Of a DNA stretch of 64,000 nt, positions 1-64,000 are shown in pieces. Within the stretch, counting starts at the first letter, position 1; each line of letters opens with the position of its first letter. Where the stretch lies: contig JANJGN010000052.1 in the NCBI GenBank assembly GCA_026770705.1, forward strand, positions 744,001-808,000, written 5' to 3'. The position numbers were made by a program, and so were the translations under genes. The notes under the pieces are model-generated. The model did not search any database and was not told the DNA's origin. It saw nothing but the letters and a program-made list of their open reading frames with translations. This DNA is from Isurus oxyrinchus. Lineage: Eukaryota.

Positions 1-1348
1 CTGTGTCTCTGTTGTGGTCTGACCAAAGCGTCGAGGGTCGTCTCATGTCATGTAGCTCGATCTCAGGCTGTTCACCATGTCATACCTGTACTGAATCTTG
101 CTGCCAGAATGTTTGGCCACCGCTGATCACCATGTTGTGTTTTTATAATGATATAAAGGCACCAGCCACTGATACGGAATTGGGTAAATACATTGTGGGT
201 TGAGTTATTTAGAACAGGGACATGAGAACAGATATACAAGGATAGAAAGCTGGGAGACACCTGCGGCCAAACTGTGTGAGCTGTGTTCTGCTCACAGGCC
301 AAAGTGAAACTTGGACTGGATGGTGTTATCATCCCAGCTGATGTTACTACTGGGCAAGTCAGATCCCAGGGTGGAACTCAGCTTGATAGGTCCTAACTTT
401 TATTTTTTATTTAGGAATGTGGAGTGCGGCTACTGAACAGAGTCACAGGAGTCATCTGATGATCTTCTAACAAAAGAATAAAACATTTATTAAACTAGGA
501 AAGACAAACTATATTACATTACACCTTCACCCAGATCTATACCTTTGCAGATTCATAAGTAGAACACAAGTTACAATAACTATCTTATATTCTCATGTTC
601 ACACTAAGTGCACAGTCGATATAAACCAATAGACGACCTGTGGTCAGGGACACCACATTCTGAAAGAAACTGACAGAACCCACTTGAAACAAATGCCAAG
701 TCTCCCTCCTCATCTGACCCCAGACGCTTGTTACACTGTGAGACAACCAGTCTCACTGACTCTCCAAGAACTCGCTTTGGAATCTTCTCCAACATGACAC
801 ATTCACTCAGACACCTTCCACAAGGGTCCACTTTCACTATTTCAAACTCTCCTTCCCATGTTCCTGCCCCCTGGATCGCCACGTGCATTCAGCCTTCCTT
901 CCACGCCCTGTCTCTCCAATGCTCAGCCGTGTCAATGGAACACCATGGCTTCACATGGCCGTAGTAATGAGTCACCAACCTGTGGTGTCTCCTAGGATCT
1001 TCTGGCTTCTCACAAGCCTATTTTGATTTAGGCAAAACAAAATCAGCAAGTTAACCCAATGCCCCGGACAGTGGAATTCCAAATGCATTGTCCCCAACTT
1101 CAGTTCTGTTGGAGAGCAGGCTTGTGCACAAACAGGGTCCTGAGGACCATGAACCAATGTAGAATGAACTTTTCCGCTTTTGTGTCCAGGATTCTCTTCC
1201 ATCTGGTGTGATACCTTGTGGAGTTCATTGTGTGTCCTGTAGATGGTCCACACTGCAGCCACTGTGCCCGAGTGATGGAGGGGGTGGATAATGAGTCTTG
1301 TGGATCAACAAAACATCCAGAGTTAAATATTGATATTTCTCTCCCCAG

Positions 1349-1726
1349 TTGGATTGTCACAAGAGTGGAAAGGTGACACTCCACGAGAGGTGACAGCGCA
1401 GAAAGGTTCGTGTGTACAGATTCCATGTCATTACAGTTATCCATCAGATTTGGTAAAGAAACCACATGTCGGAATCTGGAAAATGAGAAGCTACATACGG
1501 AACAAATGGTCTAAATGGTCTACAGCCTTTCACTCCAAGGATCACAGTCACGAGTTACCACGGTTCCGCCATCGGACCCGGCTGTCTGGAGACCTGAAAG
1601 ATGGCGACTGTTCCCTGATTATAAACAACATCAGACGGGAAGATGCAGGACCTTATTTTTTCACGATAAAATTTGGCAATCGTCCGAGCCATAACTATTA
1701 CCCTGTAACCCAGCTTCAGGTTTCTG
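1349..1726 (+). CDS. Siglec/MAG/CD22-like gene A, V-set Ig exon V1 (essential Arg replaced by Thr)
   Basis: ctccccag acceptor, gtaagt donor, 378 nt, phase 1-1, open. Siglec V-set hallmarks GSCVQIPCHYSYP, DGDCSLII and EDAGPYFF(T), with no F-strand Cys. Confidence 0.9.
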
Positions 1727-1984
1727 GTAAGTGCTGTGTTATAATTACTCAACAATTCACATCCAACACTCAATGGGAAATAATAGTGTTTGATTTGCTT
1801 GTTTTTTGGCCATGTTAACCAGCGTCACTATTTTTAATGATTTGTCTATTTCTGCTCCCAGATCCATGAGCTTATTGTGTGTGATTGAATCCACATCATA
1901 GCTGTAATGTAAACCGAGCTGAGGGGTGATGACACCTCCCCCCTGAGTGAAGTGTCTCCTCCCCACTACACCTTCCACCCCTTA

Positions 1985-2900
1985 CACTGTCTGTGTAAAC
2001 CCCCGTCCCATCTCCAGCCTCTCTTTCCTCTCCAAAGTCCTTGAACGTGTTTCCATCTCCCGAATCCGTTCCCATCTTTCCCGGATCTCCATGTTTGAAT
2101 CCCTCCAATCAGGTTCCCACCCCAGCCACTGTGCTGAAACAGCTCCTATCAAGGTCACAAATGGCATCCTGTGTGACTGTGACAAAGGTCAACTTTCCCT
2201 CCTCGTCCTTCTCGATCTGTCTGCAGCCTTTGACACGCTCGACCACACCATCCTCCTCCAACACCTCTCCACTGTCGTCCAGCTGGGTGGGACTGCTCTC
2301 CCCTGGCTCCATTCTTATCCATCTCATCGTAGCCAGAGAATCACTTGCAATGGTTTTGCAGCATCATCTGAACAGTTTTAGTTTTCACCTGTCCACTGAG
2401 GATGCCCAGCTCTACCTCACCACCACCTCTCTCGACTCCTCCACTGCTGCTAAATTATCAGGCTGCTTATCCGACATCCAGTACTGGATGGGCAGAAATT
2501 CCCTCCAATTAAATATTGGAAAGACTGAAGCCATTGTCTTCATTCCCCGCTCCAAACTCTGTTCCCTCGCTACCAACTCCATTCCTCTCCCTGGCAGCTC
2601 TCTGAGATTGAAGCCAATCTGTTCACAGCTTTGTTGTCCCATTTGATCCTGAGATGAGCTTCCGGCCTCATATCTGCGCCCTCACTAACACCGTCTATTT
2701 CCACCTCCGTAACATTGTACGACGTCACCCTGTCTCAGCTCATCTGCTGCTGAAACCCTCATCCACGCCTTCATTACCTCCAGACTCGACTGTTCCAACA
2801 CACGCTCTACACTCCATAAACTTGAGGCCATCCAAAACTGCTGACCACGTCCTTACTCACACCAAGTCCCGAGACTGGTTCCTGGTCAAGCAAAGTCTCA
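1985..2900 (+). mobile_element. L2-clade LINE RT fragment (degenerate)
   Basis: RPISSLSFLSKVLER, QSG..HCAETA.IKVTN, LLDLSAAFDTLDH. Confidence 0.85.
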
Positions 2901-2974
2901 ATGTCACAATTTTTGAATATTTTTCCTCCCTATTACAGTAATCTCCTCCTCTTCCTTCATCCACGGCAACATTC

Positions 2975-4035
2975 CCTATCTCAGGAGTCTCCTCCTGTCC
3001 CTACAACCCTCCCTATCTCAGGAGCCTCCTCCAGTCCCTACAACCCTCCCTATCTCAGGAGTCTCCTCCTGTCCCTACAACCCTCCCTATCTCAGGAGCC
3101 TCTTCCAGTCCCTACAACCCTCCCTATCTCAGGAGCCTCCTCCAGTCCCTACAACCCTCCCTATCTCAGGAGCCTCCTCCAGTCCCTACAACCTTCCCTA
3201 TCTCAGGAGACTCCTCCAGTCTCTACAACCCTCCTATCTCAGTACCTTCTTCCAATCCCGAAAACCATTCCTATCACTGCAAACTCCTCCGGACCCAACA
3301 CCCCTCCCTATCTCTTTAACCTCCTCAAGCCCCGATAACCCTCGCGATATTTGTAGCCTCCTTGAGTCCTAACAACCTCCCCTATCTCTGCAACCTCCTC
3401 CAGACCGAATACCTCTCCCTATCTCTGTAAGCTGCTCCATCTCTTACAACCCTTCATATTTCTGTAACCTCATCCAGCCCACTACAACCCTCCCTATCTC
3501 TGTAACCTCCTCCAGTCCTTAAAAGCTTCCATTATCTCTGTAACCTCCTCCAGCCATTATAACCCTCCCTATCTGTAGCCTCCCTCAGCCCCAGCCACAC
3601 TCCATATCTATGTAACCTCGTCCTGCCCCTACAACCCTCCCTATCTCTGTAACCCCATCCTGCCCCAAAAACTCCCCCATCTCTGTAAACTCCTCCAGTC
3701 CCTGCAACCTTCCCTACCTCTGAAACCTCCACCAGCCTTTCCAACCCTCCCTACCTCTGCAATCCGTCCAGCCCCTACAACTCTTCCTATCCCTGTAAAC
3801 TCCTCCTGCCCCTAAAACCCTCTCTGCTCTTGCAGCCTCCTCCAGTCCCTACACGCTCCCCATCTCCATAAACTCCTCAAGTCCCTACAGCCCTCCCTAT
3901 CTCTGCAACCTCCTCCAGGTCCTACCACCCTCCCTATCTGCGTAACCTCCTCCAGCATCTACAGCCCTCCCTATCTCTGTTACCTCCTCCAGCCCCCACA
4001 AACCTCCCTATCTGTGTAACCTCCTCCAGCCCCTG
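2975..4035 (+). repeat. 37-bp minisatellite (ccctccctatctctgtaacctcctccagcccctacaa); also 6630-7580, 37995-38845, 41460-42080, 56360-56610, 59265-60560
   Basis: Tandem degenerate units visible directly. Confidence 0.92.
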
Positions 4036-4104
4036 ATGGAAGGTGGGTCGAGCGGGTCAGTCACTTGCATGTTTATTCTGCAGCTTTAATATTTTAAGAT
4101 GGTA

Positions 4105-4925
4105 AGAATGTAGGAACATAAGAAATAGGGACAGGAGCAGGCCATTCGGCCCCTCACTGATCTGGTTGTAGCCTTAACTCCATTTTCCTGCCTGTCCCCC
4201 AAACCCTTGACTCCCTTGTCGATCAAAAACCTGCCTCACTCAGCCTTGAGTCTATTCAATGGCCCAGCCTCCACTGCTCTCTGGGGAAGAGAATTCCACA
4301 GGCTAGCGCCCCTCTGAGAGAGGAAATTCCTCCTCATCTCAGTCTTAAATGGGAGAGCACTCATTCCGAAACTGTGCTCCCTGGTTCTAGATTCCCCCAC
4401 GAGGGGGAAACATCCTCCCAGTATCCACCCTGTCAAGCCCCCTCGGAATCGGATATGTTTCAATAAGGTCACCCCTCATTCTTCTAAACTCCAATGGATA
4501 CAGGCCCAACCTGCTCAACATTTACTCACAGGACAAACCCTTTAATCCCAGGAATCAGCCCAGTGAACCTCCTCTGGACTGCGTTCAATGCAACTCTATC
4601 CCTCCATAAGTAAGGAGACCAGAACTGTACACACTGCTCCTGATACAATCTCACCCTGTGCAGCTGTTGCAAGACTTCCCTCCTTTTATACTCCATCCCT
4701 TTGCAATAAAGGCCAACATTCCACTTGCCTTCCTCATTCCGTGGTGTTCCTGAATGCTGACTTTCTGTGATTCATGTACAAGGACACCCAGATCCCTCTG
4801 TACTGCATTCTGCATCCTGTCTCCATTTAAATAATATCCTGTTTTTCTATTCTTCCTGCCAAAATAATTTGTTGCCATTCTCCTCAGTATTGACCATCCC
4901 CCCAATTCAGCCTCATCAGTAAATT
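4105..4925 (-). mobile_element. CR1 LINE 3' fragment
   Basis: QRDLGVLVHESQK, KASGMLAFIA, RRNFLSQR..SLWNSLPQ; CR1-type 3' tail. Confidence 0.85.
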
Positions 4926-4983
4926 TTGAGTCTAGTGGATCCACAAACCATCCAGAGTTAAATATTGATATTTCTCTCCCCAG

Positions 4984-5352
4984 CTGAACCCTCACAAGAG
5001 TGGAAAGGCGACACTCCACGAGAGGTGACAGCGCAGGAAGGTTCGTGTGTACAGATTCCATGTCATTACAGTTATCCATCGTGTCTGGAAAACCAAACGC
5101 GAGGTGGAGTCTGGTTTAATAATGAGAAAGAGATTCCCTGGGCTCCCATTGCCTTTCACTCCAAGGATCACAGTCACGAGTTACCACGGTTCCACCATCG
5201 GACCCGGCTGTCTGGAGACCTGAAAGATGGCGACTGTTCCCTGATTATAAACAACATCAGACAGGAAGATGCAGGACCTTATTTTTTCAGGATAGAATTT
5301 GACAATGGTCCGAGACATAACTATTACCCTGTAACCCAGCTTCACGTTTCTG
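4984..5352 (+). CDS. Siglec-like gene A, V-set exon V2 (Arg intact)
   Basis: AG/GT flanked, 369 nt, phase 1-1; GSCVQIPC...DCSL...DAGPYFFRIEF. Confidence 0.9.
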
Positions 5353-5609
5353 GTAAGTGCTGTGTTATAATTACTCAACAATTCACATTCAACACTCAAT
5401 GGGAAATAATAGTGTTTGATTTGCTTGTTTTTTGGCCGTGTTAACCAGCGTCACTATTTTTAATGATTTGTCTATTTCTGCTCCCAGATCCATGAGCTTA
5501 TTGTGTGTGATTGAATCCACATCATAGCTGTAACGTAAACCGAGCTGAGGGGTGATGACACCTCCCCCCTGAGTGAAGTGTCTCCTCCCCACTACACCTT
5601 CCACCCCTC

Positions 5610-6560
5610 ACACTGTCCGTGTAAACCCCCGTCCCATCTCCAGCCTCTCTTTCCCCTCCAAAGTCCTTGAACGTGTTTCCATCTCCCGAATCCGGTTCCA
5701 TCTTTCCCGGAACTCCATGTTTGAATCCCTCCAATCAGGTTCCCACCCCAGCCACTGTGCTGAAACAGCTCTTATCAAGGTCACAAATGGCATCCTGTGT
5801 GACTGTGACAAAGGTCAACTTTCCCTCCTCCTCCTTCTCGATCTGTCTGCAGCCTTTGACACGCTCGACCACACCATCCTCCTCCAACACCTGTCCACTG
5901 TCGTCCAGCTGGGTGGGACTGCTCTCCCCTGGCTCCATTCTTATCCATCTCATCGTAGCCAGAGAATCACTTGCAATGGCTTTGCAGCATCATCTGAACA
6001 GTGTTAGTTTTCACCTGTCCACTGAGGATCCCCAGCTCTACCTCACCACCACCTCTCTCGACTCCTCCACTGCTGCTAAATTATCAGGCTGCTTATCCGA
6101 CATCCAGTACTGGATGGGCAGAAATTCCCTCCAATTAAATATTGGAAAGACTGAAGCCATTGTCTTCATTCCCCGCTCCAAACTCTGTTCCCTCGCTACC
6201 AACTCCATTCCTCTCCCTGGCAGCTCTCTGAGATTGAAGCCAATCTGTTCACAGCTTTGTTGTCCCATTTGATCCTGAGATGAGCTTCCGGCCTCATATC
6301 TGCGCCCTCACTAACACCGTCTATTTCCACCTCCATAACGTCGTACGACTTCACCCTGTCTCAGCTCATCTGCTGCTGAAACCCTCATCCACGCCTTCAT
6401 TACCTCCAGACTCGACTGTTCCAACACATGCTCTACACTCCATAAACTTGAGGCCATCCAAAACTGCTGACCACGTCCTTACTCACACCAAGTCCCGTTC
6501 CCTTATCACCCGCTCTGCTCGATGACCGAGACTGGCTCCTGGTCAAGCAAAGTCTCAATG
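5610..6560 (+). mobile_element. L2-clade LINE RT fragment (duplicate)
   Basis: Copy of 1985-2900. Confidence 0.85.
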
Positions 6561-7649
6561 TCCAAATTTTTGAATATTTTTCCTCCCTATTACAGTAATC
6601 TCCTCCTTTATCTTCATCCACGGCAACATTCCCTATCTCAGGAGCCTCCTCCAGTCCCTACAACCCTCTCTATCTCAGGAGCCTCCTCCAGTCCCTACAA
6701 CCCTCCCTATCTCAGGAGCCTCCTCCAGTCCCTACAACCCTCCCTATCTCAGGAGACTCCTCCAGTCCCTACAACCCTCCTATCTCAGTACTCTCTTCCA
6801 ATCCCGAAAACCATTCCTATCACTGCAAACTCCTCCGGACCCAACACCCCTCCCTATCTCTTTAACCTCCTCAAGCCCCGATAACCCTCGCGATATATGT
6901 AGCCTCCTCCAGTCCTAACAACCTCCCCTATCTCTGCAACCTCCTCCAGACCGAATACCTCTCCCTATCTCTGTAAGCTGGTCCATCTCTTACAACCCTT
7001 CATATTTCTGTAACCTCCTCCAGCCCACTACAACCCTCCCTATCTCTGTAACCTCCTCCAGTCCCTAAGAGTTTCCTTTATCTCTGTAACCTCCTCCAGC
7101 CATTATAACCCTCCCTAACTCTGTAGCCTCCCTCAGCCCCAGCCACACTCCATATCTATGTAACCTCGTCCTGCCCTTACAACCCTCCCTATCTCTGTAA
7201 CCCCATCCTGCCCCAAAAACTCCCCCATCTCTGTAAATCCTCCAGTCCCTGCAACCTTCCCTACCTCTGAAACCTCCACCAGCCTTTCCAACCCTCCCTA
7301 CCTCTGCAATCCGTCCAGCCCCTACAACTCTTCCTATCCCTGTAAACTCCTCCTGCCCCTAAAACCCTCTCTGCCCTTGCAGCCTCCTCCAGTCCCTACG
7401 CGCTCCCCATCTCCATAAACTCCTCAAATCCCTACAGCCCTCCCTATCTCTGCAACCTCCTCCAGGTCCTACCACCCTCCCTATCTGCGTAACCTCCTCC
7501 AGCATCTACAGCCCTCCCTATCTCTGTTACCTCCTCCAGCCCCCACAAACCTCCCTATCTGTGTAACCTCCTCCAGCCCCTGATGGAAGGTGGGTCGAGT
7601 GGGTCAGTCACTTGCATGTTTATTCTGCAGCTTTAATATTTTAAGAAGG

Positions 7650-8485
7650 TAAGAATGTAGGAACATAAGAAATAGGGACAGGAGCAGGCCATTCGGCCCC
7701 TCGAGCCTGCTCTCACTGATCTGGTTGTGGCCTTAACTCCATTTTCCTGCCTGTCCCCCAAACCCTTGACTCCCTTGTCGATCAAAAACCTGCCTCACTC
7801 AGCCTTGAGTCTATTCAATGGCCCAGCCTCCACTGCTCTCTGGGGAAGAGAATTCCACAGGCTAGCGCCCCTCTGAGAGAGGAAATTCCTCCTCATCTCA
7901 GTCTTAAATGGGAGAGCCCTCATTCCGAAACTGTGCTCCCTGGTTCTAGATTCCCCCACGAGGGGGAAACATCCTCCCAGTATCCACCCTGTCAAGCCCC
8001 CTCGGAATCGGATATGTTTCAATAAGGTCACCCCTCATTCTTCTAAACTCCAATGGATACAGGCCCAACCTGCTCAACATTTACTCACAGGACAAACCCT
8101 TTAATCCCAGGTATCAGCCCAGTGAAGCTTCTCTGAACTGCCTTCAATGCAACTCTATCCCTCCATAAGTAAGGAGACCAGAACTGTACACACTGCTCCT
8201 GATACAATCTCACCCTGTGCAGCTGTTGCAAGACTTCCCTCCTTTTAGACTCCATCCCTTTGCAATAAAGGCCAACATTCCACTTGCCTTCCTCATTCCG
8301 TGGTGATCCTGAATGCTGACTTTCTGTGATTCATGTACAAGGACACCCAGATCCCTCTGTACTGCATTCTGCAGCCTGTCTCCATTTAAATAATATCCTG
8401 TTTTTCTATTCTTCCTGCCAAAATAATTTGTTGCCATTCTCCTCAGTATTGACCATCCCCCCAATTCAGCCTCATCTGTAAATTT
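7650..8485 (-). mobile_element. CR1 LINE 3' fragment (duplicate)
   Basis: Copy of 4105-4925. Confidence 0.85.
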
Positions 8486-8542
8486 TGAGTCTAGTGGATC
8501 CACAAACCATCCAGAGTTAAATATTGAGATTTCTCTCCCCAG

Positions 8543-8911
8543 ATAAACCCTCACAAGAGTGGAAAGGTGACAGTCCACGAGAGGTGACAGCGCAGGAAGG
8601 TTCGTGTGTACAGATTCCATGTCATTACAGTTATCCATCGTGTCTGGAAAACCAACCGCGAGGTGGAGTCTGGTTTAATAATGAGAAACAGATTCCCTGG
8701 GCTCCCATTGCCTTTCACTCCAAGGATCACAGTCACGAGTTACCACGGTTCCACCATCGGACCCGGCTGTCTGGAGACCTGAAAGATGGCGACTGTTCCC
8801 TGATTATAAACAACATCAGACGGGAAGATGAAGGACCTTATTTTTTCAGAATAGAATTTGACAATGGTCCGAGCCATAACTATTACCCTGTTACCCAGCT
8901 TCACGTTTCTG
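8543..8911 (+). CDS. Siglec-like gene A, V-set exon V3 (Arg intact)
   Basis: AG/GT flanked, 369 nt, phase 1-1; near-identical to V2; DEGPYFFRIEF. Confidence 0.9.
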
Positions 8912-9723
8912 GTAAGTGCTGTGTTATAATTACTCAACAATTCACATCCAACACTCAATGGGAAATAACACAAACTGTGACGTTTACATATTAACACAAA
9001 ACACAGCTTATTATAACACACTGTCTGATTCTCAATAACCTGCTAATAGCTTCCAGTTCAGTCCTAAAACAACCTCTAATACCACTTTAATATCAATGAT
9101 TAAATGTATTGACTGTGTCCATCAATGTTATCAGGTTATCCACTTACATCAATCTCCCTAATCCTGTTTAAAACTTTTACATATCAACAAAAGAAAGATT
9201 TGCATTTCTATAGCACCTTTCACCACCTCTGGACGTCGCAAATGGATTCACAACCATTGAAATAATTCTTGAAATGTAGCCCTTGTTGTAATCTGGGAAA
9301 CACAGCAGCCAATTTGTGCACAGGAAGCTCCCAGAAACAGCAATGTGATCAATAACCTGATCGTCTGCTTTAGATGCCGGTTCAGTGATTGGTTCAAATG
9401 GATTCTCTCCTGCTGGGATCTGGATAGAATTTAAATCTGGCAGATTTCGGAGAAAGTAACAAGCCAGTGTGTCAGGAACTGTGAGCTGATCCCCCACCCT
9501 CACCCGGGATTGTCAATTCAATTGTCTCAAAGTGGAAGTGAATTCATCTGAGTGACAGAAACTCCACTAAGTCTGAAAATAGGAAATTCTCTCCTGATCA
9601 TTGTAATCTCTCAGTTCTGATATCATCCTTGTAAAAGTGCTTTCTCTTGTGGGACTGTGATTTCTATTTGAACTGATGCTTCACGTTATATTTCTCTAAA
9701 AGGATCCATTCTCTGTGTGTTAG

Positions 9724-10020
9724 ATTTCACAGATAAACCCATGATATTCCCTGCTGAAATTATTGCAGGAAAGCGTGTGGATGTAAGCTGCACCTTCAAC
9801 ACAACGTGCAATGGAACAGCAGCACCTGTCTTAACCTGGGACACTCCCACTGACGTACCTGGATCAGTCTCAAACACTGTAACTCAACATGGTGTCACTC
9901 TGACCTATACTTCTGTTCTGACCCTGATCCCATCACTCAAACACCACGGACACACTCTCAGCTGCAGAGTGAGATATCCATCTGTTTCATCGGAGCGGAC
10001 CCTTGTACTAACTGTACAAG
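9724..10020 (+). CDS. Siglec-like gene A, domain-2 C2-set Ig exon
   Basis: ttag acceptor, gtaagt donor, 297 nt. SCTFNTTC carries the extra Cys typical of the Siglec D1-D2 interdomain bond; PVLTW...SVLTLIPS..HHGHTLSCRV. Confidence 0.9.
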
Positions 10021-10394
10021 GTAAGTACTGACACCCTTGATTCTATATTAGCTGTAATAGGATACAATGTGCAGAGCAAGATCCCACAAACATCACTGGG
10101 TTGAAGACAAAACAGGTCCTTTTTTATTAGTGATATTGACCAGGGAGAGCTCTTCCTGTATTGAGCCTTGGGATTGTTTATGCCTACCTGATAAGGCAGA
10201 GGGGGCCAAGGTTGAACTTAAAAGACAATATAGGATAATATAAATATTGTCTTCATTGATGTCAAAGATTTTGGGGGAGATGTAGTATAAAAGTTTAATA
10301 TTAACAATGTAAATAGATAGTATTTATCATCAGTTACTCAAGGTCACATGAGAATAGAACACGGAGAGAGATAGTTCTATAGATACCTAGGTAC

Positions 10395-12465
10395 ATAGAA
10401 ACTAGGAGCAGGATTAGGACATTCAGCCCTTCAAGCCTTCTCCGCCATTCAATATGATCAAGGCTGACCCTCTATCTCAAAGCCTTATTCCCGCTTTCTC
10501 TCCGTACCCTTTGATGCCCCTAATATCAAAATATTTATCAGTTTCTTTCTTGAATACACTCAGTGACCCGGCCTCCACAGCCTCTGTGATGGAGAATTCC
10601 ACAGATTGACCACCCTCTGAGTGAAGAAATGTTTCCCTATCTCAGTCCAAAATGGCCTGCCCTGTATCCTGAGATTGTCGCCCTTGGTTTTAGACTCCCC
10701 AACCAAGGGATGCATCCTCCCTCCATCCAGTCTGTCTATCTCTGTTAGAATTTCTTACGTTTATTCAGGTCTCCTCTCATTCTTCTAAACTCTAGTGAAT
10801 ACAGACCCAGTCGTACCAATTCTCCTCATACGACAGTCCTGCCGCCCCTGGTATCAGCCTAGAGAACCTTCTCTGCGCTCTCTCGACAGCAAGTCTATCC
10901 TTTTTTAGGGAGGGAGAGCAAATCGGCACGTAGTATCCCATGTGCAGTCTCACCAAGACCTTGTATAACTGCAGTAAGACATCCCTACTCCTGAACACAA
11001 ATCCTCTTGCAATGAAGGCCAACATACCATTTGCCTTCCGAATTACTTGCTGCACCTGCCTGTTTACTTTCATTGGCTAGTGCACAAGGACACCCAGATC
11101 CCTTTGTACATCCACATTTCCCATTATATCACCATTTAAATAATACTCTGCCTTTCTGTTTTTCACACCAAAGCCTACAATGTCACATTCATCCACATCA
11201 TCTGCCATGTGTTTGCCCACACACACAACATGTCTAAATCGCCTTGAAGCCTCTTTGCATCCTCCTCACAGCTCACACCCTTACCCAGCGTTGTGTCATC
11301 AGAAAACCTGGAAATATTGCACTTGGCTCCCTCACCCAAGTCATTTATATATATCGTGAATAGTTAGGTCCCAAGCACGGATCCCTGTGGTATACCACTA
11401 GTTAACGCCTGCCACTCAGATAAAGACTAATTTATTCTGACCCTCTGTTTCCTGTCTATCGACCAATTCTCAATCCATGCCAGTAAATTACCCGCAATCC
11501 CATGGGCTTTAATGTTGCGCACTAGCCTCACGTAGGACCTTATCAAAAGCCTTCTTGAAATCTAAATACACCACATCCACTGGTTATCCCTTATCTATTC
11601 TACTCGTTACATCTTCAAAATCTCCAATAGATTAGTTAACCATGATTTTCCTTTCATTAACCCATGCTGATTTTGTCGAATCCCATTAATGCTTTCCAAG
11701 CGTTCCGTTAGCACACCTTATATAATAGGCTCTAGCGTTTTCCCCATGTTAGACTAACTGATCTGTAATTCCCAGTTTTTTTCTCTCCCTTCTATTTTAA
11801 ATAGTGGGGTTACAATTGCCACCCTCCAATCTATAGGAACTGCTCCAGAGCCTATAGGATTTTGGAGGATGACCACCAGTGCTTCCAATATTTCCAGGGT
11901 CACTTCCGTTAGTCTCTGGGATGTAGATTTTCAGGCCCTGGGGACTGTTCAACCTTTAACCCATTAATCTCTCCAGATTCATTTTTTAAAACTAATCCTG
12001 ATTATCTTCAATTCGTCCCTCTCACTAGACACTTGGTTCCCTAACATTCCTGGGAAATTATTTGTGTCCTCTTTTGTGAAGACAGAACCAAAATATATGT
12101 TCAGTTCTTCTGCCATTTCTTTGTTTCTCATTAGAATTTCCCCCATTTCTGACTGCAAGGAACCTACATCGGTCACTGCTAATCTTTCTCTCTTCACATA
12201 TTTATAGAAGCTTTTACAGTCGGTTTTTACGTTCCCTGCAAGTTTACTCCCATGTTCCATTTTCCCCTTCTTGATCAATCTTTTTGTCCACTTTTGCTGA
12301 ATTCTAAACTGCTCCCAATCCTCAGCATTGCTGCTTCCCCTGGCAATTTTATGTCTCCTCTCTGGATCTAATACTATCCCTAATTTCTTTTGTAAGCCCT
12401 GGTTGAGCACCATTTCCTGATTTATTTTTACGCCAGACAGAAATGGATAATTGTTGTAGCAAATG
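10395..12465 (-). mobile_element. CR1 LINE fragment
   Basis: KANGMLAFIARG, LLQLYKVLVR; KSFYKYVK...MAEELNIYFGSVFTKED. Confidence 0.88.
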
Positions 12466-12579
12466 CTTCAGCCTTATCTTTTGCCCTGATGTGCTGGGCT
12501 CCCCCTTCATTGAGGATGGGGATATTTGTGGATTCCCCTCCTCCAGTGAGCTAATTGTCCGTTACCATTGGATACGAGC

Positions 12580-13400
12580 ATTAGTGGACTGTGTTAGACC
12601 ATTATCGAAAATGAAAGCCGGACTCCAGTATGGCCTCACTATGATGGATATGACAACTCGATTTCCAGAGACCATCCCTTTAGGAACAATTACAGCTAAA
12701 GTAGTATTAGGGAAGTTAACCCAATTTTTTACCCATTATGGATTACCGCTGGAGATCCAGTCAGATCAAGGTTCCATCTCTATGTCTTAAAATTTTCCGA
12801 ACATAATGAGTAATTTGGGTATAAAACAGTTAAAGTCCACAGCATATCATCCATAGACACAGGGATCTTTAGAGAGGGACCAACAAACCCTCAAAACAAT
12901 GATTGAAGCTATTGTCATGAACTCCCCATGACTGGGACAAAGGACTGGATTTTCTTGTATTTCCCACACGAGATTCACCAACTGAATCGGCAGGTTTTAG
13001 TCTTTTTGGAATAACTTATGGACACGAGATAAGAGGCTGTCTGAAATACATCAAAGAAAGATATTCCGGACAGAGGGATTTCAGATGATGTGTCCACGTT
13101 TCAGGAACGGCTCATGGGAGCCTCCAAAGTGGCACAAGAACATCTTATAGTTTCTCAAACAGAGATGAAGGAATGGGGCAGACAGGCAAGCTGTGACCCG
13201 AACATCACAACCAGGGGGATGACGTGTTAGTATCATTGCCTTGGCAGGGGGAGCCTCTGAAAGCGCGGTTCAGTGGTCCCCACAAGGTAATTAGGAGTGT
13301 TGGTCAAGTAAATTAATTGATAGACACCCCAGATTGTAGAATAAAGAATCGGCTGTGACACATCAATATGTTAAAACGATACCATCGTAGGGAGGGAGGT
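12580..13400 (+). mobile_element. Gypsy LTR retrotransposon integrase fragment
   Basis: LTMMDMTTRFPETIPL...FTHYGLPLEIQSDQGS, STAYHP, PLKARFSGP. Confidence 0.85.
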
Positions 13401-13743
13401 AAAAAGGAGCAGGTATTTCATTTCTAACCAGATTCTGCATAGATTACAGAAAGGTTAATGCAGCAATAAAACCAGATTCCTACCCAATCCCCTGTTTAGA
13501 AGATGGTATTGACGAGGTTGGCAGTGCCATGTTCCTTACTGAGATAAATTTGTTGGTAGTGGGGGGTGTTCGTGACCATCAGTGTGGAAGGGTTAGGTTT
13601 ACAGGTTACACAGACCAGACACACACCAACAGACACACACACACATGTAAGCACGCACATTCACACGCACACGTGCACACACACAACACACACACGCACA
13701 CACACACACACGCACATACGCACACACACGTAAGCACGCACAT

Positions 13744-13871
13744 NNNNNNNNNNNNNNNNNNNNNNNNNNNNNNNNNNNNNNNNNNNNNNNNNNNNNNNNN
13801 NNNNNNNNNNNNNNNNNNNNNNNNNNNNNNNNNNNNNNNNNNNNNNNNNNNNNNNNNNNNNNNNNNNNNNN
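13744..13871. other. Assembly gap (others at 46919-47056 and 47832-47962)
   Basis: Runs of N within CA/TG-rich introns next to I-set exons. Confidence 0.99.
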
Positions 13872-14383
13872 GTGCAGAAACACAAACACACACATACACA
13901 CACACAAACACACTCACTTGTGCAGAAACACAAACACACACACATACACACATGTGAGCTCCCTCTCCTCACTCAGTGCTGCACTGGAGTCTCGGTGTCA
14001 GCTCCGATTCTGTGTTGAAGGAAGGTAAACTCCAGATCAACAAGACCCTGAATTGGATGAGCAACCTCCTGAACAGAGAATTGTAGATTTACCCCTCAGT
14101 GCTCCATCAATCAAATACAATTCATTGCCTGTCAAGCCCTTGGGGACATTCTGAGGATGTGAAAGGCAGTTTCTTTAAATCTGGATGGGCAGGGTCTCTG
14201 GTGGGAGAATGCTCCTGCAGTGTGACAGTTTACATAGGCAGTGCCCATTGTAAATGTGACATAGGAACTTATCTTGAGAGAAGGTGCCTAGAAATGCACA
14301 CAGGCATCAGTTACAGTGAGATGATACAGGAAGTTTTGCTGTGCACTGTGATTGCTCACATTAAAATCTTTATATATTTTTAG

Positions 14384-14665
14384 ATGGACCACAGAATCTC
14401 TCAATTACTTCTCTTGATGTGATTAACGCTTCATCGGTCAATATAATTGAGGAGAATTCTGCAGTGATAATCTGCTCTGTCGAGAGCTTCCCAGCTTCTA
14501 ATCTGACGTGGCGACATCTTAATGTCCCAATGAACAGAACAAGATCCAACAATGAGCTGTGGTTGGTGATTCCTCACGTTACATCCAGGGACACTGGAGA
14601 CTATCAGTGTGTGGCAGAGAATGAACATGGAGCAGTGGAGGGGTTCATAACCATCACTGTGGAAT
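14384..14665 (+). CDS. Siglec-like gene A, I/C2-set Ig exon I1
   Basis: tttag...gtgagt, 282 nt, phase 1-1; ICSVESFPASNLTW...DTGDYQCVAENEHG. Confidence 0.88.
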
Positions 14666-15797
14666 GTGAGTTAAAGCAAACTTCAACATCACTCTCACAT
14701 ATTCACACACACACACATACACATACACACATGCATACAAACAAGCATTCATGTGCAATCCCACATGTGCACAGGTGTGCACGCCTGTATGCTCACACAC
14801 AGAAGCATACATACAGAATCACACGTGTGCTTGCTCACACACACACAGACATGTGTGAGTTGTCTGTTCTCCCTGTGCTGCACTGGAGTGTTGCTCCAGA
14901 TTCTGCTCTGAAACACTGACGACATCAGCTGAACAAGACCCTGTATTGGACGAGCAGCCCCCTGCACAGAGAATTGTAGGTTTATCACTCAATACCCCAT
15001 TATTCTAAAGCAATTCCTCCACTGTCAAATCCCTGTGAACATCCTGATGATGTGAAAGACATTTTCTTTTCTTCTAGCCTGACAGTGTCTCCTCTGGTGG
15101 AAGGCTGTAATTACAGCGTGACAGTTTACATATCCACACGCAGCAAGAGCTGAGCAACACTCAGCTTGGGCTGAGAAATGACAAGTAACGTTCACACCAC
15201 ACAAGCACCAGGCAGTGATCATGTCCAACAAGAGAGAATCTAACCATCTCCCCTTGATATTCATTGAATTTACCATCACTGAATCTCCCACGATCAACAT
15301 CCTGGGGGATGTTAACCAAACACCGAACTGGACTGGCCATAAATACTGTGGCTACAGGGGCAGGTCAGAGGCTGGGGAGTCTGTGGGGGGGAATAACTCA
15401 CCACCACCTTCTATAAGACCATAAGACATAGGAGGAGAAATTAGGCCATTCAGCCTATCGAGTCTGCTCCACCATTCAATCATGGTTGATAAGTTTCTCA
15501 ACCCCATTCTCCAGCCTTCTCCCCATAACCTTTGATCCCCTTACCTATCAAGAATCTATCTATCTCGGTCGTAAATACACTTCACCAGGGCAATTAGGGA
15601 TGGGCAATAAATGCTGGCCTAACCAGCGACACCCACTTCCTTTGAATGTACAGATAGAAAAATACATGCAGTGACCATCATTAATGTTGACATAGGAACT
15701 TATAATGGGGAAGATACTTTGGAATGCACATGGACACCAGAAAGAGAGAGACGAAGCATTGAGTCTTCCTCACAATGAAATCTTTATTTGTTTTTAG

Positions 15798-16079
15798 ATA
15801 CACCACGGAATCTCTCAATTACTTCTCTTGATATGATTAACGCTTCATCGATCAATATAATTGAGGGGAATTCTGCAGTGATAAACTGCTCTGTCGAGAG
15901 CTTCCCAGCTTCTAACCTGATGTGGCGACATCTTAATGTCCCAATGAACAGAACAAGTTCCAACAATGAGCTGTGGTTGGTGATTCCTCACGTTACATCC
16001 AGGGACACTGGAGATTATCAGTGTGTGGCAGAGAATGAACAAGGGGCAGTGGAGGGGTTCATAACCATCACTGTGGAAC
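15798..16079 (+). CDS. Siglec-like gene A, I/C2-set exon I2
   Basis: 282 nt, AG/GT flanked, near-identical to I1. Confidence 0.88.
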
Positions 16080-16105
16080 GTGAGTTACTGTAAACTTCAA
16101 CATCA

Positions 16106-16146
<41 letters not shown>

Positions 16147-17049
16147 ATAAACAGGTGCACGCAAACATGCGTTCATATTTAATCCCATGTCTGCACAGGT
16201 GTGCACGCCTGCATGCTCACACACACAAGCATACATACAGAATCACACGTGTGCTTACTCACACACACACAGACATGTGTGAGTTGGCTGTTCTCCCTGT
16301 GCTGCACTGGAGTGTTGCTCCAGATTCTGCTCTGAAACACTGACGACATCAGCTGAACAAGACCCTGTATTGGACGAGCAGTCACCTGCACAGAGAATTG
16401 TAGGTTTATCACTCAATACCCCATTATTCTAAAGCAATTCCTCCACTGTCAAATCCCCGTGAACATCCTGATGATGTGATAGACATTTTCTTTTCTTCTA
16501 GCACAACAGTGTCTCATCTGGTGGAAGGCTGTAATTACAGCGTGACAGTTTACATATCCACATGCAGCAAGAGCTGAGCAACTTTCAGCTTGGGCTGAGA
16601 AATGACAAGTAATGTTCATGCCACACAAGTACCAGGCAGTGAACATCTCCAACAAGAGGCAATCTAACCATCTCACCTTGATATTCAATCACTTTCCCAT
16701 CGCTGAATCCCCTACCATCAACATCCTGGAGGATGTTAACAAAACAACTAACTGGACCGGCCATAATAACTGTGGCTTTAGGAGCAGGTCAGAAGCTGGG
16801 AAATCTGTTGGGGTGAAAAACTCACCACCAGCTTCTCAAGGACAATTAGGGATGGGTAATACATGTTGGCCTAACCAGTGACACCCACTTCCCATGAATG
16901 TCCCTAAAGAAACACACCAGCCGTGACCATTATAGATGTTGACATAGTAACTTATAATGGGTAAGATACCTTGAAATGAAAGCAGATACCAGATAGAGAG
17001 AAATGAAGCGTGGAGCCTTGTTCACAATGAAATCTTTATATGTTTTCAG

Positions 17050-17331
17050 ATGCACCACGGAATCTCTCAATTACTTCTCTTGATATGATTAACACTTCAT
17101 CGATCAATATAATTGAGGGGAATTCTGCAGTGATAATCTGCTCTGTCGAGAGCTTCCCAGCTTCTAACCTGACGTGGCGACATCTTAATGTCCCAATGAA
17201 CAGAACCAGTTCCAACAATGAGCTGTGGTTGGTGATTCCTCACGTGACATCCAGGGACACTGGAGATTATCAGTGTGTGGCAGAGAATGAACATGGAGCA
17301 GTGGAGGGTTTCATAACCATCACTGTGGAAT
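17050..17331 (+). CDS. Siglec-like gene A, I/C2-set exon I3
   Basis: 282 nt, AG/GT flanked, near-identical to I1/I2. Confidence 0.88.
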
Positions 17332-17366
17332 GTGAGTTAAAGCAAACTTCAACATCACTCACATAC

Positions 17367-17403
<37 letters not shown>

Positions 17404-18328
17404 TGCATACAAACAAGCATTCATGTGCAATCCCACATGTGCACAGGTGTGTACGCCTGCATGCTCACACACACAGAAGGAAACATACACAGAATCACAC
17501 GTGTGCTTGCTCACACACACACAGACATGTGTGAGTTGTCTGTTCTCCCTGTGCTGCACTGGAGTGTTGCTCCAGATTCTGCTCTGAAACACTGACAATA
17601 TCAGCTGAACAAGACCCTGTATTGGACGAGCAGTCACCTGCACAGAGAATTGTAGGTTTATCACTCAATACCCCATTATTCTAAAGCAATTCCTCCACTG
17701 TCAAATCCCTGTGAACCTCCTGATGATGTGAAAGACATTTTGTTTTCTTCTAGCCTGACAGTGTCTCCTCTGGTGGAAGGCTGTAATTACAGCGTGACAG
17801 TTTACATATCCACATGCAGCAAGAGCTGAATAACACTCAGCTTGGGCTGAGAAATGAGAATTAATGCATCACAAGCACCAGGCAGTGATCATGTCCAACA
17901 AGAGAGAATCTAACCATCTCCCCTTGATGTTCAGTGAGTTTACTATCACTGAATCCCCCACAATCAACATCCTGGGGGATGTTAACCAAACACCGAACTG
18001 GAAAAAATATATATTATATATTTAATAAATACTGTAGCTACATGAGCCGGTCAGAGGCTGGGAATCCTCTGGAGGTGAAAAACTCACCACCACCTCCTCA
18101 AGGGCAATTAGGGATGGGTAATAAATGCTGGTCTAGATAGATACATCCACTTCCCATGAATATGCAAAAAGGAACACACTGGCAGTGTCTGTTACAAATG
18201 GTGACATAGAAACTTATAATGGAGAAAGAAGCCTTGACATGCACATAGACACCAGATGGAGAGAGATGATACCTGGAGTCTTGCTGTGCACTGTGTTTGC
18301 TCACAATGAAACCTTTATTTGTTTTTAG

Positions 18329-18610
18329 ATGCACCACGGAATCTCTCATTTACTTCTCTTGATTTGATTAACGCTTCATCGATCAATATAATTGAGGAGA
18401 ATTCTGCGGTGATAATCTGCTCTGTCGAGAGCTTCCCAGCTTCTAACCTGACGTGGCGACATCTTAATGTCCCAATGAACAGAACAAGTTCCAACAATGA
18501 GCTGTGGTTGGTGATTCCTCGCGTTACATCCAGGGACACTGGAGACTATCAGTGTGTGGCAGAGAATGAACATGGAGCAGTGCAGGGGTTCACAACCATC
18601 ACTGTGGAAT
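18329..18610 (+). CDS. Siglec-like gene A, I/C2-set exon I4
   Basis: 282 nt, AG/GT flanked, near-identical to I1-I3. Confidence 0.88.
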
Positions 18611-18904
18611 GTGAGTTACACAGAGTTGAACGTTCTCTTGTTATTAGCTCATGGGATGTGGGCATTGTTGACAAGGCCAGAAATTATTGCCCATCTGTAA
18701 CTGCCCCTTGAGAAGGTGGTGGTGAGCTGCCTTCTTTAACCACTGCAGTCCATGTGGTGTAGGCACACCCACAGTGCTGTTAGGGAGGGAGTTCCAGGAT
18801 TTTGACCCAGCAACGGTGAAGGAACGGCCGATATAGTTCCAAGTCTCATAGAAGATCAACACCTCAAGTTCACCTCCAAGTCACACACCACACTGACTTG
18901 GAAC

Positions 18905-19670
18905 TGTCTTGGTGGAAGAGGTTAAGGGTTTGGAAGGTGCTGTCGAAGGAGCCTTGGTGTGTTGCTGCAGTGCATCTTGTAGATGGTGCACACTGCTGCC
19001 ATTGTGTGCCAGTGGTGGAGGGTATGAATGTTTATGCTGTTGGATGGGCTGTCGATCAAACAAGCTGCTCCTGGATGGTGTTGAGCTTCTTGAGTGTTGT
19101 TGGAGCTGCACTTATTCAGGAAATTGGAGATTATTCCATCACACTCCTGACTTGTGCCTTGTCGATGGTGGAAAGGCTTTGGGGAGTCAGGAGGTGAGTT
19201 ACTCACCGCAGAGTTCCCAGCCTCTTACCCGCTCTTGTAGCCACATTATTTCCTGTTGCCGGGTTGTTGCCAGGGCCAATAGCATTTGCTGTATCCAGTA
19301 TCATCAGCTGATTCCTGATGTCACGTGGAGTCAATCGAATTGTCTGAAAGCTGACATCTGTGATGCTCGGACCCTCTGGAGGAGGCCGAGATGGATCATC
19401 CACTCAGCACTTCTGGCTGAACATGGTTGCCAATGCTTCAGACTTGTCGTTTGCACTGATGTGCTGAGCTCCCCCATCATTAAGGATGGGGATATTTGTG
19501 GAACATCCTCCTCCTGTTAGATCTTTAGTTGTCCATCACCATTCATGACTGGATGTGGCAGGACTGCAGAGCTTAGATCTGACCCGTTGGGATCGCTTTG
19601 CTCTGTCTATAGCATGATGTTTCCGCTGTTTGGTGTGTATGTAGTCCTGTGTGTCACCTCAGCAGCTTGG
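18905..19670 (-). mobile_element. CR1-clade LINE fragments
   Basis: Same family as 30090-32050; LHHWHTMAAVCTIYKMHC. Confidence 0.7.
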
Positions 19671-20279
19671 CACCTCTGTTATATGTGAATCCTCCTTATA
19701 GAAACCTGCATGTACATGGATATTATCAATAAATATTACATAGATAAATGTTATTTGTATAGACCTTTCATGCATAGACAATATCACTTCACAAGTTCAG
19801 AATTACTACATGTACATAGGGAACCATTCTCAAACTGTACCGGAGTCATTCATTGGCTGATTTTACAGGGCGAGATTCCAATGAATGGAAAGCAGGATTG
19901 CTTGGAGCTGGAATCTGTTTGAGTGTTGGACTGAGTGGATTCTTCATCTTCAAGTGTGTGAGAAAGTAAGTGTGAAGGTTTAATTGGTTGTTTTTGAACA
20001 TGTTTTCTCCAACCTTCTCTCCGTATAGAAAGAACTTGCATTTCTATAGCACCTTTCACAACCCAAAACCCTCCACAACCCCTGAAGAGCTTTGATGTTC
20101 ACTCACTGTTTAACATCTCATCCAACACTCAATGTTTCACAACTCAGTCCTGTAACTGGCAGTGTTGACCTGGACCATAAAATACCTTGTGACTTCCTGA
20201 GGATGTGAAAGGGGATATATAAATGAAGACATTTCTTTTGTTAGTGAATGCAATCTCTTTCCATTTTCACTGTTTAATA

Positions 20280-20430
20280 CACTCTCTCTCTTATCTCCAC
20301 TAATTCTCTCCTTCTCATTCTCTCTCTCATTCACTCTCTCTCCAAACTCCACTAATTCTCTACTTCTCATTCTCTCTCTCATTCACTCTCTCTCCAAACT
20401 CCACTAATGCTCTCCTTCTCATTCTTTCTC
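20280..20430 (+). repeat. ~50-bp CT-rich tandem repeat, ~3 copies
   Basis: ccactaattctct..ttctcattctctctctcattcactctctctccaaact repeated. Confidence 0.8.
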
Positions 20431-20744
20431 TCGTCCTCTTACACAATGTTCAGTCTCACACATTTTAAACGAGCGCTGAGCAACATCTGCTCCTTCAGAA
20501 GATCCACCTCAACACCTGGAGTGAGCAGTGAATTGAAACTCGCTCAACGACTGCTCAGCTTTACACAGGAATCACGTCACAGAGTCAGGACACAAAGGGT
20601 TAACAGTTTGCTTACAACACAACACTAAGGCCCTAAGTTTCAGTGAAAGGGTTTTCACAATTGTTCCCCAATTCCTGATTTGACTCACAGAGACACATCA
20701 ACCCTTTCTCATTAAATACACAGAGGGAGCAGCACAGGAAGAGG

Positions 20745-21890
20745 TCATTCAGCCCCCTCGAGCCTGTTACACAGGAACAGGAGGAGGCACATTCAGCCCC
20801 CTCGAGCCTGTTACACAGGAACAGGAGGAGGCCCATTCAGCCCCCTCGAGCCTGTTACACAGGAACAGGAGGAGGCCCATTCAGCCCCCTCGAGCTTGTT
20901 ACACAGGAACAGGTGGAGGTCCAATCAGCCCCCTCGAGCTTGTTACACAGGAACAGGAGGAGGCCCATTCAGCCCCCTCGAGCTTGTTACACAGGAACAG
21001 GAGGAGGCCCATTCAGCCCCCTCGAGCTTGTTACACAGCAAGAGGAGGAGGTCCATTCAGCTACTCAAGCCTATTACACAGGAACAGGATTAGGACAATA
21101 CAGCCCCTCGAGCCTGTTACACAGGAACAGGAGGAGGCCTATTCAGCCACTCAAGCCTGTTACATGAGGACAGGAGAAAGCCCATCAGCCTCTTGAGCCT
21201 ATTATACAGGAACAGGAAAAGGACATTCAGTCCCTCAACACCCTTCCACAGGAACAGGAGAGACTCTCAGCCTCTCGAGCCTGTTACCCAGGAACAGGAA
21301 GAGCACATTCAGTCTCTCAACCCACTTACACAGGAATAGGAAACCCATTCAGTCACTCGTGACTGTTACACAGGAACAGGAGGAGGCCCATTCAGGCCCC
21401 TCGAGCCTGTTACACAGGAACAGGAGGAGGTCCATTCTGTCCCCTTGAGCCTGTTACACAGGTACAGGAGACCCATTCAGCCTCCACAAGCTTGTTACAC
21501 AGGAACATTAGGGGCTCCATTCAGCCCCATCAAGCCTGTTACACAGGAACAGGAGGAGGCCATTCAGCCCCTCGAGCCTGTTACACAGGAACAGGAGGAG
21601 GCCCATTCAGCCACTCAAGCCTGTTACACAGGAACAGGTGGAGGCCCATTCAGACCCTCTAACCTGTAACACAGGAACACAAGGAGATCCATTCAGCCCC
21701 TCGAGCCTGTTACACAGGAACAGGAGGAGGCCTATTCGGACACTCGAGCCTGTTACACAAGGACAGGGGGAGGGCATTCAGCACCTGGAGCCTGTTACAC
21801 AGGAACAGGAGGAGGTCCATTCAGCTACTCACACCTGTTACACAGGAACAGGAAGAGGCCCAGTCAACCCCTCGAGCTTGTTGCATGTGA
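20745..21890 (+). repeat. 42-44-bp minisatellite (cagccccctcgagcctgttacacaggaacaggaggaggcccatt); also 42465-42745, 55745-56106
   Basis: About 25 tandem units. Confidence 0.92.
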
Positions 21891-22537
21891 ACAGTCGATG
21901 GCCCTTCAACCACATTCTTGGCACGCAAAGGGCTAACAGTTTTCTAACAGTGCGAGGCAAAGAGCTGCTTTCACACTTGGTACCAAGCACTTCCAATTTT
22001 GTCTCACAGAGACACATCCACCCTTTCTAATTAAACACAAATAGGGAGCAGCACAGGAAGAGGTCATTCAGCCCAAGCAGAGCGTGTGGGCAGTTCCTCC
22101 CCAGGCGAGCAGTCGGACAGGTCCTGGGTAAGTAACGGAACGACTGGAATTCACTTCCACCACCAACACCGTCCTTTGTTGATGTTGTGACTTTATAAAG
22201 ACAGATTCCAATGATTGATGCCTTTGAAAGATTTCTACTGATTATTGAGATCTGGGTGTGAGGCTCAAGTCTGTTGTACAGAACATCTTTCTAGCTCAAG
22301 GGATGAGGGAACTGCAGAGACATGAGCTTTGGGGTGTCCTGAGGTGGTGAAAGGTGCTATAGAAATGCAAATCCTTCATTATTTGTCTTACTTAAAGACT
22401 TGTAACTCTCTGCAGAACACCTATCATCCCACAGAGAATGAAATTAGTCTGTGAAGGCATTGTCTAAAAGCAGTTCTGATCTCTCGAGAGCTGTCGGACA
22501 AGAGGTGAGGTCTCATTAACTCCTTTCTCTTTCACAG

Positions 22538-22616
22538 CTTGAGAGTGAGAAGTGGATGGAATATCTGGGAGTAGACGATGGTCGGGAAATCTACTTCCTC
22601 CTGTCACTTCTCCAAG
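22538..22616 (+). pseudogene. Gene B leader (signal peptide) exon, probably frameshifted
   Basis: ttcacag acceptor; ends IYFLLSLLQ-g|gtaata, the same LLQ|G ending as the gene C leader. ATG 22578 (MVGK) is 1 nt out of frame with the hydrophobic core; upstream ATG 22556 is in frame but acidic. Confidence 0.65.
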
Positions 22617-23306
22617 GTAATATCATCATCAGCTCGAACAGATTTATGTTTAACAGTCTTTGTAAAAGATCATTCTTATCTCTTTATCTCTGTAACCTCC
22701 TGCAACTCACCCAAACAACTTCCCAGATCTCTGTGTTACTCCAATTCCGGCCTCTTGACCATCCCCCGATTCCCATCACTCCAATACTGGCGGCCGGGCC
22801 TTCAGCTGCCTGGGGCCTGAGCTCTGGAATTCACTCCCTAAACCTCGGGGATGGAGGAGATGAGAGGGTTTCATTTTACTGACAATCACCACGACAACAT
22901 CACAGCTGCAGTCAGAATAGACAGAGAGTCCAGCCCTCACACTTCCTGCACAGTTTCACCATAGCAACCACAATAAAGAAGTAAAATAACTGAAAGTTAA
23001 ACCGAAGCCAAACCAGTCGGTGTAGAGAGATGAGATGTTTACACAGTTTCCCTGTGTATCTTGTAGACACTGTGTTGGGTGGAAGACTGGCTTCACTAAA
23101 CATGGTCCTGAGGACCATGAGCCAATGTAGAATGAACTTGTCCACTCCTGTGACCAGGATTCTCTTCCATCCATTGTGAAACCTTGGGGAGTTCCTTGTG
23201 AGTCCTGTAGATGGTCCACACAGCAGCCACTGTGCCCCAGTGATGGAGGGAGTGGATATCAAGTCTAGTGGATTGACAAACCATCCAGAGTTAAATATTG
23301 ACATTT

Positions 23307-23338
23307 CTATTACCCTGTAACCCGGCTTCATGTTTCTG
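23307..23338 (+). pseudogene. Gene B V-set exon remnant (acceptor and most of exon deleted)
   Basis: Intron homologous to 1135-1340 joins directly to the last ~32 nt of a V exon (ctattaccctgtaacc...tctg|gtaagt). Downstream intron matches that of V3. Confidence 0.9.
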
Positions 23339-23810
23339 GTAAGTGCTGCGTTATAATTACTCAACAATTCACATTCAACACTCAATGGGAAATAACACTA
23401 ACTGTGACGTTTACATATTAACACAAAACACAGCTTAATATAACACACTGTCTGATTCTCAATAACCTGGTGATAGCTTCCAGTTCAGTCCTAAAGCAAC
23501 CTCTAATACTCACTTTAATATCAATGATGAAAAGCATTAACTGTATTATCAGGTTATCCACTCCCATCAATCTCTCCTGTCCTGTTTAAAAGTCTCACGT
23601 ATCGATAAAAGAAAGATGTGCATTTCTGCAGCGCAATTTACCACCTCAGGAGGATCCAAATCCCTTCACAGCCAATGACATTATTCCTGAATTGTAGTCA
23701 CAGATGTTAAACACAGCAGGCAGTTTGTGCACAGCAAGATCCAACAAACCACAAGGTGATAAATCACCCAGATCACTGAGGAAATGAGAGGCCAGTGAAC
23801 TCAAACCTCT

Positions 23811-23945
23811 GGTCTGATGAAGAGTCATACGGACTCGAAACGTTAACCCTGTCTTCCTCTCCACTGATACTGTCAGACCTGCTGAGCCTTTCCAGCAATT
23901 TTTGTTTTTGTTTCAGATTTCCAGCATCTGCAGTATTCTGCTTTT
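23811..23945 (+). ncRNA. Minimal type-I hammerhead ribozyme motif in a Penelope-like repeat
   Basis: ggt-CTGATGA-a-GAGTC-atacg-GACTC-GAAA-cgtt-aacc (core, stem II hairpin, palindromic aacgtt stem III), then a tail also seen at 28590, 45000 (-) and 53400. Confidence 0.7.
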
Positions 23946-24197
23946 AACTCCAATCTCTGGTCTGAGCCTCTTCTCTCATCCAGTGTTCTCAATTCACATG
24001 TCTCGGAGTGAACGTGTATTAAGCTGAGAGACAGAAACACTACTGCCAAAGAGCAAGAAAATCTTTCCTGATCATTGTAACCTCTCAGTTCTGATATCAT
24101 CCTTGTAAAAGTGCTTTCTCTTGTGGGACTGTGGTTTCTATTTGAACTGATGCTTCACGTTATATTTCTCTAAAAGGATCCATTCTCTGTCTGTTAG

Positions 24198-24494
24198 ATT
24201 TCACAGATAAACCCACGATATTCCCTGCTGAAATTATTGCAGGAAAGCGTATGGATGTAAGCTGCACCTTCAACACAAAGTGCAATGGAACAGCAGCACC
24301 TGTCTTAACCTGGGACACTCCCACTGACGTCCCTGGATCAGTCTCAAACACTGTAACTCAGCATGGTGTCACTCTGACCTATACTTCTGTTCTGACCCTG
24401 ATCCCATCACTCAAACACCACGGACACACTCTCAGCTGCAGAGTGAGATATCCATCTGTTTCATCGGAGCGGACCCTCGTACTAACTGTGCAAG
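24198..24494 (+). CDS. Gene B C2-set exon (intact paralog of 9724-10020)
   Basis: 297 nt, AG/GT flanked, open, only a few residues differ from the gene A C2 exon. Confidence 0.8.
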
Positions 24495-24817
24495 GTAAGT
24501 ACATACACCTTTCATTCTACATCAGCACTCCCTCAGCGCTGACCCTCTGACAGTGCAGCCCGTTCTCAGTATCCACATTCTCAGACCTCTCTAAGTGCTT
24601 CACAGTCGATAGAAGTTAATTGATCTTTATATGATTATTGCTGAATGAAGAGACAAGCTGTCTAAACTTTACATCTCGCACACACCATTCTCCATGGCAA
24701 CACCTCCTCCTATCAGAGACCACTTGCCAACCAATCAGCACTCTCTTCCCATTAAGTATAAATTGTTGTTCACTTTCTGTTGGTAATCCTGTGAACGGGC
24801 TTCTTGATTCCTGCCCT

Positions 24818-24970
24818 GACATCTTAATGTCCCAATGAACAGAACAACTTCCAACAATGAGCTGTGGTTGGTGATTCCTCACATTACATCCAGGGACACT
24901 GGAGACTATCAGTGTGTGGCAGAGAATGAACATGGAGCAGTGGAGGGATTCATAACCATCACTGTGGAAC
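24818..24970 (+). pseudogene. Gene B 5'-truncated I/C2-set exon
   Basis: 3' half only (HLNVPMNRT...TITVE|gtgagt); 5' half and acceptor replaced by unrelated sequence. Confidence 0.88.
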
Positions 24971-26648
24971 GTGAGTGTACACAGACTTCAACATCTCTCT
25001 CAGATTCGAACACGACACAAACAACCTCAAACATACACATCTAAGTAGACACATGCAGACACACATATATGACCACACAGAAAGACACACTCACACACAA
25101 ACACACTAACACACACTCCCCTGTGGGCTACCTGACCTCCCTCAGTACTGCCCTGGAGAGTTGGCCTGAATTCTGGGATTTGTGTTCCCATTCATATTTA
25201 TGCAAGAATATGGAAATTACAAAGTCTATTACAGACAGTCAGATGCATAGAGACACTCACAGATACTCTCTGCCTCTCCAACTCTCTCTCTCCCTTTAAG
25301 AAGCTTCCTGAAAGCTCACCCTTCGAACAATCACCGGTCCCAAATCCTCCTTATCTGATTTGTGTGATTTTCTTTGTGTATTTGAGAGTAAGAGAGAGGT
25401 GGAGAGGTTTAGGAGGAGAATTCCTGTTGGTGAAAAGCTTACATCATGTTCTCACCTTTCCAGTGCCCATATTTCACATGATGTCCAATGTCCTTGTTCA
25501 TAATGGGAATTGCCTATGTAAACATCACGCTGTAGTTACAGTCTCCTACCAGTGGTGGCATTGTAGCACTTAATCCTTGTGTTTCCCAGCTTTTCAAGCA
25601 ACTCCACTTCCCAGTTTGCTCCACAAGCTGTGAGTTCATTGGAATTCAATTATTTCTCAAACGGTAGATTTGATGTCATTTTATTGAAAACTTCCTCAGT
25701 GCCTCCCTGAAGGGTTTACACTCTCTGGGAAGCAGGAATAGGCTGGATGTTGGGGAGTTCATCTTTTCCCAGAGAGTAGGGATCCTCGGGAATGTGCTGT
25801 CAGTGGGTGTGGTGGTTGCTGATTCTCTGTCGCCTTCAAGAGGGATCTGGAGTCGTTACTGACTGGGGGAGAGATCATGGAAACGGAGAATGATACAGCA
25901 CAGGAGGAGGCCATTCAGCCCATTGAGACTGTGCCAGGTCTTTCAATGTGCTATCCAATCAGATCCACTAACCACCACTCCACTTTGCCCCCATCTTCCT
26001 CCTTTAAGTATTTATCCAATTTCCCTTTTGAAAGTTCCTATTGAATCTGCTTCCACCGCCCTTTCAGGCAGCACCTTCCAGATCACAACAACTCGCTCTG
26101 TCAAAACAAATTCTCCTCATCTCCCCCTCCGGTTCGTCAATCTGTGTCCCTCTGGTTACCGAGCCTCCTGCCCCTTAAGTACATTGATACTGTTCACCTC
26201 AACCACTCCCTGTGGGAGCGAGTTCCACATTCTCCCCTCTCTCTGGGTAAAGATTGGAACTGTTTATTAAGCGGGGGGTGTAAGTCCTTGGGGGAGTCCA
26301 TCTCGATCCTGCCCGATTCGCACACGCGTTCGAGATGGATTTCCACCCTGCACAAAACGTTTCCAGAATTTTCTACAGCACAATCCTGTACACAGCGATT
26401 GGGAGAAACATTGGACAGGGAGTCCAACAGCACAATGATCCATTCTCACCAATGTTCCACGCTAAGGGGAAAGTTCCGATTGTCCACTCTTAGAGTGTTT
26501 ACAATGAAAACATTCATTCCACATTGAATCCCAGTGGATGGGTCAATATTACAGCAAATGTTGCAGTGATATGAAGCTTGATTGTTCAGCCAGAGTAAGA
26601 GATTGAAAGCGGAGAGTCAGTGATGATTTCTTTCTGTGTGTTCTCTAG

Positions 26649-26788
26649 ACAGTGGAGGAGAGATTCTGCACGTGATCCTGATCCTGGGAATACGAGCTGT
26701 GATATTCCTTGTGGCTGTGGTTATCACTATCGCTGGAGTCTGTGTCTGGGAGAGACAAACAGTGAAAGGAAGTCGACAGACTGTTTGA
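26649..26788 (+). CDS. TM + short cytoplasmic terminal exon with intramembrane Arg (activating-type receptor)
   Basis: ttctctag acceptor, phase 1; SGGEILHVILILGIRAVIFLVAVVITIAGVCVWERQTVKGSRQTV*. Arg codon 26693-26695; no Tyr motif in tail. Confidence 0.85.
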
Positions 26789-26899
26789 AGCTTTGTACAG
26801 CAACATGCTGGTCAGTCAGTGCGGACAAATAACGTGTGATGTTGTGTTAAGTTGTAATGAAACTGGTCAGTGTCCTGGTTAGAATCACCTTCGTATCAG

Positions 26900-27510
26900 A
26901 GAGGCATTCCAGCACAGTGGGAGCCCATTCAGCCCATTGAGTCCATGCTGTCTCTCTGTAGAGCAATACAGTCAGTCCCATTTCCCCCGCTCTATCCCCG
27001 TATCCCTGCAAGTTTATTTCCCCTCAAGTGTCCAACCAATTTCCTTTTGAAATCATTCGTCTCCGCTTCCACCATCCTCGTAGGCAGCGAGTTCCAGCTC
27101 ATTACCACTCGCTGTGTAAAAAAGTTACTCCTCACATCCCCCCTCTGCCCAAAACCTTCAATCTGTGTCCCCCAGTCCTTGTCCCATCAGCTAATGGCAA
27201 CAGCTTCTCTTTGTCTGCCTTATCTAAACCCATCATCATCTTGTACACCTCGATCAGATCCCCCCTCAATCTCCTTTGCTCCAAGGAGAACAACCCCAGC
27301 TTCTCCAACCCAACCTTGTAGCTAAAATCCCTCATCCCTGGACCCATTCTGCTCAATCTCCTCCCCACCCTCTCAAGGACCCTCACTTCCTTCCCAAAGT
27401 GAGGAGACCAGAACTGGACACAATACTCTAGTTGTGACCTAACCAGAGCTTTATAAATGATCAGCATAACCTCCCTGTGTTTGTTCTCAATCCCTCGATT
27501 TATGAAAAGC
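26900..27510 (-). mobile_element. CR1 LINE 3' fragment downstream of TM exon
   Basis: YKALVRSQLEYCVQFWSPH...LFSLEQRRLRGDLIEVYK. Confidence 0.88.
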
Positions 27511-28204
27511 TTATTCTTTCCATCAGCACAAACAGCAATTTCCAAGCGGACTCCCATCAGCAGACAGAGTGCAATGAAACATCGGCATGCCTGCTTCTTC
27601 ATGTACGGAGAGAAACCTGGAACGAGAGATTCTCCTTCTTCTCCTCAGCAAGCTGAAACTTTTCCTTATACCTGGTGCTCCCCAGTCCTGCTGTGTGGAC
27701 ACATCATAACCACGGCATTGTCTGGCTGTGTGCAGCCAACATGGTCGAATAGGAATGAACAGAAATGTGACGTTGCTAAACTCTGTTCTCTGATTGGAAT
27801 GTGCTTTCTGAATGCTGCACCTTTTTCATGCTGCAATAGATTGTAAGAAGCATTTGGGTTATGAATAAAATTACATTGATTAACACAAGTGATTAAAATG
27901 CTCAGGCTGTTCTGTAGATATTTAAAGATTAAAATTCTTGTTTTGCTGCAAAATACTTGGTTCAAAGACATTACTTCATATTGTCATGTTTTCCAATCAG
28001 ATGAATTCCTCTGTCCATCTTTATAATAGAAATTTCCAATGTAAACATGTCACATTGTAGCTGCACACACTTGCCAGTGGCTGGTGTGATATCAAAGCTG
28101 TCTTGCTGTCGAGAAACAGCGAGAAATATTCCTGTTGTGTGCATGAACTTCATGTTAGCATGAGACACAGGCATCAGATACAATTTTGTGCAATTTGTTC
28201 TTTA

Positions 28205-28592
28205 GACAGCGGAGCACTCCCTCAGTACTGACCCTCCAACAGTGCAGCACTCCCTCAGTTCAGACCCTCCTACAGTGCAGCACTCCCTCAGATCAGACCC
28301 TCCGACTGTGCAGCACTCCCTCAGTTCAAACCCTCCGACAGTGCAGCACTCCCTCAGTTCAGACCCTCCGACTGTGCAGCACTCCCTCAGTTCAAACCCT
28401 CAGACAGTGCAGCACTCCCTCAGTTCAGAACCTCCGACAGTGCAGCACTCTCTCAGTTCAGACCCTCCGATAGTGCAGCCCTCCCTCATTTCAGACCCTC
28501 CGACAGTGCAGCACTCCCTGAGTTCAGACCCTCCGACAGTGCAGCACTCCCTCAGTACTGAACCTCCGACAGTGCCGCACTACCTCAGTACT
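28205..28592 (+). repeat. 33-bp minisatellite (cagtgcagcactccctcagtactgaccctccga); also 35300-35632, 37650-37925, 49340-49570, 51268-51368, 60620-60866, 62880-63185
   Basis: Tandem units, often embedded in SINE bodies. Confidence 0.92.
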
Positions 28593-30089
28593 TCTCTGCC
28601 GATGCTGCCAGACCTGCTGAGTTTTTCCAGGTATTTCTGTTTCTGTTTCTGTTTTGAATTTCCAGCATCTGCAGTTTTTTTGCTTTTAGTGCTGGGCAGT
28701 TCCTCAGCAAGGATTCGGGCCACAAAACATTGCGAGTGCTGTGGGTCTGCGCCACGATTTAGAGAGCTGTGCTTGGCATGCCTATTCTAGTCCCAGTCCA
28801 GTGTGGTGGGGAGAGCCTGGCAGTCCTGGGTTGGTGGTGCCCAGCATGGTGTGAGTGACGTGGTCAGTCCCTCACACACGTACATCCTGGGGGTGGGTGG
28901 CTTGATACTAGGCCGCAGGTGGCACAATCCCAGTCAGGGGAGGCATCTGCAGCCTGTCAGTGGGGAGCAGGTAATATAGAGAGTAGGGGTGGGGGTGGGA
29001 ATCGAGGGGGGCCGGTGGTCTCTGTAAGTCACAGTACAATGGGCCTCTAGTTGGAGAGAGGTCAGGTCTACATGGGGCATTGGGATGTCAACATCAGACA
29101 GTCTAGGGAGGAGGACTGGGATGTCAACCCCCAACACAATAAGATCAAGGATTAGAGAGGAAGGGAGGAGACTGATTGGAAGGAGGGGAATGTGCACATT
29201 ATGCTCCTCCAGCACGATGGGAGGGACTGTGATGGTTACAGGGGTGGGGGGGGGTGACGTGTGAGGGGATAGACGCTTACCTGGTGGTATTGCCTCAGCC
29301 TCACCCTTTTTCAAGCTGATCCAATGTCGCAGTTGAAGAATAAGCTACAAAACAAATTGGCAGGGGAGGTCTCCCAGGGCCTGTGGGAGACATCACCCAC
29401 TGCATCTTCGGCCTGTTTGAAGGGGCACCCGAACAATTCCGGCTTTTCCAAATGATGAGGAAGACACAGCTGCACCCCGAGTCCCCTACTGGGGATCCAG
29501 AAGGTTGCAATAGCGCTGCGAGGGACTCATGGGTTCCACAGTGACTCCCTAATTAGCGACTGGAAGGTTTATGTTCATTTATCTTTATTATCCGTTCATA
29601 TTGAGCAATGGAGCTCCTGATTTGTCACCTTTCTGTACCTCGTCCAATGCTTCTGTTATCAGGACTTCCACATCGATGTGAAAGAGCCATGATGATAGCA
29701 GACAGTCGCACAATGGGAATGGCACTAGGCCAGTGATCCAGAGGCCCAGGTGAATGCTTTGAAGGCACGGGTTCAAATCCCACCACGGCAGCTGGAGGAA
29801 TTTCAATTCGATTAATCAATAAATTTAATTGATTGATACATTTTTTTCTTATTCATTTCAGGGATGTTGGTGTCGCTGACTAGGCCAGTATTTGTTGCCC
29901 ATCCCCATTTGCCTTTGAGAACATCTGGATATCTGAGTTAGGATCAGGAGTAGGTCACTCAGCCCCTCGAACCTGCTCCGCCATTCAGTAAGATCATGGC
30001 TGATCTGATTGTCACCTCAACCTCACATTCCTGCCTACCCCCAATGACCTTTCACCCCATTGTTAATCAAGAATCTATCTAGCTCTGTG

Positions 30090-32050
30090 GAAGGGGAGCC
30101 AATCAATCGGGCTGCTTTGTCCTGGATGGTTTCGAGCTTCTTGAGTGTTGTTGGAGCTGTGCTCATCCAGGCATGTGGAGAGTATTCCATCACACTCCTG
30201 ACTTGTGCGTTGTAGATGGTGGACAGGCTTTGGGGAGTCAGGAGGTGAGTTACTGTCTGCAGGGTTCCCAGCCTCTGACCTGCTCTTGCAGCCACAGTGT
30301 TTATATGGCTGGTCCAGTTCAGTTTCTGCTCAATGGTAACTCCCAGGATGTTGATATTGGGGGATTCATTGATGGTAATGCCATTGAATGCCAAGGGGCG
30401 ATGGTTATGAATGGTCTGTGGGATATTCTGTTACAAAATTTCAACACTCGGACTCCAGATGCAATATTCAAGTGGTTCCTTTATTAGGCATGTGGGGAGC
30501 AAACGCTGGGCAGTACAGGCGCTTCTCCACCGAGGTTCAAATGAGCACAGTTTATATATTTTTTACTCTCAGTTACAAGGTAATGGTATTAGTTAGACAA
30601 AGGCCACAGCACAATGACCCTCCGGTGGGCTGATAATTGTGTTCTTGTTCAGTAATTACAGGGCAGAGACTGGCTATTGTCCTTTTGAGACAGCAAAGAA
30701 TCTATGTTTGTTCGATACAAAAGGTTACCGGAGGCTGACTGGATGTGGTTCAAGGCCATCGGACGGTGTGAAATAACCTTCCCCATTTCTTGATTGAGTC
30801 ACCCTGTGTCCTTGTGTGTGTGTCTCCCATTTCCTCATTGCAAATTTACAGCTGAGCCCTTTGTACAGGTTTTTAGCTTTCACGTAAGGATGTGATTGTC
30901 TGTGTACGCTTTGTCACCCTAGCTGCTGGTCCTGACTGGCTCTTTAAAATAAATCCAAATTTTCTGCGCCTTCAGTTAAATTCTCTCTTGTTGGAGCTGG
31001 TCATTGCCTGGTACTTGTGTGGCATGAATGTTACTTGTCACCTGTCAGCCCAAGCCTGGATGTTGTCCAGGTCTTGCTGCATTTGGACATAACTTGCTTC
31101 AGTATCTGAGGAGTCGTGAATGATGCTGAACATTGTGCAAACATCAGCAAACATCCCCACTTCTGACCTTATGATGGAAGGAAGGTCATTGATGAAGCAG
31201 CTGAAGATAGTTGAGCCTCGGACACTACCCTGAGTAACTCCTGCAGTGATGTCCTGGAACTGAGATGATTGACCCCCAACAATCACAACCATCGTCCTTT
31301 GTGCTGGGTATGACTCCAAGCAGCGGAGAGTTTTCCCCCGATTCCCATTGACTCCAGTTTTGCTCGGGCTCCTTGATTTGCCACACTCAGTCAAATGCTG
31401 CCTTGATGTCAAGGGCAGTCACTCTCACCTCACCTCTGGAGTTCAGCTCATTTGTGCATGTTTGAACCAAGGCTGTAATGAGGCCAGGAGCTGAATGATC
31501 CTGGTGGAACACAAACTGAGCGTCAGTGAGCAGGTTCTTGGTAAGCAGGTGCTGCTTGCAAGCGCTGTTGATGACCCCTTCCATCACTTTAGTAATGATC
31601 AAGAATAGACTGCTGGGGAATTGGCTGGGTTGGATTTGTCCTGCTTTTTGTGTACAGGACGTACCCCATAGACAGGTAGTTGCCAGTGTTGCAGCTGTAC
31701 TAGAAAATTCCAGAAAAGCTTGGCTAGGGGCGCAGCAAGTTCTGGAGCACAAGTCTTCAGTACTATTGCCAGAATATTGTCAGGGTCTGGAGCCTTTGCA
31801 ATATCCAGTGCCTTCAGCCCTTTCTTGATATCACGTGGAATTAATCGAATTGGCTAAAGATTGGCATCTGTGATGCTGGGGACCTCCGGAGGAGGCCGAG
31901 ATGGATCACCCACTCAGCACTTCTGGCTGAAGATTGTTGCGCATGCTTCAGTCTTGTCTTTTGCACCGATGTGCTGGGCTCCTCCATCATTGAGGATGGG
32001 GATATTTGTGGAGCCTCCTCCTCCAGTGAGTTGTTTAATTGTCCACGACT
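30090..32050 (-). mobile_element. CR1-clade LINE RT, interrupted by unrelated sequence at ~30410-30980
   Basis: VALDIKAAFD, GVTQGSV.GSTIFSCFINDLP, MFADV, ILGVTIEQKLNW. Confidence 0.85.
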
Positions 32051-33904
32051 GGATGTGACATCTGGAATGCGAAGCTAGTCTCAGTAATGGTGACCATGAA
32101 ACTAACGCCAATTGTTGCAAAAACCCATCTGGGTCACTAATGCCCTTTGGGGAAGGAAACCTGCCGTCCTTACCCATTCTGGCCTACGTGTGACTCCTGA
32201 CCCACAGAAATGTGGTTGACTCTTAACTGGCCCCTGAAATGGCCGAGCAAGCCACTGAGTTATATCAAAACCCGCCACAGACCAGTCAAACCAGGTGAAC
32301 TGCAGCACTTCGAAAAGGCAGCTCAGCACCCCCTTCTCAAGGGGTCAGTCAGGAACAGGTAACAAACGCTGTCCACATCCCGTGAAAGAATTTTGGTAAA
32401 AAGGTAGCCGTGTATCACCACCCACGGCCAGCGCCAACCCCCCCACCCCTACCTGATTGCACCAGTTTCAGATTACACCAGGTCAATGAACGGATAGAAA
32501 CTCAAACCAATGAGATGAGCACAGAGAAGGATCAAGCCAGAGAGAGTTGGTGGGAAGAATTGGGAAAGCAACAAAAAAGGCAGAGCGGACACTAACACTA
32601 TAACAAAGTAAAGACCAGAGGAGGAAGGAAGCAAGTGCGAAGAGGAATTGAGAGTAGAGCTGGTAGGCTGCTTGTCAAAGCCATGAAACATCCATAGGTC
32701 ACACGCACTGTGCGTTTGGGGAGGGAGTTACATGATTTTGACCCACGATCATCAAGTTTTGCACTGGCAGAGCCGTTAAAGAAAAGGGACCTTCACTACC
32801 CGTGTCCCCTGCCCAACAAAGCTGTTAACATGCCGAGTCCACCTGTACAGGCAACCACTAGACAGTTGACTACAAAGGCCATTGCAGCTACTGAATATGA
32901 CTTCCAGTTTCAAAACCTTCATGAATACAAGGATGGGGGATTCAGCAGGAATATTCCTGCACACCCTGTGGCAGATCCTGTAAATAAAAGGGACATTCAC
33001 TCACTCCTCAAAGCTGCTGACCTGCTGATTCACATCTACAGGCAACCTCCAAACAGTCGACTAGAGAAGACAATGCAGCTGCTGAATGTGACTCCTAGTT
33101 TCAAACCCTTCACTCTGGAAAGAAGGAATCCAGAGCAATGGGCCTCACTATAATACTTGACAGAAACTGATTTTAACTCTCATCTCTAAGTATTATTTTT
33201 CCTTTGCTTACATTTTAATCCCTGCACCTGATGGCTTTATTGCTTCAACTTAAATAACTTTCAGCAGGAGCCAGGTTCAAATTGAATGGACAAGCAGGCT
33301 TGGGGGGCCAAAAGGCCTACTCCTGCTTCTGTTTATTTATGTTGGTGTTGTTATGTAGTGGAACTAGAGAGGTTATAGCAGTTATGAGAGCATTAAGCAA
33401 ACAGCAGCAAGAATTGAACACCTACGTTGTGGTTTATGAAAAGCTTTTCTACCTGGTCAACTGGTAAAATCTGTTGAAAGTGGGCTATCATGGCGTGTGC
33501 CCTTTGTGAGATATTTGTAACAACATTCTCGATGTCGGAACAGTTTGCATTGAACAAAGCTGATCTTTACCCAGAACTTCAGAGGAAGGGGGGACAATTG
33601 TTCCCTGGTGTGGGGGGCATGGTGGGGGGGGAGGGTGAGGGGGAGACAAGTAGCCTGAAATACCAAGCCAGACACTTTGTGAAGACAGAAGTTGTTTATT
33701 CATTTTTTTTTACAAATCATAATCTTTACAATTAAAGTCCCGACAAGATAATGGTGAATCATGAACACATTGTCGGGGTGAATCTGTGCCCGGGAGCATA
33801 AAGCAGCAAAATCAGCAGCCCGCTTTACATCTCTCTGAATTTTAACTATCATTAACCCCAGTAACATCCATTCAAATGACTTAGTCATAAGATTCCTCAC
33901 ACAT

Positions 33905-34375
33905 TCACTTGCACACTCACACACCCACACCCACACAGACACACTGACACACTCACTCATTCACATTGACACACACTGACACAGTCACACACACCCACAC
34001 AGACACACTGACACACTCACTCATTCACATTGACACACACTGACACAGTCACACACACCCACACAGACACACTGACACACTCACTCATTCACATTGACAC
34101 ACACTGACACAGTCACACACACCCACACAGACACACTGACACACTCACTCATTCACATTGACACACACTGACACAGTCACACACACCCACACAGACACAC
34201 TGACACACTCACTCATTCACATTGACACACACTGACACAGTCACACACACCCACACAGACACACTGACACACTCACTCATTCACATTGACACACACTGAC
34301 AGTCACACACACCCACACAGACACACTGACACACTCACTCATTCACATTGACACACACATATTGACAGTCACACA
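33905..34375 (+). repeat. 64-bp CA-rich tandem repeat, ~7 near-perfect copies
   Basis: Period 64 (33961, 34025, 34089...). Confidence 0.92.
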
Positions 34376-34719
34376 CACACACACACACGCTCATAAAGAC
34401 AGACACAAACACAGTCACGTGAGGTGAATAGTGTCGATGTATTTAAGGGGAAGCTGGATAAACACACGAGGGAGAAATGAATAGAAGGATATGGTGATGG
34501 GGTGAGATGGAGAAGGGGTGGGCGGAGACTCGTGTGGAGCAGAAACTCCAGCATGGAACAGATGGGCCGAATGGCTCCTTTCCCTGCTGTAAAACGCAGG
34601 TAAAGTTTCAGTTGGAATTAATGAACAGGGCCTGTGTGAAATAGATTGCTAAGCAGTAGATAAGGAGGGGAGAGGCTGTGGCATGGTGCAGGAGGACCTT
34701 GCGTGAATGAGGCCAGGGT

Positions 34720-34836
34720 CTAATATCTACAGCAGAGACCACAAGTCTCATTTGATTCTCTCCAATTACAGCAGTGACAGCAGAATCTGCAGAGCTGCTG
34801 TCTGCTCATTCTGTTCTGGTGCTGCAGCAAGGAGCC
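34720..34836 (-). CDS. hamp: Hepcidin copy L exon 3 (mature 8-Cys peptide)
   Basis: cttttccag|GSLLQHQNRMSRQQLCRFCCHCCNWRESNETCGLCCRY*; hepcidin pattern CxxCCxCC...CGxCC. Confidence 0.92.
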   Translation of the reverse strand, partial: GSLLQHQNRMSRQQLCRFCCHCCNWRESNETCGLCCRY

Positions 34837-37179
34837 CTGGAAAAGCAGGAGCACAATAGGTGAGAACATTCCGGAAAGAAAGAAGGCATCATTTCAATCA
34901 GGCGCGTCATTGGAAGGAGGATGGCGCATTTCTATAGCGCCTTTCCCCTCCTCAGGATGGCCCAAAGTGTTCAACAGCTGAAGGAAGGACTTTTTCTGAA
35001 GTGGGCTCACCGCTGTAATGTAGGAAACGCAGCAGGCAATTCACGCACAGCAAGATCCCACAAACAGAAATGTGATAATGGCCCCGATTTTCAGTTTTTT
35101 ACCAATGTCAGTTGAGGGATAAATGTTTGCCCCAGGAAAGCGGACATAACTCCACCCATCCAGCCCCCACCACCCCCTCCACACATACCCCCCAACTCCT
35201 GACGCACTTCATTTAAATTGTGGCCATGGAATCCTCTATATCCACCTGAGAGGGCAGATTGGTTGCCCCAGTTTAATGTCTCATCTGAAAGACAGCGCCT
35301 TCAACAGTGCAGCACCCCCTCAGTACTGACCCTCCGACTGTGCAGCACTCCCTCAGTACTGACTCTGACAATGCAGCACATCCTCAGTACTGACCCTCCA
35401 ACAGTGCAGCACTCCCTCAAGACTGACCCTCTGACAATGCAACACTCCCTCAGTACTGACCCTCCGACTGTGCATCCCCCCGCCGGTACTGACCCTTCGA
35501 CAGTGCAACACTCCCTCAAGACTGACCCTCTGACAATGCAGCACTCCCTCAGTACTAACCCTCTGACAATGCAGCACTCCCTCAGTACTGACCCTCTGAC
35601 AATGCAGCACACCCTCAATACTGACCCTCCGATAGCTCGGTCATTCCTCAATTACGCCTGGTGGTCCTTTTAACTCAGAGCTGAGAGTCGCAGAGAATCG
35701 AGCAGACACCCTGAACTGACACTTGCAGTGCAAGTACTGGGAGCGCGCTGGTCATTATCATGCTGCTGTCTGTGGGATCTTACTGTGCGCCAATGGCTGA
35801 TTCTTTTCCCACATTACATCAGTGACCTCACATGAAAGAAAAAAGCACTTGATTGTCTGCGAAACACTTTGGGACGTCCTGATGTGTTGGAAGGCGCTAG
35901 AGAAATGCAAGTCCTCTTTGTCTTTCACTCGATCCTCTAAGGTGTCTGTTGATTAACCAGCCTCTCGGTGTTTGATGTAGGCCTGGTTATAAACAGTTAG
36001 AAGGATCAAATATCAAAAATGCTTTGGCTGACAGTCAAACCGATTGTGCATTCGGAGAGATGAGATACGGTCTGCGCACAATGACTCCAGTCTCTGGCAC
36101 TGACTGCCGCCTGGGATCTCCCTTCCACATAACACTCACAACTTGCATTTACACAGCGCCTCTGGCATTGCAAAATGTCCCAGCCCACATTACTGGAGCG
36201 TAAATCAGAGAGAAGTCTAACACTGAGTCACATATGGAGATATTAGGGTTAGGTGACCAAAAGCTTGGTCAAAGATGTCAGTTTTTAAGGAGCGTCTTAA
36301 AGGAGAGAGAGAGAGAGAGGCAGAGAGGTTAAGGGAGGGTATTCCGGAGCTCAGGGCCCCAGGCAGCTGAAGGCACGGCCACCAATGGTGGAGCGATGGG
36401 AATCAGGGGGACCCGGGAGATGCAGTAATGTCAGAGATTTTGGAGGAACATCGGGACCGGAGGAGGTGTTCTCCTGCTCCATATCTCTCTCTCTCTTCCT
36501 CTCTTCCACTCCTCCTCTCCCTGTCTCTCTCTCTCCTACTCTTCCGCTCAATTGCCCTCTCTCCCAATCTTTCTCTCCTCTCTCCCTTTTCCTGTCTCTC
36601 TCCCTCTCTCTCTCCCTGTCTCATTCTCCCACTCTGTATCTCTCCCTCTCTCTCACACTATTTTTGTACCTTTCGCTCACTCTGTAACTCTCCCTTTCCT
36701 GTTAATTTCTCTCTCTTGGACAATCTCTCTTCCCTTTTCACTTTCCCTCACTCTGCATCTCTTCTTTAATTTCTCCCTCTGTCACTCTCTCCCACCTATG
36801 TTCTTTCCCTTTCACCCCTCCCCGTCCCACTCTCTGTCTCTCTCTTCCAATCCCTCCCTCCCTCATTCCATCCCTCTCTCCGACTCTCGACTCCCAGCCT
36901 CTCTTTAACCCACTCCCAGGCTGGATCAGTCTCCCTCTCACTATTCCCGGCGTGGGTTACATTTAAAATTCCTGTGGGGATATGTTCACTTCCTTGGAAT
37001 TGCCTCTTCCCAGCTTTGCAAAAAAGTTGGGCGGGGGCGGGGGGGGGGCTCGATTTCAAACATGCCTCCTGAGTATAACCGAGACAGACTGCCACTGAAA
37101 TCAGCTTGAAATCAGAAAACTTTCTGTGGAAGAAACGAGCAGGGAGAAACCTTAAAATAAGGAATGAATTTCCACCTAC

Positions 37180-37236
37180 CGTGTCCGGGGAATCCACAGA
37201 TTTCTCAATCGTCGAAGAACCTAAAGCAGTGTCAAC
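37180..37236 (-). CDS. hamp: Hepcidin copy L exon 2 (prodomain)
   Basis: tttctttttgcag|VDTALGSSTIEKSVDSPDT|gtaggt, 57 nt, phase 0-0. Confidence 0.8.
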
Positions 37237-37339
37237 CTGCAAAAAGAAAGAATTTATCAGGGAGAAAGTGAGAGGAGGATTGAGGGAGAGGGAGAGAGAG
37301 AGAGAGAGGTACAGGAGATACAGGGGGAGGAGGACAGAC

Positions 37340-37640
37340 TTGCATTTCTCTAACGCCTTTCACCACATCCCAAAGCATTTCACAGCCACTGAAGGATGTT
37401 TTTGAAGTGCACTCACACTGTAGGAAATGTGGCAGCTGATTTGTGCACAGCAAGATCCCACAAATAGCAATGTGATCATGGCCTAGATCATCTGTTTTTG
37501 GTGATGTTGGGTGAGGGATAAATATTGGTCCCAGGACACCGGGGAGAACACCCCCTGCTCTTCCTCCAAATAGTGGCTGTGGGATCTTTCACACCCGCCC
37601 GAGAGGGCAGACGGGGGACTCGGTTTAATGTCTCATTCAA
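37340..37640 (-). mobile_element. Deu-domain-type SINE (similar copies ~9200, 34930-35300, 50600-50860, 60880-61180, 63185-63560)
   Basis: gagacattaaaccgagtcccccgtctgccctctc...aagatcccacagccactatttgga core, recalled as SacSINE1/AmnSINE-like. Confidence 0.65.
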
Positions 37641-39043
37641 CATTGTTGTGCTCCCTCAGTACTAACCCTTTGACACTGCAGCACTCCCTCAGTACTAACC
37701 CTTCGATAGTGCTGCACTCCCACAGTATTGTCCCTCCGTCAGTGCAGCGCTACCTCAGTACTGACCCTCCGACAGTGCAACACTTCCACAGTACTGACCC
37801 TGTAACAATGCAGCACTTCCTCAGTACTGACCTCCGACAGTATAGCACTCACTCAGTACTGTCCCTCCAATAGTGCAACACTTCCACACTACTGACCCTC
37901 TGACAGTCCAGCACTCCCTCAGCACGGAGTGTTGACCGACGTTATGGGACTGAATTCCCTGGAGTGAGACTCAGACCAGAGATTTAGGTAGGGTTGTTCC
38001 GGCTGGAGGAGGTTACAGAGATAGGGAGGGTTGTAGAGGCTGTAGGAGGTAACAGAGATAGGGAGGGTTCTAGAGGCTGTAGGAGGTGACAGAGATAGGG
38101 AAGGTTGTAGGGGCTGTAGGAGGTTACAGAGATAGGGAGGTGAGTAGGGGCTGTAGGAGGTTAAAGAGATGGGGGGGGTTGTGGGGGCTGGAGGAGGTTA
38201 CAGAGGTAGGGAGGGTTGTAGAGGCTGGAGGAGGTTACCAAAATAGATACTGTTGTAGGGGCCATAGTAGGTTACAGAGATAGGGAGAGTTATAGTGTGG
38301 AGAGGACGTTATAGAGTTCATGAGCATTGTAGGGGCTGGAGGAGGTTACAGTGATTCTGAGGGTCGTGGGGCCTGGAGGAGGTTACAGAGATAGGGAGGG
38401 TTGTAGGGCCTGGAGGAGGTTACAGAGATAGGGAGGGTTGTAGGGTCTGGAGCAGGTTACAGAGATAGGGAGGGTTGTAGGGTCTAGAGGAGGTTACAGT
38501 GATCATGAGGGTTGTGGGGCCTGGGGGAGGTTACAGAGATAGGTAGGGTTGTAGGGGCTGGAGGAGGTTACAGAGATAGGGAGGTTTATAGGGGCTGGAG
38601 GAGGTTACAGAGATAGGGAGGGTTGTAGGGGCTGGAGGAGGTTACGGAGATAGGGACAGTTGTAGGGGCTGGAGGAAGTTACAGAGATAGGGATTGTTGT
38701 AGGGGCTGGAGGAGGTTACAGATATAGGGAGGGTTGTAGCGGCTGGAGGAGGTTACAGAGATAGGGAGGGGTGTAGGGGCTGGAGGAGGTTACAGAGATA
38801 GGGAGGGTTGTAAGGCCTGGTGGAGGTTACAGAGATAGGGAGTGGCTGAGGAGGGATTGAAAACAAGAATGAGAATTTCAGGGGAAACGACAGAAGGAAA
38901 TGATGTTAAATTCATAGAGGGCGACAATATTAAAGGCACGAACATAATAATATCAAACTGCGGAAGAGACCAGTCTATCTGGGTGGTAGACGTAGAGTCA
39001 TGTGCAAGAAACACCTCACCCAGAGGGACATCTCTTAGCTTAC

Positions 39044-39136
39044 CCTCGACAAGGAGAAGAAGTGACTCAGCTGCAGGGAGAGCAGCAAAGTCAGAGTGAA
39101 CAAGACAAGTCGCCATTTCATCTGGGAGCTTCCCAT
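39044..39136 (-). CDS. hamp: Hepcidin copy L exon 1 (signal peptide)
   Basis: MGSSQMKWRLVLFTLTLLLSLQLSHFFSLSR|gtaagc, phase 0; TATA upstream. Confidence 0.85.
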
Positions 39137-39199
39137 CTCTGCCTGTCTCTTCTGATCTTCTGGCTCTGCTTTGATGCTTTGGTTTGTAACTAGAGGAGC

Positions 39200-39425
39200 T
39201 TCCTGCTCTTATACCTGAAACACTTGAAGGGGACAGCCGGGGGCGGGTTGCTGTGTGGTATCACACCCATTTCTGGATATTGCAGTGTCGATGTTCCCTG
39301 TCCCACTGGCCTGGGACCAGCAGTAAGGTCACTGGGACATTGACTGTCTGGCACCGAGAACTATCAGTCCCTCCGCAACGCCCTTCACCTTGTGCAGATA
39401 TGTGTTCATATTGACGCAACACAAC
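39200..39425 (-). promoter_or_regulatory. Hepcidin copy L proximal promoter
   Basis: TATAAGAG 39206-39213 (- strand), GC box ~39240, TGACGCAA ~39412. GGTGCC at 39350-39355 where copy R has GGCGCC. Confidence 0.6.
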
Positions 39426-39769
39426 ATAGCAAAAACAGAGGGGCTGGTTCTTATGTCGGCAAATCAGGTGAACCGCATGCCCCCTAACCCCTTACTCCTC
39501 TCATTGCTACACTTACTATTTTACAAATTGTGTGCGTTGCTTTTATTTTGGACAAGGGGCCTCGAGGGGGAACTGATTTACGCTGAGGTTTAGGGGTTAA
39601 CTGTTTACCATGTGGAGACTGTCTGTCACCAGCTTTGTTCATGGTTTATCCAGGAACATTGAAGGGCATGAACGTTCTTGCTTTGTATGGAACAAGTTAC
39701 CAACTGGGTTCAGTCATCGACTCAGACTCACATCAACATAAACTGGCTTCTGACAGGTAAGTTTCTATT

Positions 39770-40380
39770 ACATGAGGGTAGGAGGAGGCCATTTGGCCCC
39801 TCGAGCCTGCTCCACCATTCAATGAGATCATGGCTGATCTGCAAACTAGCCCCATATGGCTTTGTCCCATCTCCTTTAATACCTTTGGATAACAAAAATC
39901 TATCAGTCTCACAGGTTTAAAATGAACAACTTGATCGTGCATCAGTTCCTGTTTGGGGAAGAGAGTTCCAAATTTCTCCCACCCTTTGTACTTCCTAATT
40001 TAATTCCTTTTTAGGCTCTGACCCTGAGTCCCAGACTCCCCCCAACCAGGGGAAATGGTTTCTCTTTATCGCCCCCGATCTGTTCCCCTTATTATCATGC
40101 GAACTTTCATCAAATCTCCTGCTTAACATTCTAACTTCCAGGGAATACAAGCCGAGTTTGTGTTTAATCTCTCCTTGTGATTTAACCCTTGGAGTCCCGG
40201 TCTCATTCTGGTAAACTGACACTGCTCTCCCTCCGAGGTCAATATATCCTTCCTAAGGTGTGGGGCCCAGAATGTCTCACAGTGACTCCAGGTGTGGTCT
40301 AGCCAGGGCTTTATGTAGACTGAAGCATGACCTCTGCCCCCTTATATTCTAATCCGTGAGATAGAAAGGGCAGAGTTCCA
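39770..40380 (-). mobile_element. Degenerate CR1 3' fragment (mirror at 57690-58300)
   Basis: GLEYKGAEVML, LGLYSLE, CR1-type 3' tail. Confidence 0.7.
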
Positions 40381-42999
40381 GAATTGTTGTGTTTATTCGA
40401 CAACAGAATAACAGAGGAAGGTTTCCTCTCTGCCCTCTTCAGCCCCACTGGGAAGGTCAGGATGAGAAGGTTGGGCTGGGTCCCCTGTACTGGACACTCG
40501 CTGAATCTTCCAATGATAGTTCTGGGCTGGATTTCAAAATGCATAGACAAGGATTCAGTGTTCCATCACATTCTGCCTTTGTCTCTTTTCCTCTCGTTCT
40601 CTTTCTCTACCATCCTCTCTCTCTATCTATCTATCTTTCTCCTCATTCTCTCCTGCTTCATCTCTATCACTTTCTTTCTACTTCTTTGTGTGTCTCTGTC
40701 TGTCTCTCTCTCTCTCACTCTTTCTTTCCTTGTCCTTATCTCTTTCAGTGTCTCCCTCTTTCTCTCTCTCTCTCTCTCTCTGTAAATGTGACCCTCTCTA
40801 ACAGTTTGGCCCAGTACTCTTATTTCCCTGTTTTACTGGTGTTCCATTTGAAGGTATACAAGACCAGATCAGACCAGAATGTTTATTTTCCAGTGTTTAC
40901 TGTGTTTTTTTTCATTCTGGGTGTCTCTCGACTCTGTCTGTCCCTCTCTGTCCTTTTATTTCATTCTTTCATGTGATGTGGACATCACTGCCTAGGCCAG
41001 CATTTATTGCCCAACCCTAATTGCCCTTGTTCAGAGGCCACTTTTTAAAAGTGAACCACATTGCTGTGGGTCTGGAGTCACATGTAGGCCAGACCAGGTA
41101 AGGACAGCAGATTTCCCTCCCTAAAGGGCATTTGTGACCCAAATACAAGAATCAGCAATGGTTTCCTGGTCATCATCGGACTTTTAATTCCAGGTTTTTA
41201 TTGAATTGAAATTCCACCAACTGCTGTGGTGAGATTCTAACCAGGGTCCCAGGAGCATTACACTGGGTCTCTGGATTACTGGTCCAGCGAAAATACCATC
41301 AGGCCCCCTCCTCCCCACTCTTCCCTTCCACCATCTTTCACAATCGCTCTCTCTCTCTCTCACTCTCCTTCTCTCTTCCCCCTCTCTCAGTCTCTGTCTG
41401 TCTCTCAATCTCTCTATCGCTCTCTATCTCCTGGAGGCTCTCTCTCTGACTGTCTCCCTCCCTATATCTGTAACCTCCTCTCTCTGTCCCTTTCCTCCAG
41501 CCCCTACAACCCTCCCTATCTCTGTAACCTCCACCTGCCCCTACAATCCTCCCCATCTCTGTAACCTCCTCCACCTCCCACAACCCTCCCTATATCTGTA
41601 ACCTCCTTCACAAGCCCATACAATCCTCCCTATCCCTGTAACAACCTCCAGCCCGACAACACCCCTATACATGTCACCTCCTCTAGCCACTGTAACCCTA
41701 ATAATCTCCCAAGCCTCCACCAGCCTTGACAATCCTGCCCATCTCTGTAACATCCTCCAACCACCACAACCCTCCCTATTTCTGTAATCTCTTCCAGTCC
41801 CTACAACCCTCCCTATCTCTACAACCTGCTCCACCCCCTGCAACTCGCCCTATCTCTGTGTCATCCTCCAGCCCCTACAACCCTCCCTATACCTGTAACC
41901 TCCTCCAGCCCCTACAACCCTCCCTATCTCTGGAACAGCTTCCAGCACTTACAACCCTCCCTATCTCTGTAACCTCCTCCAGCCCCTACAACACTCCTTA
42001 TCTCTGTAACCTCCTCCAGCCCCTACAACCCTCCCTATCTCTGTAACCTCCTCCAGCCCCTGTAACCCTCCCCATCTCTTGAAGGGTTCTCAAAATTTCC
42101 AACTGTCAAGGAACCCTGGGTTGGTGAGCATGACCCCTGACCTCTCCTAGTGCAATTTAGTTAGGGTTTGGGGGTGGGACAAGGGTAAGGGCATTAGTAG
42201 CGTGATTCTCCCTCGTTATGCCGTGTGTTCCCCATTCTTAACTCAGTGTACTTTGTAAGTCTGTATAATCTCAGTGTCATCCTAATGTTATAAGTTCATT
42301 TGTGACTTCAGTAAACTCAGTTTTTGTCTTGCACCAAAACCAGTTGTCTGCTGCACTTTGTGACAAGCCCCGAATAAGTCCAAGGTCTAGAACCCAGGGA
42401 TTGGGAGTGATTCAGACGGCTCAGAAGTCGCAGGTGAAGCTGACACACACCACCACACCCTACAAGGGGCTGAATGGCCTCCTCCTGTTCCTGTATAACG
42501 GACATAAGTGGCAGAATGGCCTCCTCCTGTTTCTGTGTAACAGTCTTGAGGGGGCTGAATGGCCTCCTCCTGTTCCTGTGTAACAGTCTCGAGGGGGCTG
42601 AATGGGCCTCTTCTGGTTCCTGTGTAACAGGCTCGAGGGGACTGAATGGCCTCCTCCTGTTCCTGTGTAACAGGCTTGAGGGGGCTGAATGGCCTCCTCC
42701 TGTTCCTGTGTAACAGGCTCGACGGGCTGAATGGCCTCCTTCTGCACTGTAAACTTGTTGTGATACTGTAACTGCCTCTTTGGTTTCATTCAGCTGAATC
42801 TTCAGCTCTTCAGTCTCTTCCTTGTATCTCTTGCCTTCCTCCTGGAACATTGGACATGGTTGGGTCTTCCCTGCCAACTGTTTCTTCAGTTTGCTCAGAG
42901 CGGCACAGAATTCGCTTTCTTTCTCTTCAGGATTTTCCAGTGGAACCAACTCTGACCTGAGGGACACTTGCAGCCTGTGAGGATGCTTCAATTCTTCAA

Positions 43000-44125
43000 A
43001 CTCATTCCGAGATACACTCTCATATTCCCCCAGCAACTCAGCAACTCCTCCAGTGAAACATTTCAGAGCAGCTGAGCTTGGTTTTCTGGAACCAGTCTCG
43101 GCCCAGAAGACTAGGGCCGTCACCTGTCGCTATGATCACTGGAAGCTGGGCTGTCTGCTGCCTGTAGGACACAGGTACTGGGATGAGGTCCTTTCCCTGT
43201 ATGGATTCTCCAGCGTGTGTCTTCAGCTGATCCATTGTTGGCTCTAAATTCAGCGTCTGGGTTCCTTCATTTAGCTGTTTAAATGTGGGCTCTTCCACCA
43301 CTGTGTCTGAGGCTCCCGTATCTGCCCCATTACTAGTGGCTGCCCATTCACTTGGGTTGTGATGGTTATAGGTTCAGTTTTTACCACTGTGACATTGGAC
43401 AGGGAATAGACATCGGTATCAGCAGCTTCAGGCTCTGTGATATTATTCACTTCCATCATGTTGGTGCACTGCCTGATGGGCTGTCTCGATTTCACCCTGC
43501 ATTGCTTTATTACCCACCCCTTTCTTGTGGCAGTGATGGCATTCTGCCCCCTTGAACCTGCAGGTGTCCGGTACGAGCTCACTCCCCCCCACATCGAGAA
43601 CAGGCCAACTTCGGAGTTGCTGCTGAAATACTCCCACGAAGCCTTTTAGTTTCTGGAGCGGCAGAGACTGTCTCTCGCTTGGCGGCTGTCTCTCTCTCTC
43701 TCCCTCTCTCTCTCTCCAGTTTGAGCCTCACGCCCGGTGGTTGGTTCCTGTCCCAGCTGAGGACTGGCGCCATGTTGTACATCCTGTAAATCCCGCCAGT
43801 CTCTCCCAGCACTTTCCATGCCTGGCGCTATTTCCATGGTGCGCTTCAAATCGATGTCGGCTTCTGCGAGTAAACGGCTCTGAATGGCGTTGGGGTGAAC
43901 GACACAAACCAATCGGCCCCGCAACATGTCATTGAGTGTGTCTCCGAGGTCCCAGTGCTCAGTCACCTGCTTCCACTTCACTGTATAGGTTGCGATGGAC
44001 TCTCCCGGGGCCCTTACTCTGGAGTTAAACTTAAACCTCTGCATTATTACCCACGGCTTCAGCTGAAAATACATCTTCATGAGGACGACTAATTGGTGAA
44101 AAGATTTAGAATTGGGTGTAATACC
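43000..44125 (-). mobile_element. Gypsy gag-protease fragment (left arm)
   Basis: KSFHQLV.LMK.YF.LKP.VI.QRFKFN.R, MLRGRLVC..AIQSRLLAE, CCHC knuckles, DTGAS. Confidence 0.85.
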
Positions 44126-44407
44126 CGTCACTGTCTTCAGCTCTGAGATTGTCAATCCCCACCGAACAATTCTTCCCTTCCAAGTCGCCGATTATTTTAG
44201 CACGTCCCACGAATGTGGCCACCCCATAATTGGGATCTTTGGTGTATGTGATGGTATATTTCCATCTATACCAATATTTATACCAAGCTCCGTGCAGTGC
44301 TGTGTAAGAGTGGGAAGGAAAGTCAAAGCTACACGGAATAACCACACAAGAGCTGCTGATGGCCCTCCGAGGCAGCGCCTTCATAGACCATCCCTCTGAC
44401 GTCACTC
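44120..44407 (-). pseudogene. Gene C (left copy) V-set exon truncated in strand F
   Basis: GVTSEGWSM...SSCVVIPCSFDFP...LHGAWY...GRAKIIGDL..KNCSVGIDNLRAEDSD, then runs into Gypsy gag and a stop. Confidence 0.85.
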
Positions 44408-45226
44408 CTGAAAGGCAACAAGGGAAGAGACAGGACATCAAAAAGCAGAATATTACTTCAATGGAGAGAGTCTACAGAATGCGGTACAGAGGGATCTGGG
44501 TGTCCATGTACATGAATCACAGAAAGTCAGCATTCAGGAACAGCACGGAATGAGGAAGGCAAGTGGAATGTTGGCCTTTATTGCAAAGGGATGGGGTATA
44601 AAAGGAGGGGAGTCTTGCTACAACTGTACAGGGCGTTGGTGAGATTGTATCAGGAGCAGTGTGTACAGTTCTGGTCTCCTTACTTAGGGAGGGATAGACT
44701 CTGCATTGGAGGCAGTTCAGAGGAGGTTCACTGGGCTGATTCCTGGGATGAAGGGGGTTTGTCTTATGAGGAAATGTTGAGCAGGTTGGCCCTGTATCCA
44801 TTGGAGTTTAGAAGAATGAGAGGTGATCTTATTGAAACATATAAGATTCTGAGGTGGTGGGGGGTTTGACAGGGTGCATGCTGAGGGGATGTTACCCCTT
44901 GTGGGGGAATCCTGTGAAGCAATAAGGATGTTTTACTGCATTAAAGGTGCTATATAAATGCACTGTCATTCCTATTGAAACAAGCTCTCTGATGCACAAA
45001 CAGAAAATGCTGGAAAAACTCAGCAGGTCTGACAGCATCTGTGGAGAGAGAAACAGAGTTGGTGTTTCGAGTCCGTATGAGACTTTTTCTTTTGCTAAAT
45101 TCTCTGACTCGCTAATCACTCACTCTCTGTGTGATCACTAACCCTGTTCTCTAAAATTAAATGTTCACTTCCTCACTCCAGGAAAGAATCCAATTCCCTG
45201 AGTGCCGATCAGTAATGAATTTGTAC

Positions 45227-45272
45227 CTTGCAGCAAGCTGATGAAGATCAGTATCAGACCGACCTCTCCCAT
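45227..45272 (-). pseudogene. MAG/Siglec-like gene C (left copy) leader exon
   Basis: MGEVGLILIFISLLQ-g|gtacaa, 46 nt, phase 1. Confidence 0.8.
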
Positions 45273-47064
45273 CTTCAGTTCCTCATCTAAATGGAAAATG
45301 ATAAAGACAGAGACTTTTTCAGAAATTGTCCCCAGTGTTTCTTCCTCAAACAACAACAACTTGTGTTTAAATGGCACCTTTCAGGGAATTAAACAGCCCC
45401 AGGGAATTATCTAATGTCAAGACAAAGAAGGAGAGATTGAGAAGGGACATCGCAAACCGATTCACCAAACACGGCAAAAATTCATTGTTCCCTCACTCCC
45501 TGTTCTGGGTGTCCAGCTTTTTCTCTCAGTGAGTTTAGTCCTCACAATCTCTATCTATCGCACTCTTCTGCTCTATCTCTCTCTCTCACACACACATTCT
45601 CTCTCTAACACTCACAATCTGTCTCTATCACACTCTTCTGCTCTATCTCTCGTTCACTCACACACACACATTCTCTCTCTAACACTCACAATCTCTCTCT
45701 ATCACACTCTTCTGCTCTATCTCTCTCTCTCACACACAGACACGTTCTCTCTCTAACACTCACAATGTCTCTCTATCGCACTCTTCTGCTCTATCTCTCT
45801 CTCTCTCTCACACACACATTCTCGCTCTTATACTCACAAAATTTTTCTCTATCACACTCTTCTGCTCTATCTCTCTCTCACACACACACACATTCTCTCT
45901 AACAATCACAATCCCTCTCTATCGCACTCTGCTTTCTCCCTCTCTCTCTCTCTCACACACACATTCTCTCTGTCAGCACTCACAATCTCTCTCTATAGCA
46001 CTCTTCTGCTCTATCTCTCTCTCTCTCTCACACACACACATTCTCTCTCTAACACTCACAATCTCTCTCTATCACACTCTTCTGCTCTATCTATCTCTCT
46101 CTCTCACACACACATTCTCTCTCTCAGACACACACATTCTTTCTCTCTCAAACATTTAACATTTATCTTCATCTCGCTCTTCTGCTGTCTCCCTCTTTCT
46201 CTCCCTCGCACACACACACACTCTCTGTCACAAACACACGCTCTCTCCCACACACTCTCTCTCACACACTCTCACATGCACACTCTCTCCCTCATATACA
46301 TATACTCTCTGTATCTGATGTCTGAATGCATTTCCAGGTAACTTCCCTCAGGATAACGTCTTATGCCACATTTTTAATGGACACTGCCTATGTAAACTGT
46401 CACACTGCAGTTGCATTCTCCCACCAGTAGAGGTGTTGTCCATCTAGAATGAAAGAAGCTTGCTTTCACATCCTCAGGATTTCGCAAAGGGCTGGACAGG
46501 CAATGAATTGTATTTGATTGATGGAGCACTGAGGGGTAAATCTACAATTCTCTGTTCAGGAGGTTGCTCATCCAATTCAGGGTCTTGTTGATCTGGAGTT
46601 TACCTTCTTTCAACACAGAATCGGAGCTGATACCAAGACTCCAGTGCGGCACTGAGAGAGGAGAGGGAACTCACGTGTCTGTATGTTTGTGTTTGTGTTT
46701 CTGCAGATGTGAGTGTGTTTGTGTGGGTATGCACACATGTGTCTGTGTGTGCGCATGCGCATGTGTCTGTGTGTCTAGGTCTGTCCATGAGTGAGAGTAT
46801 GTGCATGTGTGTGTCTATGTGTGGGCATGAATGTGTGTGTGTGTTTGAGATGGGTGTGTATTTTCCTGTGTATATGCTTGTATGTGTATGACTGTGTGTG
46901 GATAATTATGCATGTGTGNNNNNNNNNNNNNNNNNNNNNNNNNNNNNNNNNNNNNNNNNNNNNNNNNNNNNNNNNNNNNNNNNNNNNNNNNNNNNNNNNN
47001 NNNNNNNNNNNNNNNNNNNNNNNNNNNNNNNNNNNNNNNNNNNNNNNNNNNNNNNNTAACTCAC

Positions 47065-47345
47065 GTTCCACAGTGATGGTTATGAACCCCTCCACTGCTC
47101 CATGTTCATTCTCTGCCACACACTGATAGTCTCCAGTGTCCCTGGATGTAACGTGAGGAAACACCAACCACAGCTCATTGTTGGAACTTGTTCTGTTCAT
47201 TGGGACATTAAGATGTCGCCACGTCAGGTTAGAAGCTGGGAAGCTCTCGACAGAGCAGATTATCACTGCAGAATTCCCCTCAATTATATTGATCGATGAA
47301 GCGTTAATCATATCAAGAGAATTAATTGAGAGATTCTGGGTGCGT
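47065..47345 (-). pseudogene. Orphan I/C2-set exon with 1-bp deletion
   Basis: 281 nt versus 282 in paralogs; cca>cc near the acceptor gives an early TGA. Confidence 0.85.
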
Positions 47346-48109
47346 CTAAAAGAAATAAAGATTTTAATGTGAGCAAGCATAGTGCACAGCAAGACTCCAT
47401 GCATCATCTCTCTGTATCTGATGTTGGAATGCTTTTCCAGGTACCTTCCCTCATGAAAAATTACTGTCATATTTATAATGGACACTTCCTATGTAAACTG
47501 TCACACTGCAGTTGCTTCCTCCCACCAGTAGAGTTGCTAACCCTCTAGAATGAAAGAGACATCCTTTAACACTCTCAAGATGTCCCCAAGGGCTTGATAG
47601 GCAATGAATTGGATTTGATCGATGGAGCACTGAGGGCTAAATCTACATTTCTCTGTTCAGGAGGTTGCTCATCCAATTCAGGGTCTTGCTGATCTGGAGT
47701 TTACCTTCCTTCAGCACAGAATGGGAGCTGATACCATGACTCCAGTGCAGAACTGAGAGAGGAGAGGGAGCTCATACTTGTGTGTGTACTTCTGCACGTG
47801 AGTTTGTATTTGTGTGTATGCGCGTGTCTGTNNNNNNNNNNNNNNNNNNNNNNNNNNNNNNNNNNNNNNNNNNNNNNNNNNNNNNNNNNNNNNNNNNNNN
47901 NNNNNNNNNNNNNNNNNNNNNNNNNNNNNNNNNNNNNNNNNNNNNNNNNNNNNNNNNNNNNNTATGTGTGAGTTGAGTTTGTGTGTGTTTCTGTGTATGT
48001 GTTTGAACGTATGTTTGTGTGTAAGCGTGCATGTTTGTGTCTACACATGAGTGTTTTTGCATGTGTGAGTGTGTGTGTGTGAGTGATGTTGAAGTCTGTG
48101 TACACTCAC

Positions 48110-48391
48110 ATTCCACAGTGATGGTGATGAATCCCTCCACTGCTCCATGTTCATTCTCTGCCACACACTGATAGTCTCCAGTGTCCCTGGATGTAACGTG
48201 AGGAATCACCAACCACAGCTCATTGTTGCAACTTGTTCTGTTCATTGGGACATTAAGATGTCGCCACGTCAGGTTAGAAGCTGGGAAGCTCTCGACAGAG
48301 CAGATTATCACTGCAGAATTCCCCTCAATTATATTGATCGATGAAGCATTAATCATTTCAAGAGAAGTAAATGTGAGATTCTGTGGAGCAT
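48110..48391 (-). pseudogene. Orphan I/C2-set exon (frame intact, extra Cys in RTSCNN)
   Basis: 282 nt, AG/GT flanked; no upstream V/C2 or downstream TM exon seen on this strand. Confidence 0.75.
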
Positions 48392-49094
48392 CTAAGAACA
48401 AATTAAGTGTTTAATGTGAGCAAGCAGCGTGCACAGCAAGACTCCATGCATCATCTCTCTGTATCTGATGTCTGTATGCATTTCCAGATACCTTCCCTCC
48501 ATAAAACTTCCACTGTCAAATTTATAATGGGCACTGCCTATGTAAACAGTCAAACTACAGTTACATTCTCCCACCAGTAGAGGTGCTGTTCACCTAGAAT
48601 GAAAGAAACTTTCACATCCTCAGGATTTTGCCAAGGGATTTACGGGAATGAATTGTATTTGATCGATGGAGCACTGAGGGGTAAATCTACAATTCTCTGT
48701 TCAGGAGGTTGCTCATCCAGTTCAGGGTCTTTTTGATCTGGAGTTTATCTTCCTTCAACACAGAATCGGAGCTGACACCGAGACTCCAGTGCAGACCTGA
48801 GAGAGAAGAGGGACCTCACGCGTGTTTATGTGTATGTGTTTGTGTTTCTACATATGTGAGTATGTTTGTGTGAGTATGCATGCATGTGTCTGTGTGTGCA
48901 TGTGTGTATGTGTTTGCGCAAATGTGCGTGTGTCTTTGTGTATATTTCTGTGCATAAGTGAATGTGTGTACATGTGTATGTGTATGTGTGTGCACGTGTG
49001 AGTGTGTGTGTGTGAGTTGAGTGTGTGTATGTTTCTGTGTAGGTTTTTGCACGTGTATGACTGTGTGTAAATGTGCATGTATGTGCCTACACAT

Positions 49095-49132
<38 letters not shown>

Positions 49133-51869
49133 ATGTGTGCATGTGGATTGTCGCATCTTTATTATTAACGTTATTTAAAAATAGTGATCACACAAGCCTG
49201 GCTTCTAAGGAGATGAAACTGCAAACAATTTACAGTAAAGTGAAATGTACAGGAATAATCTATTTAATTTGAGTTGATGATATATAATTATACATGAGGC
49301 ATGTTGCTAATTTCAAACATCATCTGAAATATGGCAGGTCTGACAGAGCAGCATTCCCTCAGTGTCCACCCTCTGACAGTGCAGCACTCCCTCAGCATTG
49401 ACGCTTTGAGAGTGCAGCACTCCTTCAGTATTGACCCTCTGGAAGTGCAGCACTCCCTCAGTGCTAACCCTCCAACAGTGCAGCACTCCCTCAGTACTGA
49501 CCCTCTGACAGTGCAGCACTCCCTCAATATTGACCCTCCAACAGTGCAGCACTCCCTCAGCACTCCCTCACTGGGGAGAGTCCATCTGGGTTTTGAGCTG
49601 AAACCTTGAGACGGTTTGAAAACCCCAACCTGCTGTCTTGGAGAGAGAGAGAGAGTGAGTGCGTGTGTGAGAAAGAGAGACAATGTGTGTGTGAGAGAGT
49701 GACAGTGCGTATGTGTGCGAGAGAGAAGGATAGAGAGAAAGAGAAAATGTGTGAGAGAGCAAAAGAGAGGTAGAGTGTGTGTGCATGAGAGAGTGAGGTA
49801 GCTGAATTGTGTGAGAGAGAGAGTGTGTGTGAGAGAAAGGGAATGTCTGTGTTAGAGAGAGAGCTTATGTGTGAGAGAGAAAGAAAGAGAGAGAATCTGT
49901 GGGTGTTAGATAGTGTGTGTGTGAAAGAGAGAGTGTGTATTTGAGAGAGCGTGTGCGTGAGAGCGTGTGTGAGTGTGTGTTTGAGAGGGTGTATGTGTTT
50001 GAGAGAAGGAGTGTGCGAGAGAGGGTGTGTGTATTTGAGAGGGAGTATGTGTGTTTAAAAGAATGAACAAGAGAAAATGTGTGTGTGTGTGTGTGTGTGT
50101 CTGCGTGTGCATTCTGACTGAGCCGAGTTTACAGTTTCACACGTTGCTAGGGACCACTTTTCCGCCTCTCTGTCAGACTGTGTGTATCTGACAGCAGGTC
50201 AGGCAGAAATAGTCCAGAATGCGCTATGGTTTTGTAGCATTGAAACAACGACAGGAACTAAATGAGTGCTGCACCAAATAAAGACATGGAGTTACCACAC
50301 CAAAAAACCACGTGACTTCCCCAGTTTCACATCTCCCTCAAACACAGAAAAACCGGGTTAACACTGACCCTCCTCCCAGAGCCAGTTCACCTCGTGTCCG
50401 ATACAGTCAGGAGAGGAAGATCATCTCTCCTCCGATCCTGGTAAACTGAACATTTCCAGAATTAGATCAGCTCCCTGAAGTGTCTCCAGTTAGACATTCA
50501 TCTGACAGGATTGACTCTACAACCCTGGGGACTCATTCTCCTGTAAGTAAAACACTTGCTGCTCCTGTCAAATCTCTTCTGTACAGCATGGTCTCTGGAT
50601 GTCCCAGAACACTTTACAGTTGAGTACACCCTTTTTTCGAAGTGTGGTTACTGTTGTAATGTAGGAAACGCAGCAGCCAATTAGCGCACAGCAAGCTCCC
50701 ACAAACAGCAATGTGATCATCTGTTTTTGGTGATGTTGGTTGAGGGATAAATACTGGTCCCAGGACACCGGGGAGAACTCCCCCCTGCTCTTCCTCCAAA
50801 TAGTGGCTGTGGGATCTTTCACACCCGCCCGAGAGGGCAGACGGGGGACTCGGTTTAGTGTCTAATATTGGACTAATCTCCAGGCGAGGTTGGCTGGATG
50901 GATTATTGACAAGGTCCATTCACCCTGTAAAGAGTTTCTCTGGTTTGATATACCCGATCAAACATCGAGTTCTGTGTCTAAACCTTGTGTTGAAAAGACA
51001 CCTTTCCAGCTCTTCACCTGCCATTAGCTTGTTGAGTCTTCACAAGCTCCGTCTGTCCGTGGCCAACCCCTCTTAGCTCATCCTTTCCTTGTCGTACATC
51101 GAGCTGTTCATCCTGACGGGTTCCCTCCTTCCCAGTAACACTCCATCTCCGACATCAAACTAACTCCCAACACGTTGATGAATTGTATGGATTCCAGCGT
51201 CAGTTGGTTCTGTCTGAGGCTGTTTCTCTGATCGGGGACCGAGCTGTTCTGAATGGACATTGTGTTCAGTACTGATCCTCCGACAGTGCAGCACTCCCTC
51301 AGTACTTACCCTCTGACAGTGCAGCACGCCCTCAGTACTGATCCTCTGACAGTGCAGCACTCCCTCACCTCTCCCTCACTGGGGAGAATCTACCTGGGTT
51401 TTGAGCTGAAATCATGAGCAGGTCTTAAAACATTCTGTATCAGAGAGAGAGAGAGTGTCTGAGAGACAGAGAGAGACAGAGAGACTGTGTGAGAGAGAAA
51501 AAGAGATAGAGAATGTGCATGTGTGAGGGAGAGTGTTTGTATATGAGGGAGAGAGTGTGCATGTGAGAGTGTGTGAGAGAGAGTGTGTGGGAGAGAGCGT
51601 GTGTTTGTGACAGAGAGTGTGTGTGTGTGTGCGAGGGAGAGAAAGAGAGAGACAGCAGAAGATCGAGATGAAGAGAAATGTTAAATGTTTGAGAGAGAGA
51701 GAATGTGTGTGTCTGAGAGAGAGAGTGTGTGTGTGTGAGAGAGAGTGTGTGCTTGACAGAAAGAGAGATTGTGTTAGTTTTAGGGAAAGTGGGTGAGTGT
51801 GTGAGAGAGTGTTTGTGTCTGAGAGAGAGAGAGAATGTATTTGAGGGAGGGAGACAGAGAGAATGTGTG

Positions 51870-52945
51870 TGTGAGAGAGAGAGAGAGAGCAGAAGAGTGC
51901 GATAGAGAGAGATTGTGAGTGTCAGAGAGAGAATGTGTGTGTGTGTGAGAGAGAGATAGAGCAGACAGTGTGATAGAGAAAGATTGTGAATGTTAGAGAG
52001 ACAATGTGTGTGAGAGAGAGAGAGAGACAGAGCAGAAGAGTGCGATAGAGAGAGATTGTGAGTGTTAGAGAGAGAATGTGAGTGTGAGAGAGAGAGATTG
52101 TGAGTGCTGACAGAGAGAATGTGTGTGTGAGAGCGAGAGAGAGCAGAAGAGTGCGATAGAGAGAGATTGTGTTTGTTAGAGAGAGAATGTGTGTGTGTGT
52201 AAGAGAGAGATAGAGCAGAGGAGTGTGATAGAGAGAGATTGTGAGTGTTAGAGAGAGAATGTGTGTTTGTGAGAGAGAGAGAGCAGAAGAGTGCGATAGA
52301 GAGAGATTGTGAGTGTTAGAGAGAGAAGGTGTGTGTGAGAGAGAGAGAGAGCAGAAGAGTGCGATAGAGAGAGATTGTGAGTGTTAGAGAGAGAATATGT
52401 GTGTGTGAGAGAGATAGAGCAGAAGAGTGCGATAGAGAGAGATTGTGAGTGTTAGAGAGAGAATGTGTGAGAGAGAGAGAGAGAGAGAGCAGTAGAGTGT
52501 GATAGAGAGAGATTGTGAGTGTTAGAGAGAGAATGTGTGAGAGAGAGAGAGAGAGAGCAGTAGAGTGTGATAGAGAGAGATTGTGAGTGTTAGAGAGAGA
52601 ATGTGTGTGTGTGTGAGAGAGAGATAGAGCAGAAGAGTGTGATAGAGAGAGATTGTGAGTGTTAGAGAGAGAATGTGTGTGTGAGAGAGAGAGTTAGAGC
52701 AGAAGAGTGTGATAGAGAGAGATTGTGAGTGTTAGAGAGAGAATGTGTGTGTGAGAGAGAGAGTTAGAGCAGAAGAGTGTGATAGAGAGAGATTGTGAGT
52801 GTTAGAGAGAGAATGTGTGTGTGTGAGAGAGAGAGAGAGATAGAGCAGAAGAGTGCGATAGAGAGAGATTGTGAGTGTTAGAGAGAGAATGTGTGTGTGA
52901 GAGAGAGAGATAGAGCAGAAGAGTGCGATAGATAGATATTGTGAG
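51870..52945 (+). repeat. GA/GT compound satellite (~62-66 bp unit); shorter mirror at 45540-46140
   Basis: gagcagaagagtg(c/t)gatagagagagattgtgagtgttagagagagaatgtgtg repeated. Confidence 0.9.
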
Positions 52946-53209
52946 GACTAAACTCACTGAGAGAAAAATCTGGACACCCAGCAGAGGGAGTGAGGGAACA
53001 ATGAATTTTTGCCGTGTTTGGTGAATCGGTTTGCGATGTCCCTTCTCAATCTCTCCTTCCTTGTCTTGACATTAGTTTATTCGCTGGGGCTGTTTAACTG
53101 ACTGAAAGGTGCCATTTAACCACAAGTTGTTGTTTGAGGAAGAAACGCTGGGGACAATTTATGAAAAAGTCTCTGTCTTTATCATTTCCATTTAGATGAG
53201 GAACTGAAG

Positions 53210-53255
53210 ATGGGAGAGGTCGGTCTGATATTGATCTTCATCAGCTTGCTGCAAG
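53210..53255 (+). pseudogene. MAG/Siglec-like gene C (right copy) leader exon
   Basis: MGEVGLILIFISLLQ-g|gtacaa; acceptor tttag at 53191-53195. Confidence 0.8.
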
Positions 53256-53569
53256 GTACAAATTCATTACTGATCGGAACTCAGGGAATTGGATTCTTTC
53301 CTGGAGTGAGGAAGTGAACATTTAATTTTAGAGAACAGGGTTAGTGATCACACAGAGAGTGAGTGAATAGCGAGTCAGAGAATATAGCAAAAGAAAAAGC
53401 CTCATATGGACTCGAAACACCAACTCTGTTTCTCTCTCCACAGATGCTGTCAGACCTGCTGAGTTTTTCCAGCATTTTCTGTTTGTGCATCAGAGAGCTT
53501 GTTTCAATAGGAATGACAGTGCATTTATACAGCACCTTTAATGCAGTAAAACATCCTTATTGCTTCACA

Positions 53570-54050
53570 GGATTCCCCCACAAGGGGTAACATCCCATCA
53601 GCATCCACCCTGTCAAACCCCCCACCACCTCAGAATCTTATATGTTTCAATAAGATCACCTCTCATTCTTCTAAACTCCAATGGATACAGGGCCCAACCT
53701 GCTCAACATTTCCTCATAAGACAAACCCCCTTCATCCCAGGAATCAGCCCAGTGATCCTCCTCTGAGCTGCCTCCAATGCAGAGTCTATCCCTCCCTAAG
53801 TAAGGAGACCAGAACTGTACACACTGCTCCTGATATAATCTCACCAACGCCCTGTACAGTTGTAGCAAGACTCCCCTCCTTTTATACTCCATCCCTTTGC
53901 AATAAAGGCCAACATTCCACTTGCCTTCCTCATTCCGTGCTGTTCCTGAATGCTGACTTTCTGTGATTCATGTACAAGGACACCCAGATCCCTCTGTACC
54001 GCATTCTGCTGCCTCTCTCCATTGAAGTAATATTCTGCTTTTTGATGTCC
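53570..54050 (-). mobile_element. CR1 fragment in gene C leader-V intron (mirror 44435-44910)
   Basis: LLQLYRALVR...CVQFWSPYL. Confidence 0.85.
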
Positions 54051-54075
54051 TGTCCCTTCCCTTGTTGCCTTTCAG

Positions 54076-54363
54076 GAGTGACGTCAGAGGGATGGTCTAT
54101 GAAGGCGCTGCCTCGGAGGGCCATCAGCAGCTCTTGTGTGGTTATTCCGTGTAGCTTTGACTTTCCTTCCCACTCTTACACAGCACTGCACGGAGCTTGG
54201 TATAAATATTGGTATAGATGGAAATATACCACCACATACACCAAAGATCCCAATTATGGGGTGGCCACATTCGTGGGACGTGCTAAAATAATCGGCGACT
54301 TGGAAGGGAAGAATTGTTTGGTGAGGATTGACAGTCTCAGAGCTGAAGACAGTGACGGGTATT
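54076..54363 (+). pseudogene. Gene C (right copy) V-set exon truncated in strand F
   Basis: ctttcag acceptor, phase 1; same Gypsy junction as left copy. Confidence 0.85.
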
Positions 54364-55490
54364 ACACCCAATTCTAAATCTTTTCACCAATTAGTCGTCC
54401 TCATGAAGATGTATTTTCAGCTGAAGCCGTGGGTAATAATGCAGAGGTTTAAGTTTAACTCCAGAGTAAGGGCCCAGGGAGAGTTCATCGCAACCTATAC
54501 AGTGAAGTGGAAGCAGGTGACTGAGCACTGGGACCTCGGAGACACACTCAATGACATGTTGCGGGGCCGATTGGTTTGTGTCGTTCACCCCAACGCCATT
54601 CAGAGCCGTTTACTCGCAGAAGCCGACATCGATTTGAAGCGCACCATGGAAATAGCGCCAGGCATGGAAAGTGCTGGGAGAGACTGGCGGGATTTACAGG
54701 ATGTACAACATGGCGCCAGTCCTCAGCTGGGACAGGAACCAACCACCGGGCGTGAGGCTCAAACTGGAGAGAGAGAGAGGGAGAGAGAGAGAGACAGCCG
54801 CCAAGCGAGAGACAGTCTCTGCCGCTCCAGAAACTAAAAGGCTTCGTGGGAGTATTTCAGCAGCAACTCCGAAGTTGGCCTGTTCTCGATGTGGGGGGGA
54901 GTGAGCTCGTACCGGACACCTGCAGGTTCAAGGGGGCAGAATGCCATCACTGCCACAAGAAAGGGGTGGGTAATAAAGCAATGCAGGGTGAAATCGAGAC
55001 AGCCCATCAGGCAGTGCACCAACATGATGGAAGTGAATAATATCACAGAGCCTGAAGCTGCTGATACCGATGTCTATTCCCTGTCCAATGTCACAGTGGT
55101 AAAAACTGAACCTATAACCATCACAACCCAAGTGAATGGGCAGCCACTAGTAATGGGGCAGATACGGGAGCCTCAGACACAGTGGTGGAAGAGCCCACAT
55201 TTAAACAGCTAAATGAAGGAACCCAGACGCTGAATTTAGAGCCAACAATGGATCAGCTGAAGACACACACTGGAGAATCCATACAGGGAAAGGACCTCAT
55301 CCCAGTACCTGTGTCCTACAGGCAGCAGACAGCCCAGCTTCCAGTGATCATAGCGACAGGTGAGGGCCCTAGTCTTCTGGGCCGAGACTGGTTCCAGAAA
55401 ACCAAGCTCAGCTGCTCTGAAATGTTTCACTGGAGGAGTTGCTGAGTTGCTGGGGGAATATGAGAGTGTATCTCGGGAATGAGTTTGAAG
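54360..55490 (+). mobile_element. Gypsy gag-protease fragment (right arm)
   Basis: Same as left arm; DTGASDTV at 55161; SLLGRDW. Confidence 0.85.
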
Positions 55491-55499
55491 AATTGAAGC

Positions 55500-55730
55500 A
55501 TCCTCACAGGCTGCAAGTGTCCCTCAGGTCAGAGTTGGTTCCACTGGAAAATCCTGAAGAGAAAGAAAGCGAATTCTGTGCCGCTCTGAGCAAACTGAAG
55601 AAACAGTTGGCAGGGAAGACCCAACCATGTCCAATGTTCCAGGAGGAAGGCAAGAGATACAAGGAAGAGACTGAAGAGCTGAAGATTCAGCTGAATGAAA
55701 CCAAAGAGGCAGTTACAGTATCACAACAAT
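55500..55730 (+). pseudogene. Coiled-coil host-gene fragment, UACA/RAI14/ANKRD24-family-like (mirror 42755-42985)
   Basis: HRLQVSLRSELVPLENPEEKESEFCAALSKLKKQLAGKTQ...QEEGKRYKEETEELK; gapless resemblance to the UACA coiled coil as I recall it. Confidence 0.45.
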
Positions 55731-58679
55731 TTTACAGAGCAGAAGGAGGCCATTCAGCCCGTCGAGCCTGTTACACAGGAACAGGAAGAGGCCCATTCAG
55801 CCCCCTCGAGACTGTTACACAGGAACAGAAGGGGGCCATTCAGCCCATTGAGCCTATTACACAGATACAGGAAGAGGCCATTCAGCCCCCTCAAGACTGT
55901 TACACAGGAACAGGAGCAAGCCCATTCAGCCACTGATGTCTGTTACACAGGAACAGGAGGAGGCCCATTTAGCTCCTCAAGCCTGTTACACAGGAACTGG
56001 AGGAGGCCCATTCAGCCCCATTGAGCCTGTTACACAGAAAAAGGACGAGGCCCATTCAGCCACTGATGCCCGTTACACAGGAACAGGAGGAGGCCATTCA
56101 GCCCCTTGTAGGGTGTGGTGGTGTGTGTCAGCTTCACCTGCGACTTCTGAGCCGTCTGAATCACTCCCACTCCCTGGGTTCTAGACCTTGGACTTATTCG
56201 GGGCTTGTCACAAAGTGCAGCAGACAACTGGTTTTGGGCCTTCATGGGCCCAGCCTCCTGTCTGCAGGGTTTTCCACTTAACTCAGCAGTTTAAAGGTGC
56301 AAAAGTGATATCCTTGTTGATGATATGGAAAATGTGGGAATTTTGAGAACCCTTCAAGAGATAGGGAGGGTTACAGGGTTACAGGGGCTGGAGGAGGTTA
56401 CAGATATAGGGAGGGGTGTAGGGGTTGAAGGTGGTTACAGAGATGGGGAGGGTTGTGGGGGTTGGAGGTGGTTACAGATATAGGGAGGGGTGTAGGGGTT
56501 GAAGGTGGTTACAGAGATGGGGAGGATTGTAGAGGCAGGTGGAGGCTGCCTTAGGGAGGGTTGTAGGGGCTGGAGGAAAGGGACAGAGAGAGGAGGTTAC
56601 AGATATAGGGAGGGAGACAGTCAGAGAGAGAGCGACAGGGAGAGAGAGAGCGATAGAGAGATTGAGAGACAGACAGAGACTGAGAGAGGGAGAAGAGAGC
56701 AGGAGAGTGAGAGAGAGACAGAACAAGTGTGAAAGATGGTGGAAGGGAAGAGTGGGGAGGTGTTGGCCTGATGGTATTTTCACTGGACCAGTAATCCAGA
56801 GACCCAGTGTAATGCTCCTGGGACCCTGGTTAGAATCCCACCACAGCAGTTGGTGGAATTTGAACTCAATAAAAACCTGGAATTAAAAGTCCGATGATGA
56901 CCAGGAAACCATTGCCGATTCTTGTATTTGGGTCACAAATGCCCTTTAGGGAGGGAAATCTGCTGTCCTTACCTGGTCTGGCCTACATGTGACTCCAGAC
57001 CCACAGCAATGTGGTTCACTTTTAAAAAGTGGCCTCTGAACAAGGGCAATTAGGGTTGGGCAATAAATGCTGGCCTGGTCAGTGATGTCCACATCACATG
57101 AAAGAATGAAATAAAAGGACAGAGAGGGACAGACAGAGTCGAGAGACACCCAGAATGAAAAAAACACAGTAAACACTGGAAAATAAACATTCTGGTCTGA
57201 TCTGGTCTTGTATACCTTCAAATGGAACACCAGTAAAACAGGGAAATAAGAGTACTGGGCCAAACTGTTAGAGAGGGTCACATTTAGAGAGAGAGAGAGA
57301 GAGAGAAAGAGGGAGACACTGAAAGAGATAAGGACAAGGAAAGAAAGAGTGAGAGAGAGAGACAGACAGAGACACACAAAGAAGTAGAAAGAAAGTGATA
57401 GAGATGAAGCAAGAGAGAATGAGGAGAAAGATAGATAGATAGAGAGAGAGGATGGTAGAGAAAGAGAACGAGAGGAAAAGAGACAAAGGCAGAATGTGAT
57501 GGAACACTGAATCCTTGTCTATGCGTTTTGAAATCCAGCCCAGAACTATCATTGGAAGATTCAGCGAGTGTCCAGTACAGGGGACCCAGCCCAACCTTCT
57601 CATCCTGACCTTCCCAGTGGGGCTGAAGAGGGCAGAGAGGAAACCTTCCTCTGTTATTCTGTTGTCGAATAAACACAACAATTCTGGAACTCTGCCCTTT
57701 CTATCTCACGGATTAGAATATAAGGGGGCAGAGGTCATGCTTCAGTCTACATAAAGCCCTGGCTAGACCACACCTGGAGTCACTGTGAGACATTCTGGGC
57801 CCCACACCTTAGGTAGGATATATTGACCTCGGAGGGAGAGCAGTGTCAGTTTACCAGAATGAGACCGGGACTCCAAGGGTTAAATCACAAGGAGAGATTA
57901 AACACAAACTCGGCTTGTATTCCCTGGAAGTTAGAATGTTAAGCAGGAGATTTGATGAAAGTTCGCATGATATTAAGGGGAACAGATCGGGGGCGATAAA
58001 GAGAAACCATTTCCCCTGGTTGGGGGGAGTCTGGGACTCGGGGTCAGAGCCTAAAAAGGAATTAAATTAGGAAGTACAAAGGGTGGGAGAAATTTGGAAC
58101 TCTCTTCCCCAAACAGGAACTGATGCACGATCAAGTTGTTCATTTTAAACCTGTGAGACTGATAGATTTTTGTTATCCAAAGGTATTAAAGGAGATGGGA
58201 CAAAGGCATATGGGGCTAGTTTGCAGATCAGCCATGAACTCTTTGAATGGTGGAGCAGGCTCGAGGGGCCAAATGGCCTCCTCCTACCCTTATGTAATAG
58301 AAACTTACCTGTCAGAAGCCAGTTTATGTTGATGTGAGTCTGAGTCGATGACTGAACCCAGTTGGTAACTTGTTCCATACAAAGCAAGAACGTTCATGCC
58401 CTTCAATGTTCCTGGATAAACCATTAACAAAGCTGCTGACAGACAGTCTCCACATGGTAAACACTGACCGATCAACACATGACATGGCTGTTAACCCCGA
58501 AACCTCAGCGTAAATCAGTTCCCCCTCGAGGCCCCTTGTCCGAAATAAAAGCAACGCACACAATTTGTAAAATAGTAAGTGTCTGGCAGGAAGGAGGAGC
58601 AATGAGAGGAGTAAGGGGTTAGGGGGCGTGCGCTTCACCTGATTTGCCGACATAAGAACCAGCCCCTATGTTTTTGCTA

Positions 58680-58905
58680 TGTTGTGTTGCATCAGTATGA
58701 ACACATATTTGCACAAGGTGAAGGGCGTTGCGGAGGGACTGATAGTTCTCGGCGCCAGACAGTCAATGTCCCAGTGACCTTACTGCTGGTCCCAGGCCAG
58801 TGGGACAGGGAACATCGACACTGCAATATCCAGAAATGGGTGTGATACCACACAGCTACCCACCCGCGGCTGTCCCCTTCAAGTGTTTCAGGTATAAGAG
58901 CAGGA
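58680..58905 (+). promoter_or_regulatory. Hepcidin copy R proximal promoter
   Basis: TATAAGAG 58893-58900; GGCGCCAGAC 58751-58760 (BMP-RE-like GGCGCC overlapping SMAD CAGAC); TTGCACAA 58709 (C/EBP-like); TTGCATCA ~58687. Confidence 0.6.
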
Positions 58906-58969
58906 AGCTCCTCTAGTTACAAACCAAAGCATCAAAGCAGAGCCAGAAGATCAGAAGAGACAGGCAGAG

Positions 58970-59062
58970 ATGGGAAGCTCCCAGATGAAATGGCGACTTG
59001 TCTTGTTCACTCTGACTTTGCTGCTCTCCCTGCAGCTGAGTCACTTCTTCTCCTTGTCGAGG
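58970..59062 (+). CDS. hamp: Hepcidin copy R exon 1 (donor GT mutated to TT)
   Basis: Coding sequence identical to copy L exon 1, but followed by ttaagc instead of gtaagc. Confidence 0.8.
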
Positions 59063-61278
59063 TTAAGCTAAGAGATGTCCCTCTGGGTGAGGTGTTTCTT
59101 GCACATGACTCTACGTCTACCACCCAGATAGACTGGTCTCTTCCGCAGTTTGATATTATTATGTTCGTGCCTTTAATATTGTCGCCCTCTATGAATTTAA
59201 CATCATTTCCTTCTGTCGTTTCCCCTGAAATTCTCATTCTTGTTTTCAATCCCTCCTCAGCGACTCCCTATCTCTGTAACCTCCTCCAGCCCGTACAACC
59301 CTCCCTATCTCTGTAAACTCCTCCAGCCCCTACAACCCTCCCTATCTCTGTAACCTCCACCAGGCCTTACAACCCTCCCTATCTCTGTAACCTCCTCCAG
59401 CCCCTACACCCCTCCCTATCTCTGTAACCTCCTCCAGCCCCTGCAACCCTCCCTATCTCTGTAACTTCCTCCAGCCCCTACAACCCTCCCTATCTCTGTA
59501 ACCTCCTCCAGCCCGTACAACCCTCCCTATCTCTGTAACCTCCTCCAGCCCCTACAACCCTCCCTATCTCTGTAACCTCCTCCAGCCCCTACAACCCTCC
59601 CTATCTCTGTAACATCCTCCAGCCCCTATAACAATCCCTATCTCTGTAACATCCTACAGTCTCTACAACCCTCCCTATCTCTGTAACCTCCTCCAGTCCC
59701 TATAACCCTCCCTATCTCTGTAACCTCCTCCAGACCCGACAACCCTCCCTATCTATGTAACCTCCTACAGTCCCCACAACACTCCCTATCTCTGTAACCT
59801 CCCCCAGGCCCCACAACCCTCACGATCACTGTAACCTCCTCCAGACCCTACAACCCTCCCTATCTCTGTAACCTGCTCCAGACCCTACAACCCTCCCTAT
59901 CTCTGTAACATGCTCCAGACTCTACAACCCTCCCTATCTCTGTAACCTGCTCCAGACCCTCCAACCCTCCCTATCTCTGTAAAATCCTCCAGGCCCCACA
60001 ACCCTCACAATCACTGTAACCTCCTCCAGCCCCTACAATCCTCCTGAACTCTATAACCTCCTCTCCACACTATAACTCTCCCTATCTCTGTAACCTACTG
60101 TGGCCCCTACAGCAGTGTCTATTTTGGTAACCTCCTCCAGCCTCTACAACTCTCCCTACATCTGTAACCTCCTCCAGCCCCCACAACCACTCCATCTCTG
60201 TAACCTCCTACAGCCCCTACACACCTCCCTACCTCTGTAACCTCCTCCAGCCCCCACAACTCCCCCATCTCTGTAACCTCCTACAGCCTCTACAACCCTC
60301 CCTATCTCTGTAACTTCCTACAGCCCTTACAACCCTCCCTATCTCTGTAACCTCCTACAGCCTCTACAGCCCTCCCTATTTCTGTAACCTCCTCCAGCCC
60401 CTACAACCCTCCCTATCTCTGTAACCTCCTACAGCCTCTACAACCCTCCCTATCTCTGTAACTTCCTACAGCCCTTACAACCCTCCCTTTCTCTGTAACC
60501 TCCTACAGCCTCTACAGCCCTCCCTATCTCTGTAACCTCCTCCAGCCCCCACAACCCTACCTAAATCACTGGTCTGAGTCTCACTCCAGGGAATTCAGTC
60601 CCATAATGTAGATCAACGCTCCGTGCTGAGGGAGTGCTGCACAATCAGAGGGTCAGTAGTGTGGAAGTGTTGCACTATTGGAGGGACAGTACTGAGGGAG
60701 TGCTATACTGTCGGAGGTCAGTACTGAGGGAGTGCTGTTGTGTCGAAGGGTTAGTACTGAAATAGAGCTTCACTGACGGAGGGACAGTACTGAGGGAGCG
60801 CAGCACTATCGAAGGGTTAGTACTGAGGGAGTGCTGCGGTGTCAAAGGGTTAGTACTGAGGGAGCACAACAATGTTGAATGAGACATTAAACCGAGTCCC
60901 CCGTCTGCCCTCTCGGGCGGGTGTGAAAGATCCCACAGCCACTATTTGGAGGAAGAGCAGGGGGTGTTCTCCCCGGTGTCCTGGGACCAATATTTATCCC
61001 TCACCCAACATCACCAAAAACAGATGATCTAGGCCATGATCACATTGCTATTTGTGGGATCTTGCTGTGCACAAATCAGCTGCCACATTTCCTACAGTGT
61101 GAGTGCACTTCAAAAACATCCTTCAGTGGCTGTGAAATGCTTTGGGATGTGGTGAAAGGCGTTAGAGAAATGCAAGTCTGTCCTCCTCCCCCTCTCTCTC
61201 CTGTACCTCTCTCTCTCTCTCTCCCTCTCCCTCAATCCTCCTCTCACTTTCTCCCTGATAAATTCTTTCTTTTTGCAG

Positions 61279-61335
61279 GTTGACACTGCTTTAGGTTCTT
61301 CGACGATTGAGAAATCTGTGGATTCCCCGGACACG
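61279..61335 (+). CDS. hamp: Hepcidin copy R exon 2
   Basis: Identical to copy L exon 2; AG/GT intact. Confidence 0.8.
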
Positions 61336-63645
61336 GTAGGTGGAAATTCATTCCTTATTTTAAGGTTTCTCCCTGCTCGTTTCTTCCACAGAAAGTTTTC
61401 TGATTTCAAGCTGATTTCAGTGGCAGTCTGTCTCGGTTATACTCAGGAGGCATGTTTGAAATCGAACCCCCCCGCCACCCCTTTTTTTGCAAAGCTGGGA
61501 AGAGACAATTCCAAGGAAGTGAACATATACCCACAGGAATTTTAAATGTAACCCACGCCGGGAATAGTGAGAGGGAGACTGATCCAGCCTGGGAGTGGGT
61601 TAAAGAGAGGCTGGGAGTCGAGAGTCGGAGAGAGGGATGGAATGGGGGAGGGAGGGATTGGAAGAGAGAGACAGAGAGTGGGACGGGGAGGGGTGAAAGG
61701 GAAAGAACATAGGTGGGAGAGAGTGACAGAGGGAGAAATTAAAGAAGAGATGCAGAGTGAGGGAAAGTGAAAAGGGAAGAGAGATTGTCCAAGAGAGAGA
61801 AATTAACAGGAAAGGGAGAGTTACAGAGTGAGCGAAAGGTACAAAAATAGTGTGAGAGAGAGGGAGAGATACAGAGTGGGAGAATGAGACAGGGAGAGAG
61901 AGAGGGAGAGAGACAGGAAAAGGGAGAGAGGAGAGAAAGATTGGGAGAGAGGGCAATTGAGCGGAAGAGTAGGAGAGAGAGAGACAGGGAGAGGAGGAGT
62001 GGATGAGAGGAAGAGAGAGAGAGATATGGAGCAGGAGAACACCTCCTCCGGTCCCGATGTTCCTCCAAAATCTCTGACATTACTGCATCTCCCGGGTCCC
62101 CCTGATTCCCATCGCTCCACCATTGGTGGCCGTGCCTTCAACTGCCTGGGGCCCTGAGCTCCGGAATACCCTCCCTTTACCTCTCTGCCTCTGTCTCTTT
62201 CTCTCTCTCTCTCCTTTAAGACGCTCCTTAAAAACTGACATCTTTGACCAAGCTTTTGGTCACCTAACCCTAATATCTCCATATGTGACTCAGTGTTAGA
62301 CTTCTCTCTGATTTACGCTCCGGTAATGTGGGCTGGGACATTTTTCAATGTCAGAGGCGCTGTGTAAATGCAAGTTGTGAGTGTTATGTGGAAGGGAGAC
62401 CCCAGGCGGCAGTCAGTGCCAGAGACTGGAGTCATTGTGTGCAGACCATATCTAATCTCTCCGAATGCACAATCGGTTTGACTGTCAGCCAAAGCACTTT
62501 TGATATTTGATCCTTCTAACTGTTTATAACCAGGCCTACATCAAACACCGAGAGGCTGGTTAATCAACAGACACCTTAGAGGATCGAGTGAAAGACAAAG
62601 AGGACTTGCATTTCTCTAGCGCCTTCCAACACATCAGGACGTCCCAAACTGTTTCGCGGACAATCAAGTGCTTTTTTTCTTTCATGTGAGGTCACTGATG
62701 TACTGTGGGAAAAGAATCAGCCATTGGCGCACAGTAAGATCCCACAGACAGCAGCATGATAATGACCAGCGCGCTCCCAGTACTTGCACTGCAAGTGTCA
62801 GTTCAGGATGTGTGCTCGATTCTCTGCAACTCTCAGCTCTGAGTTAAAAGGACCACCAGGCATAATTGAGAAATTACCGAGCTGTCGGAGGGTCAGTACC
62901 GGCGGGGGGGCAGGACAGTCGGAGGGTCAGTACTGAGGGGGTGCTGCATTGTCAGACGGTCAGTCTTGGAGTGCTGCACTGTCAGAGGGTCAGTACCGGC
63001 GGGGGACTGCACAGTCGGAGGGTCAGTACTGAGGGGGTGCTGCATTGTCAGACGGCCAGTACTGAGGGAGTGCTGCACTGTTGGAGGGTCAGTACTGAGG
63101 GGGTGCTGCATTGTCAGACGGTCAGTACTGAGGGAGTGCTGCACAGTCGGAGGGTCAGTACTGAGGGGGTGCTGCACTGTTGAAGGCGCTGTCTTTCAGA
63201 TGAGATGTTAAACTGAGACAACATCTGCCCTCTCAGATGGATGTAGAGGATTCCATGGCCACAATTTAAATGAAGTGCGTCAGGAGTTGGGGGTATGTGT
63301 GGAGGGGGTGGTGGGGGGTGGATGGGGTGGAGTTATGTCCGCTTTCCTGGGGCAAACATTTATCCCTCAACTGACATTGGTAAAAAACTGAAAATCGGGG
63401 CCATTATCACATTTCTGTTTGTGGGATCTTGCTGTGCGTGAATTGCCTGCTGCGTTTCCTACATTACAGCGGTGAGCTCACTTCAGAAAAAGTCCTTCCT
63501 TCAGCTGTGGAACACTTTGGGCCATCCTGAGGAGGGGAAAGGCGCTATAGAAATGCGGCATCCTCGTTCCAATGACGCGCCTGATTGAAATGATGCCTTC
63601 TTTCTTTCCGGAATGTTCTCACCTATTGTCCTCCTGCTTTTCCAG

Positions 63646-63762
63646 GGCTCCTTGCTGCAGCGCCAGAACAGAATGAGCAGACAGCGGCACTGCAGATTCG
63701 GCTGTCACTGCTGTAATTGGAGAGAATCAAATGAGACTCGTGGTATCTGCTGCATATTTTAG
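63646..63762 (+). CDS. hamp: Hepcidin copy R exon 3 (6-Cys variant)
   Basis: GSLLQRQNRMSRQRHCRFGCHCCNWRESNETRGICCIF*. Confidence 0.88.
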   Translation, partial: GSLLQRQNRMSRQRHCRFGCHCCNWRESNETRGICCIF

Positions 63763-64000
63763 ACCCTGGCCTCATTCACGCAAGGTCATCCTGCACCATG
63801 CCACAGCCTCTCCCCTCCTTATCTACTGCTTAGCAATCTATTTAACACAGGCCCTGTTCATTAATTCCAACTGAAACTTTACCTGCGTTTTACAGCAGGG
63901 AAAGAAGCCATTCGGCCCATCTGCTCCATGCTGGTGTTTCTGCTCCACACGAGTCTCCGCCCACCCCTTCTCCATCTCACCCCATCACCATATCCTTCTA

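Follow-up and report, generated by a model that had tools for sequence, protein, structure and literature searches.

An arginine-less outer V-set domain shared by a multi-copy clade of shark Siglec-like receptors

We observed that the outermost V-set domain (V1) of a Siglec-like gene in Isurus oxyrinchus has lost the Arg of the sialic-acid site and that it belongs to a multi-copy clade of first-domain exons carried on paired receptor types, a membership that goes beyond what a preliminary description of this DNA had claimed. Direct reading of the genome established the sequence changes and exon order, as well as the clade with its first-domain flanks and its distribution over anchor types. We favor, with a probability of about 0.5, the reading that V1 is a re-purposed outer domain that would engage an anionic, non-canonical ligand through a Lys/Arg/Trp surface, standing atop domains that keep the Arg.

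Results

The window, the 64,000-nt stretch of DNA analysed here, opens inside a Siglec-like gene on the + strand that contains three tandem V-set exons. The exon map gave the order leader-V1-V2-V3-C2-4xC-TM, with the leader exon and its ATG 3083 nt upstream of the window start. V1 (1349..1726, + strand, 378 nt) encodes the outermost Siglec V-set domain, whereas V2 (4984..5352, +, 369 nt) and V3 (8543..8911, +, 369 nt) are internal V exons that are 97% identical to each other and carry a BC-loop Cys at 5082-5084 and 8641-8643, respectively. All three are open, AG/GT-flanked and phase 1-1. Over its first 1150 nt the V1-V2 intron (1727..4983, +) has 97.9% identity with the beginning of the V2-V3 intron, and this likeness marks what is, by alignment, a tandem duplication unit of ~3.6 kb. 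Downstream lie a Siglec second-domain-type exon (9724..10020, +), whose C-x5-C BC-loop Cys aligns with the MAG and CD33 pair, four open constant-type Ig exons (14384..18610, +; coding stretches 14386-14664, 15800-16078, 17052-17330 and 18331-18609) and an uncharged transmembrane exon of type A (19869..19965, +). The second-domain exon has two AG acceptors 9 nt apart (window 9721-9733), the upstream of which (+3 residues) is used in contigs of runs X1, X2, X11 and X12, whose RNA status was guessed.

The gene has the Siglec architecture of an N-terminal Siglec-type V-set domain, constant-type Ig domains and one membrane span. Its V exons matched the Pfam families V-set and Ig_CD22, the closest solved structures by sequence were Siglec-5, Siglec-7, MAG, CD33 and sialoadhesin, and the nearest proteins came from Cetorhinus (82%) and Carcharodon (77%). 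Siglec-12-type database names on such relatives are automatic labels and do not by themselves indicate orthology to SIGLEC12 or the CD33 cluster. We rejected the possibility that V1 is a pseudogene, since every mapped exon is open.

V1 has a Thr codon (ACG, 1663..1665, +; Thr105) at the position of the sialic-acid Arg, which is AGG in V2 (5289-5291) and AGA in V3 (8848-8850). The preliminary description had pointed to this substitution, and alignment to structure chains confirmed it: the site aligns with the Arg of Siglec-5, Siglec-7, sialoadhesin and MAG and lies within predicted strand F, residues 100-108. The conserved F-strand Arg is present in V2 and V3 and absent from V1, and on its sequence we class V1 as a Siglec-like domain and not as a canonical sialic-acid lectin.

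The replacement of the BC loop / C strand / CC' loop block (1447..1524, +) described earlier was also evident. In V1 this block is basic and Trp-rich, with 26 aa as compared to 23 in V2 (+3) and a net charge of +6 against -1; over the whole domain the charges are +9 (pI 9.7) and -4 (pI 6.0). V1 and V2 differ at 40 of 357 columns (a gap run counted as one), and 30 of these differences fall within one 70-nt window, a clustering reached in 0 of 20000 shuffles (maximum 20), so divergence along the exon is not uniform. Identity is 92.8% over 1360-1456, 45.8% over 1457-1524, 98.6% over 1525-1662 and 86.8% over 1663-1700; the segments were cut at 1457 and the protein block starts at 1447, hence the first value takes in a few loop changes. 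The near-identical framework that had been proposed (93-99% identity here) thus flanks a loop block of ~46%. The claimed difference in the F-G region held as well, with five changes in 1663-1700, all non-synonymous; those accompanying the Arg loss (1669..1700, +) include Lys for Glu two residues on, Gly for Asp and Arg for Gly. The first three V1 codons also differ from V2. Near-identical flanks were found on the downstream side (97.9% over 1095 intron columns), whereas upstream the likeness extends over just the last 60 nt (91.7%), beyond which the intron is a different one (47%).

An AlphaFold2 model of V1 had a mean pLDDT of 90.1 and its best fold matches were sialoadhesin and MAG Ig1, which indicates that V1 is modelled as a Siglec V domain fold. 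Its CC' region contains a WxxW motif (1507..1518, +) within a 9-nt repeat unit whose copy number varies among paralogs. This motif is present in 43 of 50 intact Arg-less exons vs 0 of 95 intact internal exons. The available part of one MAG study describes WxxW as a C-mannosylation motif (PMC5150538), and by analogy the V1 motif is a possible C-mannosylation site.

We next compared V1 with its relatives. The first V domain of a Cetorhinus protein has a loop of equal length, with 17 of 26 loop residues identical to V1, and keeps the Arg; basic loops of this kind were found in nine cases among Cetorhinus and Carcharodon proteins, the site being occupied by Arg or Lys. Since this loop type is found in basking and white sharks together with Arg, loop remodelling and Arg loss appear to be separate events, and the alignments place the basic Trp-rich loop before the loss. 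The suggestion that the V1/V2 loop difference reflects recent CDR-like remodelling tied to the loss of Arg is therefore not supported, and neither is a coupling of the two changes, as the isurid genome itself has Arg-keeping exons with nearly the same loop. The look-alike at G000:C52:228147, for instance, keeps the Arg and differs from V1 by 24 nucleotides. V1-type loops change length in 9-nt steps via a Trp-x-x repeat. We also noted four Arg-keeping first V exons (L114, L106, L117 and L135; 387-396 nt) with CC' loops lengthened by Trp-Asn-Thr repeats.

Gene conversion, which had been invoked for the loop, was upheld as exchange among paralogs, with the framework rather than the loop as its probable target. 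The V1 framework matches V2 at 28/29 and 59/67 residues and the Cetorhinus first V at 23/29 and 53/67; being nearer to V2, it was most likely homogenised by conversion that spared the loop. Recent conversion of the loop from a foreign donor was rejected, as the loop is common to several species. Within the clade, a short-loop group of five exons has the same Thr-bearing 3' half, with four differences in the last 200 nt, which points to segment exchange. A PHI-like permutation test gave p 0.004, with 202 of 406 site pairs incompatible, a result inflated by homoplasy in that 12 of the 29 sites lie in CpG context. Clade variants imported from Arg exons were mostly not seen among the 142 examined of at least 573 Arg exons; six motifs present in 20-40 clade members were carried by 0 sampled Arg exons.

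A genome census by exact pattern identified 54 V exons with Thr or Met at the site and 573 with Arg, a family of at least 627 V exons; reversed-pattern controls gave 0 matches. Because the patterns were tight, the counts are minimum values; some of the exons counted are probably alleles or haplotigs. We then read all 54 Thr/Met exons and a sample of the Arg exons (C52 below ~2.0 Mb, plus the neighbours of the 54); 201 exons were found, four were dropped as cut, and the 197 read include 142 Arg exons. The Thr/Met exons are spread over 11 contigs, and a sequencing error or one-off mutation at the Thr codon was rejected on that account. All 54 have a first-domain upstream intron and an Arg-bearing V next downstream, a class assignment that rests mostly on intron sequence (about 700 nt of upstream sequence was fetched for most Arg-less exons, and 21 of the 91 first exons had a visible leader). 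Open reading frames with AG/GT flanks were found in 50 of 54 Thr/Met and 126 of 142 Arg exons. The 54 exons represent 39 distinct DNA sequences, and with their flanks they merge to 45, 34, 24 and 14 loci at 99.8, 99.5, 99.0 and 98.5% identity; the copies are probably in part alleles or uncollapsed haplotypes.

We found the loss in outer domains only. In the stretch of C52 below 2.01 Mb, for which both lists were retrieved, all 47 internal exons have Arg, whereas 10 of the 46 first exons have another residue (eight Thr, one Met, one Gly). The Lys two residues past the site is found in 54/54 Arg-less exons vs 3/137 parsed Arg exons. Mean net charge is +7.3 in Arg-less exons (n=50), +2.9 in Arg-keeping first exons with basic loops (n=7) and -3.5 in internal exons (n=95). 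When the Arg codon was masked for tree building, the 35 distinct intact Arg-less exons grouped in a 38-row set (SH-aLRT 100) that includes three Arg-keeping first exons; this tree requires two changes and allows a single origin of the Arg loss. Neither Thr nor Met was seen at the site in 151 V domains taken from 128 annotated shark and ray proteins of other species (138 Arg, 12 Lys, one Ser), suggesting that the Arg-to-Thr/Met change may be lineage-specific. The 12 Lys domains come from rays, carpet sharks and white shark (P0010, P0015, P0024, P0025, P0032, P0075, P0084, P0027 and P0105). Some genes stack internal V exons in runs of six and four with 2.3-kb spacing, at G000:C52:1875533-1887042 (L137, L138) and C52:602693-609601 (L110).

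These counts also bear on an alternative explanation, in which V1 is retired and serves as a spacer or cap, V2 and V3 do the binding, and the clade has spread by segmental duplication and drift under selection for fold alone. Redundancy is large, with 573 Arg exons in the genome and an Arg-bearing V behind every Arg-less one, and 24 of the 54 clade members have other residues in place of the G-strand aromatics. The Arg was likewise lost in human Siglec-XII and great-ape Siglec-5/14, according to the accessible portion of PMC6288428. Against retirement stand the fixation of the following Lys, a charge that rises one way, and the restriction of Arg loss to the outer position.

To this we added an analysis of variation among 31 distinct intact 378-nt clade members by a counting method. 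Amino-acid variants number 13 per 157 sites in the framework vs 39 per 133 in the loops (p 5e-6), and silent variants are similar (6 per 50 and 5 per 35). The framework lies below intron density (p 0.001), supporting constraint that would maintain the fold, and the loops lie above it (p 0.004). The variants lack independence, and we settled on the C'-C'' region only once the sequences were known; the loops set a priori (BC-CC' and F-G) still exceed intron density, at 28 per 98 vs 177 per 970 (p 0.02), which again argues against retirement. The ratio piN/piS is 0.9 in the framework, 1.3 in BC-CC', 1.8 in C'-C'' and 8.0 in F-G. In favor of retirement, the loops' excess of non-synonymous over silent variants falls short of significance (p 0.08); loop diversity is matched by 7-20% of intron windows of equal size. 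Positive or diversifying selection on the ligand face is suggested by these counts at most.

The anchors provide a further argument. Among the 54 clade genes, 30 have a type B anchor, 10 type A and 13 an activating-type anchor with a short tail (nine with a membrane Arg, four with Gln), and one runs off its contig. The 40 uncharged anchors are followed by tyrosine tails in 32 cases, and seven were read insufficiently far; the tails include ITIM/ITSM-like motifs. V1 exons one residue from that of the window sit on Arg-anchor genes at G000:C52:313752 and G000:C71:1820205, and near-identical ligand domains are found on charged-anchor and tyrosine-tail members, as in paired receptors. Judged from anchor charge and motifs, these would be activating and inhibitory types, and the presence of the same V1 on both speaks against a retired domain. 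Taken with the evidence above, we regard retirement as doubtful, though a serious contender, and retain re-purposing as our preferred reading.

The window copy is without ~2.76 kb holding the tyrosine-motif tail exons; its twin at G000:C546, 99.9-100% identical, has them. The window copy consequently shows no ITIM/ITSM tail of the kind typical of CD33-related inhibitory Siglecs, which its twin retains in its tail exons. The junction (20734..20755, +), located by comparison with the twin, lies inside a tandem repeat, so that a deletion and an assembly collapse are both possible. In four short-loop Arg-less genes (L033, L052/L159, L071/L178 and L085/L191), Gln replaces the membrane Arg of the activating-type anchor.

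Several neighbouring pieces were recorded. A broken gene at 22045-26785 has a frameshifted leader (~22538-22617), a V exon almost wholly deleted (junction near 23307), a second domain that looks intact (24185-24511) and an anchor of the activating type with Arg (26648-26785). An exon-like piece at 22045-22128, with counterparts ~500 nt upstream of every leader in L031-L040, is similar to the initial cytoplasmic exon of type A genes in another reading frame; such sharing could drive crossovers that swap or delete tails. A distant Siglec-like V domain, ~31% identical to a sialoadhesin-like shark protein, occurs in two opposite copies (44118-44363, - strand; 54120-54365, + strand) that are part of an inverted duplication, and orphan constant-type Ig exons lie at 46575-48794 (-) with no V exon nearby.

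V1 contains Cys21, Cys26 and Cys87. The set follows the Siglec pattern of an intra-sheet pair and an inter-domain Cys with a partner in the next domain: Cys21 (1411..1413, +) is the Siglec inter-domain Cys, and we predict that it pairs with Cys33 of V2. In the isurid genome a Cys occupies residue 33 in 99 of 101 internal vs 2 of 91 first exons, and it does so in 34 of 45 internal vs 1 of 72 first domains of other sharks and rays. Cys33 sits seven residues past the B-strand Cys; in the second domains of the window gene, MAG and CD33, a Cys sits six residues past it. The available parts of two papers report that the MAG second-domain Cys bonds the V domain (C37-C165; PMC5150538) and that the equivalent CD33 residue is C169 (PMC7426717). 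Given this position and the placement of Cys33, each internal V is predicted, by analogy, to be disulfide-stapled to the domain above. A predicted fold of the white-shark V-V-C2 protein P0014 (pLDDT 74, pTM 0.56) has three Ig domains; the disulfide is predicted from position. On this pattern, Asp33 in V1 against Cys33 in V2 reflects domain position and not ligand choice, and part of the V1/V2 loop difference is positional.

The same features weigh on the idea that splicing picks V1, V2 or V3 singly, with V1 as an Arg-less isoform. The three exons have similar splice sites and the same phase (1-1), so exon skipping is possible. Internal exons, however, have the additional Cys and in many cases begin with linker-like codons; V domains occur in series in annotated proteins from other sharks and rays; and contigs of X1 and X2 connect V with V, leader with V, and V with C2. 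Together these make single-exon choice very improbable. We searched runs X1, X2, X19 and X5 at 88% and X1, X7, X11 and X12 (one sample) at 96%; their RNA status was guessed, and neither their source species nor the gene of origin of the joined contigs is established. One X1 contig spans 1417-1540 with two differences, and no contig at 96% spans 1665-1674; the Thr form was accordingly not seen, a result that counts neither for nor against its expression.

Discussion

The reading that we favor, re-purposing of V1 atop Arg-keeping domains, would unfold in four steps. An ancient first-domain loop rich in Trp, Arg and Lys would predate the split from basking and white sharks, and an old internal-domain Cys would pair with Cys21 of the domain above, as in the second domains of MAG and CD33. 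Later, and probably a single time, a change of one base (AGG to ACG) would have turned Arg into Thr, then ACG into ATG, accompanied by Lys for Glu on that face of the strand. Unequal crossover and conversion would then have amplified the clade, kept its frameworks alike and shifted V1 between signalling types, similar to Siglec-5/14. The ligand would be held by Lys, Arg and Trp of the CC' and F-G face, while V2 and V3 likely keep the classic sialic-acid site or act as spacers. We infer that the ligand may be an anionic membrane surface or a sulfated or acidic polymer, probably microbial. Charge alone does not name a ligand, and binding by V1 is read here from its sequence. A precedent is the Arg-independent membrane binding of Siglec-6 through Lys and Trp, as far as the available text of PMC12953582 describes it. 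Many Arg-keeping human Siglecs also bind sulfated glycosaminoglycans on arrays (PMC13331776, from the accessible part), so such binding by V1 would in itself not be special.

Alternatively, the sialoside site could have been rewired, such that V1 binds sialylated or sulfo-sialylated glycans or gangliosides via Lys107, Arg111 and the Lys/Arg/Trp of CC'. MAG R118A lost ganglioside-liposome binding, according to the available portion of PMC5150538, and Arg111 is limited to 23 of the 54 clade members; we consider a rewired site improbable. A bolder extension of re-purposing, which we offer as an unlikely speculation, is a two-signal Siglec: the Arg-less outer domain would read microbial or stressed anionic membranes, the inner, disulfide-stacked domains would read self sialic acid, and the outer module would be shuffled over dozens of activating and inhibitory receptors as a germline-diversified repertoire.

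Siglecs without the Arg are usually read as single decaying genes. The shark clade is multi-copy, mostly intact and paired, with loss in the outer domain only. In addition, Arg-keeping and Arg-less versions of nearly the same loop within one genome constitute a natural series for ligand-class switching. Primate Siglecs provide separate examples of Arg loss, tandem V domains, conversion and pairing; our open-literature searches on shark and elasmobranch Siglecs turned up no report of all four together in a multi-copy shark clade. A very large shark Siglec-like family and a V-on-V architecture were likewise not found in print in the open literature, and supplementary gene-family tables for the whale shark may bear on family size.

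Compared to known systems, MAG (Siglec-4) and the V-C2 part of CD33 share with the shark gene the fold, the intra-sheet cysteines, the inter-domain Cys pair and a site formed by CC' and the F and G strands. They have one V, however, and their Cys partner is a constant-type domain, whereas the predicted shark partner is another V. Siglec-6 resembles V1 in that its binding outlasts loss of the Arg, with Lys and Trp on lipid (PMC12953582, in part), a likeness drawn for V1 from sequence; in contrast, Siglec-6 keeps its Arg and its Lys and Trp are Lys126/Trp127, and the V1 Lys/Trp cluster lies in the CC' region. Siglec-5/14 and Siglec-11/16 similarly place near-identical ligand domains, maintained by gene conversion, on inhibitory and activating anchors, and great-ape Siglec-5/14 are also without the Arg, as set out in the available sections of PMC6288428 and PMC13358205. 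Those are pairs of single-V genes, whereas the shark has dozens of multi-V genes on three anchor types. Siglec-XII (primate Siglec-12) has two serial V-sets, the N-terminal of which lost its Arg in humans (R122C; accessible part of PMC6288428), but it is one gene, interpreted as being on its way to retirement, for which null alleles are common. The shark clade differs from it in being multi-copy, with 50 of 54 copies open, in its added basic changes, in the Arg-keeping V behind each copy and in its position-specific Cys.

What the first reader, a model, noticed from the sequence alone, without database searches (positions are those of the whole stretch)
34720..34836. Atypical mature hepcidin: no ferroportin-binding N-terminus, doubled loop, N-glycosylation sequon
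Seen: the six residues before Cys1 are MSRQQL. The Cys5-Cys6 loop is 8 aa (NWRESNET) with an N-E-T sequon. The positional convertase site is HQNR (no P4 Arg), with an alternative RMSR three residues later. Known: human DTHFPI and fish QSHLSL N-termini drive ferroportin binding, and the human loop is 4 aa (HRSK). Inference: an antimicrobial or neofunctionalised hepcidin, analogous to teleost HAMP2 but probably of separate origin, possibly glycosylated.
Basis: partly seen in the sequence, partly recalled or inferred. Interest (0 to 1): 0.8.

Follow-up and report, generated by a model that had tools for sequence, protein, structure and literature searches.

The report
Long-loop hepcidin gene copy
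This is the last exon of an intact-looking gene for a hepcidin-type peptide with an unusually long loop and no standard iron-hormone start; it has a broken mirror-image twin nearby, and a defence role rather than iron control is inferred, not tested.

Summary
Window 34836-34720 (minus strand) is a 38-codon terminal exon behind a good splice acceptor. It has eight cysteines in hepcidin order and scores above Pfam's Hepcidin cut-off on its own (29 vs 27 bits). MSRQQL before Cys1, the 8-residue loop NWRESNET with an N-E-T sequon, HQNR and RMSR are all there.

It completes a three-exon model of 88 codons by arithmetic (TATA box, signal-peptide exon, 19-codon exon 2).

The gene lies in one arm of an inverted duplication beside Siglec-like Ig exons. 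The twin copy (exon 3 at 63646-63762) has lost two cysteines and its exon-1 splice donor (GT to TT).

Exons 1 and 2 are identical between the copies. Exon 3 differs at 9 of 117 bases, 8 of them amino-acid changing, against 56 of 3354 in surrounding unique DNA (p 0.0003). So the mature peptide diverges much faster than its surroundings, as in defence peptides.

Best reading: a diverged, probably defence-type hepcidin paralogue, most likely cut after RMSR. Expression, glycosylation, ferroportin activity and other cartilaginous-fish hepcidins could not be tested. The scan has noted this gene family many times elsewhere in this genome.

The parts
39208..39213 (-). TATA box (TATAAG), 77 nt upstream of the ATG of copy A
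39044..39136 (-). Copy A exon 1 coding part, 31 codons, MGSSQMKWRLVLFTLTLLLSLQLSHFFSLSR. This is a signal peptide (basic start, 12-residue hydrophobic core). Donor AGG|GTAAGC, phase 0.
   Evidence: Sequence model only, no RNA evidence.
37180..37236 (-). Copy A exon 2 (model), 19 codons, VDTALGSSTIEKSVDSPDT. Acceptor ctttctttttgcAG, donor ACG|GTAGGT, phase 0 at both ends.
   Evidence: It was the top of 5 candidates in my splice and open-frame scan, read. 101 of 101 bases around it are identical in copy B. There is no Pfam signal for this 21-residue stretch and no RNA evidence.
34720..34836 (-). Copy A exon 3, coding part: 38 codons plus stop. It holds the end of the propeptide and the eight-cysteine hepcidin domain. 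This is the finding.
34810..34821 (-). HQNR, at the position of the usual RX(K/R)R convertase site but without Arg at P4 or a basic residue at P2
   Evidence: Read. The motif definition comes from PMC3325200.
34801..34812 (-). RMSR, a minimal R-X-X-R convertase motif. Cutting after it would leave a 26-residue peptide starting QQL, with 3 residues before Cys1.
   Evidence: Read. The 26-mer has net charge +1 and the 29-mer +2. That cleavage happens here is inference.
34744..34767 (-). Cys5-Cys6 loop NWRESNET (8 residues). The N-E-T sequon is at 34744-34752.
58970..59064 (+). Copy B exon 1. Its coding part is identical to copy A, but the donor is TT instead of GT (59063-59064). The GT one base upstream would shift the frame into a TAG in exon 2.
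   Evidence: alignment column 759; 172 of 172 identical; ATG position
61279..61335 (+). Copy B exon 2, identical to copy A
63646..63762 (+). Copy B exon 3: GSLLQRQNRMSRQRHCRFGCHCCNWRESNETRGICCIF. Cys2 has become Gly and Cys6 has become Arg. Pfam Hepcidin scores 20 bits, below the cut-off of 27.
34482..46097 (.). Left arm of the inverted duplication. Its outer end coincides with the end of the window in the partner arm, so the true limit is unknown.
52407..64000 (.). Right arm of the inverted duplication
44109..44441 (-). Siglec-like V-set exon inside the left arm, duplicated together with the hepcidin gene (partner at 53970-54374)
   Evidence: Pfam V-set E 6.4e-4 and Ig_CD22 E 3.1e-3, both below their cut-offs. 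The partner ORF gave no family at E 0.01.

Best explanation
Window 34836-34720 (minus strand) is the mature-peptide exon of an intact-looking three-exon hepcidin-family gene. The parts are a TATA box, a signal-peptide exon at 39136-39044, a pro-region exon at 37236-37180, and this exon.

Inferred path: the roughly 88-residue precursor enters the secretory pathway and loses its signal peptide. A proprotein convertase then cuts it, most likely after RMSR, the only R-X-X-R motif. HQNR lacks the basic P4 and P2 residues. The product would be a 26-residue, four-disulfide peptide with only three residues (QQL) before Cys1 and a hairpin loop of 8 instead of 4-5 residues.

It lacks the RX(K/R)R site and the His3 N-terminus of iron-hormone hepcidins. 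Its mature exon is also the fastest-diverging part of a locally duplicated gene. I therefore read it as a diverged, lineage-specific, defence-type or otherwise re-purposed hepcidin paralogue, not the ferroportin-regulating hormone.

Shown: family membership, the sequence features, the gene model at sequence level, the duplication, and the exon-3-specific divergence. Inferred: splicing and expression of this copy, the cleavage site, the disulfide fold, loss of ferroportin action, and any defence activity.
For: - Pfam Hepcidin scores above its cut-off for exon 3 alone.
- The eight-Cys pattern is unique in the window, with 0 hits in 200 simulations.
- The model has canonical splice sites, phase 0 throughout, a signal peptide and a TATA box. 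The layout matches the one described for HAMP genes: signal peptide in exon 1, prodomain in exon 2, mature peptide in exon 3 (PMC3325200, passages read).
- Siglec-like V-set and CD22-like Ig exons lie in the window. In mammals HAMP lies in a locus with USF2, and MAG and USF2 lie near FFAR2 on human chromosome 19 (PMC4453067, passages read).
- A versus B: 0 of 93 (exon 1 coding part), 0 of 79 (5'UTR and TATA) and 0 of 57 (exon 2) bases differ. 9 of 117 differ in exon 3, 8 of them non-synonymous. Unique non-array DNA differs at 56 of 3354 (Fisher p 2.7e-4). Against all of intron 2 (65 of 2262) p is 0.007.
- There is no RX(K/R)R site and no His at position 3.
- The hepcidin N-terminus is necessary and sufficient for ferroportin binding (PMC6316648, passage read).
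- Sea bass Hamp1, but not Hamp2, regulates ferroportin (PMC5665920; title and abstract start seen, one methods passage).
- Net charge is +1 or +2. My hand count of the sea bass Hamp2 peptide printed gives +2.
Against: - There is no RNA evidence for this copy.
- No AATAAA or ATTAAA lies within 1 kb after the stop. The nearest candidates are AATACA at 277 nt and AATAAA at 1020 nt.
- The A/B comparison has no outgroup. The excess changes may all lie in the broken copy B, or may come from patchy gene conversion from a third copy. It does not prove selection on copy A.
- Two of the six pre-Cys1 residues and the CRF core match sea bass Hamp1, so ferroportin binding is not excluded.
- The AlphaFold single-sequence model (pLDDT 76) is two helices, not a beta-hairpin.
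- No other cartilaginous-fish hepcidin could be retrieved. That it is a diverged paralogue beside a standard gene rests on earlier unchecked notes of this scan.
- Copy A lacks the GGCGCC element that copy B has at -219. This could mean different regulation or decay.
Confidence: 0.55

Rival explanations
1. It is the animal's working iron hormone. Cartilaginous-fish hepcidins simply look like this, and their ferroportin has co-adapted.
For: - S2, L6 and CR[F/W]CC are shared with sea bass Hamp1.
- The position beside Siglec-like genes is the ancestral HAMP neighbourhood.
- I found no standard hepcidin in this window. tblastn found only the two copies.
- I could fetch no chondrichthyan comparator.
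Against: - The RX(K/R)R site is lost and there is no His3.
- The mature exon changes several times faster than neighbouring DNA between recent copies, unlike HAMP1 and mammalian HAMP, where no positive selection was found (PMC3325200).
- Earlier notes of this scan say the same animal expresses a standard-looking hepcidin. I did not check this.
Confidence: 0.12
2. Copy A is a silent or decaying duplicate. It looks intact only because the duplication is recent.
For: - Its twin is already broken: donor GT to TT and two Cys lost.
- There is no canonical poly(A) signal within 1 kb.
- GGTGCC stands in place of the twin's GGCGCC.
- The pS of 0.048 against pN of 0.086 gives no sign of purifying selection between the copies.
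- There are no RNA data.
Against: - All eight Cys, all four splice sites, the ATG, the TATA box and the open frame are intact. Only copy A scores above the Pfam cut-off.
- Neutral decay cannot produce an exon-3 divergence 4.6 times that of the flanking DNA.
Confidence: 0.2
3. The clustered exon-3 differences come from non-allelic gene conversion with other family members, not from selection. Either a short patch was pasted into one copy, or everything except exon 3 was homogenised.
For: - Divergence along the arms is very uneven: 0 differences per 100 bases over long tracts around exons 1 and 2, introns included, against 2-3% elsewhere.
- Earlier notes report many copies, and another copy with the same TT donor. 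I did not check this.
Against: - The 9 differences lie inside the coding part of the exon, and its immediate flanks have 5 of 244.
- 8 of the 9 differences change the amino acid.
- This rival changes the cause of the pattern, not what the gene is.
Confidence: 0.3

Closest known systems
Teleost HAMP2-type hepcidin (e.g. sea bass Hamp2, HSSPGGCRFCCNCCPNMSGCGVCCRF as printed in PMC5665920; bass hepcidin PDB 1s6w)
   Same: - Eight Cys in the same order, with an identical CRFCC and a CCR[F/Y] end.
- 4 of 7 non-Cys, non-loop core residues are identical (my count).
- The N-terminus is unlike the iron-hormone type.
- Net charge is low (+2 against +1 or +2).
- There is a sequon in the Cys5-Cys6 loop.
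- It belongs to a duplicated gene whose mature region evolves fast (PMC3325200; here).
   Different: - The loop is 8 residues, not 5. HMMER needs a 3-residue gap.
- There is no RX(K/R)R site.
- It lies in a Siglec-like cluster of a different vertebrate lineage, so it is probably an independent duplication.
- No activity has been tested.
- The sequences are too short for a phylogeny, and I had no set to build one.
Iron-hormone hepcidin (human hepcidin-25, PDB 1m4f/2kef/6wbv; teleost Hamp1 QSHLSLCRWCCNCCRGNKGCGFCCKF as printed in PMC5665920)
   Same: - Pfam family, eight Cys and three-exon layout.
- Neighbourhood with Siglec/MAG-type genes.
- S2, L6 and R8 are shared with sea bass Hamp1.
   Different: - The loop is 8 residues against 4 (human) or 5 (bass).
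- There is no His3 and no aromatic or Leu at position 4.
- HQNR stands in place of RX(K/R)R.
- The likely cut after RMSR would leave only 3 residues before Cys1, whereas the first 7-9 residues carry ferroportin binding (PMC6316648).

Membership tests
Hepcidin (Pfam PF06446) | Profile score at or above the curated cut-off | tested here: met
   Exon 3 alone scores 29 bits against a cut-off of 27, E 1.3e-6. Copy B scores 20 bits, below the cut-off.
Hepcidin (Pfam PF06446) | Eight cysteines arranged C-x2-CC-x-CC-loop-C-x2-CC | tested here: met
   CRFCCHCCNWRESNETCGLCC. The loop is 8 residues against 4-5 in the references.
Hepcidin (Pfam PF06446) | Three exons: signal peptide, prodomain, then end of prodomain plus mature peptide | tested here: met
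   Met at sequence level only. The layout is as described in PMC3325200.
Hepcidin (Pfam PF06446) | RX(K/R)R convertase motif directly before the mature peptide | tested here: not met
   HQNR stands at that position. Only a minimal RXXR (RMSR) follows three residues later.
Hepcidin (Pfam PF06446) | Beta-hairpin fold held by four disulfides | tested here: inconclusive
   AlphaFold2 without an alignment gave two helices at pLDDT 76. Single-sequence models of small disulfide peptides are unreliable, and I could run no control.
Iron-hormone hepcidin (HAMP / teleost HAMP1 type) | Conserved N-terminal ferroportin-binding segment with His at position 3 | tested here: not met
   The segment is MSRQQL, or QQL if cut after RMSR. 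2 of 6 residues are identical to sea bass Hamp1.
Iron-hormone hepcidin (HAMP / teleost HAMP1 type) | Causes ferroportin internalisation; liver expression induced by iron or inflammation | not testable with these tools
   This needs peptide assays and RNA data. On the promoter I saw only that copy A has no GGCGCC and that neither copy has TTCNNNGAA within about 620 nt.
Iron-hormone hepcidin (HAMP / teleost HAMP1 type) | Conserved neighbourhood (USF2 - HAMP - MAG/CD22 in mammals) | tested here: inconclusive
   V-set plus Ig_CD22 domains are present in the window. I did not look for USF2. The order of the mammalian locus is partly recalled, partly from PMC4453067.
Defence-type hepcidin (works like teleost HAMP2) | Coexists with a separate iron-type hepcidin in the same genome | not tested
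   Earlier notes of this scan say so. The window holds only the two long-loop copies.
Defence-type hepcidin (works like teleost HAMP2) | Fast, mostly amino-acid-changing divergence confined to the mature peptide | tested here: met
   9 of 117 bases differ in exon 3 (8 non-synonymous), 0 of 150 in the coding parts of exons 1-2, and 56 of 3354 in unique flanking DNA, p 2.7e-4. This is one pair of copies with no outgroup.
Defence-type hepcidin (works like teleost HAMP2) | Antimicrobial activity of the mature peptide | not testable with these tools
Net charge is +1 or +2.

The most novel reading that the evidence does not exclude
The long-loop peptides are a lineage-specific family of secreted, N-glycosylated hepcidin derivatives. 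They diversify under selection and are amplified in the same duplication units as Siglec-like receptor exons. The enlarged loop would present a (sialylated) glycan, so the peptide would act as a soluble ligand or decoy for the neighbouring Siglec-like receptors, or as a glycan-cloaked defence peptide, rather than as an iron hormone.
Probability: 0.06. Interest if true: 0.8.

Novelty: new variant of a known kind. Interest (0 to 1): 0.5.

Why it matters
Hepcidin is the master iron hormone of vertebrates. In some teleosts duplicated copies split into an iron-type and a defence-type gene. A second, independent split in cartilaginous fishes would show that this division of labour arose repeatedly. 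Here it would come with a structural novelty (an 8-residue hairpin loop and a displaced processing site) and a fast-evolving mature exon inside a Siglec-like receptor cluster. It would also give a natural test of which hepcidin parts ferroportin binding really needs.

I found no paper on cartilaginous-fish hepcidins. The searches gave no paper on the subject in title or abstract, and the peptide words gave 0 papers. The word-based protein searches found no relative in 5.8 billion clusters.

Tried and rejected
Protein searches
- With the exon-3 frame at two query lengths (candidate windows 27-86 and 31-99 residues), no candidate shared three 5-residue words.
- With the out-of-frame 108-residue ORF over exon 1, tried as a handle on paralogous contigs, 1 candidate came up and none scored E 0.001 or better.
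- The phmmer search of 1.84 billion representatives with the 38 residues gave 3 hits at E 0.001 or better. All 3 are long (664-1442 residues), multi-stretch cysteine-rich proteins, not hepcidins.
- A degenerate DNA pattern for CRFCCHCCNW found 0 metagenome contigs.
- The PDB sequence search found only weak hits: 1s6w at E 0.64 and 1m4f at E 4.9. These serve as alignments, not as evidence of membership.

Structure
- AlphaFold on the single sequence gave a helical model that I do not trust. I did not run a fold search on it.

Sequencing runs
- 8 of the 10 listed runs hold part of the stretch, and none is on record as RNA.

Splice model
- My scan was restricted to phase 0/0 exons of 30-150 nt. 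4 other candidates had poor donors and were rejected.

Readings I rejected
- A chance cysteine-rich ORF, because of Pfam and the simulations.
- An assembly artefact as the cause of the twin. The arms differ by about 1.7-5%, and the differences include the donor and two cysteines.

Promoter motif scans used short consensus strings only and carry little weight.

Supplements are closed. The nurse-shark plasma proteome paper (PMC9207270, passage read) lists a hepcidin with no whale-shark orthologue. Its sequence, if given, would be in files I could not see, and it would be the best available comparator.

I did not establish the taxon myself.

Full report
WHAT IS THERE. On the minus strand, window 34836..34720 reads GSLLQHQNRMSRQQLCRFCCHCCNWRESNETCGLCCRY followed by TAG. 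It is directly preceded by a pyrimidine tract and AG (ctcctgcttttccAG). This exon alone scores 29 bits (E 1.3e-6) against Pfam Hepcidin, above the curated cut-off of 27. The cysteine pattern occurs once in the six-frame translation of the window and in 0 of 200 Markov simulations. HMMER alignments to solved hepcidins need a 4-residue gap against human hepcidin (loop HRSK) and a 3-residue gap against bass hepcidin. The sea bass Hamp1 and Hamp2 peptides printed in PMC5665920 have 5-residue loops.

GENE MODEL. Upstream on the same strand I find the following:
- TATAAG at 39213-39208.
- An ATG in good context at 39136.
- A 31-codon exon, MGSSQMKWRLVLFTLTLLLSLQLSHFFSLSR, ending in AGG|GTAAGC at 39044.
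- A 19-codon exon at 37236-37180, VDTALGSSTIEKSVDSPDT, with acceptor ctttctttttgcAG and donor ACG|GTAGGT.

Exon 2 was the best of 5 candidates in a scan for phase-0/phase-0 open exons with splice signals. All junctions are phase 0, and 31 + 19 + 38 gives 88 codons. This matches the layout described for HAMP genes in PMC3325200 (passages read). The splicing is therefore a sequence model, not an observation. A caveat on the 3' end: no AATAAA or ATTAAA lies within 1 kb of the stop. The nearest candidates are AATACA at 277 nt and AATAAA at 1020 nt.

SETTING. The gene sits in the left arm (34482 to about 46100) of an inverted duplication whose right arm runs from about 52400 to 64000. The outer limit coincides with the window end, so it is unknown. 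Each arm also carries a Siglec-like V-set exon. The rest of the window holds V-set, CD22-like first Ig and C2-type exons. In mammals HAMP lies in a locus with USF2 and FFAR genes, and MAG and USF2 lie near FFAR2 on human chromosome 19 (PMC4453067). The neighbourhood therefore fits a true HAMP locus that has been locally amplified.

THE TWIN COPY AND WHAT IT TEACHES.
- Copy B (plus strand; ATG 58970, exon 2 at 61279-61335, exon 3 at 63646-63762) is identical to copy A over 172 of 172 bases of 5'UTR plus exon 1 and over 101 of 101 bases around exon 2.
- Its exon-1 donor is TT instead of GT. Using the GT one base upstream would run into a TAG in exon 2.
- Its exon 3 differs at 9 of 117 bases. Eight change the amino acid (H6R, Q14R, L15H, C19G, C32R, L34I, R37I, Y38F) and one is silent.
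- Two cysteines are lost, and they are not partners in either published disulfide map. Pfam drops to 20 bits.
- In unique, non-array DNA of the same arms the two copies differ at 56 of 3354 aligned bases (1.7%).
- Exon 3 is thus 4.6 times more diverged (Fisher p 2.7e-4). Against all of intron 2, arrays included (65 of 2262), p is 0.007.
- Nei-Gojobori gives pN 0.086 and pS 0.048.

Plain decay of a dead copy cannot exceed the local neutral rate. So either amino-acid change has been favoured in the mature peptide, or a short patch was exchanged with a third family member. In both cases the signal and pro parts are held constant while the mature peptide varies. PMC3325200 reports positive selection in the mature region for teleost HAMP2 but not for HAMP1 or mammalian HAMP. 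Without an outgroup I cannot say how many of the nine changes happened in copy A.

HOW IT PROBABLY WORKS. The precursor has a classic signal peptide. The RX(K/R)R motif, found in almost all fish hepcidins (PMC3325200), is absent, since HQNR has neither P4 Arg nor a basic P2. RMSR is the only R-X-X-R motif, so I consider cleavage after it the likelier event. That yields a 26-residue peptide starting QQL (net charge +1, pI 7.7). Cleavage after HQNR would give the 29-mer (net +2).

The hepcidin N-terminus is necessary and sufficient for ferroportin binding, and 7-9-residue N-terminal minihepcidins are active (PMC6316648). Here that segment is either truncated to three residues or reads MSRQQL. 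It has no His3 and shares only 2 of 6 residues with sea bass Hamp1. Together with the fast-changing mature exon, this makes a ferroportin-hormone role unlikely but not excluded. The core is closer to sea bass Hamp2 (CRFCC, CCR[F/Y]; 4 of 7 non-Cys core positions against 2 of 7 for Hamp1, my hand count). Its charge is like Hamp2's +2.

The sequon is weak evidence for glycosylation. It is shared by the two recent copies only, it lies ten residues from the C-terminus, and bass Hamp2 and 1s6w carry N-M-S in the same loop. From memory, native bass hepcidin was isolated unglycosylated. I checked no paper on that.

WHAT I COULD NOT DO.
Expression and splicing of this copy are therefore untested. I kept that stretch out of all later searches and masked it in scripts.
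- No run that holds the exon is on record as RNA.
- All three word-based protein searches, the 1.84-billion-representative phmmer search, a metagenome pattern scan and the Atlas gave no hepcidin relative. I have no other cartilaginous-fish hepcidin and no phylogeny.
- AlphaFold on the single sequence gave a two-helix model (pLDDT 76). This is not the hepcidin hairpin. I regard it as uninformative for a small disulfide peptide without an alignment, but it counts as a result against rather than for.

LITERATURE AND EARLIER NOTES.
- Searches for hepcidin with shark, cartilaginous fish, elasmobranch and chondrichthy* returned 208, 1392 (3 of 4 terms), 16 and 12 papers. None of the listed ones was about a cartilaginous-fish hepcidin.
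- The nurse-shark plasma proteome paper only lists hepcidin among proteins without a whale-shark orthologue (PMC9207270).
- Four peptide words of this exon occur in 0 papers.
- This scan's own index holds 179 notes with the word hepcidin for this genome. Follow-up notes on other pieces call the long-loop gene multi-copy and very strongly transcribed, and say it is accompanied by a standard-looking hepcidin expressed in the same animal. These are unchecked AI notes. I used them as leads and tested only what lies in this window: the gene span, copy B's six cysteines, the donor lesion, the GGCGCC difference and the inverted duplication.
- So the scan has found this family before on other DNA of the same genome.

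VERDICT. The thing is a genuine hepcidin-family gene copy of an unusual long-loop type. Its functional claims (antimicrobial, non-ferroportin, glycosylated) remain untested.

Noticed in passing
window 58970-59064, 63646-63762: The twin hepcidin copy has a TT in place of the exon-1 GT donor and has lost Cys2 and Cys6. Its 5'UTR, exon 1 and exon 2 are still base-for-base identical to copy A.
   Followed up: yes
window about 39355 (copy A, minus strand) and about 58751 (copy B): 219 nt upstream of the ATG, copy B has GGCGCC directly followed by AGAC, a BMP-response-like element. Copy A has GGTGCC. At -283 copy A reads TGACGCAA and copy B TGATGCAA. Neither copy has TTCNNNGAA within about 620 nt.
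   Followed up: partly
window 33922-34385; 35304-35632 and 37651-37922; 37985-38842: Tandem arrays lie around and inside the gene: 64-nt units x7.2 just 3' of the gene, 33-nt units x10 and x8.3 in the two introns, and 37-nt units x23 in intron 1. They inflate the apparent divergence of the duplication arms.
   Followed up: partly
window 1330-1818, 4965-5444, 8524-8994: There are three tandem, closely similar V-set exons of Siglec/CD22 type. For the first, Pfam gives V-set E 9.5e-11 and Ig_CD22 E 1.2e-7. One reads YFFTIKF where the other two read YFFRIEF, so the usual sialic-acid-binding arginine may be missing in one.
   Followed up: partly
window 34443-34719: No canonical poly(A) signal follows the stop of copy A for 1 kb. 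The 3' flank runs into what looks like a dispersed repeat, with similar pieces at 50633-50717 and 9287-9353.
   Followed up: no
window 46100-52400: The spacer between the two arms holds Ig C2/I-set-like exons and two of the three N runs of the window (46919-47056, 47832-47962). The centre of the palindrome is therefore not fully assembled.
   Followed up: no
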